Shown here piece by piece: positions 1 to 59,922 of a stretch of DNA of 59,922 nucleotides. The stretch's first letter is position 1. Each line of letters opens with the position of its first letter. The notes below the pieces were generated by a model. That model was not told the origin of the DNA and did not search any database. It saw only the letters and a program-made list of their open reading frames with translations. The stretch lies in the IMG/VR virus record IMGVR_UViG_3300032231_000003, positions 1-59,922 of that record; one strand, 5' to 3'. A program made the translations under genes and the position numbers. The stretch comes from a virus. Taxonomy: Duplodnaviria; Caudoviricetes.

Positions 1-217
1 CTATACGCTTGAAAAGCTAACTTGGCCAATAGGTCATTTAGCCCAATTTGGTTGTTTATAGCAAAACCAAACTGATAGGATGCGGGAAGGTTCGTGTTAG
101 TGTCTGTGAATGTTCCTGAGATGTCAATGTCAGCATGAACAGCACCATTACTATGCTCTTCTATTATATGATGTATTATTTCCGCAGGTTTCGTTATCAG
201 AGCATTTGGTGTTCCTG
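1..217. repeat. Terminal direct repeat / circular overlap, copy 1
   Basis: Identical to 59706-59922 except position 90 (G) vs 59795 (A). Confidence 0.97.
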
Positions 218-2807
218 TATAATGTCCTGCTCCATTATCTTCATAACCATCTACATCAACAATCAAATCCCCACCTATGGTGTCTGCTACAGAATTTCCC
301 CCCAAAAGAACATCAGCTATTCTGTTACTTACTGCGGAAGTATCGGCGTTTACATTTGCCGCTGTGTTTACTGTATCCCTGTTGTACTCTACTTCTAACC
401 AAACTTCATAAATCAATAATGAGTGGGCACCGGCTGATCCGTTACTTTCAATAGTTACCCCATTATCAGCTGTATCATTAAAATCAATCCAATCAAAGCT
501 TCCAGAAGGAGCATACCAGCTTGTTGATTCTGTTTTTATCGAGGTTCCCACTTTTATACTTTTAGTTTCTTTCAAAGCTCCTTCCACATACAGCTTCATT
601 TTTATGTCGAGTCCAGTTGTTACCCCATCGCCCACAGTTGAAACAACTCGAATCATCGATCTTATGTTATTAGGTGCGCCAGAGTGTGACTCAACCCCTA
701 ACTTAAAAGTATCAACCGAAAAAGTAGAGTATTGAACAAAAGCTGTAACCTCTGTAAATTTACTGTCTACTAGTGCCCATGGCCAATTAACGCTTGCTAC
801 ACCCCCTGTTAAAGCAGTCACATCATACGTGTCAAAAAAATAAGAAATCCTAGTGTCTGCCGCATCTGTATGCTTGTGATTGGGTGACAAATAAGTGGGC
901 TGTGTAGTGATAGGTTGATCTGGTTGTTGTGTGACAGCCACAGCAACAGCCCTTCTTATTGCAGGAATGTTTGTCAAATCAACTTTACTATATCCAGAAA
1001 AACTAACATACACTGTATAGTCACCACTATCTATAGCAACTGCTTCCTTGCTGCTCTTGCTACCAAAAGGCAATATTCGAGGATTAGTTATAGAATCAAC
1101 TGGATGATTTGCCACCAAATATTCAAGTGTGATGTTGCTTTCATAAACTCTTTCCCCTTGTGCGAAATCAATACTGGTATCCGCCACAAGAGTAAAAACA
1201 TTTCCAGACCTAGATGTATAATTAATTACAGTTTCACCTATCGTAAACTGTCCAGAACCCGAAGGAAAACCAGAACCATCCGTAAAAGTCAACGTGCTCT
1301 GTGGGGCTATTGCTTCAATAGCTAAAGTGCTTATTCCCCCTGCCACTATAGGGATTGTTTTGTGATTCTGTACTGCTCCATAGATCACAGGCAACATTAC
1401 CCCTATTGCGTCCACATCAGCATTAGGAAATCTTGTTACAGATAAAAGCTCTCCAATTACTTTATTGAAATAAAAACTCTCATCCAAACATTCAAAAGAA
1501 ACTTCGTACAAACCCCTTACTATATTCCCTGAAATTCTTCCTTTAAAAAACAACTGTTTTTCGCTTCCAGGAGTATCCAGAAACCACAAATAAATAGTAA
1601 CTTCTCTTCCTAATTCTAAATCTGCGTGCACATTTCCTTCTTCCGCAAGTGTAATGTTTACCCCTGAAATTTTTACAGAATCCTCAATTACAGAAACAGA
1701 AGACCTTATCACTCCCCATGACAAAACCTTTGTCGTATAGACCACTCCATCCACATCTAAATCTTGATCCGAATAACGCAATGTTCCTGAAATAAAATCA
1801 ATATTAATCAACATTCTGGGACGAGAGCCTATAGCAACATCTTTTTCTTCCAAAAAAGTATAAGTTCTCTCAAAAGCCCCTCTATCCCATTTCTTTTTTT
1901 GAGGACGAGAAACATCTATAATATCATCTTCTATAAAAGACCATATATTATCTGTTAGATCAAAGCCCAGATTTAAACCACTGGCGTCTGTAATTTGTAA
2001 TCTGAAATCCCTTCCTCCGGAATCTTCATAAACAGGAGTTGCCACTATTGAATAAGCACCAGGGACAGTACCAGAATCCCCCGTATTATGTGTAGACAAA
2101 GAATCAAAAGACCCCGTATAGGGGATTCCCCCAGAAGTGACAGAAATATTATTAATCGCAACAAAGCGTCCTGTTGCGTTTATATTCTCTACCCCTTTAT
2201 ATGTACTGTGCACATTATTGTTGAAAAAGTACAAAATGTTAGAAGCTGAGTTTGCAGAATAATAAACCCCTCCACCAGCACCAGAAGCCCCAAAATCATA
2301 AAATAAACTATTATTCACCCTATAGACTTGATTGGTAAAACTTGTTGCTATGATAACAAGTCCTATTGCGTCTATTCCCCCTCCTGTTGTACCCTTCAGA
2401 ATACAGTATCTAAGCCAAAGGTCAGCGTTACTCCCCCCCACATCATACTTGACAGCGTTTCCAGACGTATGGTTGGTGTAAAACTGAAGTCCTTCTACTC
2501 TTGTGTATTCTGTTTTTATGTGCAAACATATAGAGCTACTTCCCGAAGGAACACTTAAATTATATTTTCCAGAATTCCATATTCCTATGTGTCTTTCAGA
2601 AGATGGTGTTTTTATTAGTATGTAATTTGTTGGCCCTGTGTTCCACCCATCAAAGACAGCAGGAGCCGTGTCTGTCATGGAATAACACTCAGCTACAGAA
2701 ATTTCATCAAGGGTGACTAAATTACGCTGCTCTCCTGCTTCAAAAGCAGAAAGAGAAGTATAATCCCCTCCTGATGGTTTAATTGTTTTTGTTACTGTGG
2801 TTGCCAT
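1..2807 (-). CDS. Tail tip/baseplate hub protein with N-terminal beta-helix-like domain (5' part; continues across the junction to 59192; 1106 aa in total)
   Basis: I translated it manually from ATG 2807 (MATTVTKTIKPSGGDYTSLSAFEAG...) with no stop down to position 1. It is in frame with ORF 59192..59734, lies downstream of the tape measure gene and has hub-like motifs (GREVTIYLWF, LPVIYG). Confidence 0.85.
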   Translation of the reverse strand, partial: MATTVTKTIKPSGGDYTSLSAFEAGEQRNLVTLDEISVAECYSMTDTAPAVFDGWNTGPTNYILIKTPSSERHIGIWNSGKYNLSVPSGSSSICLHIKTEYTRVEGLQFYTNHTSGNAVKYDVGGSNADLWLRYCILKGTTGGGIDAIGLVIIATSFTNQVYRVNNSLFYDFGASGAGGGVYYSANSASNILYFFNNNVHSTYKGVENINATGRFVAINNISVTSGGIPYTGSFDSLSTHNTGDSGTVPGAYSIVATPVYEDSGGRDFRLQITDASGLNLGFDLTDNIWSFIEDDIIDVSRPQKKKWDRGAFERTYTFLEEKDVAIGSRPRMLINIDFISGTLRYSDQDLDVDGVVYTTKVLSWGVIRSSVSVIEDSVKISGVNITLAEEGNVHADLELGREVTIYLWFLDTPGSEKQLFFKGRISGNIVRGLYEVSFECLDESFYFNKVIGELLSVTRFPNADVDAIGVMLPVIYGAVQNHKTIPIVAGGISTLAIEAIAPQSTLTFTDGSGFPSGSGQFTIGETVINYTSRSGNVFTLVADTSIDFAQGERVYESNITLEYLVANHPVDSITNPRILPFGSKSSKEAVAIDSGDYTVYVSFSGYSKVDLTNIPAIRRAVAVAVTQQPDQPITTQPTYLSPNHKHTDAADTRISYFFDTYDVTALTGGVASVNWPWALVDSKFTEVTAFVQYSTFSVDTFKLGVESHSGAPNNIRSMIRVVSTVGDGVTTGLDIKMKLYVEGALKETKSIKVGTSIKTESTSWYAPSGSFDWIDFNDTADNGVTIESNGSAGAHSLLIYEVWLEVEYNRDTVNTAANVNADTSAVSNRIADVLLGGNSVADTIGGDLIVDVDGYEDNGAGHYTGTPNALITKPAEIIHHIIEEHSNGAVHADIDISGTFTDTNTNLPASYQFGFAINNQIGLNDLLAKLAFQAY

Positions 2808-2808
2808 A

Positions 2809-3099
2809 TTACTTACTTTTTACAAAAGAAATAAAACTTCCAAAAGTGTCAAAAGAAAAAACACCATTTTCGTCAAAAGGTATTTCATCCAAGTTTACTT
2901 TAATGTCTCTTCTTTTTCCTTGTTTGGTGCTTTCCGCGAATAAAGAAGGAATACCCTGCTTTCCAGTCACTTTCAGAAGATAAAATTTGGGTAGTTTTTC
3001 TTCCAATCCCCATTTATGCCCATCTTCTTTTATAATAACAATGTCACCTCTTTCATAGCCCCCTACCGAACTTTCTTGTGCCTTTACAAGTATTTCCAT
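2809..3099 (-). CDS. Hypothetical protein, tail module
   Basis: 96-aa ORF tightly packed between tail genes. Confidence 0.7.
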   Translation of the reverse strand: MEILVKAQESSVGGYERGDIVIIKEDGHKWGLEEKLPKFYLLKVTGKQGIPSLFAESTKQGKRRDIKVNLDEIPFDENGVFSFDTFGSFISFVKSK

Positions 3100-3104
3100 A
3101 AAAA

Positions 3105-3494
3105 TTAATAACTCCCAACTCTTATATCAAAATTAACTTGGTGTATTTCCGGTTTTATTTGAGAAAAAGCTATGGTGTCAAACCAAAACAGACAGTCGTC
3201 ATACTGGACACTTAAATCATCAGTAAAGTCAAACGAGGCTGTTGCAAAATCCACGGTGGTAATAATGAAGTTCTGTAAAGCTGTTCTGTTGGCACTTTCT
3301 ATTAAAGGCACACTGACTGTTAAATAAAGAGCAGCACTTAAACCCAAATCATAAACAATGGGGGTTCCACCAGGAGTGACAATTTTTGTTTGTATTTTTT
3401 CAAATGTTTTGACATTTGGAAAAGAACTCAATGGACTTATCACCAAAGTTGTTGTGGGAGTTGTTCTGTTTGGGTAGTAAAAAGTTGCCATCAA
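3105..3494 (-). CDS. Putative distal tail protein
   Basis: 129 aa, beta-rich, ATGA-coupled directly after the tape measure gene. Confidence 0.55.
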   Translation of the reverse strand: MMATFYYPNRTTPTTTLVISPLSSFPNVKTFEKIQTKIVTPGGTPIVYDLGLSAALYLTVSVPLIESANRTALQNFIITTVDFATASFDFTDDLSVQYDDCLFWFDTIAFSQIKPEIHQVNFDIRVGSY

Positions 3495-6418
3495 AAAAAC
3501 CCCTTCTGATATCCTACAAGCTTTTTAAACTTACTTTGATCTTCAAATGGAATATTATTCCGTTGGGTTGATTCTACGTTTATGTTGAATTGTCGATTAT
3601 CACTCTCGGCAGTTGTGTTGTTTACGGTGTTATTGTTGACATTATTTGTGTCGCTCCCTCCTTGAAAAGAGGTGCCTCCTGCTAATAAAGGGGGTGTTGT
3701 GTTTAATCCTAAAGAACCGGTTGAACTTCTTTCTAAACTTACACGTCTATTTAAACCGTCTAATTTTTCTTGAATGGCGTTTATTGCTGGAGAAGCATTA
3801 TCCACTACATCAATAATTACTTCATTAAAAGTTAAGGCCGCTAACTGCTCTTCCAAATCTCTTATCTGTGCAATTACTTTGTTAATTACAAATTCCGTGG
3901 CTAACATAAATTTTGTAATTTCTTCGGAAGCTTCTTTAGACTTTTGAATAACTTCTTTAAAGTGGTCAGAAACCTTTTTCGTTGTTTCATCCCACAGTTC
4001 TTTTGCTCTTGTTATTCTCACAAAAGCCGAATCGCTTATAATCCCTATGCCTTCGGGTGGAAAACCTGTTTTAACACTCTCTTGCTCATCTGCTAACTTT
4101 TCCACTGTTTTTATGTACTCTTCTAATGCCTCAGCCTTCTTCTTTCCATTTAATTGAACAATTCTTGTAAATTCTTCATCGAGCATCCTTACAGTTTTTG
4201 TGTGATTTTCCCACGCACTTTTCTTTTTCTTTAATTCATCTGGTTGAAATTTTTCTACAATTTTTTCAATATCCGCTCTTGCTTTTCTAACATCTTTCTC
4301 AAAATCAAATAAATCTTTTATCGCATCTTTTTCTTTTTTTAAATTATCTGTTCTTAACTTATTTATTTCAGAATAAAAATCTCTGTAACTATCAAGCATA
4401 AGATTTTTTCCTTCTATGGCAGAAGTAATAATTTCTTTGCTTAATTTTTTTAACTCTACATCTGCCAATTTTTCTGGAAGTGTCTTTATGTCTTTCACAA
4501 TAGCATCAAAAAGCTTTCGCCTTGTTTCAAAAACTGTGGCTAATTTTTTATTATACTCTTCTAAGCCTTTTACTCCCTTTTCAAGAGTCAGGTTATCTTT
4601 AGAAAAAACGTCACTCAAACTTTGTTTTTCAAGCTCAAGAACCCCTTTTTTATAGTCTCCAATAGAACTGACCATGCCTTTGATTAATGTTAGCTCTTTT
4701 TTTGATTCTCTTCTTAAAGTCTCTATGCCTTTTTCCTGTACCTCAATTAGGACACTGGTTGCTTTTTGCCTTTCTATTATTAGATTTATCCATTTTTTAT
4801 TCGAAGTATCCCATACAACATCACCTTTTTCTACTGCCTTATTGAACTCTTCCATAGTGGTTAAACCAAGCCTTCCCAACTTTTTCATAAGGGTAAAGCG
4901 GCCTTTGACAAGGTCATCAGACATTTCTTTTTGCATTTGTGTGTTTTTTATAAGTTTTTGCTGAGAAAAAATTATATTGTCCACATAATTAGCAAAAGTG
5001 CCCGCATTTTTCCTTATGTCCCCCACTGTAAAATCTGTTATTAGTTTCACAGCCCTTTTGTTCATTTTAACAAAGGCTTTTCCTCTGTCGCTGATATTGC
5101 TCAATTCTCTCTCTCGTCTTTCTCTGCTTGATCTTTCAACACCCTCATGAAAGTTAGTCCAGGTTTTACTTAAAAAACCAAAAGTCTTTGCTGTGACTTC
5201 TCTTATTTTTTCGGAACTGCTTATAAAATCAAAGGTTACTTTAGCAATCCAGGCTATAACCCCTATTCCTGTCAAAGTAACAAGAGCAAATTTTAAATTA
5301 ACAACCGCTGTTGAAAGCAGCCCTATACTTGCAATAGATTCCCCAACAGTAATAATAAAGTTTATTAAAGTTTGTCCACTGATTGCTATAAAAGCCAAAT
5401 TTAAAGCAACAAGTCTTTCTGTTACAATCAAAAGGATTGTATATCCTTTCATGACCGCCCATATACCAATAATGGCTTTTCCATAATCCCATATAAACTT
5501 AAGACTTGTCCTTAATGTTTCATACACAGTAACTAGCGAATCGGATACATTTTTCCCCCATTCGTCTAATTTCCCGTCTTTTTGTAACAACTGAATCCTC
5601 ATCAGCAGCAAACTTATATCTTCTACTGCCACTCTTAAAGCTTCCTGCCCAAACAAACCTAAAGCTAACTTTGCTTCTTTAAAGAGTCTATCAAGCTGAA
5701 AAACCTGCTTTGCTGTATTTTTCAGAGAATTTGTGTAACTTCCTTGTAAGTTTGCTAAATTTTCTAAAGTGGCACCGAAAACAGCCGCTTGTTTTTCTGC
5801 TAAGGACAACGCATCTGAAGAAACTCCATGTGCTTTGGCATAGTCAATTATGACTTTTTTTATATTCACAAAAACACCATGGGTTCGCAAAACCCTACTT
5901 TGTAGTGTCACGATACCATTAACAATACCCGACAATGTCTCACTTGTGGTTTTCCCTGAAATAACAGCCGCGTCTTGTGCACTTCGTGCTAATTCAGCCA
6001 AATTACTTATATCTAGTCCTGTTTTAGCAAATGTGCCTATTATTTTTAAAGTGTCTTCCGTTGTTATTCCCAAGGAAGATATCTGCACTTCTAATAATTT
6101 CAAAAATTCGGCACCTATCCCTACATTTTTTGCTAAATGATCTAATGAGTTTGAAAGAAGATCCACCTTCGCTCTCATCCAAATCATATCTGTGGTTGTT
6201 TCTTTTATAGTTCTGAGTGACAGATACGCAGCACTCAGTTTAAGAATCCAGAATATGGAATTCTTAAAAGAAGCCCTTCCTGCACCAAGCTCGCTTCTTA
6301 ACCTAGAGTGTTCCTTATTAAACGAAACTATCCCAGATTTAATTCGCTTTAAAGCAGACTCGGCTTCCTTTTGTGCCACTTTTATTTGAATAACTAACTC
6401 ATCAGTGATTGTTGCCAT
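3491..6418 (-). CDS. Tail tape measure protein
   Basis: 975 aa, helical/coiled-coil with a central hydrophobic stretch; follows the tail chaperones. Confidence 0.88.
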   Translation of the reverse strand: MATITDELVIQIKVAQKEAESALKRIKSGIVSFNKEHSRLRSELGAGRASFKNSIFWILKLSAAYLSLRTIKETTTDMIWMRAKVDLLSNSLDHLAKNVGIGAEFLKLLEVQISSLGITTEDTLKIIGTFAKTGLDISNLAELARSAQDAAVISGKTTSETLSGIVNGIVTLQSRVLRTHGVFVNIKKVIIDYAKAHGVSSDALSLAEKQAAVFGATLENLANLQGSYTNSLKNTAKQVFQLDRLFKEAKLALGLFGQEALRVAVEDISLLLMRIQLLQKDGKLDEWGKNVSDSLVTVYETLRTSLKFIWDYGKAIIGIWAVMKGYTILLIVTERLVALNLAFIAISGQTLINFIITVGESIASIGLLSTAVVNLKFALVTLTGIGVIAWIAKVTFDFISSSEKIREVTAKTFGFLSKTWTNFHEGVERSSRERRERELSNISDRGKAFVKMNKRAVKLITDFTVGDIRKNAGTFANYVDNIIFSQQKLIKNTQMQKEMSDDLVKGRFTLMKKLGRLGLTTMEEFNKAVEKGDVVWDTSNKKWINLIIERQKATSVLIEVQEKGIETLRRESKKELTLIKGMVSSIGDYKKGVLELEKQSLSDVFSKDNLTLEKGVKGLEEYNKKLATVFETRRKLFDAIVKDIKTLPEKLADVELKKLSKEIITSAIEGKNLMLDSYRDFYSEINKLRTDNLKKEKDAIKDLFDFEKDVRKARADIEKIVEKFQPDELKKKKSAWENHTKTVRMLDEEFTRIVQLNGKKKAEALEEYIKTVEKLADEQESVKTGFPPEGIGIISDSAFVRITRAKELWDETTKKVSDHFKEVIQKSKEASEEITKFMLATEFVINKVIAQIRDLEEQLAALTFNEVIIDVVDNASPAINAIQEKLDGLNRRVSLERSSTGSLGLNTTPPLLAGGTSFQGGSDTNNVNNNTVNNTTAESDNRQFNINVESTQRNNIPFEDQSKFKKLVGYQKGFF

Positions 6419-6764
6419 GTTTTTCTTTTACTTTTTTTATTAAGCTAATCTCTTTCTGTATCAAATGCATCACAGAAAGATAAAAGGAAGACTGGTCCAT
6501 TACACCGCCTCCCCACAAGTAATGTCCCCGTTCATACTCGCAGTAAACAGACAAATAATAATATGAAATACTCTTCACCTGTTTTTTTGGACACAAACTC
6601 TGTTCTGTCATATTTGTTGTAAATATATCAGATAATCTTCCGTTTTCATCCATCATATAAGGCATAACTGCATGACCATTACACCCTTTGCATTTTTTTT
6701 GTTCTTCGGAGCAGGATTCACAATTAAAATCATCCAGCAAAGACACCCATACTCCGATTATTAG
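6402..6764 (-). CDS. Tail assembly chaperone C-terminal extension (lambda gpGT-like, -1 frame)
   Basis: The frame is open from the slippery site (..KKLIIGVWVSLLDDFNCESC..) into ORF 6402..6746. Confidence 0.75.
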   Translation of the reverse strand, partial: LIIGVWVSLLDDFNCESCSEEQKKCKGCNGHAVMPYMMDENGRLSDIFTTNMTEQSLCPKKQVKSISYYYLSVYCEYERGHYLWGGGVMDQSSFYLSVMHLIQKEISLIKKVKEKHGNNH

Positions 6765-7192
6765 TTTTTTATTTCTTTCTCAGACAAAACAGAAGTTTTT
6801 AGTATTTCTTCTGCTAATTCCCCTCTCGCTTCGGGGGGGATACACGCCAAGACATTTTCTCTCGCTTCTCGTAAGGCCACTGTTGTTTTTATTTCTTCTT
6901 TAGTGGGCCATCCCACCTTCTCATCATTATCATTGAATAGATTTTCTATTCTGAGTAAACAACTCATAATTACAGAATCGGCCCTTTTGTTTGCTGATTC
7001 CGTCTCACAAGATGTTTCCACATTATCTTTGTTTTTTTCAACATCCCCTTTAAATTTCAATATGGTGTTTTTCCCATATTGAACATTTAAATTTGGCATT
7101 TTGTAAAACCAGACTGTTTGTTCCTCCTTCTCAAGTTCCCCATCTTCTTTCAAAACATATTCATATTCTTTATTAAATGTTCTTATTCTCAT
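6761..7192 (-). CDS. Tail assembly chaperone (gpG-like)
   Basis: Lies between tail tube and tape measure; ends ..EIKN at a slippery heptamer. Confidence 0.8.
   Translation of the reverse strand: MRIRTFNKEYEYVLKEDGELEKEEQTVWFYKMPNLNVQYGKNTILKFKGDVEKNKDNVETSCETESANKRADSVIMSCLLRIENLFNDNDEKVGWPTKEEIKTTVALREARENVLACIPPEARGELAEEILKTSVLSEKEIKN
6764..6770 (-). other. -1 programmed ribosomal frameshift site A-AAA-AAC
   Basis: X-XXY-YYZ heptamer immediately before TAA, with the -1 frame open. Confidence 0.8.
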
Positions 7193-7203
7193 ATTTTCCC
7201 CTT

Positions 7204-8130
7204 TTACGTCAGAGTGATAATTAGTTCGTCATCACCTGCATTTCTGTTTAAAGATGCGTCCACGCCCAACGTTCGTAGGATTCCACGCTCTGTGTGTGCA
7301 AGATTCGTATAACGCACTTTTGGAGCTGTAACGGTAATTATATTTCCAGCCGTACCTCCAATGGCCAAACTCAGTGCGCCTTCTGCTCCACTCTTCCATT
7401 TTCCAAAAAAGTCATAATCAGCAACCAATTCCATCTCAGGATCCATGCTCAAAACAGGCTTTCTTGCTCCAACCATCACCGATAAAGTACCTGATGATGC
7501 GACGATGGAATCTCGTAGAGATAACTCGTTTCCCAAATCTATAGAAACGTTACTCACAATAAAAACTTCGCTGTCCAACGTAAACGTGGCTCCTAAAACT
7601 ATTGGAGGAATTGTCGTATCATACGTAAAACCAGAAGTAAAAAGACCCACATCAGCGACAGAAAATCCCGCTGTTGTAAATGTCCATGTGATTTTTGGTA
7701 TCTGCCCTACTGTAAAATTCATAACAGCAGAACCCCTACACCCACGCATTATGTTTCGTGTTCCATCCATGTAGTTCCCTATGGTCAACGAAGGAATGCT
7801 GCTTGATATAGGACTATAAACTACACTAGTAGACCCTGTTATTGTTTCCTCAAAGCCACAGGCCAAAAGTAGTTTACCCCATTCAGGAGCGACATCAACT
7901 GTCCCACTCCCTTTAACCTCGGTGTCAAACGTAACTGTTCCACCATCTCTTCCTGATAGTGGATTGTAATTTGAAATGTCAAAAGTCATAAACTCTCTTT
8001 CCAACATTTCTATTGTAGGCGTAGACGAATGGTTTAACGCCCTTATCAAATCACCCACAACAAGCGTTTCCTGAACTCCTTCTACACTTTCAATTGCTGT
8101 TCCTAATTGGTTTCTTCTTGTAAGTAACAT
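7204..8130 (-). CDS. Tail tube (major tail) protein
   Basis: 308 aa, beta-rich; PEWGKLLLACG and MRGCRG motifs resemble phage tube proteins; no sheath gene present. Confidence 0.82.
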   Translation of the reverse strand: MLLTRRNQLGTAIESVEGVQETLVVGDLIRALNHSSTPTIEMLEREFMTFDISNYNPLSGRDGGTVTFDTEVKGSGTVDVAPEWGKLLLACGFEETITGSTSVVYSPISSSIPSLTIGNYMDGTRNIMRGCRGSAVMNFTVGQIPKITWTFTTAGFSVADVGLFTSGFTYDTTIPPIVLGATFTLDSEVFIVSNVSIDLGNELSLRDSIVASSGTLSVMVGARKPVLSMDPEMELVADYDFFGKWKSGAEGALSLAIGGTAGNIITVTAPKVRYTNLAHTERGILRTLGVDASLNRNAGDDELIITLT

Positions 8131-8274
8131 TTAATTACCTTTCTCTTTCGTTTCTTTTGCCTTTATTTCTATGACTTTCCCTTTTTCTGTGTACTTATAA
8201 AAAATTACAGCACCTTCCTTGTTTAACACTTTCTGAAAGGCTCTTTTTACATTACTTAAATCAATAGAAACCAT
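8131..8274 (-). CDS. Small hypothetical protein (47 aa, not in the ORF track)
   Basis: ATG with GGAGGGGG RBS; MVSIDLSNVKRAFQKVLNKEG...; fills the gap exactly. Confidence 0.6.
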   Translation of the reverse strand: MVSIDLSNVKRAFQKVLNKEGAVIFYKYTEKGKVIEIKAKETKEKGN

Positions 8275-8283
8275 GCCCCCCTC

Positions 8284-8772
8284 CTAATAAGTATCTTTTT
8301 CATGCACTTCTGCTTGAATGTGAAAGTCTTTCAACAACACACCACCTTGTTCATACACAGGACTATATACGTGTTTGCTTACGATAACATCTATGACAGT
8401 TCCACCAAGGGTATAATTCTGCTCAAAAAGAGTCTCAACTATACTCAGGTACCTAAATATCCTTTTATCCAATTGCTGTGAGTCGTCATCAACCACAGCA
8501 CATAAGATACTTATGTTGTGCGTGAGCATCTTTACATCGCCAGTGTATCTTTCTATGTCTGTTTTATTCGCAGAAATAATTAGAGTGGGAAACGACTGAG
8601 GGCTTTCAAAATCCCCCATACCATAAGAATAAATGTTTTCTCTTCTGAAATAATCCAGCCGTATGTCGTCGTTGCTCACATTTTCTTCATCAATTTTTGT
8701 GTTTATGTTTGAATTAAAAAGTTCTTTTATGTTATTTAGTACAGCCTCTATCATTTTTCTACTTTTCCCCAC
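8284..8772 (-). CDS. Putative tail terminator/neck protein
   Basis: Size and position just upstream of the tail tube gene. Confidence 0.55.
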   Translation of the reverse strand: MGKSRKMIEAVLNNIKELFNSNINTKIDEENVSNDDIRLDYFRRENIYSYGMGDFESPQSFPTLIISANKTDIERYTGDVKMLTHNISILCAVVDDDSQQLDKRIFRYLSIVETLFEQNYTLGGTVIDVIVSKHVYSPVYEQGGVLLKDFHIQAEVHEKDTY

Positions 8773-9263
8773 AAATCTCTGTGTATTATTTTAGTCCAAG
8801 CCAACCTTTCTCTTTTTGGCAGAGCGATTACTTTTCTTTCAGGAAAAGATCGGTTTGGTGTGATCAGTATTTGGTGGAAAATGGAGTATGGTTGTTTTCT
8901 TCTGTTTTTTACTTTTGTTCCCAACGTCATACTGGTTGGTGTTGTTTTATTTATTGCATTCACGTTTCTTGGATTTGTTAAAGAATCTCTTAACTTTCCT
9001 GTAGCTTCTAATATGGGTTTTCCAGGATAATTTCTTTGTTTCCATTTAAAGTAACTTTCCCCTGTGGCTGACTTTCTATTTAAGGGTGCCCATCCCCCAG
9101 AACCCCACATTCCTTCTGTGTCAAATTGTTTTTTCTCTCCTTCATAAAATCTAACTTTTATTTTAGAAAAAGAAGAAGAGAAGTTTGTGAGTCCGGTTTC
9201 TAATCTTGTCAATCTTTTTCTTATTATCTTTTCACCTAATACTTCAAAACGTACTTCTATCAT
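8751..9263 (-). CDS. Virion morphogenesis / tail completion protein (Mu gpG-like)
   Basis: FDTEG..WAPL..ILEATGKLRDSL..GT..YSIFHQ..P.R motif series. Confidence 0.78.
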   Translation of the reverse strand: MIEVRFEVLGEKIIRKRLTRLETGLTNFSSSFSKIKVRFYEGEKKQFDTEGMWGSGGWAPLNRKSATGESYFKWKQRNYPGKPILEATGKLRDSLTNPRNVNAINKTTPTSMTLGTKVKNRRKQPYSIFHQILITPNRSFPERKVIALPKRERLAWTKIIHRDLWGKVEK

Positions 9264-9701
9264 TTAAAAATTCATGTCTCTTTCTATCCATGGATCATTT
9301 GATATGTCGTCAGTATTATCTTGAGCATATGAGGTCAAATCCCCATATCTAACTCTAGGTAAATCACCAAAAATAGCATTATTTTCTTTAATGAACTTTA
9401 TGCCCATAGCATAAAGCTCTTTTAAGACCTTTACATGTTCACTGCTTTTTTTTGAAACAGACAAAGAAGCTTCTTCTGCCAAAAAAGCCACTTTATAAGA
9501 AGAAACCAGTTTTATGTAATTTAACAAATCTTGTGGGGCTGTTATAGGGGTTGTGTAACCTAAACTTGAAATAACCAGATTTATTTCACTGGAAACATTT
9601 TCTATAAATCCCACGACCTGGTCTAGGGTTGGTTTACTGTCCTCATCATACACCCTAGAAGGATTCAAACTCTTTACGTCTCCTATTTCGCAGTAACCCA
9701 T
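9264..9701 (-). CDS. Head-tail adaptor (Mu gp36-like)
   Basis: MGYCEIGDV start, GYTTPI motif, position after the capsid gene. Confidence 0.65.
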   Translation of the reverse strand: MGYCEIGDVKSLNPSRVYDEDSKPTLDQVVGFIENVSSEINLVISSLGYTTPITAPQDLLNYIKLVSSYKVAFLAEEASLSVSKKSSEHVKVLKELYAMGIKFIKENNAIFGDLPRVRYGDLTSYAQDNTDDISNDPWIERDMNF

Positions 9702-9745
9702 TTTTTTCACAACAGGGGGGAACAAACCCCCCTATCCCTTTCTTT

Positions 9746-9967
9746 TCACTTGTTCCCTATTTTCTTTTTCCCACCAGAAAAAACCTTATCTTCTGCTTCT
9801 TCCTTGGGATCTTCCTTTTCGTAAACTACAAGCATTTTCTCCTTCTTCAACACTTTTACCTGTTCTGAAGAAAACACACCTGTATGATGTGTCACCTTTT
9901 CAGACGGATGAAACACCCCACAACGCCAAAAGCCCAAGGAGGGCTTTGCTTCAATTACCAAAGACAT
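9746..9967 (-). CDS. HI1506-like Mu-type small protein
   Basis: GFWRCGVFH..FSSEQVKVLKKEKML; typical neighbour of Mu-like capsid genes. Confidence 0.7.
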   Translation of the reverse strand: MSLVIEAKPSLGFWRCGVFHPSEKVTHHTGVFSSEQVKVLKKEKMLVVYEKEDPKEEAEDKVFSGGKKKIGNK

Positions 9968-10010
9968 CTATACTTTACCCCTTCCTTTTGTTTTATTTCA
10001 AAAATTCTTT

Positions 10011-10907
10011 TTATGTTGTACCATCACTCCCATAGGCAATATGGGGAAGCCCATAACCAACATTATATCTTGCCTCTGCCCCATACTTATACTTGCCCTC
10101 ATCGAACACAATCTGAGATGAAGGATTCGTCATTGATACAGGGTGTATTGCTTCTCGCATTTGAAGAATAAAAGGTTTAAGTGGCTTTGTCACATCTAAC
10201 AGATACCACTTAGTTGGACTGGCTTCCAATTCAGGAATTATCATGTAATCCGCTGTGCCCTTCCAGGTATTTGTGGCCCCTGATGCTTTTCTTTCATCAA
10301 CAAGAACTGTCCGGAAATTTGTCTCCAATGATGGTGGCCCCACCAGTAAATTTCCGGATGTGTTCAAATAACGCCCTTCTTCTCCCGTTCGAGTCATCAT
10401 GCTTTTTCTGGCCGCAGCATACGCCACCCCACCCGAATCAAAAGCAGCGGTTCCTTTGTTAGACCATGTACCGCCTAATCCGTTGGGGTGGTCGGTATCA
10501 AAAAAGTACTGGCCATCATAACAAGTGGTAGTAAATCCCAAAGCCATCAATTCCGACAACAGGATACCAGGATGCTGTGCAGCAGCATCCCCAAGCATAC
10601 TTATAATAGGATCATACATACCAACATTATCATCTAGTATATCATCCCTATCTACCTCAATTGTACTTTCCCATCTTCTATTTACTATGGAATAGTTTGA
10701 ACTGGCAATGTTCTTTACATCTTTACCATTCAACCACTCTTTCAAAGTGGGAACTTGCTGTAGCCACGCGTAATCTTCGGTCTTCGTTTTACTTGGTACA
10801 ACTGTACTAAGCGTCTCATGAAACGTTTTCGTTTCATCTATTGCTTTGAAAAACTTAGCATTAAATCCTGTAAAAACAGAAGTCAACACTGACTTGTTTA
10901 TAATCAT
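10011..10907 (-). CDS. Major capsid protein, Mu gpT-like
   Basis: YAWL..P.LKEW, WESTIEVDRDDILDD, CYDGQYFFDTDHP, KPFILQMRE motifs. Confidence 0.93.
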   Translation of the reverse strand: MIINKSVLTSVFTGFNAKFFKAIDETKTFHETLSTVVPSKTKTEDYAWLQQVPTLKEWLNGKDVKNIASSNYSIVNRRWESTIEVDRDDILDDNVGMYDPIISMLGDAAAQHPGILLSELMALGFTTTCYDGQYFFDTDHPNGLGGTWSNKGTAAFDSGGVAYAAARKSMMTRTGEEGRYLNTSGNLLVGPPSLETNFRTVLVDERKASGATNTWKGTADYMIIPELEASPTKWYLLDVTKPLKPFILQMREAIHPVSMTNPSSQIVFDEGKYKYGAEARYNVGYGLPHIAYGSDGTT

Positions 10908-10940
10908 CTCGTCTCCTTCTCCCCCTTTTTTGTTCTGATT

Positions 10941-11348
10941 CTACCTTCTTGAAATGTTCACGCCCACCTCTGTGGCCGAAACAAAATCAACAATCACTCC
11001 CACAAGCACATCATTTGTAGTAGTAGCGGCCAAAGCCACTGTCTGATTATCCACTGCATAAACCTGTTTGCCTATGTCAGCAATCGTCAGACCACTTGTG
11101 ACGAAGTAATGTATCCCATTTGACCTAACCTCTATTCTCTTGGCTCCGTCTGCTCCCGCGTTGGCTACTTGTTCCTGAGCCACTCCCTGAAAAAATTCGG
11201 ATGCTACATCCCCCGATTTTACAGCATACCCCGTAGCATCTGTGGAAACCATGGAACCCGCATACAATGTAGAAGACCCTTTCATTGAAAGATTCAAGAT
11301 CCCTTCAGAAGAATATTTAGTTTTCTTGTCAGCCGTTATATCTGCCAT
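10941..11348 (-). CDS. Head decoration/cement protein
   Basis: ADIGKQVYAVDNQTV motif; lies between protease and capsid genes. Confidence 0.72.
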   Translation of the reverse strand: MADITADKKTKYSSEGILNLSMKGSSTLYAGSMVSTDATGYAVKSGDVASEFFQGVAQEQVANAGADGAKRIEVRSNGIHYFVTSGLTIADIGKQVYAVDNQTVALAATTTNDVLVGVIVDFVSATEVGVNISRR

Positions 11349-11392
11349 CTTATTTCCTTTCCTTTTGCTTTATTCCTTTTTACTTATTTTAT

Positions 11393-12706
11393 TCAAGCTT
11401 CGGCAATCTTTCCCTTAAGAAACTCTTCCTGAGTCAAATTGAGATCTTTCGCTATTTTTATATCCAACTCACTAAGCTGTATTGAACCACCCACATTTCC
11501 CTCTGCATTTTTCTCACTGAGGTCTATTACCTTTTCCATCGTATCTATAAGACTTCCTGTTCCTTCAGGATCTCTAAGATATTGTTTTTTCCAAACATCT
11601 TTACTCTTTGGTAGAATTTTTCCTTCCTTTATTGCACAAGAAATTACAGAATCACACTTATTAACAAGTATTTCTTTTTCTACTTTCTCTTTTTCAGAAA
11701 GAAGGCTTGCGTTCTCTCCCAGTAACTTAGTGTTTTCTTCTTTCACCTTACTTAGCTGGACTGTAGCTTCTACCAAATCTGATTTGTTCTTTTTGAACTC
11801 AGAAAGCTGAAATGTTTCTTTATTAGACATTTCTTTAAGCCTATTAACAACTTCCTCTTCTGTGGCACTTTCACTAAGCCCCATTATTTCACTCACTTTT
11901 TTCAATTCCATTTCGTTTCCCTCATTTCCTGGTTCTTCGACTTTTTCTTTATATTCTATTTCCACTTCTCTTAGTTTTCCAAATTCAAACCCTTCCCCCT
12001 TTCTTTCATAATTCACTTTATATAGTTTTGTTGCTGGATATCCACTGTCTTCTGCAATTAAAAAGCTATCAAAAATTTCACGAACATAAAAAGAATGTTC
12101 TCTCACAGGACTAACCGCAAAAGGATTTTTATAAATCTCCCGAAAAGAAGAAACCACCTCATTTCTTTTCTCATCCATGCTTTTTTCAGAAAGAAGAAAT
12201 TTCTGATATGCCACTGAAACCTTTTCCGACAAGGCAATTGCTTCCATTCCCTCAACAAAAGGTCTGTTTGTGACTCCTATTGCCTTAATCATAGGCCCCA
12301 TTCCTTCCCCTGTCTCTTTGTCTATTGCATTCAACGTAAATTCAGGAGAAATGTACTTAAATTCTTTATCCTCTATATACTTCTGCGCTCTTTTTGTCCA
12401 ATTAGGAATAGCCCATAAGCCTTCCTTTCCCTTATTTAGTAATTTTACTGCCCATCCAGCGGCTTTTGTTTCTTCACCCTCTGCCCTTGATGAAGCGTGA
12501 TCGTAATCAAACATGATTTCCGATTTAGAAAGATTGAAATTTTCTACAAATTTTTCAACAATCTCTTCTGTTATTTCAAACTCACCCTTTTTGTGAGCCA
12601 CCCATTTGCCCAGTTTCAAAAGCTGCACAGGAGCAAAGCTTTTGTCATCTTTTAGTTCAACAGTTGTTTCTAGCTCATTTATGAAATAAAAAACATTTTC
12701 TTTCAT
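11393..12706 (-). CDS. Mu-like prohead protease/scaffold (gpI)
   Basis: DYDH, AAGW, YISPEF, TNRPF motifs plus C-terminal coiled-coil scaffold. Confidence 0.9.
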   Translation of the reverse strand: MKENVFYFINELETTVELKDDKSFAPVQLLKLGKWVAHKKGEFEITEEIVEKFVENFNLSKSEIMFDYDHASSRAEGEETKAAGWAVKLLNKGKEGLWAIPNWTKRAQKYIEDKEFKYISPEFTLNAIDKETGEGMGPMIKAIGVTNRPFVEGMEAIALSEKVSVAYQKFLLSEKSMDEKRNEVVSSFREIYKNPFAVSPVREHSFYVREIFDSFLIAEDSGYPATKLYKVNYERKGEGFEFGKLREVEIEYKEKVEEPGNEGNEMELKKVSEIMGLSESATEEEVVNRLKEMSNKETFQLSEFKKNKSDLVEATVQLSKVKEENTKLLGENASLLSEKEKVEKEILVNKCDSVISCAIKEGKILPKSKDVWKKQYLRDPEGTGSLIDTMEKVIDLSEKNAEGNVGGSIQLSELDIKIAKDLNLTQEEFLKGKIAEA

Positions 12707-12719
12707 TTTTCTTTCCTAA

Positions 12720-13286
12720 TTATTCATTTATTATTTTTAACGTGTCACCTATTGTTAAGGCTGCCGGAAAAGCTTCTGTTGTGAAATTCTTTGTTGTTCC
12801 ATTATAGGCTGTAATTAATCTCACAGCCCCCACATAATTCCCTGCAACAACCTGTACTAAAGAGTCCTTAAACACGTCATCTAAAGTTTCCGTTCTATCC
12901 GAACGAAATTCTGTAGCAGTAGGTGAGAATCCTGCTACAATTTCCATAGAAGGCGCACCAACAAACTCATTATTGAAAGCTTCTTCCTCTTTTACTATAA
13001 AATGTTCAAAAACAGGGGCTATTACATCAGGATCACTTAAAACCAGAGTGAAATTTCCATTTGTGTCTGTGTCTCCTGCGGTAAACGTTATGTTGTAATA
13101 ACCCGCAACAACATGTGTCCATGTTCTTCCTGAAATATCAAATGATGAACCACTACCATTTTTTACAGCAACTGCCGAGTCCGCTGTTGCCAAAGTATAG
13201 GTTGTTATAGGCGTTACACCATCACCATAACTCACTAAAGGCCCTACTAATATAGTGACCCCTGAATTTGCCTTTAAAACTCTCAT
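12720..13286 (-). CDS. Hypothetical virion-associated protein
   Basis: 188 aa, beta-rich, Ig-like character; coupled to the LamG gene. Confidence 0.6.
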   Translation of the reverse strand: MRVLKANSGVTILVGPLVSYGDGVTPITTYTLATADSAVAVKNGSGSSFDISGRTWTHVVAGYYNITFTAGDTDTNGNFTLVLSDPDVIAPVFEHFIVKEEEAFNNEFVGAPSMEIVAGFSPTATEFRSDRTETLDDVFKDSLVQVVAGNYVGAVRLITAYNGTTKNFTTEAFPAALTIGDTLKIINE

Positions 13287-16200
13287 AATATCGTTTTTTT
13301 CCTTCTTACTAGTAGTTTACTAAGCCTATTGCTTGCTAAGGCTTGATACCTATATATCTGTGAATTCTTTGTTTGTACAAATTTCAATTTTACATTGCCT
13401 AAAGAAGATAGACTACCCCCACTCCAAGAAGCGTTATGCTCAAGTGAGTCCCCAGTAAAAGGTGTAAAGTCGGACACGTCAAACCCCGCAAACGGCGTGT
13501 CTGTAGCAGGGTCAAGCACGGCTATTTTAATATCACCCATGTTGCCCTGAGCATTTATTACTAAATTAGGTATTGGCCCTAATAGCTCTTTTGTTATGAA
13601 GTCCGAATCAGTCGTGATGTTAAAGTCGTCCGTTCCAGTATTATATGCTAATGTATCTGGCGTAGAGGGGTTTCCTATCTCCCCCGCTGTTAATGCACGC
13701 GCCCATATACCAACATCATCAATCCTGCCGTCCAGCAAGTTGGAGCCGCTCCCAGAAGAGCCAATAAATATATCGGCGTGACTTCCCCAGGTAAGATATG
13801 GCCGAGTTGTTAAATCCTTGACATAAGCCGAATTGGCTTCATTACTACCATTTATGTATAGCTTAACGTTTACGCCGTCCAATACACCAGCGAAATGATA
13901 CCATGTACCTGATGTAAACGTTGTGGTACTAGACGCTGTCACAGCACTTAAATAATTTCCGTCTTGGGTAACAGAAAAATTTAATTTGTTCGCCGTTGTT
14001 ATCTGCACTAAAAACCCATAATCATTAAGTACGTCCTGTTGGATTATGGTTTGCCATATGCCGAGGGAATCCAAGTAAAACCAACCCGCAACCGTGAATG
14101 TATTCACAACGGGGAATCCCCAGAGATTAGCAAAGGGTAGGGTGTAATACTGATTGCTGGCTCTTGTGAAGTGACTTGCGGTTGCCGCCGTTCCTGCGTG
14201 ACCTGCAACAAATGTTGGTGCAGAAGTCGACGCGACTAAAACGTTACCATACCCGCTCCTGTCGGTAGCATCTGACATATCCCACAGGGCTATATTGCCA
14301 CGCCACAATGAGTGGCACCTTGCTTTTATCCGTTGATACCCCCACTTCGCAAGGTACATTCTAAACGCGACGGATAGTGAGGCCGCATTCTGAGAATCAT
14401 CAGAGCCAGAATAGAAGATATACGTACCTTCTTTCCCTGCCTCACTAATATGTACCGGCCCGTTACCTGAAAATAGCGACATGTCATCATCTACATCTTG
14501 CCTGCCTGCCTCAACGGTATGATGCTCCGTTGCCGCATCTTCAACGTAGGTGTACCCGTCACGAGTACTTACCAGGTCAATATCAAGGATACCCTCTCCT
14601 GTGGTCAAAAGCCACACTTGTAGGACACCTGATATTCGTTTGCTGTTGGGTAAGTATATTCCTTGTACCCCATGTATTTGGGGGTACTGTGGCGTATACA
14701 CGCGTGCGCCTAAGTCCCCCCCTGATAGACCATCGATGCCGCCATCTGAGAAGGTATCTAACTCATAAGGCCCACCAATGGCCTTTGATGAGAATACTCC
14801 ACAACGCCGCGCGACGTTACCCGCAACATCTTTTGAATATTGCGTCATTACCTTATAGGGCCTGTACGCGTCTTGTGGGTCTTTTATTATGCTGGTCAAA
14901 AAACAATCGCTTACCGTCGGAATAACCGGAGCGAGCGTCTCTAATGTCCAGAGTTTCGTTTCCGTTTTTTCCTGGAAGTTCACAATGTCCGTAGAAGGCC
15001 CTACAAGCCACCCCGAACCGGATATATTAGAGTCGGTGCCTATTTTGGCATCAGACCCAATATTGGCACCCATATAGTAATTACCACCATCCTCTATAAG
15101 CGATGGGGAGAACCTGCTGCGGGTAGGCGTAAACATATCTGCTCTCTGGGCAAGGTCTGTTACTCGAGCATCGGAAATAGCTGCGTCAAACACGGCCACA
15201 TCGTTTATTCTTTCGTCATGCGGGAGTGACGCGCCATCAGAGGCAACCCCTATTGTAATCGCTGCTGTCGACGAAAGAATAGCTCCGTCGGTAAACGCTA
15301 CAGGGGTTGCGTCTACGCCGTTATATTGTAGCCTTAGTAACCCCGCCGATACATCATACCTGCCGCAAATAGTATACCAGCCTGCCGCCATTGGGTATGT
15401 TGAGCCTACAAAAACTTGCCCGCTTATAGCTCCGAATACGGAGAAGATGATTTGGTTACTGGCGGTGATATAGACCGCCCATGAGCGCTGAGTACTCCTA
15501 TCATCTTTACATACCAAGTAGCGGTTTGTAGCCGCCGCGGTGTTGTAGAACTTTAACACTACGGATAGGTTTCCAGTAATATCCAGGTTGGCCGCGGATG
15601 CATGCGTCCTAGATAGATAGCCACCACCGGAAAAATCAGCGGCCAAGTCCCTGATTAATGCCGGCTGATTTGTATCATGGTAGCCTCTCCCGCTTCCAGG
15701 ACTGCCCGTAGCTGTTAAGTCATAGCTATTGCCGCTCCTGTCGACTCTGTTACCTGTGGTCTCATCCAAAAACCACATTCCTTGACAGTTGGTCATATCA
15801 GGCTCAGGTTCCGCAGCTATTATGTTGTTACTGCCCCCGTCGTTATTAGGTGTCTCCCCCAAAGTTCTTGTCATGTGCGGAATATTAACGCTCCTGCTTA
15901 TGCCAAACACATTGCCGGTAGCTAAGTTGGGTTTCGTCCATGTGCCTTCTACGTCGGAGGCCGTAGCTATACAGACCTTATGATTTCTTGTGGCAACGGA
16001 GTCATCTTCCAACCCCACATAAAGTAGAGCGTGTTGGCCCTCACCCAAATTATGGTAAACAGGGAAAGATATTCTTTTTGCATCATGACTGCCCGCAGAG
16101 CCTAAGTCTAAAATAACCCCAAGCTTCTTTGGACGCATCTTATTCTGTACGTTGTTTGTTGCAGATTGTATGTCGAGACTATCAATAAAAATTTCATCTG

Positions 16201-16870
16201 TCTTGTTTGTAGGTGGGTACTGGTGGTCATCAGTAGCTAATACTGTGTTGGTTAGTATATCCTCTGTGGGGACGGTTATTCCAACGGCAATATCATCAAT
16301 AGACATGTCCCCGCTCGAAGCATCACCAACGGTATATGTTGCGGTAGAGGAAAGTAGCGCACTGGTAGCCGCGGCTCTTCCTTCAATAAATTTTCCTATA
16401 TGCAGCCGCGCTTCTACTTGGTCATAGGTGCAAATTATTGGGTACCATGAACCTGTTACAAGCACTAAACGACTGGACACGCTTGCAAATGCTGTTGTTC
16501 CATTAGCGGACAATTCAAAAACAAAGTCTGTTCCATCGTAATAAAGTCTGTAAGAGCTTTGGCCGCCTCCCCATTTTGAAATAATATTCTGGCTGGTTCC
16601 TGTCGTGGCAAGCTTCACCCAGGCCATGAGAAAAAGAGTATTTCCAAAACCGCCAATGTTTGAGGGCGAACCAATAAGGCTTAATGATGATGTTAGGCTG
16701 GAATTACTAAAAAGAGCCGCACTTGATACTGTTCCACTATGCCCGACAGTATTAACAACAGTTCCGTTTTCTGAAAGGTCATCATTATTTGTAGTCATAT
16801 CAGCCCACACACCATCATCATCCAATTTATGTGCAGTCTTTATTCCTGAAATTACATCTAAAATATCCAT
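13283..16870 (-). CDS. Large LamG/concanavalin-A repeat protein with a glycoside-hydrolase-like beta-propeller
   Basis: Three LamG-like units (WVK..W.P..Y; WY.ICGRYD; WYHFAGV..LYING..G.IDDV) interleaved with propeller-like segments (WTKPNL..NNII). Confidence 0.8.
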   Translation of the reverse strand: MDILDVISGIKTAHKLDDDGVWADMTTNNDDLSENGTVVNTVGHSGTVSSAALFSNSSLTSSLSLIGSPSNIGGFGNTLFLMAWVKLATTGTSQNIISKWGGGQSSYRLYYDGTDFVFELSANGTTAFASVSSRLVLVTGSWYPIICTYDQVEARLHIGKFIEGRAAATSALLSSTATYTVGDASSGDMSIDDIAVGITVPTEDILTNTVLATDDHQYPPTNKTDEIFIDSLDIQSATNNVQNKMRPKKLGVILDLGSAGSHDAKRISFPVYHNLGEGQHALLYVGLEDDSVATRNHKVCIATASDVEGTWTKPNLATGNVFGISRSVNIPHMTRTLGETPNNDGGSNNIIAAEPEPDMTNCQGMWFLDETTGNRVDRSGNSYDLTATGSPGSGRGYHDTNQPALIRDLAADFSGGGYLSRTHASAANLDITGNLSVVLKFYNTAAATNRYLVCKDDRSTQRSWAVYITASNQIIFSVFGAISGQVFVGSTYPMAAGWYTICGRYDVSAGLLRLQYNGVDATPVAFTDGAILSSTAAITIGVASDGASLPHDERINDVAVFDAAISDARVTDLAQRADMFTPTRSRFSPSLIEDGGNYYMGANIGSDAKIGTDSNISGSGWLVGPSTDIVNFQEKTETKLWTLETLAPVIPTVSDCFLTSIIKDPQDAYRPYKVMTQYSKDVAGNVARRCGVFSSKAIGGPYELDTFSDGGIDGLSGGDLGARVYTPQYPQIHGVQGIYLPNSKRISGVLQVWLLTTGEGILDIDLVSTRDGYTYVEDAATEHHTVEAGRQDVDDDMSLFSGNGPVHISEAGKEGTYIFYSGSDDSQNAASLSVAFRMYLAKWGYQRIKARCHSLWRGNIALWDMSDATDRSGYGNVLVASTSAPTFVAGHAGTAATASHFTRASNQYYTLPFANLWGFPVVNTFTVAGWFYLDSLGIWQTIIQQDVLNDYGFLVQITTANKLNFSVTQDGNYLSAVTASSTTTFTSGTWYHFAGVLDGVNVKLYINGSNEANSAYVKDLTTRPYLTWGSHADIFIGSSGSGSNLLDGRIDDVGIWARALTAGEIGNPSTPDTLAYNTGTDDFNITTDSDFITKELLGPIPNLVINAQGNMGDIKIAVLDPATDTPFAGFDVSDFTPFTGDSLEHNASWSGGSLSSLGNVKLKFVQTKNSQIYRYQALASNRLSKLLVRRKKTIL

Positions 16871-16873
16871 AAT

Positions 16874-17293
16874 TTAGAAATATTCTTTTTTTTCTATTGA
16901 ATTTTTATTCCAAAACTTAACAAACTTTTCTATATCTATATAAGACAATATATAAGTTTCATCTATTTTTTTATACTCTTTTCTTTTATACCCTAATGGG
17001 TCATGTGCTACTTCTCCATTACGCACAATTACAGCATGCTTTTTTTTACTATCTTCTACGTGTGCATAAGTTCCAATAACAAAATAAGGGGTTTCAGAAA
17101 CACAAACAAAAACCTCTATTTCTACCCCCACTTTTTCTTCCATCCACTTCTTACACTTTTTAAACCATATTCCCACTGGATATAAATTACAAAAATCAGG
17201 AATAGCTTCTAATTCGACTTCTAAAATAGAAGCGAGACAAGCTTGAAAACAATTTCCTTTTTCTTGATATTTAGTTTGATATATCTTTTTCAT
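16874..17293 (-). CDS. Putative papain-fold (C39-like) cysteine peptidase
   Basis: GNCFQACLASIL, HAVI and HDP motifs give a Cys-His-Asp arrangement. Confidence 0.55.
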   Translation of the reverse strand: MKKIYQTKYQEKGNCFQACLASILEVELEAIPDFCNLYPVGIWFKKCKKWMEEKVGVEIEVFVCVSETPYFVIGTYAHVEDSKKKHAVIVRNGEVAHDPLGYKRKEYKKIDETYILSYIDIEKFVKFWNKNSIEKKEYF

Positions 17294-17496
17294 TCATTTC
17301 TCGCTATTGCTGCATTTGCCCACATAATGACGGTTTCAAGTTGTGTCAACGCTACGCTTTTTTCGCGTGAGTCTGGACATACTTCTTCTATTAAATATGC
17401 AAAGTCTTTTGCCTTCGCCCTAAGTTCTTCGTATTTAGATATTTGGTGCTCTTTTGGTGCGTGATAAGTAAACGCATTCTCTATTTTATCATTCAT
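17290..17496 (-). CDS. Acb2/Tad1-like helical-hairpin anti-defence sponge protein
   Basis: FTYHAP..Y.ELR..A...A..I...CPDSREKSVALTQLE...MWANAAIAR pattern; GAGGG RBS before ATG 17496. Confidence 0.72.
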   Translation of the reverse strand: MNDKIENAFTYHAPKEHQISKYEELRAKAKDFAYLIEEVCPDSREKSVALTQLETVIMWANAAIARNE

Positions 17497-17511
17497 TTTT
17501 TCCCTCACTAA

Positions 17512-17649
17512 CTAATTAAGTTTAGCAATTACCATATTGAGCAATTCAGAGAGCACTTCTTTTTTCTTTTCAAGTACACTAATCTTCTGCTCTATAGCCT
17601 CGATATCCCGCGTGACTTCTTTTATGATGTCCTTTTTCCGTGTTCTCAT
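17512..17649 (-). CDS. Small coiled-coil protein (45 aa, not in the track)
   Basis: MRTRKKDIIKEVTRDIEAIEQKISVLEKK..; fills an operon gap. Confidence 0.55.
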   Translation of the reverse strand: MRTRKKDIIKEVTRDIEAIEQKISVLEKKKEVLSELLNMVIAKLN

Positions 17650-17685
17650 TCAGCACTGATTGCACCTTTCTTCCAAACGCCATAT

Positions 17686-17847
17686 TTATCTCAGAGGAAA
17701 TGTGGTTTCCTCTAAACTTGGACATTCTTGGTCTATAAGAAAACAAAGAGGAATTACAACATCCACAAGTTCTATTAAAGAAGTTGTTTCCTGTTCTTTC
17801 ACAAGATCTCTTAAAAAAGAAGATATATTCTCTTTTTTATCATTCAT
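17686..17847 (-). CDS. Small hypothetical protein (53 aa, not in the track)
   Basis: MNDKKENISSFLRDLVKEQ..; AAGG RBS; fills an operon gap. Confidence 0.5.
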   Translation of the reverse strand: MNDKKENISSFLRDLVKEQETTSLIELVDVVIPLCFLIDQECPSLEETTFPLR

Positions 17848-17860
17848 TTTTTTATAACCT

Positions 17861-18067
17861 TTATTCGGTTAAAGTCGCTTTTATTTTAGAATCCGCATCT
17901 ATGGGATTGCTTTGTTTCGTTTCTGACATCCACTCCTGTTTTTCCATATCATGCCCAAAAACAACATAAACAGGCCCAACCGAACAGGCAGAAAAAATTA
18001 TTCCAAGAAAAAGGATAGCAAAAATTTCTGTAATTTTTCTAAACAAAAGCTCACCCCTCATATTCAT
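17861..18067 (-). CDS. Putative small lipoprotein
   Basis: Hydrophobic stretch ending in a lipobox-like FSAC; start codon uncertain. Confidence 0.45.
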   Translation of the reverse strand: MNMRGELLFRKITEIFAILFLGIIFSACSVGPVYVVFGHDMEKQEWMSETKQSNPIDADSKIKATLTE

Positions 18068-18617
18068 GAAAACCATAATAAAAATCAACGGTTCCCGTAT
18101 TTGCTCCCAAAACCAAAACACGAATCCAAACTTTTTCTCCTACTGCCATTCTCCTTGTGTGTATCGCCAAAGGAATTGTATCTGCCGTAGCAGACGCAGG
18201 ACTTACAACCGCTTCTGAATATGTTCCCGCAGTTAATCCGGCTGCTCCTGTGTCCCCAAATGATACTTGTATAAAATGTACGGTTGTTCTTTCCGTGTCT
18301 GTTATAAGAATTCTATGAAAATCTAAATAGACATTTCCCGCTTCTTCGGGAGTATCATCAGACCCAACCACTTGTAACCAAGATCCCCATGAACTATCCC
18401 CCGCATCCATAACAAAAGGATTTACCCCTGAGCCGACTCTGTCGGCTCTATGTAACTCCCCATTAGGAGTCACAGCTAAACCATACCATCTTTCATTAGA
18501 ATGAAAATGCCTTTCTATTTCTGCCACTTTATAAGCCAGGCTGCCTTCTGCTCCCTACAAACCATCAACAGGAGCTTCATCTATCTTTGATACCGTAGGT
18601 CTAGGTGAATGAAACAC
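18051..18617 (-). CDS. Hypothetical virion protein with an in-frame TAG at 18555-18557
   Basis: GTG at 18617 overlaps the upstream stop (TAGTG) and has a GGAGG RBS; reads MFHSPRPTVSKIDEAPVDGL*GAEGSLAYKVAEIERHFH into ORF 18051..18527. Confidence 0.7.
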
Positions 18618-18958
18618 TAAATTTCCTCCATCTCAATAATATAAATATTTCCACTGGAAGATTTCGCTAGTGCTGCTACGTGGGTATACTCCATTTGTTT
18701 ATGTAATTCCGTAAATCCTATAAATACAGGAATATCCCCCGGTGTTCCCCCCACAGGAGCAACAGCAACAACCGCCCCTGTTCCAAAACGCACCCAACAA
18801 TCCACTTCTGCCTGAATTGCTACGTAATTAACCCCCGCTCCCAATGCAAGATTAACAGAGGTTGTCGCATTAATCCCCAATAAATGAGTCCTTTTGTCCT
18901 TTGGCACTGTCGATACGGCTATCACTCTCCCAAACCCTGGTCTGTCTATTGGAGGCAT
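18617..18958 (-). CDS. Hypothetical protein (beta-rich, possibly virion)
   Basis: 113-aa ORF with AAGGA RBS. Confidence 0.7.
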   Translation of the reverse strand: MPPIDRPGFGRVIAVSTVPKDKRTHLLGINATTSVNLALGAGVNYVAIQAEVDCWVRFGTGAVVAVAPVGGTPGDIPVFIGFTELHKQMEYTHVAALAKSSSGNIYIIEMEEI

Positions 18959-19074
18959 ATAGTTTTTCCTTTATTCAAAAATAAGAGCTAATGTAAGCCT
19001 TTTTTTCTCAAAAACACCTATACACTACATCTTACTATACTTTTTGTAAAAAAACACGAACAAACAACCTGTCT

Positions 19075-21168
19075 TTAAACAACAGGCGTACTTTCATCCT
19101 TCATTGTATATATCGTTATGCACCTACACCTATTTTTTGTTCCAAAACACCTAAAATTCGGTGTTTTGTAATTAATATCTCCCACTTCATGTTGTGTACC
19201 ATCTTTCGATACACACTCCACACAAACATTTTCATCTAAAATTGCTGAATAATTCGCATAGGCAACTTCATCTTTGAAACTTTCTTCATCTACATTTCGT
19301 CCCAACCCAAAAATTTCTAAAACAGAATGAAGAGAAGCTTTTTTTGCCTCAGAGTTTGTAAATTCCTGTAATCTGCTCAACACATGCTGTGTTTTCTGTT
19401 CCTTTGTAAGTCCTTGTAATCTAACTTCTAATTCAGCCAAAGATGCACTGTTTTTTGTTCTGGTCAACAATACCTCTGTTACAGCTTTTGCTTTATTTTT
19501 TATATATTCTAATGCTTCTTTTTCATCAACACTTCTTTTCTCAAAAACAGGAAGTAAATCTGGACGTTGTTTTAGTATCTCTTTCTTTACTTCCTGTTTT
19601 CCCTGTTTAAATAAGTCTAGTAATTCACCTTCTATTAAAGCAGAAAGTTCTTTTTCCCCTGTGAGCTCTGCTTTGCCAGTGTTTTCTACAATATCTTTTG
19701 CAAGCTTCTCTATTTTCCCTTTTTGAAATTTATCTATTATTTCATTGAGAGTTTTTTCAGCTTCTTTTGTCTTTTTATTTATTTCATTCAAAGAAATTGT
19801 TTGCTCATGAGGAAACAACTCCCTCCAAAAACCTGATTCTCTGTCCGAAAGTTTTTTTGTTTCTTCTTTCTGTTTCTGATCATCTGCCACAGGCACCCCA
19901 ACACCTTCTTTTTCCTCATCAGAAACATTTCTGTCCACAGAACGTGCTTTGGGAAGATTCCCCACAGACCGCACATGCTTTTCCAACTCAACATCTGGTG
20001 TTATTATTCCATTCTGTACCAGGCTTACCAAAGAATCAGACAAATCTTTTAGTTTAATAAGAGAAATTTTGCTGGCATTTAAACTAGGATATCCCTTTAC
20101 TTCAAAATTGTAATCAACCAACGGTCTTACAACTTGTTTATTCACCACATCTTCTATGTAATTTGCTGTGGCCTGTACTGAAAAAAGGAACATATCTTGG
20201 AAAGAACTTCCTAATGACCTTGACCCCGATCCTGTTGTTCCTAAGTTTATGAACTGTGCCAGTACGTTCTTCGCTATTTCTTCGTTATGGTGCTTTATTG
20301 ATGGCATAATATCCGTTCCTACAGACGAGCCCCCCGTGGCAGTCATTTGCAGCAAACCCACCTTAAAACCAAAGGGGGTTATCACATACCCCTGCTGGTG
20401 TCCTCTTAGACCTTTCCCTAAATCTCTCGCCTTATCCATATCCCCAGGAGAAGCAAGCTCAGGTAGTTGTATTTCAGGAATACCAAGACCAAAACGCTCA
20501 TGCTTCATGGCATCTATTCTATACAACTTGTCTTTTATGTACCAATGTTTATAAGCCGTTCTAAGAACAGAAACCCCCACAAAATTACTACCCTCCTGGG
20601 CATGAGTGAAACGCACTAAATTTTTAACAGGGATGTCATTCTCAATCATTTTGTTGTCTGAGTAAAATCTTTGGGTAACACTCAATAACTCATTTTTTGC
20701 ATCCACATTCCACTTAAAAATGGATTTAGGAAGACGCGGTAACAAATTATTTATAACCCACTTTCCATCTTTTTCTTTGTACTCTTTTTCAAACAACATA
20801 AACCCAAAAGACAGAAACAACAAAGACTGTCTGAGAAAGTCTGTCCAACCTATTTTCATGTCTTCCAATAGATTTTTTGAAACAAAAGCACTGATCTCTT
20901 TATCTAAATTGGAATCAGAATAAGGCTCTAATTCCCAAGTGGCCTGTAACAAAGGCAAAAGAATTGCTAACAAAGTGGCATTTACCTGCGCGTCTGTTTT
21001 TCTCATTTTATCATAAACAACTAACCCCTCTTCCCCTTCAAGTGCAGGGTTAAATTCCTCTCCTGTGATAAAACCTGAAAAAATGGAAGTACCGGTTCCA
21101 CCAAAAGTTTTTAGTATGGGTTTCTCTCTTTTCTCTCTTTTATTTCTTATAAACTTTTTTTGTGCCAT
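19075..21168 (-). CDS. Portal protein (Mu gp29/DUF935-like) fused to a MuF/gp30-like minor head domain
   Basis: G.SVLRTAYKHW, ERFGLGIP, GSRSLG motifs; C-terminal SAILDENVCVEC..CRC. Confidence 0.88.
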   Translation of the reverse strand: MAQKKFIRNKREKREKPILKTFGGTGTSIFSGFITGEEFNPALEGEEGLVVYDKMRKTDAQVNATLLAILLPLLQATWELEPYSDSNLDKEISAFVSKNLLEDMKIGWTDFLRQSLLFLSFGFMLFEKEYKEKDGKWVINNLLPRLPKSIFKWNVDAKNELLSVTQRFYSDNKMIENDIPVKNLVRFTHAQEGSNFVGVSVLRTAYKHWYIKDKLYRIDAMKHERFGLGIPEIQLPELASPGDMDKARDLGKGLRGHQQGYVITPFGFKVGLLQMTATGGSSVGTDIMPSIKHHNEEIAKNVLAQFINLGTTGSGSRSLGSSFQDMFLFSVQATANYIEDVVNKQVVRPLVDYNFEVKGYPSLNASKISLIKLKDLSDSLVSLVQNGIITPDVELEKHVRSVGNLPKARSVDRNVSDEEKEGVGVPVADDQKQKEETKKLSDRESGFWRELFPHEQTISLNEINKKTKEAEKTLNEIIDKFQKGKIEKLAKDIVENTGKAELTGEKELSALIEGELLDLFKQGKQEVKKEILKQRPDLLPVFEKRSVDEKEALEYIKNKAKAVTEVLLTRTKNSASLAELEVRLQGLTKEQKTQHVLSRLQEFTNSEAKKASLHSVLEIFGLGRNVDEESFKDEVAYANYSAILDENVCVECVSKDGTQHEVGDINYKTPNFRCFGTKNRCRCITIYTMKDESTPVV

Positions 21169-22619
21169 CAGAATTGTTTTTCCATTAAGTTGTACATTTC
21201 AAGATCCTCTTCCTGCGTTTCAGGTACTTCCAAATTCTGCCTGAACATCATCTGAGAAGCTTGGGTAAACCCCTTACTCGCAGCATCAACCCAATCGTCA
21301 TGTCCTCCATCAGGATAAAGAGACAATTCATCCAAAAAAGATTCCACATAATGTGTCCGAATCACACGACAAAGACCGTTTTCCGCTGCCGCACTTAAAA
21401 CCCCCGCCTGAATACTTTTATTTATCTTACTCTTAATTCCTCTTACTATGTAGCCAGGAAGTACTTTTCTTTGGTAATTTTCCGTATTAGCTTTTCCACT
21501 CGCCCCAGGCTCTTCCTCAAAAAAAACAGGAATACTGACACCATCCAACTTAGCTACCGCTTGTACTTTTCTTTCCACATTTAAAGGAGTTTTTCGTAAC
21601 CTCACATCCGGTTTGAAATAATATATTCCAGAATGAGATAGGTAAATTTTTACACCAGCCGTATAATCCGGATCTCTGTTCTTTTTACTCTTTTCTGTTG
21701 CCGCCAAATCATAAAAGCGACAAATATAAGCCGTATCTTTTTTACCAGGAGGGTTGTCCACTATCGGAAACCACGCTTCCTCAAACATACGCCCTTTTGC
21801 TTTTATATTCCAGTCACCCTCAGCCATTTGTTTCCGCAAAATAAGGTCTTCTATCCGATTTATCCTATCCCTGTAATCCTTAGTATCCAGTCCAGGATTA
21901 TCTTCCACAGAAGCAGGAATAAATACTGTTTTTTTATCTCTTGTTCTTGGATTTATATATTTTTCATACACCCAAGAACCTCTTTCTACCTGCTCTCTCG
22001 TAGGAGGGTTACTTGTCGCCCTAAAACGAATAGGCAGAAATTTATGTTTCAATAAACGTCTCATCCTGAGACTAATCAAATAATTAATTTGGTTTTGTCG
22101 TAGCTGTACCAACTCATCTGCACCAATAAACTGATATGCTGGCCCCTGATAATTAAAATGATCCATAGGCCCATCCAAATATCCAAACCCCAAAGTAGAA
22201 CCTGTACTAAAATGCCAAACTTTAGTATCCCCATCCCAACGCACCAAGTGTTTCAAGCTCTTAAACCACTCATGAGACTTTGTCAACAAACCCTCGGGCT
22301 TACTCAGATTAGAAGTAGTATCCCTCAACAAAAGAGCATTATACCCAGGGATATCCACCCATTGAAGCGCAGCCATCAACAAAGCACCACTCTTCCCACC
22401 CCCAGGCTGACCACCATAAAAAACTTCTTCCACATCATCACATAACAAAAAAGCCGTCTGCTTAGGTGACGGTAGATGATCCTTCGGAATAAACTGCCGT
22501 GTGTATTCGTTCGACAAAACACGCGGCAGTGTCGGCATCTTATAAATTTCAGACAGAGTATTCTTTTTACCCGTCTTATTCTTGATTGATCGTCTCAACT
22601 GCTTCACACGTAACCTCAA
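21168..22619 (-). CDS. terL: Terminase large subunit
   Basis: Walker A GGQPGGGKS, Walker B ADEL, TSNP, nuclease motifs YDLA and HDDWVDA. Confidence 0.95.
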   Translation of the reverse strand: MRLRVKQLRRSIKNKTGKKNTLSEIYKMPTLPRVLSNEYTRQFIPKDHLPSPKQTAFLLCDDVEEVFYGGQPGGGKSGALLMAALQWVDIPGYNALLLRDTTSNLSKPEGLLTKSHEWFKSLKHLVRWDGDTKVWHFSTGSTLGFGYLDGPMDHFNYQGPAYQFIGADELVQLRQNQINYLISLRMRRLLKHKFLPIRFRATSNPPTREQVERGSWVYEKYINPRTRDKKTVFIPASVEDNPGLDTKDYRDRINRIEDLILRKQMAEGDWNIKAKGRMFEEAWFPIVDNPPGKKDTAYICRFYDLAATEKSKKNRDPDYTAGVKIYLSHSGIYYFKPDVRLRKTPLNVERKVQAVAKLDGVSIPVFFEEEPGASGKANTENYQRKVLPGYIVRGIKSKINKSIQAGVLSAAAENGLCRVIRTHYVESFLDELSLYPDGGHDDWVDAASKGFTQASQMMFRQNLEVPETQEEDLEMYNLMEKQF

Positions 22620-23217
22620 TAGGGGCTTCTAAATCTTTTCTGGTTTGACTTAAAATTTTCAAAACTTCTTGCCAAGCACCTGTTTCTTTTTTCAACTTCT
22701 TAATAATTTCGTCATTCACGTAATTATCATCTATCGTGTGAACTTCTCTCTTTTCAGCCCACCTCTCAGGATCACGATTGGTCAGAAGTAGCTTAATAGC
22801 CGATAAGTCAGGAGGAATGTGTTTTTGCACAATCTTCTTACTGGCATATAACTTATCCTTACCAAAAAAAGTAGTTTCCTCTTTGTAGGTATATCCCAAA
22901 GCCCTTTTTAATAATTTCTTCTCTACCCTTTTTACAGTGAAATTATCAACCCCAATAGCTATAGAATCTTTAAAGGCAGGATATTTTTTTATCCAACAAG
23001 ATATTACATTTTCAGAAACGCCAAACGTCTTGGCAAGCTCCTTCTTATTAGCTCCAAAATAAGTACACACATTGCGAGCAACAATGCTAAAAGACGGATT
23101 GTATAAAGTAGTCCCATGCTTATAATCATCAAGTTCCCTCAAAGACACCAACTGCATTTCTACGTCCGTGTTTCTGGTGCTTGCTCTATTTCTTCTTTTA
23201 TTCTCTATTTTGCCCAT
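22576..23217 (-). CDS. terS: Terminase small subunit
   Basis: HTH (ELAKTFGVSENVISCW), LLKRALGY..PPD..AI..LL.NR.PE.W; directly upstream of terL; ATG 23217 preferred as start. Confidence 0.8.
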   Translation of the reverse strand: MGKIENKRRNRASTRNTDVEMQLVSLRELDDYKHGTTLYNPSFSIVARNVCTYFGANKKELAKTFGVSENVISCWIKKYPAFKDSIAIGVDNFTVKRVEKKLLKRALGYTYKEETTFFGKDKLYASKKIVQKHIPPDLSAIKLLLTNRDPERWAEKREVHTIDDNYVNDEIIKKLKKETGAWQEVLKILSQTRKDLEAPIEVTCEAVETINQE

Positions 23218-23946
23218 GCCTATTAAAACCCCTTTTATTTTAAATAACATTAAAACAGCACTTTGTAAACCCCTTTGTTCATTCTGTTCTTTTGTTACCA
23301 GAGGCAAACACAGACACATAAATATTGCATGGGGGGTGTAACTGTAATCATTTTTTGGGTGATTTCTGAAAAGTTCAAAAATTGGGGAGGGGGTTTGCCA
23401 TACCTCCATAGGGGGGGTACCTGATAAATAAAAACAAGATAATTTATTTTTTTAAACAAACCACCTTCCAACCACAAAGCAACACAACACCCTCTTACCT
23501 ACCTTCGTATTCATTCTTAGCGTTCCTCTCCGCTTGTTCTACAGCACACAAATGTAATAACAATCCCCTGCCATGTTCAGAAAATTACAGCCCCTTAAAA
23601 ACGCTGTATGTAATTTCAGTTTTTCTTTCCTTGAGCAGGAATTACAAATACAAAATTACAACTATTCTTATTACAGCTTTCTTCCCTTCTTTTATTCTGT
23701 AATTTCGTTTCTTATTCTCTTTCGTAATTTATCTTTGTAATTACTTTTTATTTCAGTATTAATGTGGGGCAAAAAATAGTACTTTTTTATCCACACCCCC
23801 CTTTTGTAATTTTACTTAATTGTTTTTTATTCAGACTTTGTGTGTTCTTTCTGTAATTACTTTAGTTTTTCGTTCTGTGGCTGCTCTCATATGCCAACTT
23901 GAACAAAAAAAATAGCTAAAAAAACGCATGTAATAATGCTATAAAA

Positions 23947-23980
23947 AAAGGGAACTCAATCCTTCGGGTTCCCCTTTGTT
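23947..23980. terminator. Possible bidirectional intrinsic terminator
   Basis: AAAGGGAAC...GTTCCCCTTT stem flanked by A and T runs. Confidence 0.5.
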
Positions 23981-24339
23981 CTATACTGTTATGGGCTTTG
24001 GGAGTGGGTTGTAATTACAAGTGCTTTTTTGTTGTAAAATTACAGAATAATCCCCCTCCCAAACCTGTAATTAATCTCACCACCCTATTTCATCACAAAT
24101 TACAACCAAACCCCTCACAAAACCACCCCTAAAACAGCCTGTAATTACACACGCTACACAGTCTACACAATCCCATACAAAACCCTACCTATCTATACAT
24201 ACTCCTATACCTACTCACTCTATTATATTACCTCTATATATACATACTTGCTTATACACACTTTGTTTGCTTTGTTTTTCTTTTTTCTCTTTCTTTTTCA
24301 TATAGTTACATTTTTCTGTAATTTTCTCTATGTTTGTGC

Positions 24340-24368
24340 TTGACTCTTCCTATAATTAGTCCTACAAT
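24340..24368 (+). promoter_or_regulatory. Sigma70-type early promoter
   Basis: TTGACT-17bp-TACAAT. Confidence 0.65.
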
Positions 24369-24498
24369 ACACTTACAAAACAATTACAGATTAATTACAT
24401 TCTCTTTTGGTTTCTGTTTTTTGCTTGGATTTTTCCACTGTAATTACAAAGCACTTTTTTAAGGTTTTTTCTCTTGAAATAAAATTATAAAAAAGTGC

Positions 24499-24527
24499 TT
24501 GACATTGTATACAATGTTTCGTATAAT
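24499..24527 (+). promoter_or_regulatory. Consensus sigma70 early promoter with palindromic operator
   Basis: TTGACA-17bp-TATAAT, A-rich UP region, perfect palindrome ACATTGTATACAATGT at 24502-24517. Confidence 0.9.
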
Positions 24528-24575
24528 ACAAATATAGGGTAGTTAATTACAGTTTATTTAAAAGGAATTTTAATT

Positions 24576-24872
24576 ATGTGTTTTTCTTCCAGTGCTTTCA
24601 TGGTTCGTGAAAAAGAAGTACAGGCTGTAATAAACAGCGGTGAATACAATTTTCTTTCCGGTTTAAGTGTCAGTGACATGACAACAGCGGAAGTAGATTT
24701 TTTACACCATCTTGTTTCCTCGGAGCTTATAGAAAAAGCAAATACTCTTGATATAGCCTTTTACGATTTGAAAGATATTTGTTTTGATTTTACCCCTGCA
24801 AACCGTTGTACAGAAAAGGACGTAAAAAACGTTATAAAATCTCTCTCAAACTATTTAAACAAGAAATTATAA
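24576..24872 (+). CDS. Hypothetical early protein
   Basis: First ORF after the promoter; AAAGGA RBS. Confidence 0.7.
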   Translation: MCFSSSAFMVREKEVQAVINSGEYNFLSGLSVSDMTTAEVDFLHHLVSSELIEKANTLDIAFYDLKDICFDFTPANRCTEKDVKNVIKSLSNYLNKKL

Positions 24873-24880
24873 AAAGGAGT
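24860..24880 (+). repeat. Start-associated 21-bp repeat, copy 1
   Basis: CAAGAAATTATAAAAAGGAGT, identical at 26070-26090. Confidence 0.85.
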
Positions 24881-24885
24881 TTTTC

Positions 24886-26067
24886 ATGAAAAATCTCACG
24901 TTCTCTGTTGGTGTCCTAGAAAAAAACCTTGGTTCCTTTCTAAGGAAATGTGAAAAAATAAAGAGAATCTGTGTTTCTAAGTTGGGTGTGGCTTTTTCCA
25001 TTGCTGAATCCTCCTGTGTAAAAAAAGTGTGCGTGTATCAATCCTCTTTTTTCACAAACTGCATTAGGTTACAGAATTATTATACGTACACGGTGTCTTG
25101 TTCTACCAACCTTCCTGTACAAAAAGACGTGTCTTTTATTGGCATGTCCGTTGTTTCTGATGGAGTGAAACAAGTGTTTACCCAAAAAAAATATAAAGAA
25201 GAATTTCTGCTAAGCAATGAAATTCCACGCTGCGATTGCTGCGGTGTAGATAGATACCGCACAAAACACTTCTTTTTTCTCCGAAATAACGTTTTGGAAT
25301 GTATTGGTTCCTCTTGCGTTGAATCCTATTTTGGTATTGATTTGCGTGTTCTTTTGAGCATGATCAGTTTTGAAGATTCTTTTGAAGAGGAAGAAGAAAA
25401 AGAAAACCACAAAATAACTAGTGGTTTTTATCTAGTTGATGTTCTTGCAGTTGTGTTGTTCAAACTTCGTGGCGGAGATTGGACAAAAAACCTGGTGCAA
25501 AACTCCCTCGTGCCCCTTCTTTTTCCAACAACAAAGGGAGAGATTCAAGAAAAAGAAAATTTCCTGCGCTATATAAAAGAAAAAAGCGGCGAGCCTTTCT
25601 TGCAAAACGTCCTTTCTGATATAGAAAGAAAAGCGGTCAAATTTTCTCCTAAAACAGATTTCGATTACAACATGAAAGCGGTTTTACTGGATGATTCTAA
25701 TAAAATCCGCGATTATGTTTCTAGCAAAGAAAACATGGTCGCGTACGCTCTGCATTTTTTTATGAAAAAGGAAAAAGCCCCTTCCAAAACAATACAAAAA
25801 GGGGACTTTGTTGGGGCTGTCGGCGACAAAATTACAATGAAGGCCACCATTGTAAACACAAAGATGATAGCAACGCCATATGGTGAAACAATGTTGGTTT
25901 CTTTTGTGGACACAAACAACAATAACCTCTCTTGGTTTAAAAGCTCTTTTTCGGAAGAGTTTAGCCAGCACGGGCAAGTTGTGACCATAAAGGCCGCCGT
26001 GAAAAAACACGATATATTTAACAAAAAAAGAGTGACCTACCTTACGCGCGTGAAAATTTGTGCTTAA
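24886..26067 (+). CDS. Early protein with Cys cluster and C-terminal OB-fold-like domain
   Basis: CDCC..R.R..CIGSSC; FVGAVGDKI..VTIKAAVKKH..TYLTRVK. Confidence 0.7.
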   Translation: MKNLTFSVGVLEKNLGSFLRKCEKIKRICVSKLGVAFSIAESSCVKKVCVYQSSFFTNCIRLQNYYTYTVSCSTNLPVQKDVSFIGMSVVSDGVKQVFTQKKYKEEFLLSNEIPRCDCCGVDRYRTKHFFFLRNNVLECIGSSCVESYFGIDLRVLLSMISFEDSFEEEEEKENHKITSGFYLVDVLAVVLFKLRGGDWTKNLVQNSLVPLLFPTTKGEIQEKENFLRYIKEKSGEPFLQNVLSDIERKAVKFSPKTDFDYNMKAVLLDDSNKIRDYVSSKENMVAYALHFFMKKEKAPSKTIQKGDFVGAVGDKITMKATIVNTKMIATPYGETMLVSFVDTNNNNLSWFKSSFSEEFSQHGQVVTIKAAVKKHDIFNKKRVTYLTRVKICA

Positions 26068-26069
26068 AC

Positions 26070-26090
26070 CAAGAAATTATAAAAAGGAGT
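26070..26090 (+). repeat. Start-associated 21-bp repeat, copy 2
   Basis: Identical to 24860-24880. Confidence 0.85.
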
Positions 26091-26096
26091 AATAAG

Positions 26097-26519
26097 ATGA
26101 AAGTAAAGATAACCGACAACCTTATAATGCTAAGTTTGAAGCTAACCGCAGCCCAACAAAGGGCTACGGAGAGAATTGTAACGCCTCAGAAAATAGCGGA
26201 AATTGTAAAAAAGACGGAAGAATACCTTGAGACTATCTGCCTACCTAAGAAACACTGGACTGGCACAGTTGTTGAGTATATAGAACGCGTGAACTGCGAC
26301 AACTACGGGAAGAAAGGCTCGTACAGAGCCCCCAGTACGAAAGTTGTAATAGAGAAAGGGCGCACCTGTTGGTTCCTGACAGAATGCGAACGACTCCACT
26401 TCCCTACGGGGAAGACGAAAGATAAAGATGCGAACCTTTATCTAACAACAGAGGCAGAGGAATTCTTAAAAAGGAAGTATATAAGAAACATAGAAAGCGA
26501 ATTTTTCGCAAGGGATTAA
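26097..26519 (+). CDS. Hypothetical early protein
   Basis: ATG 26097 after an AAGGAG RBS. Confidence 0.72.
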   Translation: MKVKITDNLIMLSLKLTAAQQRATERIVTPQKIAEIVKKTEEYLETICLPKKHWTGTVVEYIERVNCDNYGKKGSYRAPSTKVVIEKGRTCWFLTECERLHFPTGKTKDKDANLYLTTEAEEFLKRKYIRNIESEFFARD

Positions 26520-26532
26520 CAGCTTGCGCCGA

Positions 26533-26590
26533 CGGGTGGCAACACATGCCGCCCGATTATTACAACTATAACAATCACAGCAAAAAGGAA
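26533..26590 (+). repeat. Intergenic hairpin + RBS element, copy 1
   Basis: CGGGTGGCA-acaca-TGCCGCCCG-ATTATTACAAC...AAAAAGGA. Confidence 0.85.
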
Positions 26591-26597
26591 TTACAGA

Positions 26598-27083
26598 ATG
26601 GAACCCACAAAGATTTTTATACAAAGCTATAGAGGAAGCGTGTTTGATGGTAAATGGATAAGTCTCCCAATGGAGGAAGATGAGTTGAAAGATATTCTAC
26701 ACACCTACGATGAAAGGGAACTTTTTATTGCCGATAGCGAAGGGTTTCTTTCCTTTGATTTAAATGAAAGTGAAAACCTCGTTGAGTTAAATGAATTTCT
26801 CCTAAAATTGGAGAACTTGGACGAAGACAGCCAGCTAAAATGTAAGTTCCTACTAGAAACGCTCGTCGTACGCGACAGAGACGATGCCCTGGACAAGTAT
26901 GAAGATGTCTTTTTTTACAAAGGCATGACCTTATTAGATGTAGCACGTGACATGGTAGACTCCGGTTTTTTTGGTGACGTGAACAAGGAAATTGAAAAAT
27001 ACATCGATTTTCCCGCAATTGCAAGAGACCTTGAAATGGAGGGTTATGTTGAGACCAAAGAAGGCGTGTTTTTTTGTAATTAA
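26598..27083 (+). CDS. ardA: Antirestriction protein ArdA
   Basis: Acidic; GKWISLP, ELFIAD.E, E.ENL.ELNE, YIDF.AIARDL motifs. Confidence 0.88.
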   Translation: MEPTKIFIQSYRGSVFDGKWISLPMEEDELKDILHTYDERELFIADSEGFLSFDLNESENLVELNEFLLKLENLDEDSQLKCKFLLETLVVRDRDDALDKYEDVFFYKGMTLLDVARDMVDSGFFGDVNKEIEKYIDFPAIARDLEMEGYVETKEGVFFCN

Positions 27084-27279
27084 ACACAAGAGGGATTGGG
27101 GAGAACCCGTACATGTTGGTTACAGGTTTAAGAAAATACCCCTAGTACCTTCTGCGATTTCGACGGACGAGGATATCAATTGTGTGTTGCGTAGAACACG
27201 AGAAATTGTAGAGTCCGCTAAGGACGCCGTCAAAAGGGCTAAGTCTCTGCCCATATATAAAGAGAAAACCCTTTTCTAA
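27084..27279 (+). pseudogene. 3' remnant of a paralog of 27595..27969
   Basis: VLRRTREIVESAKDAVKRAKSLPIYKEKTLF vs VLQQARGIVKSAKAAVKAVRALPVYKEKMLF; no start codon or RBS of its own. Confidence 0.7.
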
Positions 27280-27292
27280 ACGTCCTCGCAAA

Positions 27293-27339
27293 TGGGTGGC
27301 ACACGTTGCCACCCGATTATCACAGTAACAAAAAAGGAG
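27293..27339 (+). repeat. Intergenic hairpin + RBS element, copy 2
   Basis: TGGGTGGCA-cacgt-TGCCACCCG-ATTATCACAG...AAAAAGGAG. Confidence 0.85.
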
Positions 27340-27346
27340 CAACGTA

Positions 27347-27535
27347 ATGGACATGAACACTCACATAAAAGGAAGAGACCTTAGAAAGGAAAACATGTCG
27401 GGCTTAAATTTACCTGACGTTTTCCTACAAGAGGCTAACATGACTAGCCTAAACCTTAACAGCACCAACTTCACAGGTGCTGACCTGAAAGGGGCTAATT
27501 TAGAAGGGGCTAATTTAGAAGGTGCGATAGAATAG
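27347..27535 (+). CDS. Short pentapeptide-repeat protein
   Basis: ANMTS LNLNS TNFTG ADLKG ANLEG ANLEG repeats. Confidence 0.85.
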   Translation: MDMNTHIKGRDLRKENMSGLNLPDVFLQEANMTSLNLNSTNFTGADLKGANLEGANLEGAIE

Positions 27536-27586
27536 TAGCGGTATATTCTGCCGCCCGATTTTTACACTAACCACAACAAAAAGGAG
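27536..27586 (+). repeat. Intergenic hairpin + RBS element, copy 3 (left arm partial)
   Basis: GCGGTA-tattc-TGCCGCCCG-ATTTTTACAC...AAAAAGGAG. Confidence 0.8.
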
Positions 27587-27594
27587 TATACGAC

Positions 27595-27969
27595 ATGAGC
27601 ATTTTTGAATCTGAAAAAATAATGAGCATAATAGACAAAGGTAATTTAGAAGTCTTCGGAGTTCTACAGGGCCGTACTGGAAACAGCTCACCGGAAATAC
27701 TGCGCCTCTTCATCAAGCGGGACATCTGCAATAGTGTTCATTATGACGAAAGGATACTGCTGGAGGGATTCACTCTCTGTAGTGAATGGGGTGAAAGCCT
27801 CTTCTGTAGTTCATCGGCAAATCCCTACAGGTTCGTTGACTTTTGGTTGCGTCCAGGAGACGCAGGTTGTTCCGTGTTGCAGCAAGCACGCGGGATCGTA
27901 AAGTCAGCCAAAGCCGCCGTAAAAGCGGTTAGGGCGTTGCCAGTATACAAAGAAAAAATGCTTTTCTGA
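27595..27969 (+). CDS. Hypothetical early protein
   Basis: 124 aa with RBS; paralog remnant upstream. Confidence 0.75.
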   Translation: MSIFESEKIMSIIDKGNLEVFGVLQGRTGNSSPEILRLFIKRDICNSVHYDERILLEGFTLCSEWGESLFCSSSANPYRFVDFWLRPGDAGCSVLQQARGIVKSAKAAVKAVRALPVYKEKMLF

Positions 27970-27979
27970 AAGGATACAC

Positions 27980-28037
27980 AATCGGGCGGTACATTCTACC
28001 GCCCGATTATTGCAACAACAACCGCGACAACAAGGAG
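27980..28037 (+). repeat. Intergenic hairpin + RBS element, copy 4
   Basis: AATCGGGCGGTA-cattc-TACCGCCCGATT-ATTGCAAC...AAGGAG. Confidence 0.85.
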
Positions 28038-28044
28038 TAATGGA

Positions 28045-28398
28045 ATGACAAAAGAAAAAACAAAACAGGAACTAAAAAGGATTTCAACAGTGTTTGACTT
28101 AGACACTGAGAAACTCACACATGCCGAACGTACTTTTATTTCCACAATAAGCTGGAATAACCTTTGTGAGTGGGATTACATCCTATTACGGCTCCTGTTT
28201 GAAACTAGGATTTCACATTTTCTACCTCTTATGGCAGAGAACAATTACGATTTTTTGTTTTTTTGTGTTGCCTTTCCTTTTCACAAAAAAATAAAAAATG
28301 TGACCAAAAATGTAATAAAAAACAGGATAAAAGAACATATTAAATCGAGGATTACAAGTGATGCGATTTTGAAAAGAATCGACATTGTTCTTTCCTAG
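28045..28398 (+). CDS. Hypothetical early protein (paralog of 29397..29783)
   Basis: RBS; shares an ER.F...S.N....W....L..L....I..FL pattern. Confidence 0.72.
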   Translation: MTKEKTKQELKRISTVFDLDTEKLTHAERTFISTISWNNLCEWDYILLRLLFETRISHFLPLMAENNYDFLFFCVAFPFHKKIKNVTKNVIKNRIKEHIKSRITSDAILKRIDIVLS

Positions 28399-28586
28399 TC
28401 CCAAAAAACAAGAAATTACAAATGTGACAATAAAAACATTGCGCGAGGTAGGCTGGATACTGGATTGTGGCCCTAATTACAGAGGCTACATCATAGAAGA
28501 AATATGCTGCAACAAAAGGATAGCACACAACACTATTTTGTTGCAAAAAGCGTGCCATAAAAAGAATTTTTTGGTTTTACACCATA

Positions 28587-28652
28587 CTCCGAAAAAAATT
28601 TTTTTTGAGCCAATAAAAGCCCTAAGAGGGGCAAAGAGTCCCAAAAAATTTT
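28587..28652 (+). repeat. ~66-bp dispersed direct repeat, copy 1
   Basis: CTCCG(A)n(T)8GAGCCAATAAAAGCCCTAAGAGGGGCAAAGAGTCCC(A)nTTTT; also at 31722-31788. Confidence 0.92.
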
Positions 28653-28849
28653 GTGTTCCTTAACTTCTGAAAAAATTTTAATTCCAAACAGAAATTTCTA
28701 AACTACAAAAGACACGAAAAATTAACAATAACTTATTTTTAGTTACAAAATCTTTATTCCCCCATCTTTTAATTTCGTGTGGGGGTAATGTTGAAATTTC
28801 TTAATTAGGGTAATAAAACACATGTCAAAAACAATTCTTTTTTTAGTGG

Positions 28850-29155
28850 ATGTCGTTACTACAAAAAAATTCCCTCATTGTAAAGGATTTTTACAAAAAA
28901 ACCAATTTTGAAAAAAACTGGAGAAAAGAATATTTTCCTGAAATAACAGAAACGCAAGATGTTTGGTGTTTTTCAGTTGAAGAAGGGACATTTAACGAAA
29001 TCATGTACATGTCCTCTCTCCAAGGACCACACGGAGTGAAAATTTTTCTTTTTCCTAAAAAAGGAACAAGTAAAAAAGAAATAAATAAAGCCAAAAAAAT
29101 AGCAAAAGAAGAACGGGATGTTGTTTCTTTTTGCACAACATACTTAACTGAATAA
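28850..29155 (+). CDS. Hypothetical protein
   Basis: 101-aa ORF in the operon direction. Confidence 0.55.
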   Translation: MSLLQKNSLIVKDFYKKTNFEKNWRKEYFPEITETQDVWCFSVEEGTFNEIMYMSSLQGPHGVKIFLFPKKGTSKKEINKAKKIAKEERDVVSFCTTYLTE

Positions 29156-29169
29156 AAAGGAATTAACAA

Positions 29170-29400
29170 ATGGATAAAGAAGTGCAAGCGGCATATAACA
29201 AACTTTTAAAAACCTATGGAAAAAAACAAGCAATCCCCTGTGATAGCGTGAGAAGATGTAGTATAGAATATAACCCTGTCTATAAAGAATATAGTGTTCT
29301 AGAAGTTATCACAAAAAAAGGGACAATGAAGTACCCTTTAAGACACCAACTCATACAAAAAAAGAATTTCTTTCAATTTGTCAAATATTATGCTCCTTGA
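29170..29400 (+). CDS. Hypothetical protein
   Basis: 76 aa; AAAGGA RBS. Confidence 0.65.
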   Translation: MDKEVQAAYNKLLKTYGKKQAIPCDSVRRCSIEYNPVYKEYSVLEVITKKGTMKYPLRHQLIQKKNFFQFVKYYAP

Positions 29401-29783
29401 CTAAGGATACTGAAATGAATTACAACACTTCAACAAAAAAAGAAAGAGAAAATTTAAATAACACTTTTAAACAACTTTCTCTTTCTTTTTCAGAAATTTC
29501 ACTAGAAGAAAGAAATTTCTTAATGAAACTTTCCTTAAATGAAATATCATATTGGGAAAAAGAAACACTATATATTTTGTTAAAATTGAAAATAACCCCC
29601 TTTTTGAAATATCTTTCAAAAGAAAAAAGTCCCAAAAAAATATTAGAAGAGATAAGCTACAAAAGAAAGTACTCATTTGATGAACCAAGGTTCATCAAAA
29701 TGTTAAAGAATTTATTTATAAAATCAAACATAAAGACAGAAGACCTTATGACAATGATCATAAAATCCAAACTTTATGATTAA
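29397..29783 (+). CDS. Hypothetical protein (paralog of 28045..28398)
   Basis: Coupled to the upstream gene; alternative ATG at 29415. Confidence 0.68.
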   Translation: MTKDTEMNYNTSTKKERENLNNTFKQLSLSFSEISLEERNFLMKLSLNEISYWEKETLYILLKLKITPFLKYLSKEKSPKKILEEISYKRKYSFDEPRFIKMLKNLFIKSNIKTEDLMTMIIKSKLYD

Positions 29784-29917
29784 ATTGAAGGGAGCTAATT
29801 AATGGAAGAAAAACCAAGAACTGAAATACACACTCTTTATGAACAGATCAAACATATAGGAAAATGTTTTTTGTTCATTTTTACCACCATCACAGTTATA
29901 ACTATTATTTGGTACCC

Positions 29918-30088
29918 ATGAATAGACTTGAAAAAGACCAAAAATCTGTCGTTCTGAGTGTTCGTTTTCCCGAAAAAACGTACGATTTCTTAAAAGAATT
30001 ATCCGATAAAAGAGGGGAAAGAATTTCAAGAACGATAAGGTTCTTGGTTGAACGTAATTTTATAAAAAAGAAAAATAATAATGCTTAG
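29918..30088 (+). CDS. Ribbon-helix-helix DNA-binding protein
   Basis: VVLSVRFPEKTYDFLKELSDKRGERISRTIRFLV matches the CopG/Arc pattern. Confidence 0.72.
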   Translation: MNRLEKDQKSVVLSVRFPEKTYDFLKELSDKRGERISRTIRFLVERNFIKKKNNNA

Positions 30089-31478
30089 CCTAAAGGATAT
30101 AATGTGTAAAGGGTTCTATTACACATTATATCCTTACCAAAAAAGAGGTGTGGCATTACTAGATAAGCACATCAATAAAAATGGAGGGGCACTCCTGAGT
30201 GATGATATGGGCTTGGGCAAAACAGCCCAAGTTCTTGCGTGGCTTAATCACTCAGGAAATATCAAAAAAACTGTTATTATCGTCGTTCCTTCCCATCTAA
30301 AGGAGACTTGGCGAATGGAACTTTTTAAAACCACTAAAAGAAAGGGATTTGTTTTAGAGGGACAAACCCCATACAAACTTGAAAAAAACAAAATCTACAT
30401 AATTAACTATGAGATTTTTTCTTTCTGGTTCATGGAACTGGAAAGATTAAAAGCAAAAGTTCTAATTTGGGACGAATGCCACTATGTTTCAAATGAAAAA
30501 GCTCAAAGAACAGGGATATTAAAGCTCTTAGCAGAAAAAATCCCTTGTAAGATAGCCTTAAGTGGGACTCCGTTTAAAAACAGTCCCATGGAACTCTTTA
30601 CCACTCTAAACATCATATGCCCAAAAATGTTTTATAATAAATACAGTTTTGGGCATACTTATTGTTACGCAGAAAAAAATAAGTTTGGCCTAACTTTCAA
30701 AGGAGCAAAAAACTCCAAAAAACTACATAAAATTTTAAAAACAAATCTTATGATTAGACGAAAAAAAGAAAAGGTTTTAAAAGAGCTTCCATTAAAAACA
30801 AGAATTATCGTTTCTGTTCCGTTGAAAAACAGAAAAAGATATGAAAAAGCTGAATCTGATTTTATCAATTGGCTAAGGGAAGAAGAAGGAACGTTAGCCG
30901 CTTCCCGTGCAAAAAAAGCCTTAAGTTTGGTCAAAATAACCAAACTAAAAAAATTGATAATAGAGGAAAAAATGGAAGCCATTATTAATTGGGTGTCTGA
31001 CTTTCTGCATAATACAGACAAAAAACTTGTAATTTTTGCAGAAAACACCTTTGCTTTAGACGCACTGCACAAAAAATTTTCCAAAACTTCCATCGTATAT
31101 GATGGAAAAACAAAGAAAGAGAACAAAAAACAAGCCCCCACTATTTTTGAACAAAACAAAAATATTCGTTTATTTTTAGGCAATCTTAGAAGCTGTTCTA
31201 CTGGCCTAACTCTGACAAAAGCATCAGACACACTAACAATTCAATTGGGTTGGAACTCTGTTATACATGATCAAGCAGAAGATCGTGTACACAGAATAGG
31301 ACAAAAAGAAAAAGTTTTTTCTTACTATTGTGTAGGCACAAACACAATAGAAACTAAACTTTTAAAATTGATCGAACAAAAAAGAAACGACACATCAAAA
31401 ATAATGGACGGAAAAAAAGTAAAAGAAAAAGAAAATCTCCTAAATTTATTTCTTAAGGAAATGTTAAAAGATGTTTGA
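30081..31478 (+). CDS. SNF2-family helicase
   Basis: DDMGLGKT, DECH, SGTP, QAEDRVHRIGQ motifs. Confidence 0.93.
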   Translation: MLSLKDIMCKGFYYTLYPYQKRGVALLDKHINKNGGALLSDDMGLGKTAQVLAWLNHSGNIKKTVIIVVPSHLKETWRMELFKTTKRKGFVLEGQTPYKLEKNKIYIINYEIFSFWFMELERLKAKVLIWDECHYVSNEKAQRTGILKLLAEKIPCKIALSGTPFKNSPMELFTTLNIICPKMFYNKYSFGHTYCYAEKNKFGLTFKGAKNSKKLHKILKTNLMIRRKKEKVLKELPLKTRIIVSVPLKNRKRYEKAESDFINWLREEEGTLAASRAKKALSLVKITKLKKLIIEEKMEAIINWVSDFLHNTDKKLVIFAENTFALDALHKKFSKTSIVYDGKTKKENKKQAPTIFEQNKNIRLFLGNLRSCSTGLTLTKASDTLTIQLGWNSVIHDQAEDRVHRIGQKEKVFSYYCVGTNTIETKLLKLIEQKRNDTSKIMDGKKVKEKENLLNLFLKEMLKDV

Positions 31479-32379
31479 CGTTTTTTCTTTCTTATCCGAA
31501 TTCTCTATTCAACACATTAACACGGGAAAAAATGTTAGCTCTGGATGGATAGGCATAAACTGTCCTTTTTGTTCTGACTCAGGCTTTCACGGAGGCTTTA
31601 ATGTTAGAACGGGAGGGTTTAATTGCTGGAAGTGTGGACATCATAGCTTAATTGAGGTCATTTCTCAATTAACATTTTCTAACAACCCCTATGAAATAAT
31701 AAAAAAACATCAAAGTGGAGTCTCCGAAAAAAAAATTTTTTTTGAGCCAATAAAAGCCCTAAGAGGGGCAAAGAGTCCCAAAAATTTTAGTAGCAAACTT
31801 TCTTTGCCTCCTGAATCGGAAAATCTTCTTTCCAGACATAAAAGTTATTTGGAAAAAAGAAATTTCGATCCGGAAAAATTGGAAAGATTTTGGAAATTAA
31901 AAGGCACAAGAAATTTAGGAGCTTATAAGTTCAGGATAATAGCTCCCATTTTTTATAAAGAGCAGCTTGTATCATATCAAGGAAGGGATATCACAGAAAA
32001 ATCCCCTTTAAGGTATAAGGCTTGTAAAAAAATTAATGAACTGGTACCACACAAGCACGTGCTGTATGGTTTTGATCACATAATAAGAAATACAGTAATT
32101 GTTGTGGAGGGCATAACAGACGTTTGGCGACTAGGATATGGTGCCGTTGCCACTTTCGGCACGTCCTTTACACTAAAACAAGTAAAACTGTTAAAAGAAT
32201 TCAAACGAGTTCAGGTTTTATTTGATTCTGGAAAAGAGGCTCAGATCAAAGCAAAAAAATTAGTGTCATTGCTTTCTCCTTTTACAGAGGTAAATCTTTT
32301 TGAAATGGAAAAGGGCGATCCTGGCTCTCTTTCTGAAAAAGAAAGTATGTATGTCAAAAAACAGCTTTTGAAACGTTAG
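31471..32379 (+). CDS. DNA primase (Zn-binding + TOPRIM)
   Basis: CPFC..CWKC, VVEGITD, LFDS, GDPG motifs. Confidence 0.88.
   Translation: MFDVFSFLSEFSIQHINTGKNVSSGWIGINCPFCSDSGFHGGFNVRTGGFNCWKCGHHSLIEVISQLTFSNNPYEIIKKHQSGVSEKKIFFEPIKALRGAKSPKNFSSKLSLPPESENLLSRHKSYLEKRNFDPEKLERFWKLKGTRNLGAYKFRIIAPIFYKEQLVSYQGRDITEKSPLRYKACKKINELVPHKHVLYGFDHIIRNTVIVVEGITDVWRLGYGAVATFGTSFTLKQVKLLKEFKRVQVLFDSGKEAQIKAKKLVSLLSPFTEVNLFEMEKGDPGSLSEKESMYVKKQLLKR
31722..31788 (+). repeat. ~66-bp dispersed direct repeat, copy 2 (in the primase linker)
   Basis: Core identical to 28587-28652; only the A-run lengths differ. Confidence 0.92.
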
Positions 32380-32525
32380 AAAAGAAAAATCATAAAAAAA
32401 GCTTTCTCTCCCCCTATAGGAATAGTATTGACTCTTCCGTGAAGGGATTTATTACAAAAGAAAAACACAAAGGAATACAAGACTGAGTGTTTTACTGTTA
32501 TTTTAAAAGTCAGGGCGGACAAACG

Positions 32526-33701
32526 ATGAAAAACAAACTACAAAGTTTATTAAATATTAGTCAGGAAATTTCTGTAAAAAAAATTCTGATGGTAAAACTA
32601 GGAATTTCTCCCGCATTTGTTTTGACAGATATTTTGAAAAAAGCTAAAAACAAAAAAATGGTCAAATTTAATTTCAATTCATGGCATCCAATCCCAATCG
32701 AAAATGAAATAAATTTTTTGTGTGAGGCAGGAATTATCAAAAAAATTAAAAAAACAAAAAAAGACGGGGTAAATGAAAAAAATTTCTGGATAAAAATACA
32801 ATATAAAAAATTATCCGAAATTTTTTTAGAAAAAAACCCCCCCATACCCCCCTTTATTTCAGATTATAGTGGTGGGGACACACTATATACTATAAATAGT
32901 ATAGTGTCCCCCCACCTATTTAATAATATAAATGATAAAGTAATAAATGCTAATAATACACTTCTGAATAAAAAAAGAATTCCTGTCTTATTAAAAAACA
33001 AAAACAATAAAAAAAACATTTCTGTCAAAAAATCAAAATATCTAGAAATTTGGAATAAATTTCCAAATGTGCCCAAACATAAAAAACCTGAAACAAAAAT
33101 TTATAAAAAAGCAAACGTAAATATCATACTGCTCAAAAAAGGATTATTCTCAAAAAATAAAGTTTTTTCTGAATCACTTAAAAAAGTTACGGGCAAAAAA
33201 GTTTTTACTAAGAAATGGAAAGATACAGAAATAATTAAGGTTTTTGATTCTCTGAATAAATTATACACAGAAGGCTATTGGCCAAGAAATAAAAAACACC
33301 TACCTAAAAACTTACCTGATTTATTGTACAACCCAATGTCAGGTTTTAGTTGTTTTTTTTATTATTACATAAATCCTCCTGAACTATTACAAAGTAAAGT
33401 AACCTCACCTTTTCCTGAAATTACAGAAATATTCTGTAATTTAATTACAAATAAAAGTGAAATAAAAGTAAAAAAACTAGTAATCAATTTGAATGAAATA
33501 AAAACTTTTTACGAGGAAATAATTACAAATGAAAAAGTTTTGTACTTTTTCCCTTCGTTTTACTTGTTTTGCAAAGAATTTTCTGTTTTTTTGAAACAAG
33601 ATTGGATTAAAAATATCAATGAGTTAACAATAAAGAAGGGTTCCCCTTTATGGAATATTTTTATTAAGAAATTACAAGAAGAAAAAAACCTAATTTTTTG
33701 A
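32526..33701 (+). CDS. Putative replication initiator/origin-binding protein
   Basis: Lys-rich; lies between primase and helicase; low-complexity linker containing a palindrome and an AT-rich tract. Confidence 0.5.
   Translation: MKNKLQSLLNISQEISVKKILMVKLGISPAFVLTDILKKAKNKKMVKFNFNSWHPIPIENEINFLCEAGIIKKIKKTKKDGVNEKNFWIKIQYKKLSEIFLEKNPPIPPFISDYSGGDTLYTINSIVSPHLFNNINDKVINANNTLLNKKRIPVLLKNKNNKKNISVKKSKYLEIWNKFPNVPKHKKPETKIYKKANVNIILLKKGLFSKNKVFSESLKKVTGKKVFTKKWKDTEIIKVFDSLNKLYTEGYWPRNKKHLPKNLPDLLYNPMSGFSCFFYYYINPPELLQSKVTSPFPEITEIFCNLITNKSEIKVKKLVINLNEIKTFYEEIITNEKVLYFFPSFYLFCKEFSVFLKQDWIKNINELTIKKGSPLWNIFIKKLQEEKNLIF
32871..32916. other. Long imperfect palindrome, candidate replication origin element
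   Basis: GGTGGGGACACACTATATACTAT-AA-ATAGTATAGTGTCCCCCCACC followed by AATAA-rich DNA. Confidence 0.5.
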
Positions 33702-33796
33702 AATTTTTTCTTGCTTTTTGTTTATTTTTTAATATAATTATTTATAAAGAAATTTCAAAAAATAATTTTATCGTTGATTGGGTAGAAAGGGTTACA

Positions 33797-35332
33797 TTGA
33801 AAATAAAAAAAGTTGAAATAAAAAAGAACAAATTAGAGGAAACTATCATTTATCAACTGATAAATAATGATAGTTTTCTAAAAGAATGTGTGGCTTTTAT
33901 TGACCCTAGTTTTTACACAAACGTTTATTTGAAAAAAATAATAGAACAGATAAGAATGTATTGGGATAAATACAAAAAAGCTCCAAAAAAAGATATTTTT
34001 GATCTTTTTAAGGATTACTCCGAATATTTAGAGGAGGATGAAAAAGATTTAATCTTGTGTTATTTACACAAAATTACAAAAAAGAAAAAAGTAGTAAATA
34101 ACAAGTATCTAGTGGATAAAGCCACAACATACTTTAAAGAAAAAAGGATAGAACTGTTAAAAGAAAGGATGGAAAATGCTTCCGCTGAACAGGCAGAAGC
34201 CCTAATAAGTGGTTATAGAAAAATAACCAAAGATTCAATGGAAGTTATTTCTTTGTTTGATGAAAAAAGAGTAAGAAGTGCTTTTGAAAAAAAGGATGAG
34301 GAAAATTCATTTACTTTGACAGGGGATGTTGGACGTTTAATTGGTCCTATGTCAAAAGGTGAGGTTTACGCTTTTATGGGGAGACAAAAGAGTGGTAAAT
34401 CATGGTTTTTTTTAGAACTGGCTGTAGGTTTAGTTTTACAAAAATTTAACACATTATTTATAAGTTTTGAAATGGATGAGGAAAAGACCCTGTTGAGGCT
34501 GGCCTCTTTTCTAAAAGGAAGACCAGTTAAAAAAGTAGAAGATGAGAAAAAACACACAAACATAATGCTCCCTGTGTTTGACTGTTTATTAAACCAGACA
34601 AATACATGTACCAGACAGGAAAGAACGTGTAACGTAGGACTATTTAATGAAAAAGGACAGCAATATTCTTTTGGCTATCACCCAAAAGAATATGTTACAT
34701 GCACAGCGTGTAAAGACACTGTTTTCTTCAAACCGTCTTCATGGTTTATTCTGAAAAGAAAAAAATATCTGATGAAAGATGAAGCAATCAAATATTTCAA
34801 AAAGTTTAAAAATCATTATGGAAGAGGCCGTTTAGATTTTAAACAGTTCTCTTCTTTTACGACAATGGAACAAGTGAAAACTTTTCTTTCCAACGTGAGG
34901 TATTATCACGACATCAGCTATGATGCCATTTTAATTGATTATGGAAATAAAATGGCAGGGGATAAGAAATTACCGATGCCTTACCAAAAAAGAGAGATTT
35001 GGGAAGGTTGTAAAAGTCTAGCAGAAAAACAAGGAGTTATTGTAATAAACGCTTCTCAAGTATCCCCCACAAAAAAAGAAGGAGATGTTTCAGGAAAAGA
35101 TTGGGCTGACTCTTCCGCAGCACAAGATATCTGCTCAACCGCTTGGTGTTTGAATCAAACGGTTGACGAGAAGGAAATGAGGCGCATGAGGTTACGTGTC
35201 ATAGCCAAAAGACACGGAGTTTTTAATGAATCGGATGAAGCCCTTGTGCTTCAAGAATTCAGCATAGGAAGGGCGTTGCTTAATTCATACGTTCCTTCTT
35301 TTCATAGAAATAAAAAAAGAAAAGGAGAGTGA
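33797..35332 (+). CDS. DnaB-like replicative helicase
   Basis: Walker A GRQKSGKS, ISFEM, LIDY, ASQ, KRHG; TTG 33797 with AGAAAGGG RBS preferred as start. Confidence 0.85.
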   Translation: MKIKKVEIKKNKLEETIIYQLINNDSFLKECVAFIDPSFYTNVYLKKIIEQIRMYWDKYKKAPKKDIFDLFKDYSEYLEEDEKDLILCYLHKITKKKKVVNNKYLVDKATTYFKEKRIELLKERMENASAEQAEALISGYRKITKDSMEVISLFDEKRVRSAFEKKDEENSFTLTGDVGRLIGPMSKGEVYAFMGRQKSGKSWFFLELAVGLVLQKFNTLFISFEMDEEKTLLRLASFLKGRPVKKVEDEKKHTNIMLPVFDCLLNQTNTCTRQERTCNVGLFNEKGQQYSFGYHPKEYVTCTACKDTVFFKPSSWFILKRKKYLMKDEAIKYFKKFKNHYGRGRLDFKQFSSFTTMEQVKTFLSNVRYYHDISYDAILIDYGNKMAGDKKLPMPYQKREIWEGCKSLAEKQGVIVINASQVSPTKKEGDVSGKDWADSSAAQDICSTAWCLNQTVDEKEMRRMRLRVIAKRHGVFNESDEALVLQEFSIGRALLNSYVPSFHRNKKRKGE

Positions 35333-35335
35333 TAA

Positions 35336-35929
35336 ATGAGGGCAAATCTACTTGGAGTCAAACTTACAGACGAAGGTTGTTTTTCATATAATTTAGTAAT
35401 TTCAGAATCTGAAAAGCAAGCGGAGTTTTGTGAAAAAACAAAGGAAGAGGTTTTAATAAAGATAAAAGAGAGCGGAGTACAAACAGTAACCGTTGAATGT
35501 GATTTTTTCACATCAGAAGTAACGGAATTTATCACTTGTTTAGTGAGACACCATAAAGTAATCTTAATAACAGTGGGAGAACTTCCCGAATATGTTAAGG
35601 TGCTCTTAAAGTATAATCACAAAAACATTAGAATAATAACGGTTGTTTGCTATCCTAAGAACAACACCCAGATAGAATTACTAAGAGAAAGGGATTCTAT
35701 CCATTTGTATGTAACAGAATACGAAGAAAAAATCATGTTTCGTGGAATTTCAGACCAAATAAGAAGAATAAGAGAGCAGAACGAAAACGTCACAATTGCT
35801 TTTTTGAGTGATCTTTTAATAAAAGGTTCTTTTTCTCCTTTTTTAGAAGAATTGTTGAGAAAAGAAAAATTAAAAAATGTAAAGTGTTTTTATATGAATA
35901 TGTTGCCAAAAAATTTCATGAAATTTTAA
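35336..35929 (+). CDS. Hypothetical protein
   Basis: 197 aa; AAGGAG RBS. Confidence 0.7.
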   Translation: MRANLLGVKLTDEGCFSYNLVISESEKQAEFCEKTKEEVLIKIKESGVQTVTVECDFFTSEVTEFITCLVRHHKVILITVGELPEYVKVLLKYNHKNIRIITVVCYPKNNTQIELLRERDSIHLYVTEYEEKIMFRGISDQIRRIREQNENVTIAFLSDLLIKGSFSPFLEELLRKEKLKNVKCFYMNMLPKNFMKF

Positions 35930-36144
35930 TGAAATGAAATGAAATGACTAGTAAAAGAAAAATTATCAAAAAATATTCGATTTTTTACATATGTGTTTCT
36001 TCCCTTTTTGTAATTTTTCTGTATAATAAAACAAAGGGGCTTTCACAAACAAATTTGGGAGTGTTTTTAAAGGAGGAATTATATGTAATAAAAGATAAAG
36101 TGTGTTTTTTTTGAAATATGTAAAAAAATAAAGAAAGGAAAGAA

Positions 36145-36930
36145 ATGGCAACAAAGTCAAATAAGAGGGAACTAAGTTCCCTAGCGAAAGAACTTAACGA
36201 AAACTTTGACCTTGAAGAGGACATTGATCTAAAGTCGGATGATCTAACTGAAGACGTGGAAAACGTCTTGGAGCTTTTGGGAAAAGACGATATAGAAGAA
36301 TTGTCCGAAAAAGGAAAGAAGGTTCTCGAAAAGCATTTTTCTCACATTGTCTTTGAAAGTGACAGTGAAGAGGATGAGAACGATGACGAAGAAGAGAGTG
36401 AAGAAGGTGCGTCAGAAGAAGAAACAGAGGATGATGAAGAGAGCGACAGTGAAGAGGAAGAAAACAATGACGACGAAGAGAGTGAGGAAGATGACGGGGA
36501 TGATGAAGTAGAAGAAGATAATGGAGATGATGAAGATGAAGAAGTGGCCGAGAAAGTCACTTTAGAAGAAGTGGTTTTGGAGTTTATTGAGAAGGTAGAA
36601 AGACTTCTACCAAGAAAAAATACAAAAAAGAAAGAGAAAAAAGAAAAAATAAAGTACCCCAAAGTGGGGGACTCCATTGAGAAAATAATGAGAGAGTTTG
36701 CAGTAGGAGAAGAGAACTCCTTAGTCGTTGATGAGATTTTGGACCGTCTCACAAAAATCCGTCCAGACAAGAAAAGAAAAAGCATGAAGGGTACCATCCG
36801 CGTACACCTTCAAGGCAAGTTGGAAAAAGAAAGAAACATCCCCATTAGAAAAGGGGAGAATGGTTTTTATATAGAAGTAGAAGAAGTAAAAAAGAAGGGA
36901 AAAAATACAAAAAAGAAGAAGAAAAAATAA
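36145..36930 (+). CDS. Protein with a long Asp/Glu tract and basic, possibly winged-helix, C-terminus
   Basis: ~65-aa D/E/S tract; GAAAGGA RBS. Confidence 0.8.
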   Translation: MATKSNKRELSSLAKELNENFDLEEDIDLKSDDLTEDVENVLELLGKDDIEELSEKGKKVLEKHFSHIVFESDSEEDENDDEEESEEGASEEETEDDEESDSEEEENNDDEESEEDDGDDEVEEDNGDDEDEEVAEKVTLEEVVLEFIEKVERLLPRKNTKKKEKKEKIKYPKVGDSIEKIMREFAVGEENSLVVDEILDRLTKIRPDKKRKSMKGTIRVHLQGKLEKERNIPIRKGENGFYIEVEEVKKKGKNTKKKKKK

Positions 36931-36948
36931 AAAGTTTCTTAAAAAATA

Positions 36949-36971
36949 GAGGGGGATGAAAACTCCCCCTC
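36949..36971 (+). terminator. Stem-loop after the acidic protein gene
   Basis: GAGGGGGA-TGAAAAC-TCCCCCTC; weak U tail. Confidence 0.5.
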
Positions 36972-37015
36972 ATCTTACATCTTCCAACCCTCCAAAAAAA
37001 CAGGAGTATATTACA

Positions 37016-37234
37016 ATGCTCTGTTCATGCAAAATACAGAAAGAATTTACGTTAAAGATAAAAAACGTGTCTTTAAACAGGGAACAGGTCATTGAGCTGT
37101 GTGACATTCTCATAATGCTGCAATCTTCCTGGTATCAGAAAGAGAATGGCTCTCCAACTGAATTAGAACTGGTTGACTTAAACAGTGAAGATTCCTTCAC
37201 ATACCACATAAAACACCAAAATGACGAACAATAG
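37016..37234 (+). CDS. Hypothetical protein
   Basis: ATG 37016 after a CAGGAG RBS. Confidence 0.6.
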   Translation: MLCSCKIQKEFTLKIKNVSLNREQVIELCDILIMLQSSWYQKENGSPTELELVDLNSEDSFTYHIKHQNDEQ

Positions 37235-38243
37235 GCATTTTATGGAAAAAATAAAAACCAGTAAATTACTTTTTTTGTTGAATTCAATAAGAAACAACAA
37301 AAGTGTTAATTTTGTTGTTTTTACAAAAAAAGAAATACAATCAATAAGCCATGATGGATGTTTTGTTATGTCCACACAAAACATTCTTAAAATAGAAGGA
37401 ATTTACCCTTCTGAGGAATTACACACTTTTCTACAAAAAACAAAAGAAGAGTTTTTGTATTATTCCACAGAAGAAGGAACATTAGTTTTTAAAGGAAGGA
37501 GGACAAAGACCAAACTTTATTCTCTGGAAGAAGGAACACAGCCTTTTTTAAGAAAAAAAGTTCTTTGGCACGACTTACCAGAAAATTTCAATGAAGCAGT
37601 TTCCCTTATGGGAAAAAACACAAAACAGAACCCAAACGAGGTTCTAAATTATTTTTCTATTTTTGGTAAAAATATCTTATTCTGTGATGGGATAAGAGCA
37701 AGCATAGCTAAACTTACGGAAGAAATTGCAGAAAAGATTCTTCTTCCAAAAGAAGCTATTCCACATCTCAAAAGAATGGAGCCTAATAAGTTTGGCATAG
37801 GTTCTAATTGGCTCCTTTTTAAAAAAAGAAAAAATATTCTCAGCATCAGAAAAACAAACATTACTTATCCAAGCAAAGAAGTGCTTGGCCTATTCAAAAT
37901 TATAAAAAAAACACAAATTTCTTTCCCGGAAGAAATAAAAGAAACGTTGGATGTTTCTAAAGTGTTTCTTTCTTCTCTGTTTGTGCAGGATTATGAAATC
38001 ACATGTCGTTTTAGAGAAAATGAATGCACCTTCATAGGAGAGGGCATAGCAGGAAGTCATACGGAAAAAGTGGTATGCTCCTACTCTGGCCCAACGCTAG
38101 AGTTAAAAATAAATCCTGATTTTTTATGGAACTTATTGAGTTATAAAAATAAAAAAATATATTTTACGAAAATAAATGATGAAGAAGGCAAACTTCTTTT
38201 TCTATCAAAAAACAGTAAACATCTTCTTTCAGTGAGTTTGTGA
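37221..38243 (+). CDS. Sliding clamp (DNA pol III beta-like)
   Basis: 340 aa with three-domain spacing; SHDG, CDGIRA, INPDFL motifs; adjacent to the polymerase. Confidence 0.62.
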   Translation: MTNNRHFMEKIKTSKLLFLLNSIRNNKSVNFVVFTKKEIQSISHDGCFVMSTQNILKIEGIYPSEELHTFLQKTKEEFLYYSTEEGTLVFKGRRTKTKLYSLEEGTQPFLRKKVLWHDLPENFNEAVSLMGKNTKQNPNEVLNYFSIFGKNILFCDGIRASIAKLTEEIAEKILLPKEAIPHLKRMEPNKFGIGSNWLLFKKRKNILSIRKTNITYPSKEVLGLFKIIKKTQISFPEEIKETLDVSKVFLSSLFVQDYEITCRFRENECTFIGEGIAGSHTEKVVCSYSGPTLELKINPDFLWNLLSYKNKKIYFTKINDEEGKLLFLSKNSKHLLSVSL

Positions 38244-40805
38244 ATGAAAGGTTTTTTTGAAAAAATAGGAGTTAAAGAAGAATTTAATAAAATGACCGCT
38301 TCCTCTAAAAAACAAATTGATTCCTGTGAGGTGTGTGGTCTTTATAAATCTTGTAATGTTTCCCAAACAGGCTTATATGGAAAAGGAAAAAAAGAAATCC
38401 TTTTTATAACTACTTTCCCAAAAGAAGAGTCTATTTATATACTGGAAGAAGCCTTAGAAGCCTTGGACATTGTTTTAAAAAAAGATTGTTGGGTTTGTCC
38501 CTCCATACAATGTCATCCAGAAAGGGAACCTTCTCTTAAAGAAGTAACTTGCTGTCAAAAAAGAATAAATAAAATAATAAAAAAAATAAAACCTAAAAAA
38601 ATAATTCCATTAGGAAAATACCCCATAAACAGTTTGCTCTTGAAGCGGATGAATAGAATAGGTGAGGAACATAAATGGGTGGGTTTTTCTATTCCTGATT
38701 ATAAATATAATTGTTGGGTTTTTCCGAACTATTCTTTAGAGACAATGTACAACTATGATCTTGACGAAACATATAGAAATGATAAAAATGTTTTACATAA
38801 ACTGTTCAGGGGCAGTTTAAAAAAAGCCATTAAATGGAAAAAACCACTACCAGAAAAAGAAGACATTGAGAAAAAAGTAACAATTTTAACAAAAAAGCAG
38901 GACGTTATTTCCTGCCTTAAGAGGATAAAAAAAGACGCAAAAGAAATTGCTTTTGATTATGAAACAACGGGGTTGAAACCTTATAAAAAAGGACATAAGA
39001 TTGTCTGCATGAGCATTGCCGTTTCTTCTCAAGAAGTGTTTTCTTTTCCTGTTTATAAAGACACTGTTTTTTTAAAACTTTTAAAGGAAGTATTAACAGA
39101 TAAAAGTATTAAAAAAATAGCACAAAATGTTAAGTTTGAAGATATCTGGACAAGAGTTATTCTGGGATATAAACCTAAAGGTTGGGTATGGGATACCATG
39201 GTCAATGCTCATATAATAGACAATCGTACAGGCATCACAGGCTTGAAGTTCCAAGCATACATTAGATATGGAATTCTTGGATATGACCAAGAAGTAGAAA
39301 GATATATAAAAGGCACTAAAGAAGGGGAAAATGAAAAAGATGGAAACAGGATTAATCTGATTGAAAATGCTCCGTTAAAAAAGCTCCTTCTTTATTGTGG
39401 ATTAGACAGTCTCTTGGAATTTCGTCTTTATGAAGACCAGAAAAAAGAAATAAAAAATCTAAATCATTCCTTTTTTCTTAAAGCAACCAAAGCTTTTTCT
39501 GATATTCAAAAAAATGGAATATATGTTGACAAAAAACATTATATAAAAGAAAAAATAAAAGTAAAAAAAGAAATAACAGCCTTAAAAACAAAAATAAGAA
39601 ACTCCGAAGAACTTAAAAAAATAGAAAAGTTTAAAAGAAAAAGAAGTAATTTAGAAATAAAAAATGTTGTTAGTGACGATCAACTAAGAACATACCTGTT
39701 CAAAATTTTAAAAAAAGAGTGTGTAGAAAGAACAGAAAAAGGACTTGAGGCAGTGAGTGAGCCTGTTTTGCACAGATATGAAAACATATCCTTTATTAAG
39801 AATATTCTACAAATAAGGAAATTGAATAAACTCAGATCTACCTACATAGAAAGTTTTTTGAGAGAAGAGGTTAAAGGAAAAATACACCCTTTCTTCGATT
39901 TGAATAGGGCTGTCTCTTTCCGATCCAACTCATCAAACCCAAACTTTCAAAATATTCCTGTAAGGGATGAAACAGCCGGAAGGATAGCAAGAAAAGGGAT
40001 TATAGCAAGACCAGGGGAAATACTTCTTGAGTCGGATTATTCAGGCTTAGAAGTGGTTATTGGTGCTTGTCATCATAAAGATAAGAATATGATTAAATAT
40101 CTACTTGACCCGAAGTCAGATATGCATAGGGACACAGCAAAAGATATTTTTCTGTGCGAACAAGATGAAATTAGTAAAATGTGTAGGTTTTACACAAAAA
40201 ACGGTTTCGTTTTCCCTCAGTTCTATGGATCGTATTACAAAGAGTGCGCAAAGAATATGTGGGAGACAATTACAAACGAACGAGTACAATTAGAGTCGGG
40301 TGTTTTTGTTCTGGAGCATTTCTTTGAAAAAGGAATCATTTGTTACGAAGATTTCGAAGAGCACTTAAAATCTGTTGAAGATATTTTATGGAATAAGCGG
40401 TTTTATGGATATAAAAAATGGAAAGAAGATTTTTATGAAGAATATTGTAAAAAAGGGTATTTTTACTTAAAAACAGGTTTTAAGTGTTCTGGTTTTATGA
40501 AAAAAAATCAAGTGGTGAATTACCCAATACAAGGAAGTGCTTTCCATTGCCTTCTTTGGAGTCTCGTAGAGGCAAATAAGATTTTTAAAAGAGATAAATG
40601 TTTAGGGGCAAGTATTGCTGCCCAAATACATGATTCTCTGTTTGTGAGAACAAAAGAAGAAAAACTAAAAGAAGTTGTGGGAACAATAAAAAGAGTTTCC
40701 TGTGTAGAGTTACCTAAAGCATTTGAATGGATAACACTTCCTTTAAATGTTGAAATTAAAGTGGGTAAAAATTGGCACGAAACCACTAAATTAGAAATTG
40801 ATTGA
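38244..40805 (+). CDS. polA: Family A DNA polymerase with N-terminal UDG-like domain and 3'-5' exonuclease
   Basis: CEVCGL..C, QCHP..CC (UDG4-like); FDYETTG, YCGLDS; SDYSGLE, RFYTK..FYG, QIHDS. Confidence 0.93.
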   Translation: MKGFFEKIGVKEEFNKMTASSKKQIDSCEVCGLYKSCNVSQTGLYGKGKKEILFITTFPKEESIYILEEALEALDIVLKKDCWVCPSIQCHPEREPSLKEVTCCQKRINKIIKKIKPKKIIPLGKYPINSLLLKRMNRIGEEHKWVGFSIPDYKYNCWVFPNYSLETMYNYDLDETYRNDKNVLHKLFRGSLKKAIKWKKPLPEKEDIEKKVTILTKKQDVISCLKRIKKDAKEIAFDYETTGLKPYKKGHKIVCMSIAVSSQEVFSFPVYKDTVFLKLLKEVLTDKSIKKIAQNVKFEDIWTRVILGYKPKGWVWDTMVNAHIIDNRTGITGLKFQAYIRYGILGYDQEVERYIKGTKEGENEKDGNRINLIENAPLKKLLLYCGLDSLLEFRLYEDQKKEIKNLNHSFFLKATKAFSDIQKNGIYVDKKHYIKEKIKVKKEITALKTKIRNSEELKKIEKFKRKRSNLEIKNVVSDDQLRTYLFKILKKECVERTEKGLEAVSEPVLHRYENISFIKNILQIRKLNKLRSTYIESFLREEVKGKIHPFFDLNRAVSFRSNSSNPNFQNIPVRDETAGRIARKGIIARPGEILLESDYSGLEVVIGACHHKDKNMIKYLLDPKSDMHRDTAKDIFLCEQDEISKMCRFYTKNGFVFPQFYGSYYKECAKNMWETITNERVQLESGVFVLEHFFEKGIICYEDFEEHLKSVEDILWNKRFYGYKKWKEDFYEEYCKKGYFYLKTGFKCSGFMKKNQVVNYPIQGSAFHCLLWSLVEANKIFKRDKCLGASIAAQIHDSLFVRTKEEKLKEVVGTIKRVSCVELPKAFEWITLPLNVEIKVGKNWHETTKLEID

Positions 40806-40897
40806 GTAAGGAGAAGTAAGGAGCGAGTATAGCCCCCTAGGGGATCTTATTTCGTGAGGATTTGTAATTTTACATATATCATAAAGGAGACACCGAA

Positions 40898-41131
40898 ATG
40901 ATAATTTACAAAGCGGTCAAGAAGAATAGGGAGACCCAGGATAATACAAAATGGGCGATAGAATACTTAAATAACAGCCTTACCAAAGGTGCTACATATG
41001 CTGGTGCTTCTTCTGCTGCTACTACGCCTACGGCCACTGCTGCGGCTGATGCTGTATTTGTTGTTGTTTATGAGGAATTATTAAACAACGCGGTGGGGCG
41101 TGTTACGCGCCCCATCGTAGGGAGAGACTAA
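40898..41131 (+). CDS. Internally deleted paralog of 41134..41883
   Basis: Shares the N-terminus (IYK.V....ET...TKW.I), the NN..TK + Ala tract and the LLN.A end. Confidence 0.65.
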   Translation: MIIYKAVKKNRETQDNTKWAIEYLNNSLTKGATYAGASSAATTPTATAAADAVFVVVYEELLNNAVGRVTRPIVGRD

Positions 41132-41133
41132 AA

Positions 41134-41883
41134 ATGATGCTTTATAAAGTAGTTGATGAGAAAATGGAGACTCGTAACCACACAAAATGGGAGATAGGGG
41201 TGATGCGTAAAAAACCCATTATAGACAACCCAAGGATTTGTTCAAAGGATGTGTTCCACGCATATGAACACCTCAACCTCGCCCTGGTTTTTATGCACGT
41301 CCATCTTAAAATTAAATCTCCGAAAATTCTTAAATGTGAAGGGGAGATAATAATTAAAAAGAGCAATAAGGTGGGCGTTTTTGAACTAACTCCCATAGAA
41401 GAGATACCACTACCAGAGTGGCACACAGGTAATGACAAAAGAAAAATACTAAGTCTATCTTCGATTTATTGGGCAACAGAGGTGTTGCCTATTTTCGAAA
41501 AACGTTATCCAGACGACAATGGACCAAGGATAGCGATAGAGTCAACGGTAAAGTGTGTAAATAACAACTTTACTAAAACTGCTGATGCTGATGCTGCTGC
41601 TGATGCTGCTGATGCTGCTTATGCTTATGCTGCTGAAGTTGCTGATGCTGATGCTGATGCTTATGCTGCTGATGCTGATGCTGCTTATGCTGCTTATGCT
41701 GCTTATGCTGCTGCTTATGCTGCTGCTGCTGCTTATGCTGCTGCTGCTGCTTATGCTTATGCTTATGCTAAGGCTGCTACTTATGCGGCCCTCGCGGATG
41801 ATAAAATTAACTTAAATAAACTGCTAAACCAAGCCATTGCAGTAGTAGCGGGTGGGGGAAAAATATCACCGAAGTTTAGATGA
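41134..41883 (+). CDS. Imm5-like domain protein with an Ala/Asp/Tyr repeat tract
   Basis: WATEVLPIFEKRYPDDNGPRIAIE followed by AAYA-type repeats. Confidence 0.7.
   Translation: MMLYKVVDEKMETRNHTKWEIGVMRKKPIIDNPRICSKDVFHAYEHLNLALVFMHVHLKIKSPKILKCEGEIIIKKSNKVGVFELTPIEEIPLPEWHTGNDKRKILSLSSIYWATEVLPIFEKRYPDDNGPRIAIESTVKCVNNNFTKTADADAAADAADAAYAYAAEVADADADAYAADADAAYAAYAAYAAAYAAAAAYAAAAAYAYAYAKAATYAALADDKINLNKLLNQAIAVVAGGGKISPKFR
41581..41785 (+). repeat. GCT/GAT/TAT trinucleotide microsatellite
   Basis: ~200 bp built almost entirely from GCT, GAT and TAT. Confidence 0.95.
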
Positions 41884-41896
41884 AGGAGTAATCAAA

Positions 41897-42850
41897 ATGA
41901 TAGATACAAGGCGTGTGGAGGATGACATGACCTCCATGATGTCACAAGGGCATCTAAGAGCTGTTCACGACCACGTATACACACGAATACCGTTACTGCA
42001 CTGGCTTGGGAAAAAGGGCAGAAAAACAGTAGTCTTTGATGGGGAGAAAAGGACTACTGAGACTTTGCCTGTAACTAAGTCTAGTGACTTAGTGTTGCCA
42101 GTATCACCTAGCGCTAAACCACACTTAATAGCTGAATTTCCACATAAGAGCGTGTGTGGCGCGATAACAGTTAACATTACAGAATATTTACAGTACCCGA
42201 CGTACTTAAAGATGCTCATTGACAATAAAGTCAATAAACTAAAAGTGGCTATGTGTAACACATTAGGTGCCATGCTCTTTGGTGACGGCACAGGTAACAA
42301 GGGTAAGGACATAATGGGTTTGGCCGGTATCGTGGCTGATGACCCAACAACTGGCAGTCTCGGAGGTATCGACAGGAGCACTAACCCTTGGTGGCGAAAT
42401 GAAACTTTGGAAGGCGGTAAATTAGGTGCACCCTTTGACACGTTACTACGAAAAATGACGAGGATGTACGATGCGTGCTCCGAAGGGAGCGACCACCCTG
42501 ATTTAATTATCTGTGACCAGGCTACCTATGAGGCCTATGAGGGTCTAACACCTACATATGGCCGCTTTGTTGATGCGGATATGGCAAGGGCAGGATTTGA
42601 GAACCTTAAATTCAAAGGAGCTGTCGTAGTCTTTGACCCTGCGTGTCCATCTGACGCAAATCACGGGAAAATGTACTTTTTGAACAGCAAATACCTCTCA
42701 TGGACCGTAGACACGGAAGCAAACTTTGCCATGACACTTTTTAAGTTATATGGTTTCACACATTTCGTGTCAAAGGTCTTACTTATAGGCAACCTGATAA
42801 CCTCAAATTGCGCTAAGCATGGCGTGATTTATGACATTGATTTAAAGTAG
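41897..42850 (+). CDS. Second major-capsid-family protein (HK97 fold, podovirus-type family), outside the head operon
   Basis: LFGDGTGN.GKDI.GL..IV...PTTG..GGIDRS...WWRN, PDLII.D, AGFENLKFKG..VVFD, MYFLNSKY, GNL..SN....G motif order; AAGGAG RBS. Confidence 0.8.
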   Translation: MIDTRRVEDDMTSMMSQGHLRAVHDHVYTRIPLLHWLGKKGRKTVVFDGEKRTTETLPVTKSSDLVLPVSPSAKPHLIAEFPHKSVCGAITVNITEYLQYPTYLKMLIDNKVNKLKVAMCNTLGAMLFGDGTGNKGKDIMGLAGIVADDPTTGSLGGIDRSTNPWWRNETLEGGKLGAPFDTLLRKMTRMYDACSEGSDHPDLIICDQATYEAYEGLTPTYGRFVDADMARAGFENLKFKGAVVVFDPACPSDANHGKMYFLNSKYLSWTVDTEANFAMTLFKLYGFTHFVSKVLLIGNLITSNCAKHGVIYDIDLK

Positions 42851-42870
42851 GTGCTTCTAAAGGAGACGAT

Positions 42871-43662
42871 ATGTTTAAAACGCCCCAAGTCTTAGACCTT
42901 TTCAGTGGCATAGGTGGGTTTTCTTTAGGTCTTGAAAGAGCCGGATTCAAAACAGTAGCCTTTTGCGAAATAGATAAGAAAGCCCGACAAGTTCTGAAGA
43001 AACATTGGCCGACAATCCCCATTTACCAAAACATCAAGGAGCTAACTTGTGAAAAACTTAAAAAAGATGGAATCACAAACATTGAAATCATCTGCGGAGG
43101 TTTTCCCTGCCAAGACATCTCCAATCTTGGCCAAGGAGCAGGCATCAAAGGAGAACGCTCAGGGTTATGGTCGGAAATGTGCCGAGTTATTAGCGAGATA
43201 CGACCGCAATTCGCAATCGTGGAAAATGTGGCGGCTTTGCGAAGACGGGGACTGTCAAGAGTTCTCGGAGACTTGGCCGAGATCGGGTACGACACAGAAT
43301 GGCACTGCATACCGGCTTCCGCCGTTGGTGCGCCTCATCAGAGGGATAGACTCTGGATTATTGCCTACCCCCACGGCAAGCTGCGGTTTCCACTTAACAT
43401 TTACCCAAGAGCAGATAAGAAAAGTGTACAAACGGTCATGTGGAAGAACTTTTTCTTTGTCCGTAGCGGAACTAATGATTTTAAATTTCGGCAAGAAGAT
43501 CAATCCTATCTTTGTGGAGGAAATAATGGGCTATCCGCAAGGATGGACAGACTTAAGCAGTTAGGTAACGCTGTCGTACCACAAATCCCTGAGTTAATTG
43601 GCAGGGCTGTTTTGGAGGCAAGCAAAAAACAGCTTAAAAAAGGAGTCTATAATAAAACATGA
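42871..43662 (+). CDS. DNA cytosine-5 methyltransferase, large (alpha) polypeptide
   Basis: Motifs I DLFSGIGG, IV GGFPCQ, VI ENV, VIII HQRDR, X LGNAVVPQ; motif IX not evident. Confidence 0.92.
   Translation: MFKTPQVLDLFSGIGGFSLGLERAGFKTVAFCEIDKKARQVLKKHWPTIPIYQNIKELTCEKLKKDGITNIEIICGGFPCQDISNLGQGAGIKGERSGLWSEMCRVISEIRPQFAIVENVAALRRRGLSRVLGDLAEIGYDTEWHCIPASAVGAPHQRDRLWIIAYPHGKLRFPLNIYPRADKKSVQTVMWKNFFFVRSGTNDFKFRQEDQSYLCGGNNGLSARMDRLKQLGNAVVPQIPELIGRAVLEASKKQLKKGVYNKT
43049..43564 (+). CDS. Overlapping +1-frame ORF, putative methyltransferase beta polypeptide
   Basis: 171 codons nested in the MTase gene; LLPTPTAS and motif IX-like INPIFVEEIMGYPQGWT. Confidence 0.72.
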   Translation: MKNLKKMESQTLKSSAEVFPAKTSPILAKEQASKENAQGYGRKCAELLARYDRNSQSWKMWRLCEDGDCQEFSETWPRSGTTQNGTAYRLPPLVRLIRGIDSGLLPTPTASCGFHLTFTQEQIRKVYKRSCGRTFSLSVAELMILNFGKKINPIFVEEIMGYPQGWTDLSS

Positions 43663-44609
43663 CACAAACAGAATTCAACAGTCTGCTACTGCTACCGCTG
43701 CATTATAAAGTAGCAATAGCACTAAGCAAAATAAGAGAGTGGTACGAACTGCATAACGGTATGGTATACGTGGCCTTTTCCGGCGGGAAGGATTCCACCG
43801 TTCTCCTACACCTTGTCCGTTCTCTGTATCCCGAAGTTCCGGCAGTATTCAGCGACACGGGCCTTGAGTTTCCAGAATTACGGAGTTTTGTTAGGGACAC
43901 GCCCAATGTGGTGCTCGTGAAACCGAAACTTTCATTCAGGGAGGTAATAGAACAGTATGGTTGACCTGTGCCTTCCAAGGACATAGCGAGAAAAGTACGG
44001 CAGTTGTCCAGAACGCAATCGGCATACCTTGCCTGCCGGACTTTCTACGGGAGGGACTGCAATCCTCAAGGAACCAAACGATGTAATGTTGAGTGCGCAG
44101 AACGAAATAAAACGACAACTTGCGCCAAGGATAATGCAAAGCTCCCTAACAAGTGGCGGTTCTTATTAGACGCTCCTTTTCCCATATCTGACGCATGCTG
44201 CGACAAGTTGAAGAAGTATCCAGGGAAGCAGTATCAAAAGGAAACAGGCAGGGTTCCATTTATAGGGATAAGAGCGGACGAGTCCTCTCTCAGAACAAAG
44301 TATTATAAGGAGCAGGGATGTAATTTTATGGGAAGAGAGCCGAAGTCCAAGCCGCTGTCACTGTGGCGGGAAGAGGATATATGGGCTTATATCCAACAGA
44401 GCAACCTTCCCTACGCAACCATATATGACAAGGGGTATAAGACCACAGGCTGCGTTTTCTGCGGCTTCGGAGCGTATCAGGAACAGAAGAAAACCGGCAC
44501 TAACCAATTTATTTTATTGAAGCAATCCCATCCTAAATTGTGGCGGTACTGCATAAAAAACTTAGGAATGAGTGAGGTATTGGACTACGTAGGGATAAAA
44601 TATAAATAA
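43659..44609 (+). CDS. PAPS-reductase/PP-loop family protein with an in-frame TGA at 43962-43964
   Basis: FSGGKDS and SDTGLEFPE before the stop; CCDKLKK, GIRADES, GCVFC after it in the same frame (EQYG*PVPSK). Confidence 0.85.
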
Positions 44610-44639
44610 ACGCATTACCTAAAACTAAAGGAGATTATT

Positions 44640-45338
44640 ATGTGCGCTTTTTTCTCGTTTTGTACTACCCCAGAGGGTGTTTACCTCTATTTCAATGCTA
44701 AAGAAAGAAAAGAATTAAAAAAACACAATTCTAATAACCACTCCTCTGACTCGCATACGTCGATAGCCCATAGATACGGGTATATCGGAGCGTATGAGGA
44801 CACACTAACGAAGTGGGAATACAACCCACTGACGAAGGAGCTAAAACTTGATACTAAAGGAGAGACCCCGCCATGTAAGAGGGATGTCTTAGCGTATTTA
44901 CACAAGTTGGATTTCCAGCAGATGGCACCTGAATTGATTATGAAGAAAATTATCAATCCTTTTGCGATAGCACCGCCTAAGGAAATAACACCAGAGATAA
45001 TAGCTCTCGTGCACGAGTGGGCTTCTGCGGCGGATTCTGTGTGGGATGTCTTGTGGGACACCTTGGATGCTTCTGTAGACGCTAATATATGGAGTACGGT
45101 GGTAAATGAGGTGTGGGCTGTGTCGTGGGGCGACATGGATGATTCCCTGATATATCCCATGAGGGCGTCCATGCTGGATTCTGTGAGAGGGTACACGACT
45201 TCTTTCTTCAAAATAGAATATGAAACGGATTTCTCGTCGATAATAAAGTTGTGGGAGATGGGGCTGGTTCCGTACAACGACGGCTCCCGCTGGTATCTGC
45301 ATAGCCAAAATGGGGTTGTGTGGGAAAAGAAAATATAA
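44640..45338 (+). CDS. Hypothetical protein with degenerate Trp-Ser-Val repeats
   Basis: MC.FFS..DSH start, WASAADSVWDVLWD tract, LWEMGLVP; RBS. Confidence 0.78.
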   Translation: MCAFFSFCTTPEGVYLYFNAKERKELKKHNSNNHSSDSHTSIAHRYGYIGAYEDTLTKWEYNPLTKELKLDTKGETPPCKRDVLAYLHKLDFQQMAPELIMKKIINPFAIAPPKEITPEIIALVHEWASAADSVWDVLWDTLDASVDANIWSTVVNEVWAVSWGDMDDSLIYPMRASMLDSVRGYTTSFFKIEYETDFSSIIKLWEMGLVPYNDGSRWYLHSQNGVVWEKKI

Positions 45339-45369
45339 GATATACAACTTTTTGGATAGAGGTTTTGTA

Positions 45370-45783
45370 ATGAAAAAGGAGTTCAGTTTGGGGGCTATAC
45401 TAACGTTAACATGCGGGTGTAACTTCTTAGGGCTGTATGACGACGAGAAAATAGAATGTTTTATCTTGGGAATAGGTGAGTACAAACACATGTTGAGTTA
45501 TTGTGAGCCAGGTTGTTTTGTAAAAAAGAAATTCTCTCAATTGGATATTTGTAAGAATAAACTCTTAAATGATTTATATCAGACGCTAATCTATAAAGCA
45601 ACCTCCCAGAGAGACAAAAGCAAAAACATATCGCTTGTAAAAAAGTTTATATATGACGTTGGAGAGGTGTATGGACATAAACACTTTGTAGGGCAAATGC
45701 CTCTGAGCAAAAGGAAAAGAGCCCGCATAAGGAAAACAGCTAATGGATGCGTAGCCATAGTGCTCGGCTATGTAGGAATATAG
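45370..45783 (+). CDS. Hypothetical protein
   Basis: ATG 45370 after a GAGG RBS. Confidence 0.65.
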   Translation: MKKEFSLGAILTLTCGCNFLGLYDDEKIECFILGIGEYKHMLSYCEPGCFVKKKFSQLDICKNKLLNDLYQTLIYKATSQRDKSKNISLVKKFIYDVGEVYGHKHFVGQMPLSKRKRARIRKTANGCVAIVLGYVGI

Positions 45784-45806
45784 TATGAATAAACACAAGG
45801 GGGAAT

Positions 45807-45941
45807 ATGATGATATTTGAATTTTTAAAAAGCATTCCGTTAGAAATGATGCTGTTTGCAGGGATGCTGGCAGCAGCCGTCACGTGGGTAACTGTGCTCC
45901 TTATAGTAATATGGTGGGACATTCGGGAGGATAAAAACTGA
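45807..45941 (+). CDS. Small single-pass membrane protein (44 aa, not in the track)
   Basis: AAGGGGG RBS; MMIFEFLKSIPLEMMLFAGMLAAAVTWVTVLLIVIWWDIREDKN. Confidence 0.6.
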   Translation: MMIFEFLKSIPLEMMLFAGMLAAAVTWVTVLLIVIWWDIREDKN

Positions 45942-46056
45942 GTAAACGACTCTCCCTTATAGGATTTTATTTTGGTGAGAGTGCCACAAGGAAACAGTTC
46001 CAATGATTTATTTGATTTTTCTGTCAAATGGAGCAAGAAATTGGAGAAAAAAGAAA

Positions 46057-46251
46057 ATGTGTCTTCATGTACCCCGATTCCGAACTAAAAAAACACTTTG
46101 TAATAAAAAATACATAAAACAAAAACCAACAAAGAATTCTGTGTTGTGCTTAAAGTGTGTGGTTATACATGCTATGTTAGATAAAAATTTTATGGAGGTT
46201 TTTGATGATTTTTATTCAAAAACTAACACAAGATTGACATTTCGTCATTAA
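46057..46251 (+). CDS. Small hypothetical protein, possible Zn finger
   Basis: H..C..CLKC spacing; GGAG upstream. Confidence 0.4.
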   Translation: MCLHVPRFRTKKTLCNKKYIKQKPTKNSVLCLKCVVIHAMLDKNFMEVFDDFYSKTNTRLTFRH

Positions 46252-46314
46252 ATTAGTGAGTGTTTTAAATAGATTTCTTGCAACAACTCTTTAGAAAATA
46301 AAGGAAAAACAAAG

Positions 46315-47238
46315 GTGGCAGGATTAGATATAATATATAGACCCAATTGTTTCGAACAAATAGTTGGGCACGACGAAACAAAAAATTCTTTAGAAAAATT
46401 ATTAGGAAAAAAAAACAAACCTCAAACCTTTCTGTTTCATGGCCCTTCGGGTTGTGGAAAAACAACTTTTGCTAGAATTATAGGTTCAATCTTAGAATGC
46501 AATCCAATAGATTTCCATGAAATAAATGCTTCTGTGGACAGAGGAATTGATTCTATAAGAGATATTGTTAAAAAAGCTAAATACTATCCTGTTTTAGGTA
46601 AAGTCAGCATATACTTGTTGGACGAAGCACACCAGATTACGGGTGCAGCCCAAAACGCATTACTAAAAATATTAGAGGATGTTCCAAAACACGCCGTTTT
46701 TATTTTATGCACAACAGAGGTGAATAAAATAATTCCCACAGTTAGAAGTAGGTGTGTTATCTACGACATACCCCCTTTAACTAAAAAAGAAACTTTTTTC
46801 TTATTGGACACTGTCTCAAAAAAAGAAAAAGAGACTGTTCTACAGAAAGAAATTAAATTAAAAATTTATGAAATGTCGGAAGGGATGCCAAGAGCCTCTC
46901 TAAAGTTATTAGAAAAGATTATAGACATTAAACACACCAAAGAAAGCTTAAGTTTATTAAGGATAGACCAAGAAAAGGAAGGAGAAATCATTGATTTAGC
47001 CAGAATACTTGTTCATTCTGGAAAAACATGGAGAGATGTTTGTGCCGTTTTGTGTTCTTTAAAAAAGGAAGACCCTGAAAAAATAAGAAGAGTTATTCTT
47101 TCTTATTGTTCCTCTATTCTTCTAAACGGTAGCAGGCAGGAAAAGGCTTCTGTGATTATGAATAATTTTTCAGAACCTTTTTATGACACAGGTTTTCCAG
47201 GAGTAGTTTTGGCTTGTTACGAGTCGTTATTTGTTTAA
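46315..47238 (+). CDS. Clamp loader AAA+ ATPase (DnaX/RFC-like)
   Basis: YRP..F.QIVG, GPSGCGKTT, LDEAH, NALLKILED, SRC motifs. Confidence 0.92.
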   Translation: MAGLDIIYRPNCFEQIVGHDETKNSLEKLLGKKNKPQTFLFHGPSGCGKTTFARIIGSILECNPIDFHEINASVDRGIDSIRDIVKKAKYYPVLGKVSIYLLDEAHQITGAAQNALLKILEDVPKHAVFILCTTEVNKIIPTVRSRCVIYDIPPLTKKETFFLLDTVSKKEKETVLQKEIKLKIYEMSEGMPRASLKLLEKIIDIKHTKESLSLLRIDQEKEGEIIDLARILVHSGKTWRDVCAVLCSLKKEDPEKIRRVILSYCSSILLNGSRQEKASVIMNNFSEPFYDTGFPGVVLACYESLFV

Positions 47239-47249
47239 AGGAGTTTTTT

Positions 47250-47450
47250 ATGATAGAGATTAAAGTTTTTTTTGAAAAAACCATACCAACAGTAGAGTAT
47301 GGTAATACAAAAGTAAATGTAGAGTACAGAAGCACAACAAAAGAGGGGGTAAATGGAAAAGGAATAGAAGAAGAAACAGAACGTTTGTTTTCTATTGCCA
47401 AAAGATTTGTTAACAAAAAAGAACGCATGATAACAAAAGGATATTCTTAA
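47250..47450 (+). CDS. Hypothetical protein
   Basis: ATG 47250 after AAGGAG. Confidence 0.6.
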   Translation: MIEIKVFFEKTIPTVEYGNTKVNVEYRSTTKEGVNGKGIEEETERLFSIAKRFVNKKERMITKGYS

Positions 47451-47473
47451 AATTACTAAGAAAGGGATTTATA

Positions 47474-47908
47474 ATGGATGTAAGTGTTTTTGAAAAAGAT
47501 TCTAGCATTAATCCAAACAGACTGGATGAAGAGTGTTTGAAAATGGCGGGGTTGTTTGCAAAATACTCTGGAAACGTAAGTTTTTTAAACAAGAAAAAAA
47601 TGGTGGCAAAAGAAAATCTAAATTTTATAGAATCTTCTTTAAAAAGAAAAATTCGGAAAAATCCAAAAAAATATGGAATTAATGGATCTCCCACCAATGA
47701 GATAGTGAAGGAGGTGTGTCAAACAAAAAACAGCTATAGAGAAGCATACGACGCCCTAATACAATCTACTTGGGAAGTAGATGAGGCGAACACACTTTTA
47801 GGGACAATCGAAACAAAAAAATACCAGTTGAATAATTTAATTCAATTGTTTCTCTCTGAATATTATATAAACTCAGGGAAAAAAAGAAAAGAAAGGAGGG
47901 TTAAGTAA
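47474..47908 (+). CDS. UvsY-like recombination mediator
   Basis: 144 aa, helical; directly upstream of the SSB and RecA genes. Confidence 0.55.
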   Translation: MDVSVFEKDSSINPNRLDEECLKMAGLFAKYSGNVSFLNKKKMVAKENLNFIESSLKRKIRKNPKKYGINGSPTNEIVKEVCQTKNSYREAYDALIQSTWEVDEANTLLGTIETKKYQLNNLIQLFLSEYYINSGKKRKERRVK

Positions 47909-47953
47909 GAACAAAGTGTTGTGTTTTTTTGTTAATAAATAAAAAGGAAAACC

Positions 47954-48877
47954 ATGATGGCAAAGAAAAATAAAAAGAATGAAAAAAGGAAAATGAAAGA
48001 AAGATTGCGAAAAAGAGTAGAAGAAGCAATTAAAAAAAGTAAAGGAGGTACACGGTACTTCACAAAAGAGGCAGAGACCTTTGTGATAAAAAAAGGTGTT
48101 AGACACTTAATTGACATCATTCCTTTTATTAATGCGAAGGGAGAAGAAGAGTATAAAAAGGATTTTTGGGTACATAGAAATATAGGCCCAGAAAACAAGA
48201 CCATTGTTTGCCTAAAAACAATTGGAAAGAAATGTCCGATTTGTGAAAAAGTGGATGATGATAATTATGCAGAAATAGGGGCCAAGCCCCGAACACTATA
48301 CAACGTTATAGAATGCAATGACAAAAAAAGAGAAATCAAGGTGTGGGACATCAGCTACCACATGTTTGAAAGGCTGATGATGGAAGAAATAGAAGAGCAA
48401 AGAGAAGAGGGAAACGATTTCCTCGCTTTTGCCGATCTAGAAGATGGCGCATCCATCTCATTTAAAGGTAAAGAAAAAACCTTTAAAGGGGGGAAGTTCG
48501 TCACCCCAAACAAGATTGAATTTCAAGAAAGAGATGAAGCTTATGATGAAGAAATTCTGGAAGAAGTGCATAATTTGGATGAAATTTTAGAAATTTTGCC
48601 CTATAAAAAAATAAAAACCCTCTTTAGGTTTGAAGAAGGTGATGAAGAGGACGAAAAGGAACCAGAGGACGACGACGAAGAAGAAAACGATAATGAGGAA
48701 GATGGGGAAGAAGAGGAAGAAGACATAGACGAATGCCCCTATGAACATGAAATGGGCAAGTCTTTCAAAAAGGAAGAAGATTGTTCTGATTGTGAAGAAG
48801 ACTTTGAAGAGTTCTTCTCTTCCTGTAAAAAAATGAAAAAGGAAATGTCTAAAAATGTAAAAAAGAAAAAGAAGTAA
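47954..48877 (+). CDS. Single-stranded DNA-binding protein (gp32-like)
   Basis: WVH..C......CPIC Zn motif; acidic tail. Confidence 0.75.
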   Translation: MMAKKNKKNEKRKMKERLRKRVEEAIKKSKGGTRYFTKEAETFVIKKGVRHLIDIIPFINAKGEEEYKKDFWVHRNIGPENKTIVCLKTIGKKCPICEKVDDDNYAEIGAKPRTLYNVIECNDKKREIKVWDISYHMFERLMMEEIEEQREEGNDFLAFADLEDGASISFKGKEKTFKGGKFVTPNKIEFQERDEAYDEEILEEVHNLDEILEILPYKKIKTLFRFEEGDEEDEKEPEDDDEEENDNEEDGEEEEEDIDECPYEHEMGKSFKKEEDCSDCEEDFEEFFSSCKKMKKEMSKNVKKKKK

Positions 48878-48894
48878 TAAAGGTTCAGCATGAC

Positions 48895-49896
48895 ATGAAA
48901 AGATTAATAAATAATAAGGAGGTTAAGAAGGAGAGAATTAAGTTCTCTCCTTCGGGAACAACTTTAATGGATCTTTCCATTAAAAAAGGACTGCCCTTTG
49001 GAAGAATAATAACTCTTGCTGGTGATTATTCAACAGGGAAAAGCTTTCTTGCCAGCGATTTTATTGCCGCTGGTAGGAAAAAATATGGGAAAAATTTCAG
49101 ATGGTTCTATGATGATGTAGAAGCTGGACACAACTTTTCAGAAAATCTTTTTGGGTTTAGTTTAATTCCTTCCGATCAAGAATCCAGCTCCACTCTGGAG
49201 CACTTTATCACTAACATAAAGGATAAAGTTAAGAAATTAAAAAAAGGACAAAAATTTATTTATGTTCTTGACTCACTTGATGCTCTACCGACAAAAAAAG
49301 AAAGAGAGGGGTTTGACGAAGAAAAAGATTCCAGTTCCGGATACAATTTAGACAAACAAAAAAAGTTAAGTGCCTTCTTTCGTGTAATAAGCGATATTAT
49401 CGCACAGAAAAACTTTATTCTGGTTATTGTTTCTCAACTAAGGGAAAACATAGGAGGGGGTTTATTCTCCCCTAAATACAAAAAGTCAGGGGGGAAAGCA
49501 CCAGACTATTATAGCAGTGTTACTTTTTGGTTGTACAAATCGGAAGTATTGCTAAAAAAAAACAAAGCGGTTGGGGTGTCGATAAAAGTAAAAAACACAA
49601 AAAACAAAATAGGGCCACCCTTTAGGGATGTTTTCCTTAATCTGTTTTTTGAATATGGAATTGATAACATTAGTTCCAACATAGACTATTTGTTTGGGTT
49701 GAAATCCTCTAATGGAAAAATAAGCAAAAAAAAATCCGAAAAAATAAAATGGGAAGGAAAAAATTTCAAAAGAGAGGAACTTATTTTGTTTGTTGAGGAT
49801 AACAACCAAGAAGACCTTTTAGAAAAAAAAGTAAAAGAGAGGTGGGAAAGAGAAGAGAAAGAAAGTTCCACGCAAAGAAAGAGCAAATATGAGTAA
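48895..49896 (+). CDS. recA: RecA/UvsX-like recombinase
   Basis: GDYSTGKS, VLDSL, SQLRENIG, SGGKA, KNK..PPFR motifs. Confidence 0.9.
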   Translation: MKRLINNKEVKKERIKFSPSGTTLMDLSIKKGLPFGRIITLAGDYSTGKSFLASDFIAAGRKKYGKNFRWFYDDVEAGHNFSENLFGFSLIPSDQESSSTLEHFITNIKDKVKKLKKGQKFIYVLDSLDALPTKKEREGFDEEKDSSSGYNLDKQKKLSAFFRVISDIIAQKNFILVIVSQLRENIGGGLFSPKYKKSGGKAPDYYSSVTFWLYKSEVLLKKNKAVGVSIKVKNTKNKIGPPFRDVFLNLFFEYGIDNISSNIDYLFGLKSSNGKISKKKSEKIKWEGKNFKREELILFVEDNNQEDLLEKKVKERWEREEKESSTQRKSKYE

Positions 49897-50395
49897 GAAA
49901 GGAAAAAACAAAGGAAGTCGATTTGAAAGAGAGATTTGTAAAAGCCTCTCTTTATGGATAAGTGAGGGAAGAAAAAAAGATTTATTTTGGAGGTCTGCCA
50001 TGTCAGGTGGCAGAGCCACCGTTTTTCAAAAGAAAGGAGAGTTATTAAAAAATCAAAGTGGGGATATTTCCTCTATATCACAAGAAGGAATGTGTTTAAC
50101 AAACGCTCTTTATATAGAATGTAAGTTTTATAAAAATTTACAACTAAGTTCTTTTTTTTTAAACAGAAAAGGAAATCTATACAAATTTTGGAAAGAGACA
50201 ATCAGACAAGCGAATATTTATAAAAAGATTCCTTTTCTGATTGCTAAACAAAACAACCAAAAGACAATACTTTTGACAACACAAAAAATAAATAAATTTC
50301 TACACGTGAAAGTACGATTTAGAAAAATATTAATAAACAGCAACACGTTGATTTTTGTTTTTGAAGACATTTTGAAAAACACAACTTTTAAATAA
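49889..50395 (+). CDS. Holliday junction resolvase (PD-(D/E)XK)
   Basis: KGSRFERE, SGG, GDI, IECK motifs. Confidence 0.82.
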   Translation: MSKKGKNKGSRFEREICKSLSLWISEGRKKDLFWRSAMSGGRATVFQKKGELLKNQSGDISSISQEGMCLTNALYIECKFYKNLQLSSFFLNRKGNLYKFWKETIRQANIYKKIPFLIAKQNNQKTILLTTQKINKFLHVKVRFRKILINSNTLIFVFEDILKNTTFK

Positions 50396-50408
50396 GGAAA
50401 ATAAAAAG

Positions 50409-50801
50409 ATGAATAAAGCAGAAATTGAATTCACTACAAATAGAGTGGAAAGAATAAAAAAAGAGAAAAAAAAGGAAGTAACAAGCCTTTACACAAAAAA
50501 AGGCAAATCACTTTCAAATTTACAAAAAACCCAACTTATTTATAAAGGAGAAGTCAAACTTATTTCGGAAGAGGTGGTAATAGACAGAATAATCAGAAAC
50601 AGTTACTCGCAAAACCTAGCTTTTTGGAATTGTTTTGATTTTTCATATTTAGAAGCAAAAGATGTTTTGGATGAAGAGAAGATAGAAGTGCTTCACGCTC
50701 AAATAGAAAAAGACGCAAACCAACTTTTGGAAAAAATAATTATTGGTAAGTGTGAGACACTTTCTCTTTTGTCTGCTTTTGAAGGAACTGTTTATAAATA
50801 A
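50409..50801 (+). CDS. Hypothetical protein
   Basis: 130 aa; AAGGA RBS. Confidence 0.65.
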   Translation: MNKAEIEFTTNRVERIKKEKKKEVTSLYTKKGKSLSNLQKTQLIYKGEVKLISEEVVIDRIIRNSYSQNLAFWNCFDFSYLEAKDVLDEEKIEVLHAQIEKDANQLLEKIIIGKCETLSLLSAFEGTVYK

Positions 50802-50817
50802 AAAAAGGAATTTAGTA

Positions 50818-51273
50818 GTGCTTAATGCAGAAAGACAACTAACAAAAAACTTTAAATTATCGGAGTTTGCTGTTTCTGCAAACCATCCCAATCTTATAAA
50901 AGACACGCTTCTTAGTGAAAAAGAAGTCACCAAACTTTATTTTTTATCTAAAACCATTCTTGAACCTACAAGAGAATTTTCAAATCATGGTTATGCTTGT
51001 TGGGGAGGGTTAATCATAACGTCAGGAAAAAGAACAAAGGTGTTAAACAAAAAAGAAGGGGGAAGTATCAGTTCAGATCACCTATTTGAGGGCTATTCCT
51101 GTGCTTGCGATTTTTACTTAAGCTTGTGTAATGAGGAGCTTATTAAAGTTTATGATTACATGAAAAGACAAGTACCTTCTTTTGGACAATTAATCTATTA
51201 CCCAAAAAAAGGTATTATCCATGTTTCTCTACCTACAGAGAAACATCAAGGAGAATCTTGGATAGAAAACTAG
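50818..51273 (+). CDS. Peptidase M15A family (putative endolysin)
   Basis: NFKLSEF, ITSG.R, S.H....ACD, IHVS Zn motifs. Confidence 0.82.
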   Translation: MLNAERQLTKNFKLSEFAVSANHPNLIKDTLLSEKEVTKLYFLSKTILEPTREFSNHGYACWGGLIITSGKRTKVLNKKEGGSISSDHLFEGYSCACDFYLSLCNEELIKVYDYMKRQVPSFGQLIYYPKKGIIHVSLPTEKHQGESWIEN

Positions 51274-51300
51274 AACATTAGAAAGGTAAAAAAGGTAAAA

Positions 51301-51732
51301 ATGTACAAAACAATTCAAGGTACGTTTCCAATACAATATGAAGAGTGTTCCTTCAAATATCGTTTGGTGCAAACAGGAAGTATTTTTACAAGTTGTCTTC
51401 CTCCTTCGAAAAAAATAAAAAGCGAGTTTGTTAAATTTGAAAAAGCGATTCCCCCCCGAGAAGGACTTTTAACGATAAGTTCCGGTTTTTGTTGGGACGG
51501 GCCAAGTGGCCCCACAATAGACACTGACACTTTCATGTTGGGGGCTTTAGCCCATGATGCTTTATATTACCTAATCAGGGAAGGTAAGCTTCCTATGTCC
51601 TACAGAAAGCTTGCCGATAAAGAGCTTTTCTTGCTCTGTAGAGCTCGTGGTATGAGTGCGTTTAGGGCTTCTTACGTTTATCAAGCTGTTCGTCTCTTTG
51701 GAAGAAGCAGCGCGATAAAAAAGAACACGTAA
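51301..51732 (+). CDS. DUF1353-like protein
   Basis: GFCWDGPS, AHDALY, AD, Y.AVRLFG motifs. Confidence 0.78.
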   Translation: MYKTIQGTFPIQYEECSFKYRLVQTGSIFTSCLPPSKKIKSEFVKFEKAIPPREGLLTISSGFCWDGPSGPTIDTDTFMLGALAHDALYYLIREGKLPMSYRKLADKELFLLCRARGMSAFRASYVYQAVRLFGRSSAIKKNT

Positions 51733-51733
51733 G

Positions 51734-52786
51734 ATGATAAAAAAAATAGAAATAAAAAACTTTCTAAGTCATGCCGAAACAAAACTTGTTCTTAATCCAG
51801 GAGTTAACGTTATTGTCGGAAGTGGAGGTTCCGGCAAAAGCTCAATAGTCAGAGCTTTGTTTTGGTGTATCTTTAACAAACCCGTGGGAGATTCTTTTAT
51901 TTCTTGGGGAGAAAAGGAAGCAAAAATAAAACTAACCGTAAAAGAGGGAATTGTTATAAGAAAAAAATCCTCTTCTTTTAATGGATACGTTGTTAAAAAG
52001 GGAAGGTCTCTTTTTAACATGAGAGCAATAGGAACAACCGTTCCTAACGAAGTAAACGCGGTTCTTAACATGAAAGAACTGAATGTTCAACAACAAGACG
52101 ACTCCCCCTACTTTATAGGGGAGTCGTCCAAAATAGGGGAAAAGCTGGCAGAAGCCGCTAATCTAACAATAATTCCTAAATCTCTGATACACATTAAAAG
52201 AGAAATAAATGAAACAAAAAAAGAAATTAGTTTTTTAAAAAATGAACTTGCTATTAATCAAAATAAATTAAAAAAATATAAGGGAATTAACACCCTTTCT
52301 CTGACAGCAAAACAAATAAATAAAAGGAAAGAAGAACTAAAAAAGAAAAAAGAAAAAGTAGAAAAAATAGAAAAAATAATTTTAAAAAGAGAGTGTCTGA
52401 AAAAAGAAAACACAAGAAGAAAGAGTTTGGTTCAACACAAAGAATCCATTATTCTTCTGGATAAAAGAAACTGTGAATTTAAAAAGACAAAAAAAAGGAA
52501 AGAAAAGCTTTTACACATAACAAAAGATTACAAAAAAATACTGCCTTTTTTGGATAAACTAAAAAGTTTCAAACAAGACAAAACTAAGGTAAATCTTTTA
52601 GTAGAAAAATTAAAAGAAAAGAACAAAAAACAAGAAAAATTAAAAGAAATACACTATCTGATTAAAAAAATAAAAGAATACACACAAGAAAAAGATTATT
52701 TAATTTCTAAAATAAACGCTGCAAAAGACACCTTCAACAAGAAAATGCCTAAAATTTGCCCATTATGTGGAAGAGGGGAAAAATGA
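51734..52786 (+). CDS. Rad50/SbcC-like ATPase, N-terminal half
   Basis: IKNFLSH, Walker A GSGGSGKS, Q-loop, coiled coil; ends at the Zn hook CPLCG. Confidence 0.88.
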   Translation: MIKKIEIKNFLSHAETKLVLNPGVNVIVGSGGSGKSSIVRALFWCIFNKPVGDSFISWGEKEAKIKLTVKEGIVIRKKSSSFNGYVVKKGRSLFNMRAIGTTVPNEVNAVLNMKELNVQQQDDSPYFIGESSKIGEKLAEAANLTIIPKSLIHIKREINETKKEISFLKNELAINQNKLKKYKGINTLSLTAKQINKRKEELKKKKEKVEKIEKIILKRECLKKENTRRKSLVQHKESIILLDKRNCEFKKTKKRKEKLLHITKDYKKILPFLDKLKSFKQDKTKVNLLVEKLKEKNKKQEKLKEIHYLIKKIKEYTQEKDYLISKINAAKDTFNKKMPKICPLCGRGEK

Positions 52787-53046
52787 AAAAACGAATAAAC
52801 AATAAAAAAAACACACAAATTTCTTTCGAAGTAGAAGAAGTGATTATTTACAAAAATATAACGAATTGTTATAACATTGAATTTATAACCAATCTGCCCT
52901 ATAAAGGAAACACACACTCAAATAAACAGAAAAATAAACAAGTAGTGACAACTACTGTTTGGTCTGATAATCCCGACCAATATATTAAAAATGAATTAAA
53001 ACTAAATGTCCCTGTAAAAAGAAAAAAAAGAAGACCTGTTTTTTAA
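52783..53046 (+). CDS. Hypothetical protein
   Basis: ATGA-coupled; GAGGGG RBS. Confidence 0.6.
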   Translation: MKKRINNKKNTQISFEVEEVIIYKNITNCYNIEFITNLPYKGNTHSNKQKNKQVVTTTVWSDNPDQYIKNELKLNVPVKRKKRRPVF

Positions 53047-53061
53047 CTAGGAATTATTTCA

Positions 53062-54018
53062 ATGAAAAAAAAGAATAAAGAAAGACCTGATGCCATACTA
53101 ACGGGCGACATCCATTTAAGAGAAACTTCCCCTGTTTGTAGAACCGACAATTTTTTTAAAACACAAGAAAAAAAATTACAATTTATAAAAAACCTACAAA
53201 ACGAGAATGAACAAATTCCTGTTTTAGATTCAGGAGATATTTTTGATTCTCCTAAACCATCTAACTATCTTGTAGGATGGGCCTTGGAACACTTACCAAG
53301 TCCTTTTATCTCTGTTTGTGGGAATCATGACATCCCCAATCATGATTTGAAACTCCTTAGTAAATCGGGGGTAAATGTCTTAAACAAAGCAAAAACAGGA
53401 CAAACAGTTATTTCTAAGCTGGCATACGAGGATATTACTTTTAGATGTAGGGAAGACAGTTCTATTTTAATAAAAGTAAGTGGTATTCCTTGGGAAAAAA
53501 AAGAAAAACTGGATAAAAAGATAAAAAAAGATGAAAAAATAAAAAGAGTGCTACTTACCCACTGTCCCACCTATAAAAAAAAGGTCTTATGGAAAGGAAT
53601 GAAGGCCATAAAAGCGGATATTCTTTTACAGAAATTACATTTATTTGATTTAGTAGTAACAGGACATATCCATTTGCCCTATTCTCTTAAAACGAATAAA
53701 AATGTTTTGGTAAACCCCGGCTCTTTGACTAGAACCACCATAGCACAACTGGAACACACACCAAGAGTTTACTTCTGGTATGCAAAAAGTAACAGAATAA
53801 AAAAAGTTTTTTTACCTATTGAAAAGAATGTTATGGATTTAGAAATAATAGACGACAAAGAAAAAGAAGAGCTTTTAAATCAGTTTATGGAGGAAATGAC
53901 TAATAAATCACAAATAGGTATTGATTTTGAAGAAAACGTGTCGCATTTTCTGTCAAAAAACAAAATAAATAAAAAAACAAAAAGCATAGTGAAGGAGATT
54001 TTATGGAAAGTGGGTTAA
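53062..54018 (+). CDS. Mre11/SbcD-like metallophosphoesterase nuclease
   Basis: GDIH, GDIFD, GNHD, GHIH, NPGS motifs. Confidence 0.9.
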   Translation: MKKKNKERPDAILTGDIHLRETSPVCRTDNFFKTQEKKLQFIKNLQNENEQIPVLDSGDIFDSPKPSNYLVGWALEHLPSPFISVCGNHDIPNHDLKLLSKSGVNVLNKAKTGQTVISKLAYEDITFRCREDSSILIKVSGIPWEKKEKLDKKIKKDEKIKRVLLTHCPTYKKKVLWKGMKAIKADILLQKLHLFDLVVTGHIHLPYSLKTNKNVLVNPGSLTRTTIAQLEHTPRVYFWYAKSNRIKKVFLPIEKNVMDLEIIDDKEKEELLNQFMEEMTNKSQIGIDFEENVSHFLSKNKINKKTKSIVKEILWKVG

Positions 54019-54248
54019 TAGAAAGTGAGTTGATGGAACTAAAAGCAAAAATTGAACAAATGGAAAAAAGGTTAAACGAAAGCAGGGGAGTGGAGCGGGC
54101 ATTATTAGACCAATTAAAAACATTAAACATTTCTTCTTTTAAAGAGGCTGAAACAATACTGTGGGAATTAGAAAAAACAATAAAAAAGGAAGAAAAAAAA
54201 TTACAGGAAGAATTAGAAGAACTTATGGATAAATTTTATGAGAATTAA
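54003..54248 (+). CDS. Short coiled-coil protein
   Basis: 81 aa with a heptad pattern; AAGGAG RBS. Confidence 0.72.
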   Translation: MESGLIESELMELKAKIEQMEKRLNESRGVERALLDQLKTLNISSFKEAETILWELEKTIKKEEKKLQEELEELMDKFYEN

Positions 54249-54837
54249 TGATATAATAAGAGAATTACAAACTAGATTAGGACAAAAAAAAGAAATACAA
54301 AAAGACATCATTGTAAAAAAAAAGAAAATAAAAGAATTACAAACTGTACTTTTGCATCAGGAAGAAGCACAAAAAATATTAATTGATGTGAGTAACAAAA
54401 CACAAGAAAAATTAAATTATAATTTGAGTGAGCTTACTTCCTTGTGTTTAAACACAGTAATGAAAGAAGATTACAAATTTAAGTTTAATTTTGAATCTAA
54501 ACGGGGAAAGGTGGAAGGGGTTCCCTTTTTCGTGAAAGGTCAGCGTTTAGTCAAGCCTTGTTTTGATGGAGGAAGCCCTAAGGATATAGCTTCTTTTTCT
54601 TTGCGTATTTCTTCTTGGAAGTTACTGATAAAAAAAACAAGAAATACTTTCATTTTGGATGAACCATTCAAAAATGTGAGTAAAGACCTACAGCCTCAAC
54701 TTTGTAAAATCATACAAAGAATTAGTAAAGATTTTGGGATACAGTTTATCATTGTGTCACACAACGAAGAACTGATTAAAAGTGCTGATAAAATATTTGT
54801 CTGCACAAAGAAAAAAGGTATTACTGATTGTAAATAA
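54238..54837 (+). CDS. Rad50/SbcC-like ATPase, C-terminal half
   Basis: Degenerate signature DGG, Walker B ILDEPF, H-loop IVSH. Confidence 0.85.
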   Translation: MRINDIIRELQTRLGQKKEIQKDIIVKKKKIKELQTVLLHQEEAQKILIDVSNKTQEKLNYNLSELTSLCLNTVMKEDYKFKFNFESKRGKVEGVPFFVKGQRLVKPCFDGGSPKDIASFSLRISSWKLLIKKTRNTFILDEPFKNVSKDLQPQLCKIIQRISKDFGIQFIIVSHNEELIKSADKIFVCTKKKGITDCK

Positions 54838-54933
54838 TTTTTAAGAAAGAAATAAAGAAAAAATAAAAACGTGTAATTTTAGAATTAGAACGTTAAAAAC
54901 AAAAAAAGGAATTAAAGGAGTTTATTACAAAAA

Positions 54934-55158
54934 ATGAATAAAGGTCAAATCTTCTATAAGACCTCAGATCTTTTTGAAAACATCCAGAAAATAAGAATAG
55001 AGGGAAAGGAAAACAAAAGAATAAGATATACTGTTTTAAAAGATGGAAAAAATTCACTCATATTTTCCAGATCAGAAACAGAACTTACAAAAGAAATACA
55101 CAGCTCAATGAAAAAAGCACTCTCTTTTTTAGTGCCTCAAAAAATAAAAGAAGAATAA
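54934..55158 (+). CDS. Hypothetical protein
   Basis: 74 aa; AAGGAG RBS. Confidence 0.6.
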   Translation: MNKGQIFYKTSDLFENIQKIRIEGKENKRIRYTVLKDGKNSLIFSRSETELTKEIHSSMKKALSFLVPQKIKEE

Positions 55159-55163
55159 ATTAA

Positions 55164-55694
55164 ATGAGATGGTTTAGAGTAGACCCTTTTTTAAATGTTA
55201 TTTCAGTTACCTTTGTCAAAGAAACAAAAACCCTAATTTTTACCAAACCCATTGGGGGAAATAAAGAAAAAAAATACAAAAAGAGTGGTATTTTTTATAA
55301 ATTTTTTTCTAACAAACAAGAAGCTTTTCTTTTTTGTAGAGAAAAATCCGAATCCAAAATAAACTTTGAAAAAAATAAAATAAAAAGAATCAAAAAAGAA
55401 ATTAAAGAACTTTTTCGGTTTTACAAAAAATGCAAAAAAATTAAAAAAAAGGAAAACTTCTTTTTTAAAGTGTGTTCTTTTGAATTGTTCTTTATTGAAA
55501 TAACACTGAGTGAAAAAACAGATAAAGGGTATTGTCGACTATTTAAAGAAAAAAAAGATTTTTTGCATTTTATTAGAAAAAAAACAAGAAAACAGTTATT
55601 TTTTTACAAAAGAAAAATTAAAGAAAGTGAATCAACTATTCAAAAGTATGACTTTTTCATTATGAGAGGGGAAGAGAATGACAAAAAAAATTAA
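55164..55694 (+). CDS. Hypothetical Lys/Phe-rich protein
   Basis: 176-aa ORF in the operon. Confidence 0.6.
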   Translation: MRWFRVDPFLNVISVTFVKETKTLIFTKPIGGNKEKKYKKSGIFYKFFSNKQEAFLFCREKSESKINFEKNKIKRIKKEIKELFRFYKKCKKIKKKENFFFKVCSFELFFIEITLSEKTDKGYCRLFKEKKDFLHFIRKKTRKQLFFYKRKIKESESTIQKYDFFIMRGEENDKKN

Positions 55695-56103
55695 TCTAAT
55701 GCTAGAAAACAAAGAAAATAAAAAAATAAAGGTCATAAGGGTCTTTGATAAGAAAAACAGACTTAATCTTAGACACACTGTTACTAAAAAACAAGATTCT
55801 ATTCACATAGAAGCTATAAAAGTAAACACAAAAAGAACGTCTTCTATTATAGTAAACTATACAATAGAAGACGTGCCAAAAGAACAAGATTTTTATTTAG
55901 TCTTTTGTCCCTCTTGTGGTAATTTCCAAAAGGAATGGCTTACTTTAAACCCTTTGATTGGAGTGTCTTTGAATAAAGCCACACAAGGCCCTCCCTTGTT
56001 TGTTTGTAGTTGTGGAGTGGTTTTTATTGCTCAAAGTGTGTTGGAGCAAATCAATAGACAAAGAAAGACATCTATTGTTTTACCCTCAAATATTGTAAGA
56101 TAA
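55678..56103 (+). CDS. Hypothetical Zn-ribbon protein
   Basis: CPSC...CSCG. Confidence 0.65.
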   Translation: MTKKINLMLENKENKKIKVIRVFDKKNRLNLRHTVTKKQDSIHIEAIKVNTKRTSSIIVNYTIEDVPKEQDFYLVFCPSCGNFQKEWLTLNPLIGVSLNKATQGPPLFVCSCGVVFIAQSVLEQINRQRKTSIVLPSNIVR

Positions 56104-56173
56104 AAAAGGAACTTACCACACAAAAGTAGCGGAAAACACTTCTACCACCTCTATCATATGGAGAAAAAGAAAC

Positions 56174-56662
56174 ATGTTAGAACATAAGAAAAAAATTTGT
56201 TCTGCAAAATGTTCTGATTGTAATCAAACAACCTGTGTTTTTTGTCCTGTTTGTAATATGCCTTTTTCTATATGGAAACAATTACAAGAATGTCCAGGCG
56301 AATTCGTAACAGAAGAACAAAAAATATTAATAGAATTAAACGAACTTAATTTTATAGATGGGAAATGGGTTTACACAAACAACACACAAACAAATAAACA
56401 AAAAATAAGACCCGTTTTTTGGAAAATAAACAGTGAGTATGGCAAGATTGGAAAAACACCTAACATACAAAAAAAACCACACGCTTTGTTGGACATAAAA
56501 GATCTCGTTTTTGATACAGAAGAAAAGGCGAAAGAATTTCTATTAGCTTTTCTTGAAGCAAAAAAAGAAACGTTTAAGTGTTTTTTAAAGCATGGAGAAT
56601 ACATAAACAGTAAAACAATTCTTGCTTTAGAAGATGAATTACTTGAGCTTAAAAAGGTATAA
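56174..56662 (+). CDS. Hypothetical protein with Cys-rich N-terminus
   Basis: CSDC..CPVC..C; GGAG RBS. Confidence 0.65.
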   Translation: MLEHKKKICSAKCSDCNQTTCVFCPVCNMPFSIWKQLQECPGEFVTEEQKILIELNELNFIDGKWVYTNNTQTNKQKIRPVFWKINSEYGKIGKTPNIQKKPHALLDIKDLVFDTEEKAKEFLLAFLEAKKETFKCFLKHGEYINSKTILALEDELLELKKV

Positions 56663-56766
56663 ATTAATTTATTTTAAAAGGCAACAGAACACACAACAAC
56701 TAATTCCCTTATTCCCACTTTTTATTCATCTTTATTAGAAGTTGGACACAGACAAAAGGAGCCACA

Positions 56767-57600
56767 ATGCACAAAACACTTAAAATATCAGAAGTTTTTT
56801 CTAAGACACCAGGCCCCCGATACATTTTAGAAGGAAATTTTTCAGGGGAATTGTTTAGAAAAAAACACCTATTTCCAGAAATAAAAGATTCAATAGAAAA
56901 AAAAACTAAACTCGTTGTTGATTTAGATGGAACAAATGGCTACGGTTCATCTTTCTTGGAAGAAGCGTTCAGAGGATTGGTTAGAGAAGAAGGCTTAGCT
57001 GTGCATGAGGTATTGAATGTCTTAGTTATAAAGTCGGACGAGGAAGAACATTTAGAAAATGAGGTTTTTGTATACATCAAAAAGGAAGAAGGGCAAAAAG
57101 TGGATGAATGCTTAAAAGACAAACAACATGATTTATTATTTGGAGTACGAAGATCGGTTCTATATCACAACAGGAGATATCATTTTTTTGAAAAAACAAA
57201 TAATTATATTGAATGTCTACAATATTTTCTCATATTAGTTTTTTTTACAAAAAAAGAATTATCCCTTTTTTGTTTTATTTTTTATGTAATGACAGACCAA
57301 ACAAAAAACCAAATGTTTAGAAAAACAACTCTACATTCCGGCCTCGTCAAGCGTTTTATAGCTCTCGAAAAAAAAATAGTCAAAGTCGGCGATAACATAG
57401 ACGACGACACACTAAATAACTTTACTACCGAACGCCTAGACATAGAAGCAAATGAACCCCCTATTCTAAGAGGTCTGGACTGCATTTGTCATAATCAACT
57501 TATGCGATCTATGGGGTATGATAAAAAAGACTTTGTTACTATAAGGTGGTATCAACGCTTAGTAAGTCAGTTTATTGATATTCAATCACATTCTATTTAA
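56767..57600 (+). CDS. STAS-like (DUF4325) domain fused to a SLATT-like membrane domain
   Basis: FSKTPGPRY..G.FSGE.FR..VDLDGT.GYGSSFLEEAF, then LLFGVRRS..YH.RR..FF plus a hydrophobic segment. Confidence 0.68.
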   Translation: MHKTLKISEVFSKTPGPRYILEGNFSGELFRKKHLFPEIKDSIEKKTKLVVDLDGTNGYGSSFLEEAFRGLVREEGLAVHEVLNVLVIKSDEEEHLENEVFVYIKKEEGQKVDECLKDKQHDLLFGVRRSVLYHNRRYHFFEKTNNYIECLQYFLILVFFTKKELSLFCFIFYVMTDQTKNQMFRKTTLHSGLVKRFIALEKKIVKVGDNIDDDTLNNFTTERLDIEANEPPILRGLDCICHNQLMRSMGYDKKDFVTIRWYQRLVSQFIDIQSHSI

Positions 57601-57613
57601 ACAGGAAAAATAC

Positions 57614-57643
57614 TTGACCTGTTTAAAAGGAGTGTGTTATATT
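57614..57643 (+). promoter_or_regulatory. Possible sigma70 promoter with no downstream sense gene
   Basis: TTGACC-18bp-(TGn)TATATT; the -35 lies inside inverted repeat TTTAAACAGG/CCTGTTTAAA. Confidence 0.4.
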
Positions 57644-57678
57644 TAAAGAAGGTTCAACACAACCGTTCCACAGAGGGG

Positions 57679-57720
57679 GCAGGGACACATTTTTTTGGAA
57701 GAGGGTGTGTCCTTGTTCTT
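57679..57720 (+). terminator. Long G-U-rich stem-loop at the convergence of the two arms
   Basis: GCAGGGACACATTTT...GAGGGTGTGTCCTTGT followed by TCTT. Confidence 0.55.
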
Positions 57721-57970
57721 ACTCTTTAGCGTATTTGGATAAAGTAAGAATAATTTCAGTAGACAGTTTATCTATTTTGCTAAACAAAAGTCTATGGTCT
57801 TCCCTGTTTTCTTCAAACCTCTTAGTAACATCTTCCTTTAATCCTGTCAGTAAACTACAGGAAGCGCAGTTACCTGATTTTCTTCCAACCAAAACACCAC
57901 CAACCAAAGCAACAAAACCAACTGCGATTGTGAACAACGATTCAAGATTTTGTAACATTCCTATCCTCAC
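57719..57970 (-). CDS. Small single-TM protein, holin-like
   Basis: LFTIAVGFVALVGGVLVG TM segment and coiled tail; last gene of the late arm. Confidence 0.5.
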   Translation of the reverse strand: MRIGMLQNLESLFTIAVGFVALVGGVLVGRKSGNCASCSLLTGLKEDVTKRFEENREDHRLLFSKIDKLSTEIILTLSKYAKE

Positions 57971-58314
57971 TATTTTTCTACGACTGTGAAACTTATATAA
58001 CTATTACTTGGAACATTGTGTGGCCCGACAGAATCAACAAAAACCAGTTCCCCCTTATATCTTTCTTTCTCTGAAAAGTCAGTTGTAAGAGGCCGTAATT
58101 GTATTTCACATGTAGAAGCATTAGTTATAAAAAGTTTTTGGGGGTTGTCTAGATCACTAAAGTTTTTAGAAACTCCCAAATCATTCACTAGTTCTAATCT
58201 GACTTCTGACACTCCTGTTATGTTGATTGGAGTAACACCATCACTCTCCACTCCTTGAAAGTTTAAGTAGTCAACACTCCCTACTTTCACAATAACATTT
58301 CCCAAATCGCTCAT
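57970..58314 (-). CDS. BppU-like Ig-fold tail protein
   Basis: DGVTPINITG..V...L..Y.GEL...P pattern. Confidence 0.55.
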   Translation of the reverse strand: MSDLGNVIVKVGSVDYLNFQGVESDGVTPINITGVSEVRLELVNDLGVSKNFSDLDNPQKLFITNASTCEIQLRPLTTDFSEKERYKGELVFVDSVGPHNVPSNSYISFTVVEK

Positions 58315-58318
58315 TTCT

Positions 58319-58744
58319 CTAACCTACAAATTTTAGATGAGTTTTTTTATTTAAAAATCTTACTTTGGTTTTATACAAATCAAGAACTATTTGTCCCAAA
58401 TTCCCCTGACTTGAAACAACGGTAAAAGAAAAACCATTAACCAAAATAAAGTCCTGTTCTGCCGCTGCCACACTTGAAACTACAACATAAGAAGCGGCAT
58501 CCAACAGAACAAAATCCTGATTAAATCCTCCCTCACTTGATGTGATGACGAAAGAAGAACCGTCTACCAAATCAAAATCTTGTGTTGTGTCAGCTTCACT
58601 CGAAGCTATCACAAAAGAAGAAGCATCCAGCAAAACGAGATTCGGATTATAGGCTCCTTCACTCGACACAATCGTATGGGAGCTGCCATCTAATAAAACA
58701 AAGTCTTGTCCTTTTATGTGAGTATATAATAAAATATAACTCAT
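58319..58744 (-). CDS. Tail protein with five 21-aa tandem repeats
   Basis: QDFVLLDGSS..I.SSEG unit x5. Confidence 0.75.
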   Translation of the reverse strand: MSYILLYTHIKGQDFVLLDGSSHTIVSSEGAYNPNLVLLDASSFVIASSEADTTQDFDLVDGSSFVITSSEGGFNQDFVLLDAASYVVVSSVAAAEQDFILVNGFSFTVVSSQGNLGQIVLDLYKTKVRFLNKKTHLKFVG

Positions 58745-58747
58745 AAC

Positions 58748-59179
58748 TTATACCCTGTTTATTCTTTCTTCTATGTTTTGAATTTGAATACTAAAACCAT
58801 CGGTCTTAGTAACGTCTCCATTAAAGCCTTTCCACGAAACAACAGGACTTGTACTTGGTATACCTGTATCCTTATAAATAATCGCTCCAGGTGTGGGGCC
58901 TATAGGCCCTCCTGCCGCCGTAAAGCTAATATCATTAAACGAAACGAAGGCTCTATTATTGACATCATCTTTGGCGATAGTTTTACCAGAAAGAACAATC
59001 CCCCCTGTGGAATAACCATTTCCAGCCGGCAGCTCATTTGCAGAAATAACAGATAAAAAAGAGTGAGCGACTAAATCAAAAGTGAATCCCATATTCATTA
59101 ATATTATACGGTATGTACCCGCTGCAAAAAACGCGTTTATATATTCCAACTTCATTTGGTTGGATGTTTCATTTGCCAT
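58748..59179 (-). CDS. Minor tail protein
   Basis: NEL.AGNGY.TGG..L, GAIIY motifs common in tail modules. Confidence 0.65.
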   Translation of the reverse strand: MANETSNQMKLEYINAFFAAGTYRIILMNMGFTFDLVAHSFLSVISANELPAGNGYSTGGIVLSGKTIAKDDVNNRAFVSFNDISFTAAGGPIGPTPGAIIYKDTGIPSTSPVVSWKGFNGDVTKTDGFSIQIQNIEERINRV

Positions 59180-59191
59180 TGTAGCCCCCTG

Positions 59192-59922
59192 CTAATATTT
59201 GACCAACTTCAAATGTAGTTGTGTCGGTGGAATAAACTCAAACTCCAATAATTCATATGTTACACTTGTTTCTCCTAGTCCAGGGGCAGTTAGTGTTATT
59301 TCATCCCCTATGTTTAAATCTATGTGTTTTAAGTAGGATGGGAAGGTCACTATTGTTCTGACATCACCCCGTAACAAGGATAGCTTCCCTATTAAATCCA
59401 AGGCCATTGTTGCCGAATTCACAGCAAAAAACAAATAAACTTTCTCCCTTGTGCCAAAAGAAGAAATTGTGCTTTTTGAATTTTTTGAATAAGCTTCTTT
59501 AGACTCCCAATCTCCCAAAGAATAATCCAAAAAATATTTCATTATAATTGGATCTTGAATTTCCTCAAGAGAAGATTCAGAAAAATTAACCATAATTTGA
59601 TTATTAACCAAAACACTGTCTGTGTTTGTGTTTATCACAGTTGCGCTTCCCGTTGTGTCTTTATATATTCTTAGTTTATAAAGACCCCTCTCATAGTATA
59701 TTCTACTATACGCTTGAAAAGCTAACTTGGCCAATAGGTCATTTAGCCCAATTTGGTTGTTTATAGCAAAACCAAACTGATAGGATGCGGGAAGATTCGT
59801 GTTAGTGTCTGTGAATGTTCCTGAGATGTCAATGTCAGCATGAACAGCACCATTACTATGCTCTTCTATTATATGATGTATTATTTCCGCAGGTTTCGTT
59901 ATCAGAGCATTTGGTGTTCCTG
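59192..59922 (-). CDS. 3' part of the junction-spanning tail hub gene (see 1..2807)
   Basis: Same frame through the 217-bp overlap; ends DLNIGDEITL..LVKY*. Confidence 0.85.
   Translation of the reverse strand, partial: GTPNALITKPAEIIHHIIEEHSNGAVHADIDISGTFTDTNTNLPASYQFGFAINNQIGLNDLLAKLAFQAYSRIYYERGLYKLRIYKDTTGSATVINTNTDSVLVNNQIMVNFSESSLEEIQDPIIMKYFLDYSLGDWESKEAYSKNSKSTISSFGTREKVYLFFAVNSATMALDLIGKLSLLRGDVRTIVTFPSYLKHIDLNIGDEITLTAPGLGETSVTYELLEFEFIPPTQLHLKLVKY
59706..59922. repeat. Terminal direct repeat / circular overlap, copy 2
   Basis: Matches 1-217 with one mismatch. Confidence 0.97.

Follow-up and report, generated by a model that had tools for sequence, protein, structure and literature searches.

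In HK97-fold proteins, the N-arm, E-loop, spine helix and P-domain link subunits and capsomers into a shell. Phage T4 carries two genes for shell proteins of this fold, gp24 being a vertex paralog of the hexon protein gp23 that is close to it, adjacent, late-expressed and a component of the virion. A different use of a capsid homolog is described for Ccm, which is encoded by SaPIbov5, a cos-type staphylococcal satellite (PMC8569155, PMC5052747). In excerpts of the published account, most differences between Ccm and the capsid protein of its helper lie in the N-arm and E-loop, and Ccm is unable to form the intercapsomeric contacts that close a shell; contacts of this kind are reported to be mostly P-domain mediated (PMC8569155). 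Capsid homologs acting as weapons have so far been documented for satellites against their helpers, as with Ccm. Literature searches for decoys or poisons derived from a second or orphan capsid gene on a phage returned only this satellite work. Two leads from the search were set aside: the 'second major capsid protein' of PMC11445458 means a second subunit at the portal, and the 'decoy' wording of a 2026 bioRxiv paper belongs to mass-spectrometry terminology.

Here we describe P0001, a 317-aa capsid-like gene product encoded at 41897..42850 (+) of the window, by which we mean the whole 59,922-nucleotide stretch of viral DNA that was analysed. Like Ccm, P0001 is an HK97-fold capsid homolog on an element with another main shell protein, and its divergence is likewise concentrated in the subunit-joining N-arm and E-loop. 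Unlike Ccm, which is satellite-borne and has a delta domain, P0001 is a bare major capsid protein (MCP) on a complete phage. Ccm targets a helper with a similar capsid (24% identity), whereas the target of P0001 would be a third party; and the action of Ccm has been demonstrated, whereas we infer that of P0001. The comparison with T4 holds in that one phage genome contains two HK97-fold shell genes, but P0001 and the resident MCP show no sequence relationship, and their genes lie far from each other on opposite strands.

A capsid homolog among replication genes

The P0001 reading frame opens with an ATG at 41897 and closes with a TAG at 42848-42850. A Shine-Dalgarno sequence, GAAGGAG (41882..41888, +), is separated from the ATG by 8 nt and shares nucleotides with the TGA (41881-41883) at which an upstream 249-aa ORF stops, which bears out the intact frame and strong ribosome-binding site reported in the original prediction. 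That prediction had also assigned the protein to a podovirus-type HK97 capsid family, and profile searches agree: P0001 aligns to PHROG 9953 ('major head protein') with an E-value of 4.6e-49, residues 21-311 falling on profile positions 22-326 of 329. The canonical MCP gene of locus L002 matches the same profile more strongly (E 5.2e-84). A Pfam-A search of P0001 gave no match at E<=1. Using tblastn, we retrieved 66 records with P0001, among them annotated MCPs of Mx8, BUCT555, Brucella Tb-type phages and others, at 25-31% identity. Some relatives in the family carry the Pfam domain PF17236, SU10_MCP.

Structure prediction gave a concordant picture. An AlphaFold2 model of P0001 (pLDDT 87.9, pTM 0.86) found the capsids of Mic1, A-1(L), T5 and SU10 as its best Foldseek matches in the PDB, and capsids were again the best matches in BFVD. 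A single-sequence model from the ESM Atlas (pTM 0.78) likewise adopts a full-length capsid fold, with TM scores of 0.86-0.88 to capsid clusters. The E-loop is modelled as low-confidence coil both in P0001 (pLDDT 51-64) and in the canonical family member P0002 (pLDDT 64-75). Together, the profile and structure predictions confirm P0001 as a true HK97-fold MCP homolog of the Mx8/SU10/Brucella-Tb podophage type. It has the family and fold of the canonical MCPs (Mx8, SU10, Brucella Tb, BUCT555 and cyanophage A-1(L)) and belongs to the same length class, at 317 aa against ~324 aa. An encapsulin-like compartment had been suggested as one possible role, and encapsulins do offer a precedent for HK97 folds used outside the virion. 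The suggestion found no support: encapsulins appear in the Foldseek list at rank 8 and lower, below capsids, all sequence relatives of P0001 are capsids of viruses, and none of the neighbouring genes was recognisable as a cargo type.

The phage that carries P0001 has a head module of its own. Its resident major capsid protein is of the Mu gpT type (10011..10907, −; Pfam Mu-like_gpT, E 6.1e-81), and protease, portal, TerL and TerS genes adjoin it, such that the module looks complete for TerS, TerL, portal, protease and MCP. With packaging, head, replication and lysis genes of its own, the carrier, whose genome is estimated at ~87 kb, is a phage and not a satellite. P0001 lies ~31 kb from this module on the opposite strand, as the original prediction had it, and has no sequence similarity to the resident MCP (E 3.1). 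Its immediate surroundings lack genes for a portal, scaffold or protease, again as predicted. Instead, P0001 shares orientation and tight spacing with the DNA polymerase, a methyltransferase and other genes of the replication arm.

True relatives of P0001 sit in head modules, whereas P0001 sits between replication genes. At L002 the order is TerL, a 478-aa ORF, MCP and then virion genes. Downstream of the family MCP, at a distance of 1-6 kb, 48 of 80 loci carry a conserved virion gene, a count that includes the L002 self-match, as do 37 of 122 loci in a further set. In a tblastn survey, methyltransferase or replication genes neighboured a family MCP at none of 202 loci; orphan copies beside methyltransferase genes, envisaged earlier for other genomes, were therefore absent from the family loci surveyed.

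Regional divergence of P0001

We divided P0001 into a core, the A-domain (residues 128-274 and 298-317), and a periphery comprising the N-arm, E-loop, spine helix and P-domain hairpin (residues 1-127 and 275-297); residues 275-297 are probably that hairpin. Against P0002, the core is 68% identical and the periphery 27%, and the same comparison for another canonical member, P0009, gave 63% and 76%. The P0001 core is 55-69% identical to its ten nearest relatives. Members of its closest clade are more conserved in the periphery (66-76% identity) than in the core. On the terminal branch leading to P0001, the core accumulated 0.30 substitutions per site versus 1.93 for the periphery (~6x faster), in a clade whose other members have ratios near 1. 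Across 243 full-length family members, the core-minus-periphery score was 0.013 +/- 0.093, with P0001 at 0.52, and none of the 242 others has such a pattern.

The residues affected are those that the family conserves. Considering columns at least 80% conserved among the 62 other family members, P0001 retains all 27 such residues of the core and 8 of the 20 in the periphery, the smallest share among the 63 proteins. The loss of those 12 periphery residues, together with its position outside a head module, distinguishes P0001 from canonical MCPs. Lost residues map to the N-arm, the E-loop base, the spine-helix cap and a patch in the putative P-domain hairpin. In the E-loop region, a 7-residue deletion has occurred and the motifs YGKN.TVKSYSGY and EERKNSG are gone, matching the shortened, divergent N-terminal and E-loop region noted originally. 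The accompanying claim of a conserved centre and C-terminus also held quantitatively; residues 275-297 form an additional divergent patch.

P0001 resembles the clade-A podophage MCPs, and the core tree puts it inside or at the base of its closest clade, at nodes with 37-55% bootstrap; in the periphery-only tree it occupies a branch of 1.78 with no affinity to any subgroup. We considered three sources for the divergent stretches and rejected each. To look for recombination with a divergent relative among those sampled, we searched residues 1-127 alone against 1.84 billion representatives, which gave no family match at E<=0.001; the only matches were three repeat proteins of 1,670-2,189 aa, weak and confined to residues 13-70, which we judge to be chance accumulation over repeats. 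For compensated frameshifts, the alternative frames of 41801-42900 had no family similarity. For drift under AT pressure, the FYMINK share of the P0001 periphery was 0.294, inside the 0.287-0.358 range of its ten nearest relatives.

The coding state of the gene bears on whether it is decaying. Neutral expectation on the terminal branch is ~17.8 nonsense events, and we observed 0. The open frame and the preserved capsid fold speak against simple decay and favour relief from the constraints of shell building, and sequence comparison supports a divergence that fits a capsid protein freed from building shells with selection still acting on it. The nearest protein in a collection of 5.8 billion clusters is 49% identical, a distance at which synonymous sites are saturated. 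In that collection P0001 is a singleton, its 90% cluster holding one member from one contig, and a pattern scan of viral contigs with P0001 returned no relative. Since P0001 is a singleton, its pattern is unique among the full-length family members and none of the 202 loci has methyltransferase or replication neighbours, neither recurrence nor purifying selection in the orphan state can be demonstrated. The original prediction had named a one-off, neutrally decaying acquisition as the case against it; the gene is indeed a one-off without orphan homologs, but the open frame speaks against neutral decay.

The island between polymerase and clamp loader

P0001 lies in a lineage-specific 5.5-kb insertion (40806..46314, +), flanked by the DNA polymerase (38244-40805) on the left and the clamp loader (46315-47238) on the right. 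Four distant relatives were compared; three have sequence downstream of the polymerase and are informative, and the fourth locus ends inside the polymerase. The gap between polymerase and clamp loader is 270-500 bp in two of the three, and one informative relative is also without an adjacent clamp loader. Replication genes have a GC3 of 0.25-0.33 versus 0.44-0.53 in most island ORFs: within the higher-GC part (~40.84-45.39 kb), five of seven ORFs fall in the latter range, with a 77-aa ORF at 0.41 and the 249-aa ORF at 0.28. A perfect 12-nt inverted pair, AGTATAGCCCCC, has its left copy at the left GC boundary (40826..40837, +) and its right copy at the right one (45390..45401, −); its significance is uncertain. 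Among 50,697 phage records, the only matches to island DNA were methyltransferase fragments, in 8 records.

P0001 is accompanied by several other genes. The 77-aa ORF (40898..41131, +) is a short DUF7666-like paralog of the ORF that follows it, their starts being 71% identical in DNA. That following gene, the 249-aa ORF (41134..41883, +), has a weak, sub-threshold N-terminal match to DUF7666 and an Ala/Asp/Tyr tract derived from a hexanucleotide tandem array (41579-41786). Twenty nucleotides downstream of P0001 comes a C5 cytosine DNA methyltransferase (42871..43662, +), followed by a PAPS-reductase-family gene (43659..44609, +) with an in-frame TGA at codon 102 (43962-43964). We ruled out recoding of this codon: TGA terminates 18 of 66 complete genes, so the code is standard and the interruption real, and not all of the island cargo is maintained. 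An ORF of 232 aa (44640..45338, +) belongs to a virus-only family that structure comparison places near DUF7666-bearing clusters; DUF7666 was absent from the literature searched. Scans of 40300-46500 yielded 8 promoter-like sites versus 13.2 expected and 4 terminator-like sites versus 4.5 expected, nothing above chance, and RNA data searched for 39500-47500 gave no match.

These features suggest that P0001 might be passenger DNA, part of a recent foreign block at a site prone to recombination, between the polymerase and clamp-loader genes, functionless and intact only through shortness of time. We regard this as possible, nearly on a par with the reading that we favour below. The foreign GC3, the singleton status of P0001, the interrupted PAPS-reductase neighbour, the missing island in two of three informative relatives and the near absence of island DNA from other phage records are all consistent with it. 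Because the island GC3 is foreign, P0001 may be a recent arrival, and most of its divergence may predate the carrier phage; the divergence could have arisen in a donor, possibly an element in which P0001 was already exapted. The passenger reading nevertheless leaves the origin of the divergence unexplained. A periphery only 27% identical in a protein that keeps its frame and fold implies that some lineage maintained a non-canonical protein, and the strong ribosome-binding site is placed for coupling with the upstream gene. Even as a mere passenger, P0001 would still mark the interval from polymerase to clamp loader as a hotspot for accessory genes in this phage group.

The same evidence bears on a second structural role, in which P0001 would be a vertex or penton protein of the carrier's own head, as gp24 is in T4, or would form an alternative shell. 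Both P0001 and the resident MCP have the HK97 fold, and Ccm, although only 24% identical, is described in excerpts of its account as taking pentamer positions among hexamers of another protein (PMC8569155). The two proteins encoded here, however, come from different families without detectable similarity, and P0001 is in the replication arm, on the strand opposite to the head genes. Its island is missing from two of three informative syntenic relatives, and the foreign codon composition implies little time for co-adaptation. We therefore consider a structural role highly improbable.

It is more improbable still that P0001 belongs to another virus and was joined to this one by mis-assembly. In a separate assembly of a public run, one 46.6-kb contig spans 41728-47500 and beyond at a depth of 32 with no differences, tying P0001 to the methyltransferase, clamp loader and remaining replication arm; in relatives, that arm and the polymerase side are syntenic. 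The contig extends ~28 kb beyond the window. This counter-evidence comes from a run that may be the window's own source and is thus not independent sampling. In favour of an artefact, the separate assembly breaks within the tandem repeat (41580-41757) shortly before P0001; no piece crosses the repeat at 41.6-41.75 kb, and bins over 39767-41368 are without cover.

Possible roles of the capsid-like protein

The original prediction proposed a domesticated capsid. That P0001 is an orphan, foreign, intact and outside the head module agrees with this proposal, which is weakened by the lack of a second orphan example. By analogy with the satellite protein Ccm, we tentatively favour P0001 being a capsid mimic or assembly poison. 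An MCP gene of a podophage, with an Mx8/SU10-like MCP, would have been captured into the accessory island of an unrelated phage whose head protein is of the Mu gpT type. Its product would no longer build shells and would instead act as a soluble capsid look-alike, most probably entering or capping capsomers made by a competitor, phage or satellite, with a canonical capsid of this family. Capped or mixed capsomers would then derail the assembly of the competitor, much as with Ccm but in the service of a phage.

Immune decoy function was also suggested originally, with P0001 titrating or pre-empting a host sensor of capsid proteins. Work on CapRel describes capsid proteins as triggers of bacterial immunity (PMC9712102), and P0001 lies in a replication arm together with genes of counter-defence type, namely the methyltransferase beside it and an anti-restriction-like gene at 26598-27083. 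But the resident MCP is unrelated to P0001, so a sensor of the resident capsid would not obviously be fooled; P0001 has no PADLOC match and belongs to no known anti-defence family; and our literature search found no published capsid-paralog decoy. We judge the decoy reading improbable.

Returning to assembly interference, a more specific version has a complete phage use against a rival, phage or satellite, a copy of that rival's capsid protein turned into a weapon, its A-domain kept for entry and its interfaces rewritten to block shells. The kept, capsomer-forming A-domain would let the copy be accepted into rival capsomers, and the rewritten N-arm, E-loop and P-loop interfaces would stop mixed capsomers from joining into shells. 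In this detailed form we think it unlikely. The predicted complex of P0001 with P0002, scored without controls, had a median of 0.31 against a mark of 0.32 and weighs neither for nor against this reading. If the interference reading is true, P0001 would extend capsid-homolog weapons to competition between phages and would offer a natural example of an HK97 protein turned from building block to inhibitor. The combination of a kept core, a lost periphery and an open frame provides a computational signature by which more cases may be sought.

A capsid-family gene outside the head module

The gene for the capsid-like protein P0001 occupies 41897-42850 on the + strand and encodes 317 residues. A GAAGGAG motif sits 8 nt 5' of the start codon ATG, where it overlaps the preceding ORF's TGA stop. 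The original prediction of an intact, ribosome-binding-site-led ORF was therefore confirmed, as was its placement in a podovirus-type major capsid family. A profile search matched residues 21-311 to PHROG 9953 'major head protein' (E 4.6e-49); Pfam-A gave zero matches at E<=1, and a PDB sequence search returned only 7f38_A, the capsid chain of cyanophage A-1(L) (E 5e-4). By tblastn, 66 of 50,697 phage records matched, every one below 60% identity, with at least 80% of the query covered in five. The matched gene was annotated as major capsid, head or virion structural protein in 38 of the 40 records listed; one of the other two was labelled 'hypothetical' and one came from a record without annotation. 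Matched phages include Mx8, Stenotrophomonas BUCT555, Bradyrhizobium ppBjS10J-1 and the Brucella Tb group. A collection of 5.8 billion protein clusters held 71 matching proteins, P0001 included, the best ten being 319-325 aa long and 41-49% identical; P0001's own cluster is a singleton (one member, one contig).

Structure comparison, proposed alongside the original prediction, also pointed to phage capsids. An AlphaFold2 model built from a 63-row alignment (pLDDT 87.9, pTM 0.86) had as its top Foldseek PDB matches the capsids of cyanophage Mic1, A-1(L), T5 and SU10, with encapsulins from rank 8 onward, and its BFVD matches were viral capsid proteins. The ESM Atlas holds the identical sequence as a single-sequence model (pTM 0.78), whose residues 1-317 superpose on capsid clusters (TM 0.86-0.88).

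The phage has a head module of its own on the minus strand, with GC3 of 0.28-0.43: TerS (22576-23409), TerL (21168-22619), portal (19075-21168), protease (11393-12706) and major capsid protein (10011-10907; Pfam Mu-like_gpT, E 6.1e-81). As anticipated, P0001 is unrelated to this resident capsid protein: similarity was not detectable (BLASTP E 3.1), and the two genes are on opposite strands. As a capsid-family protein P0001 might conceivably serve in the phage's own head; set beside this unrelated head module, we consider that very improbable. Within the module, the virion-structural PHROG matches of a 1,195-aa gene (13283-16870) are confined to its C-terminal part, and its GC (0.46) exceeds that of its neighbours.

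Elsewhere, relatives of P0001 are ordinary capsid genes. We gathered 202 family loci (80 viral, 80 metagenomic, 42 genome or MAG). The closest viral locus (44% identity to P0001) has the order TerL, 478-aa ORF, capsid gene, virion genes, and a homolog of its downstream virion gene lies 3' of the capsid gene in 48 of the 80 viral loci, itself counted, and 37 of the other 122; many loci without it are short contigs. The search proposed with the original prediction, for orphan copies beside methyltransferase genes in other genomes, gave none among these loci: tblastn matched the window's methyltransferase, polymerase or clamp loader in 0/80 viral and 0/122 other loci. Weak PAPS-reductase-like matches occurred at one locus in each set, and a weak helicase-like match at one genome locus.

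A GC-rich island in the replication arm

The + strand arm spans 24.5 to 57.9 kb and encodes a helicase, primase, DnaB, DNA polymerase (38244-40805), clamp loader (46315-47238), UvsY-/UvsX-like proteins, RusA, endolysin and SbcCD-like proteins. Between polymerase and clamp loader, 5.5 kb hold seven + strand ORFs: one of 77 aa (40898-41131), one of 249 aa (41134-41883) that matches DUF7666 weakly, below threshold, and contains an Ala/Asp/Tyr tandem-repeat tract, P0001, a C5 DNA methyltransferase, a PAPS-reductase-family gene (43659-44609), a 232-aa member of a virus-only family (44640-45338) and, last, one of 157 aa. P0001 thus lacks portal, scaffold and protease neighbours, as first noted.

Four distant phage relatives found through the polymerase (32-39% identity) provided context. 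Replication-arm synteny is present in L082, which has the most flanking sequence, and partial in the others. The gap from polymerase to clamp loader is ~270 bp in L082 and ~500 bp in L085, so the island is a lineage-specific insertion; downstream of the L084 polymerase no clamp-loader match was found, and the L083 sequence terminates within the polymerase. GC climbs from 0.29-0.35 to 0.40-0.50 across ~40.8-45.4 kb. GC3 is 0.44-0.53 in five island ORFs, the exceptions being the 77-aa (0.41) and repeat-rich 249-aa (0.28) ORFs, versus 0.25-0.33 in flanking replication genes. No excess of promoter-like or terminator-like sites was seen in the block.

The PAPS-reductase-family gene, which has BrxP/DndC-like matches, is a single gene broken by an in-frame TGA (43962-43964) at codon 102, a position occupied by Tyr in two homologs from phages. 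Because TGA is an ordinary stop in the window (18 of 66 complete genes), we read this gene as a pseudogene or read-through gene.

Smaller features mark the island as well. A hexanucleotide tandem array at 41579-41786 (TGCTGA/TGCTTA, ~32 copies) encodes the Ala/Asp/Tyr tract. The 77- and 249-aa ORFs start with 71% identical DNA (repeat D3), and the predicted structure of the 232-aa ORF is close to virus-only clusters, one with DUF7666 in 31% of members; on these grounds as many as three island genes may be DUF7666-like. The window has exactly two copies of AGTATAGCCCCC, inverted relative to each other, at 40826-40837 (+) and 45390-45401 (-), each within ~50 bp of a high-GC block boundary. The pair could represent mobile cassette ends, but chance alone is expected to give one 12-nt inverted pair in 6 kb; neither a target duplication nor a recombinase was seen.

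Mis-assembly would also place a foreign gene here. In a single public DNA run, which may be the source of the window itself, independent contigs split inside the tandem repeat at 41580-41757, and the listed pieces leave the left junction of P0001 unbridged. A 46.6-kb contig (depth 32, zero differences) covers 41728 to 47500 and continues beyond, taking in P0001, the methyltransferase and the clamp loader; this joins P0001 physically to the replication arm, and we give mis-assembly the least credence of all readings. The same contig extends 40.8 kb past 47500, ~28 kb beyond the window's end, consistent with the CheckV completeness of 69 for this 59,922-base IMG/VR virus record, classed linear, and with a genome of ~87-88 kb.

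Uneven divergence along P0001

Aligned with its ten nearest proteins, P0001 is well conserved at residues 128-274 and 298-317 (core) and poorly at 1-127 and 275-297 (periphery). It has a 7-residue deletion and has lost the motifs YGKN.TVKSYSGY, ISR.EERKNSG and RPENQDAKTAQIL, bearing out the predicted shortened, divergent N-terminal/E-loop region and conserved centre and C terminus. Among columns at least 90% conserved in the ten, it keeps 4/15 over residues 1-30, 11/45 over 49-110, 69/81 over 111-282 and 1/12 over 283-297. The diverged parts probably comprise the N-arm helices, E-loop, spine helix and turn of the long P-domain hairpin, and the kept parts the A-domain and C-terminal strand, judging from model secondary structure and standard HK97 topology. 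This mapping agrees with the domain description in PMC8569155.

On a fixed LG+G4 tree of 19 sequences (164 core, 160 periphery columns), the terminal branch of P0001 was 0.30 substitutions/site in the core versus 1.93 in the periphery; in other close members the two were similar (P0009, 0.299 versus 0.245). A core-only tree places P0001 within the nearest clade's radiation, at nodes with bootstrap of only 37-46%. Its core is 68% identical to P0002, a canonical close relative (P0009, 63%), as close as clade members are among themselves; its periphery is 27% identical (P0009, 76%). Of columns at least 80% conserved in 62 other members, P0001 keeps 27/27 in the core and 8/20 in the periphery, the lowest periphery retention of 63 (next 0.57, median 0.95); P0052, second-lowest, is low in the core as well (0.75). 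An alignment of 264 sequences made independently with hmmalign gave an average core-minus-periphery difference of 0.013 +/- 0.093 over 243 full-length members including P0001, which scored 0.52. The next full-length scores (0.33, 0.29) belong to members also divergent in the core, and only genes truncated by contig ends scored comparably.

P0001 gave no sign of compensated frameshifts. Single-base changes in its periphery codons yield 61 stops and 1,012 replacements; neutrally, 1.93 substitutions/site over 153 codons would bring ~17.8 nonsense events (P(none) ~2e-8; 6e-4 for a branch of only 0.8), as calculated analytically with mutation bias and indels left out of account. AT-driven amino-acid drift was not seen in the periphery, which still folds in the single-sequence model. 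With the frame open, drift absent and the fold kept, selection evidently acted along the long branch. It maintained a protein that stayed open in frame and able to fold, with the A-domain left unchanged and the shell-interface residues freed or pushed to change. A closer source for the N-terminal part was not found among 1.84 billion representatives, which argues against recombination from a sampled lineage. Residues 13-70 weakly and repeatedly match a ~100-residue tandem repeat in three giant proteins of 1,670-2,189 aa, with whole-protein E as low as 3.8e-13 from 6-7 stretches; we judged these chance accumulation over repeats.

Possible capsid mimicry

The closest precedent that we identified is Ccm of the satellite SaPIbov5, described in PMC8569155 as an HK97-fold protein homologous to the capsid protein of its helper (24% identity) and differing from it mainly in the N-arm and E-loop. 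Ccm occupies pentamer positions and alone forms no shell, since the required intercapsomeric contacts are not possible. The capsids described there have A-domains at the capsomer centre, E-loops over the neighbour's spine helix and P-domains making most intercapsomer contacts. P0001 is likewise a capsid-protein homolog altered in the N-arm/E-loop, but is carried by a phage.

We tentatively rank highest a capsid mimic that blocks a rival's shell closure, because P0001 appears to keep the capsomer-packing part and to have altered the parts linking subunits and capsomers. It would join or cap capsomers of a rival with a canonical capsid of the same family, and shells containing such capsomers would fail to close. 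The earlier suggestion of a decoy or poison thus survives in part: an assembly poison of this type leads, and an immune decoy seems unlikely.

Several points weaken a functional reading in this phage: P0001 is a singleton; the adjoining PAPS-reductase-family gene is interrupted; and the E-loop is coil in the AlphaFold models of P0001 and canonical P0002 alike, so the models cannot reveal a structural defect in P0001. Its divergence may also predate entry into this phage, given the foreign composition. Passenger DNA without current function, to be weighed against the selected, open frame, is a close second, itself doubtful. The evolutionary signature of P0001 is clear, but P0001 is a single case, of putative function. 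In our literature search we came across no published example of a capsid-homolog gene of this kind in a complete phage. Ccm-like homologs are already known, and carriage by a phage is what is new here.

Elsewhere in the + arm, an anti-restriction-like gene (26598-27083; phrog_2059, E 2.4e-13) indicates that the phage holds other counter-defence cargo. An SbcC-like ATPase is apparently split into N- and C-terminal parts around an SbcD-like phosphoesterase gene (51734-52786, 53062-54018, 54238-54837).
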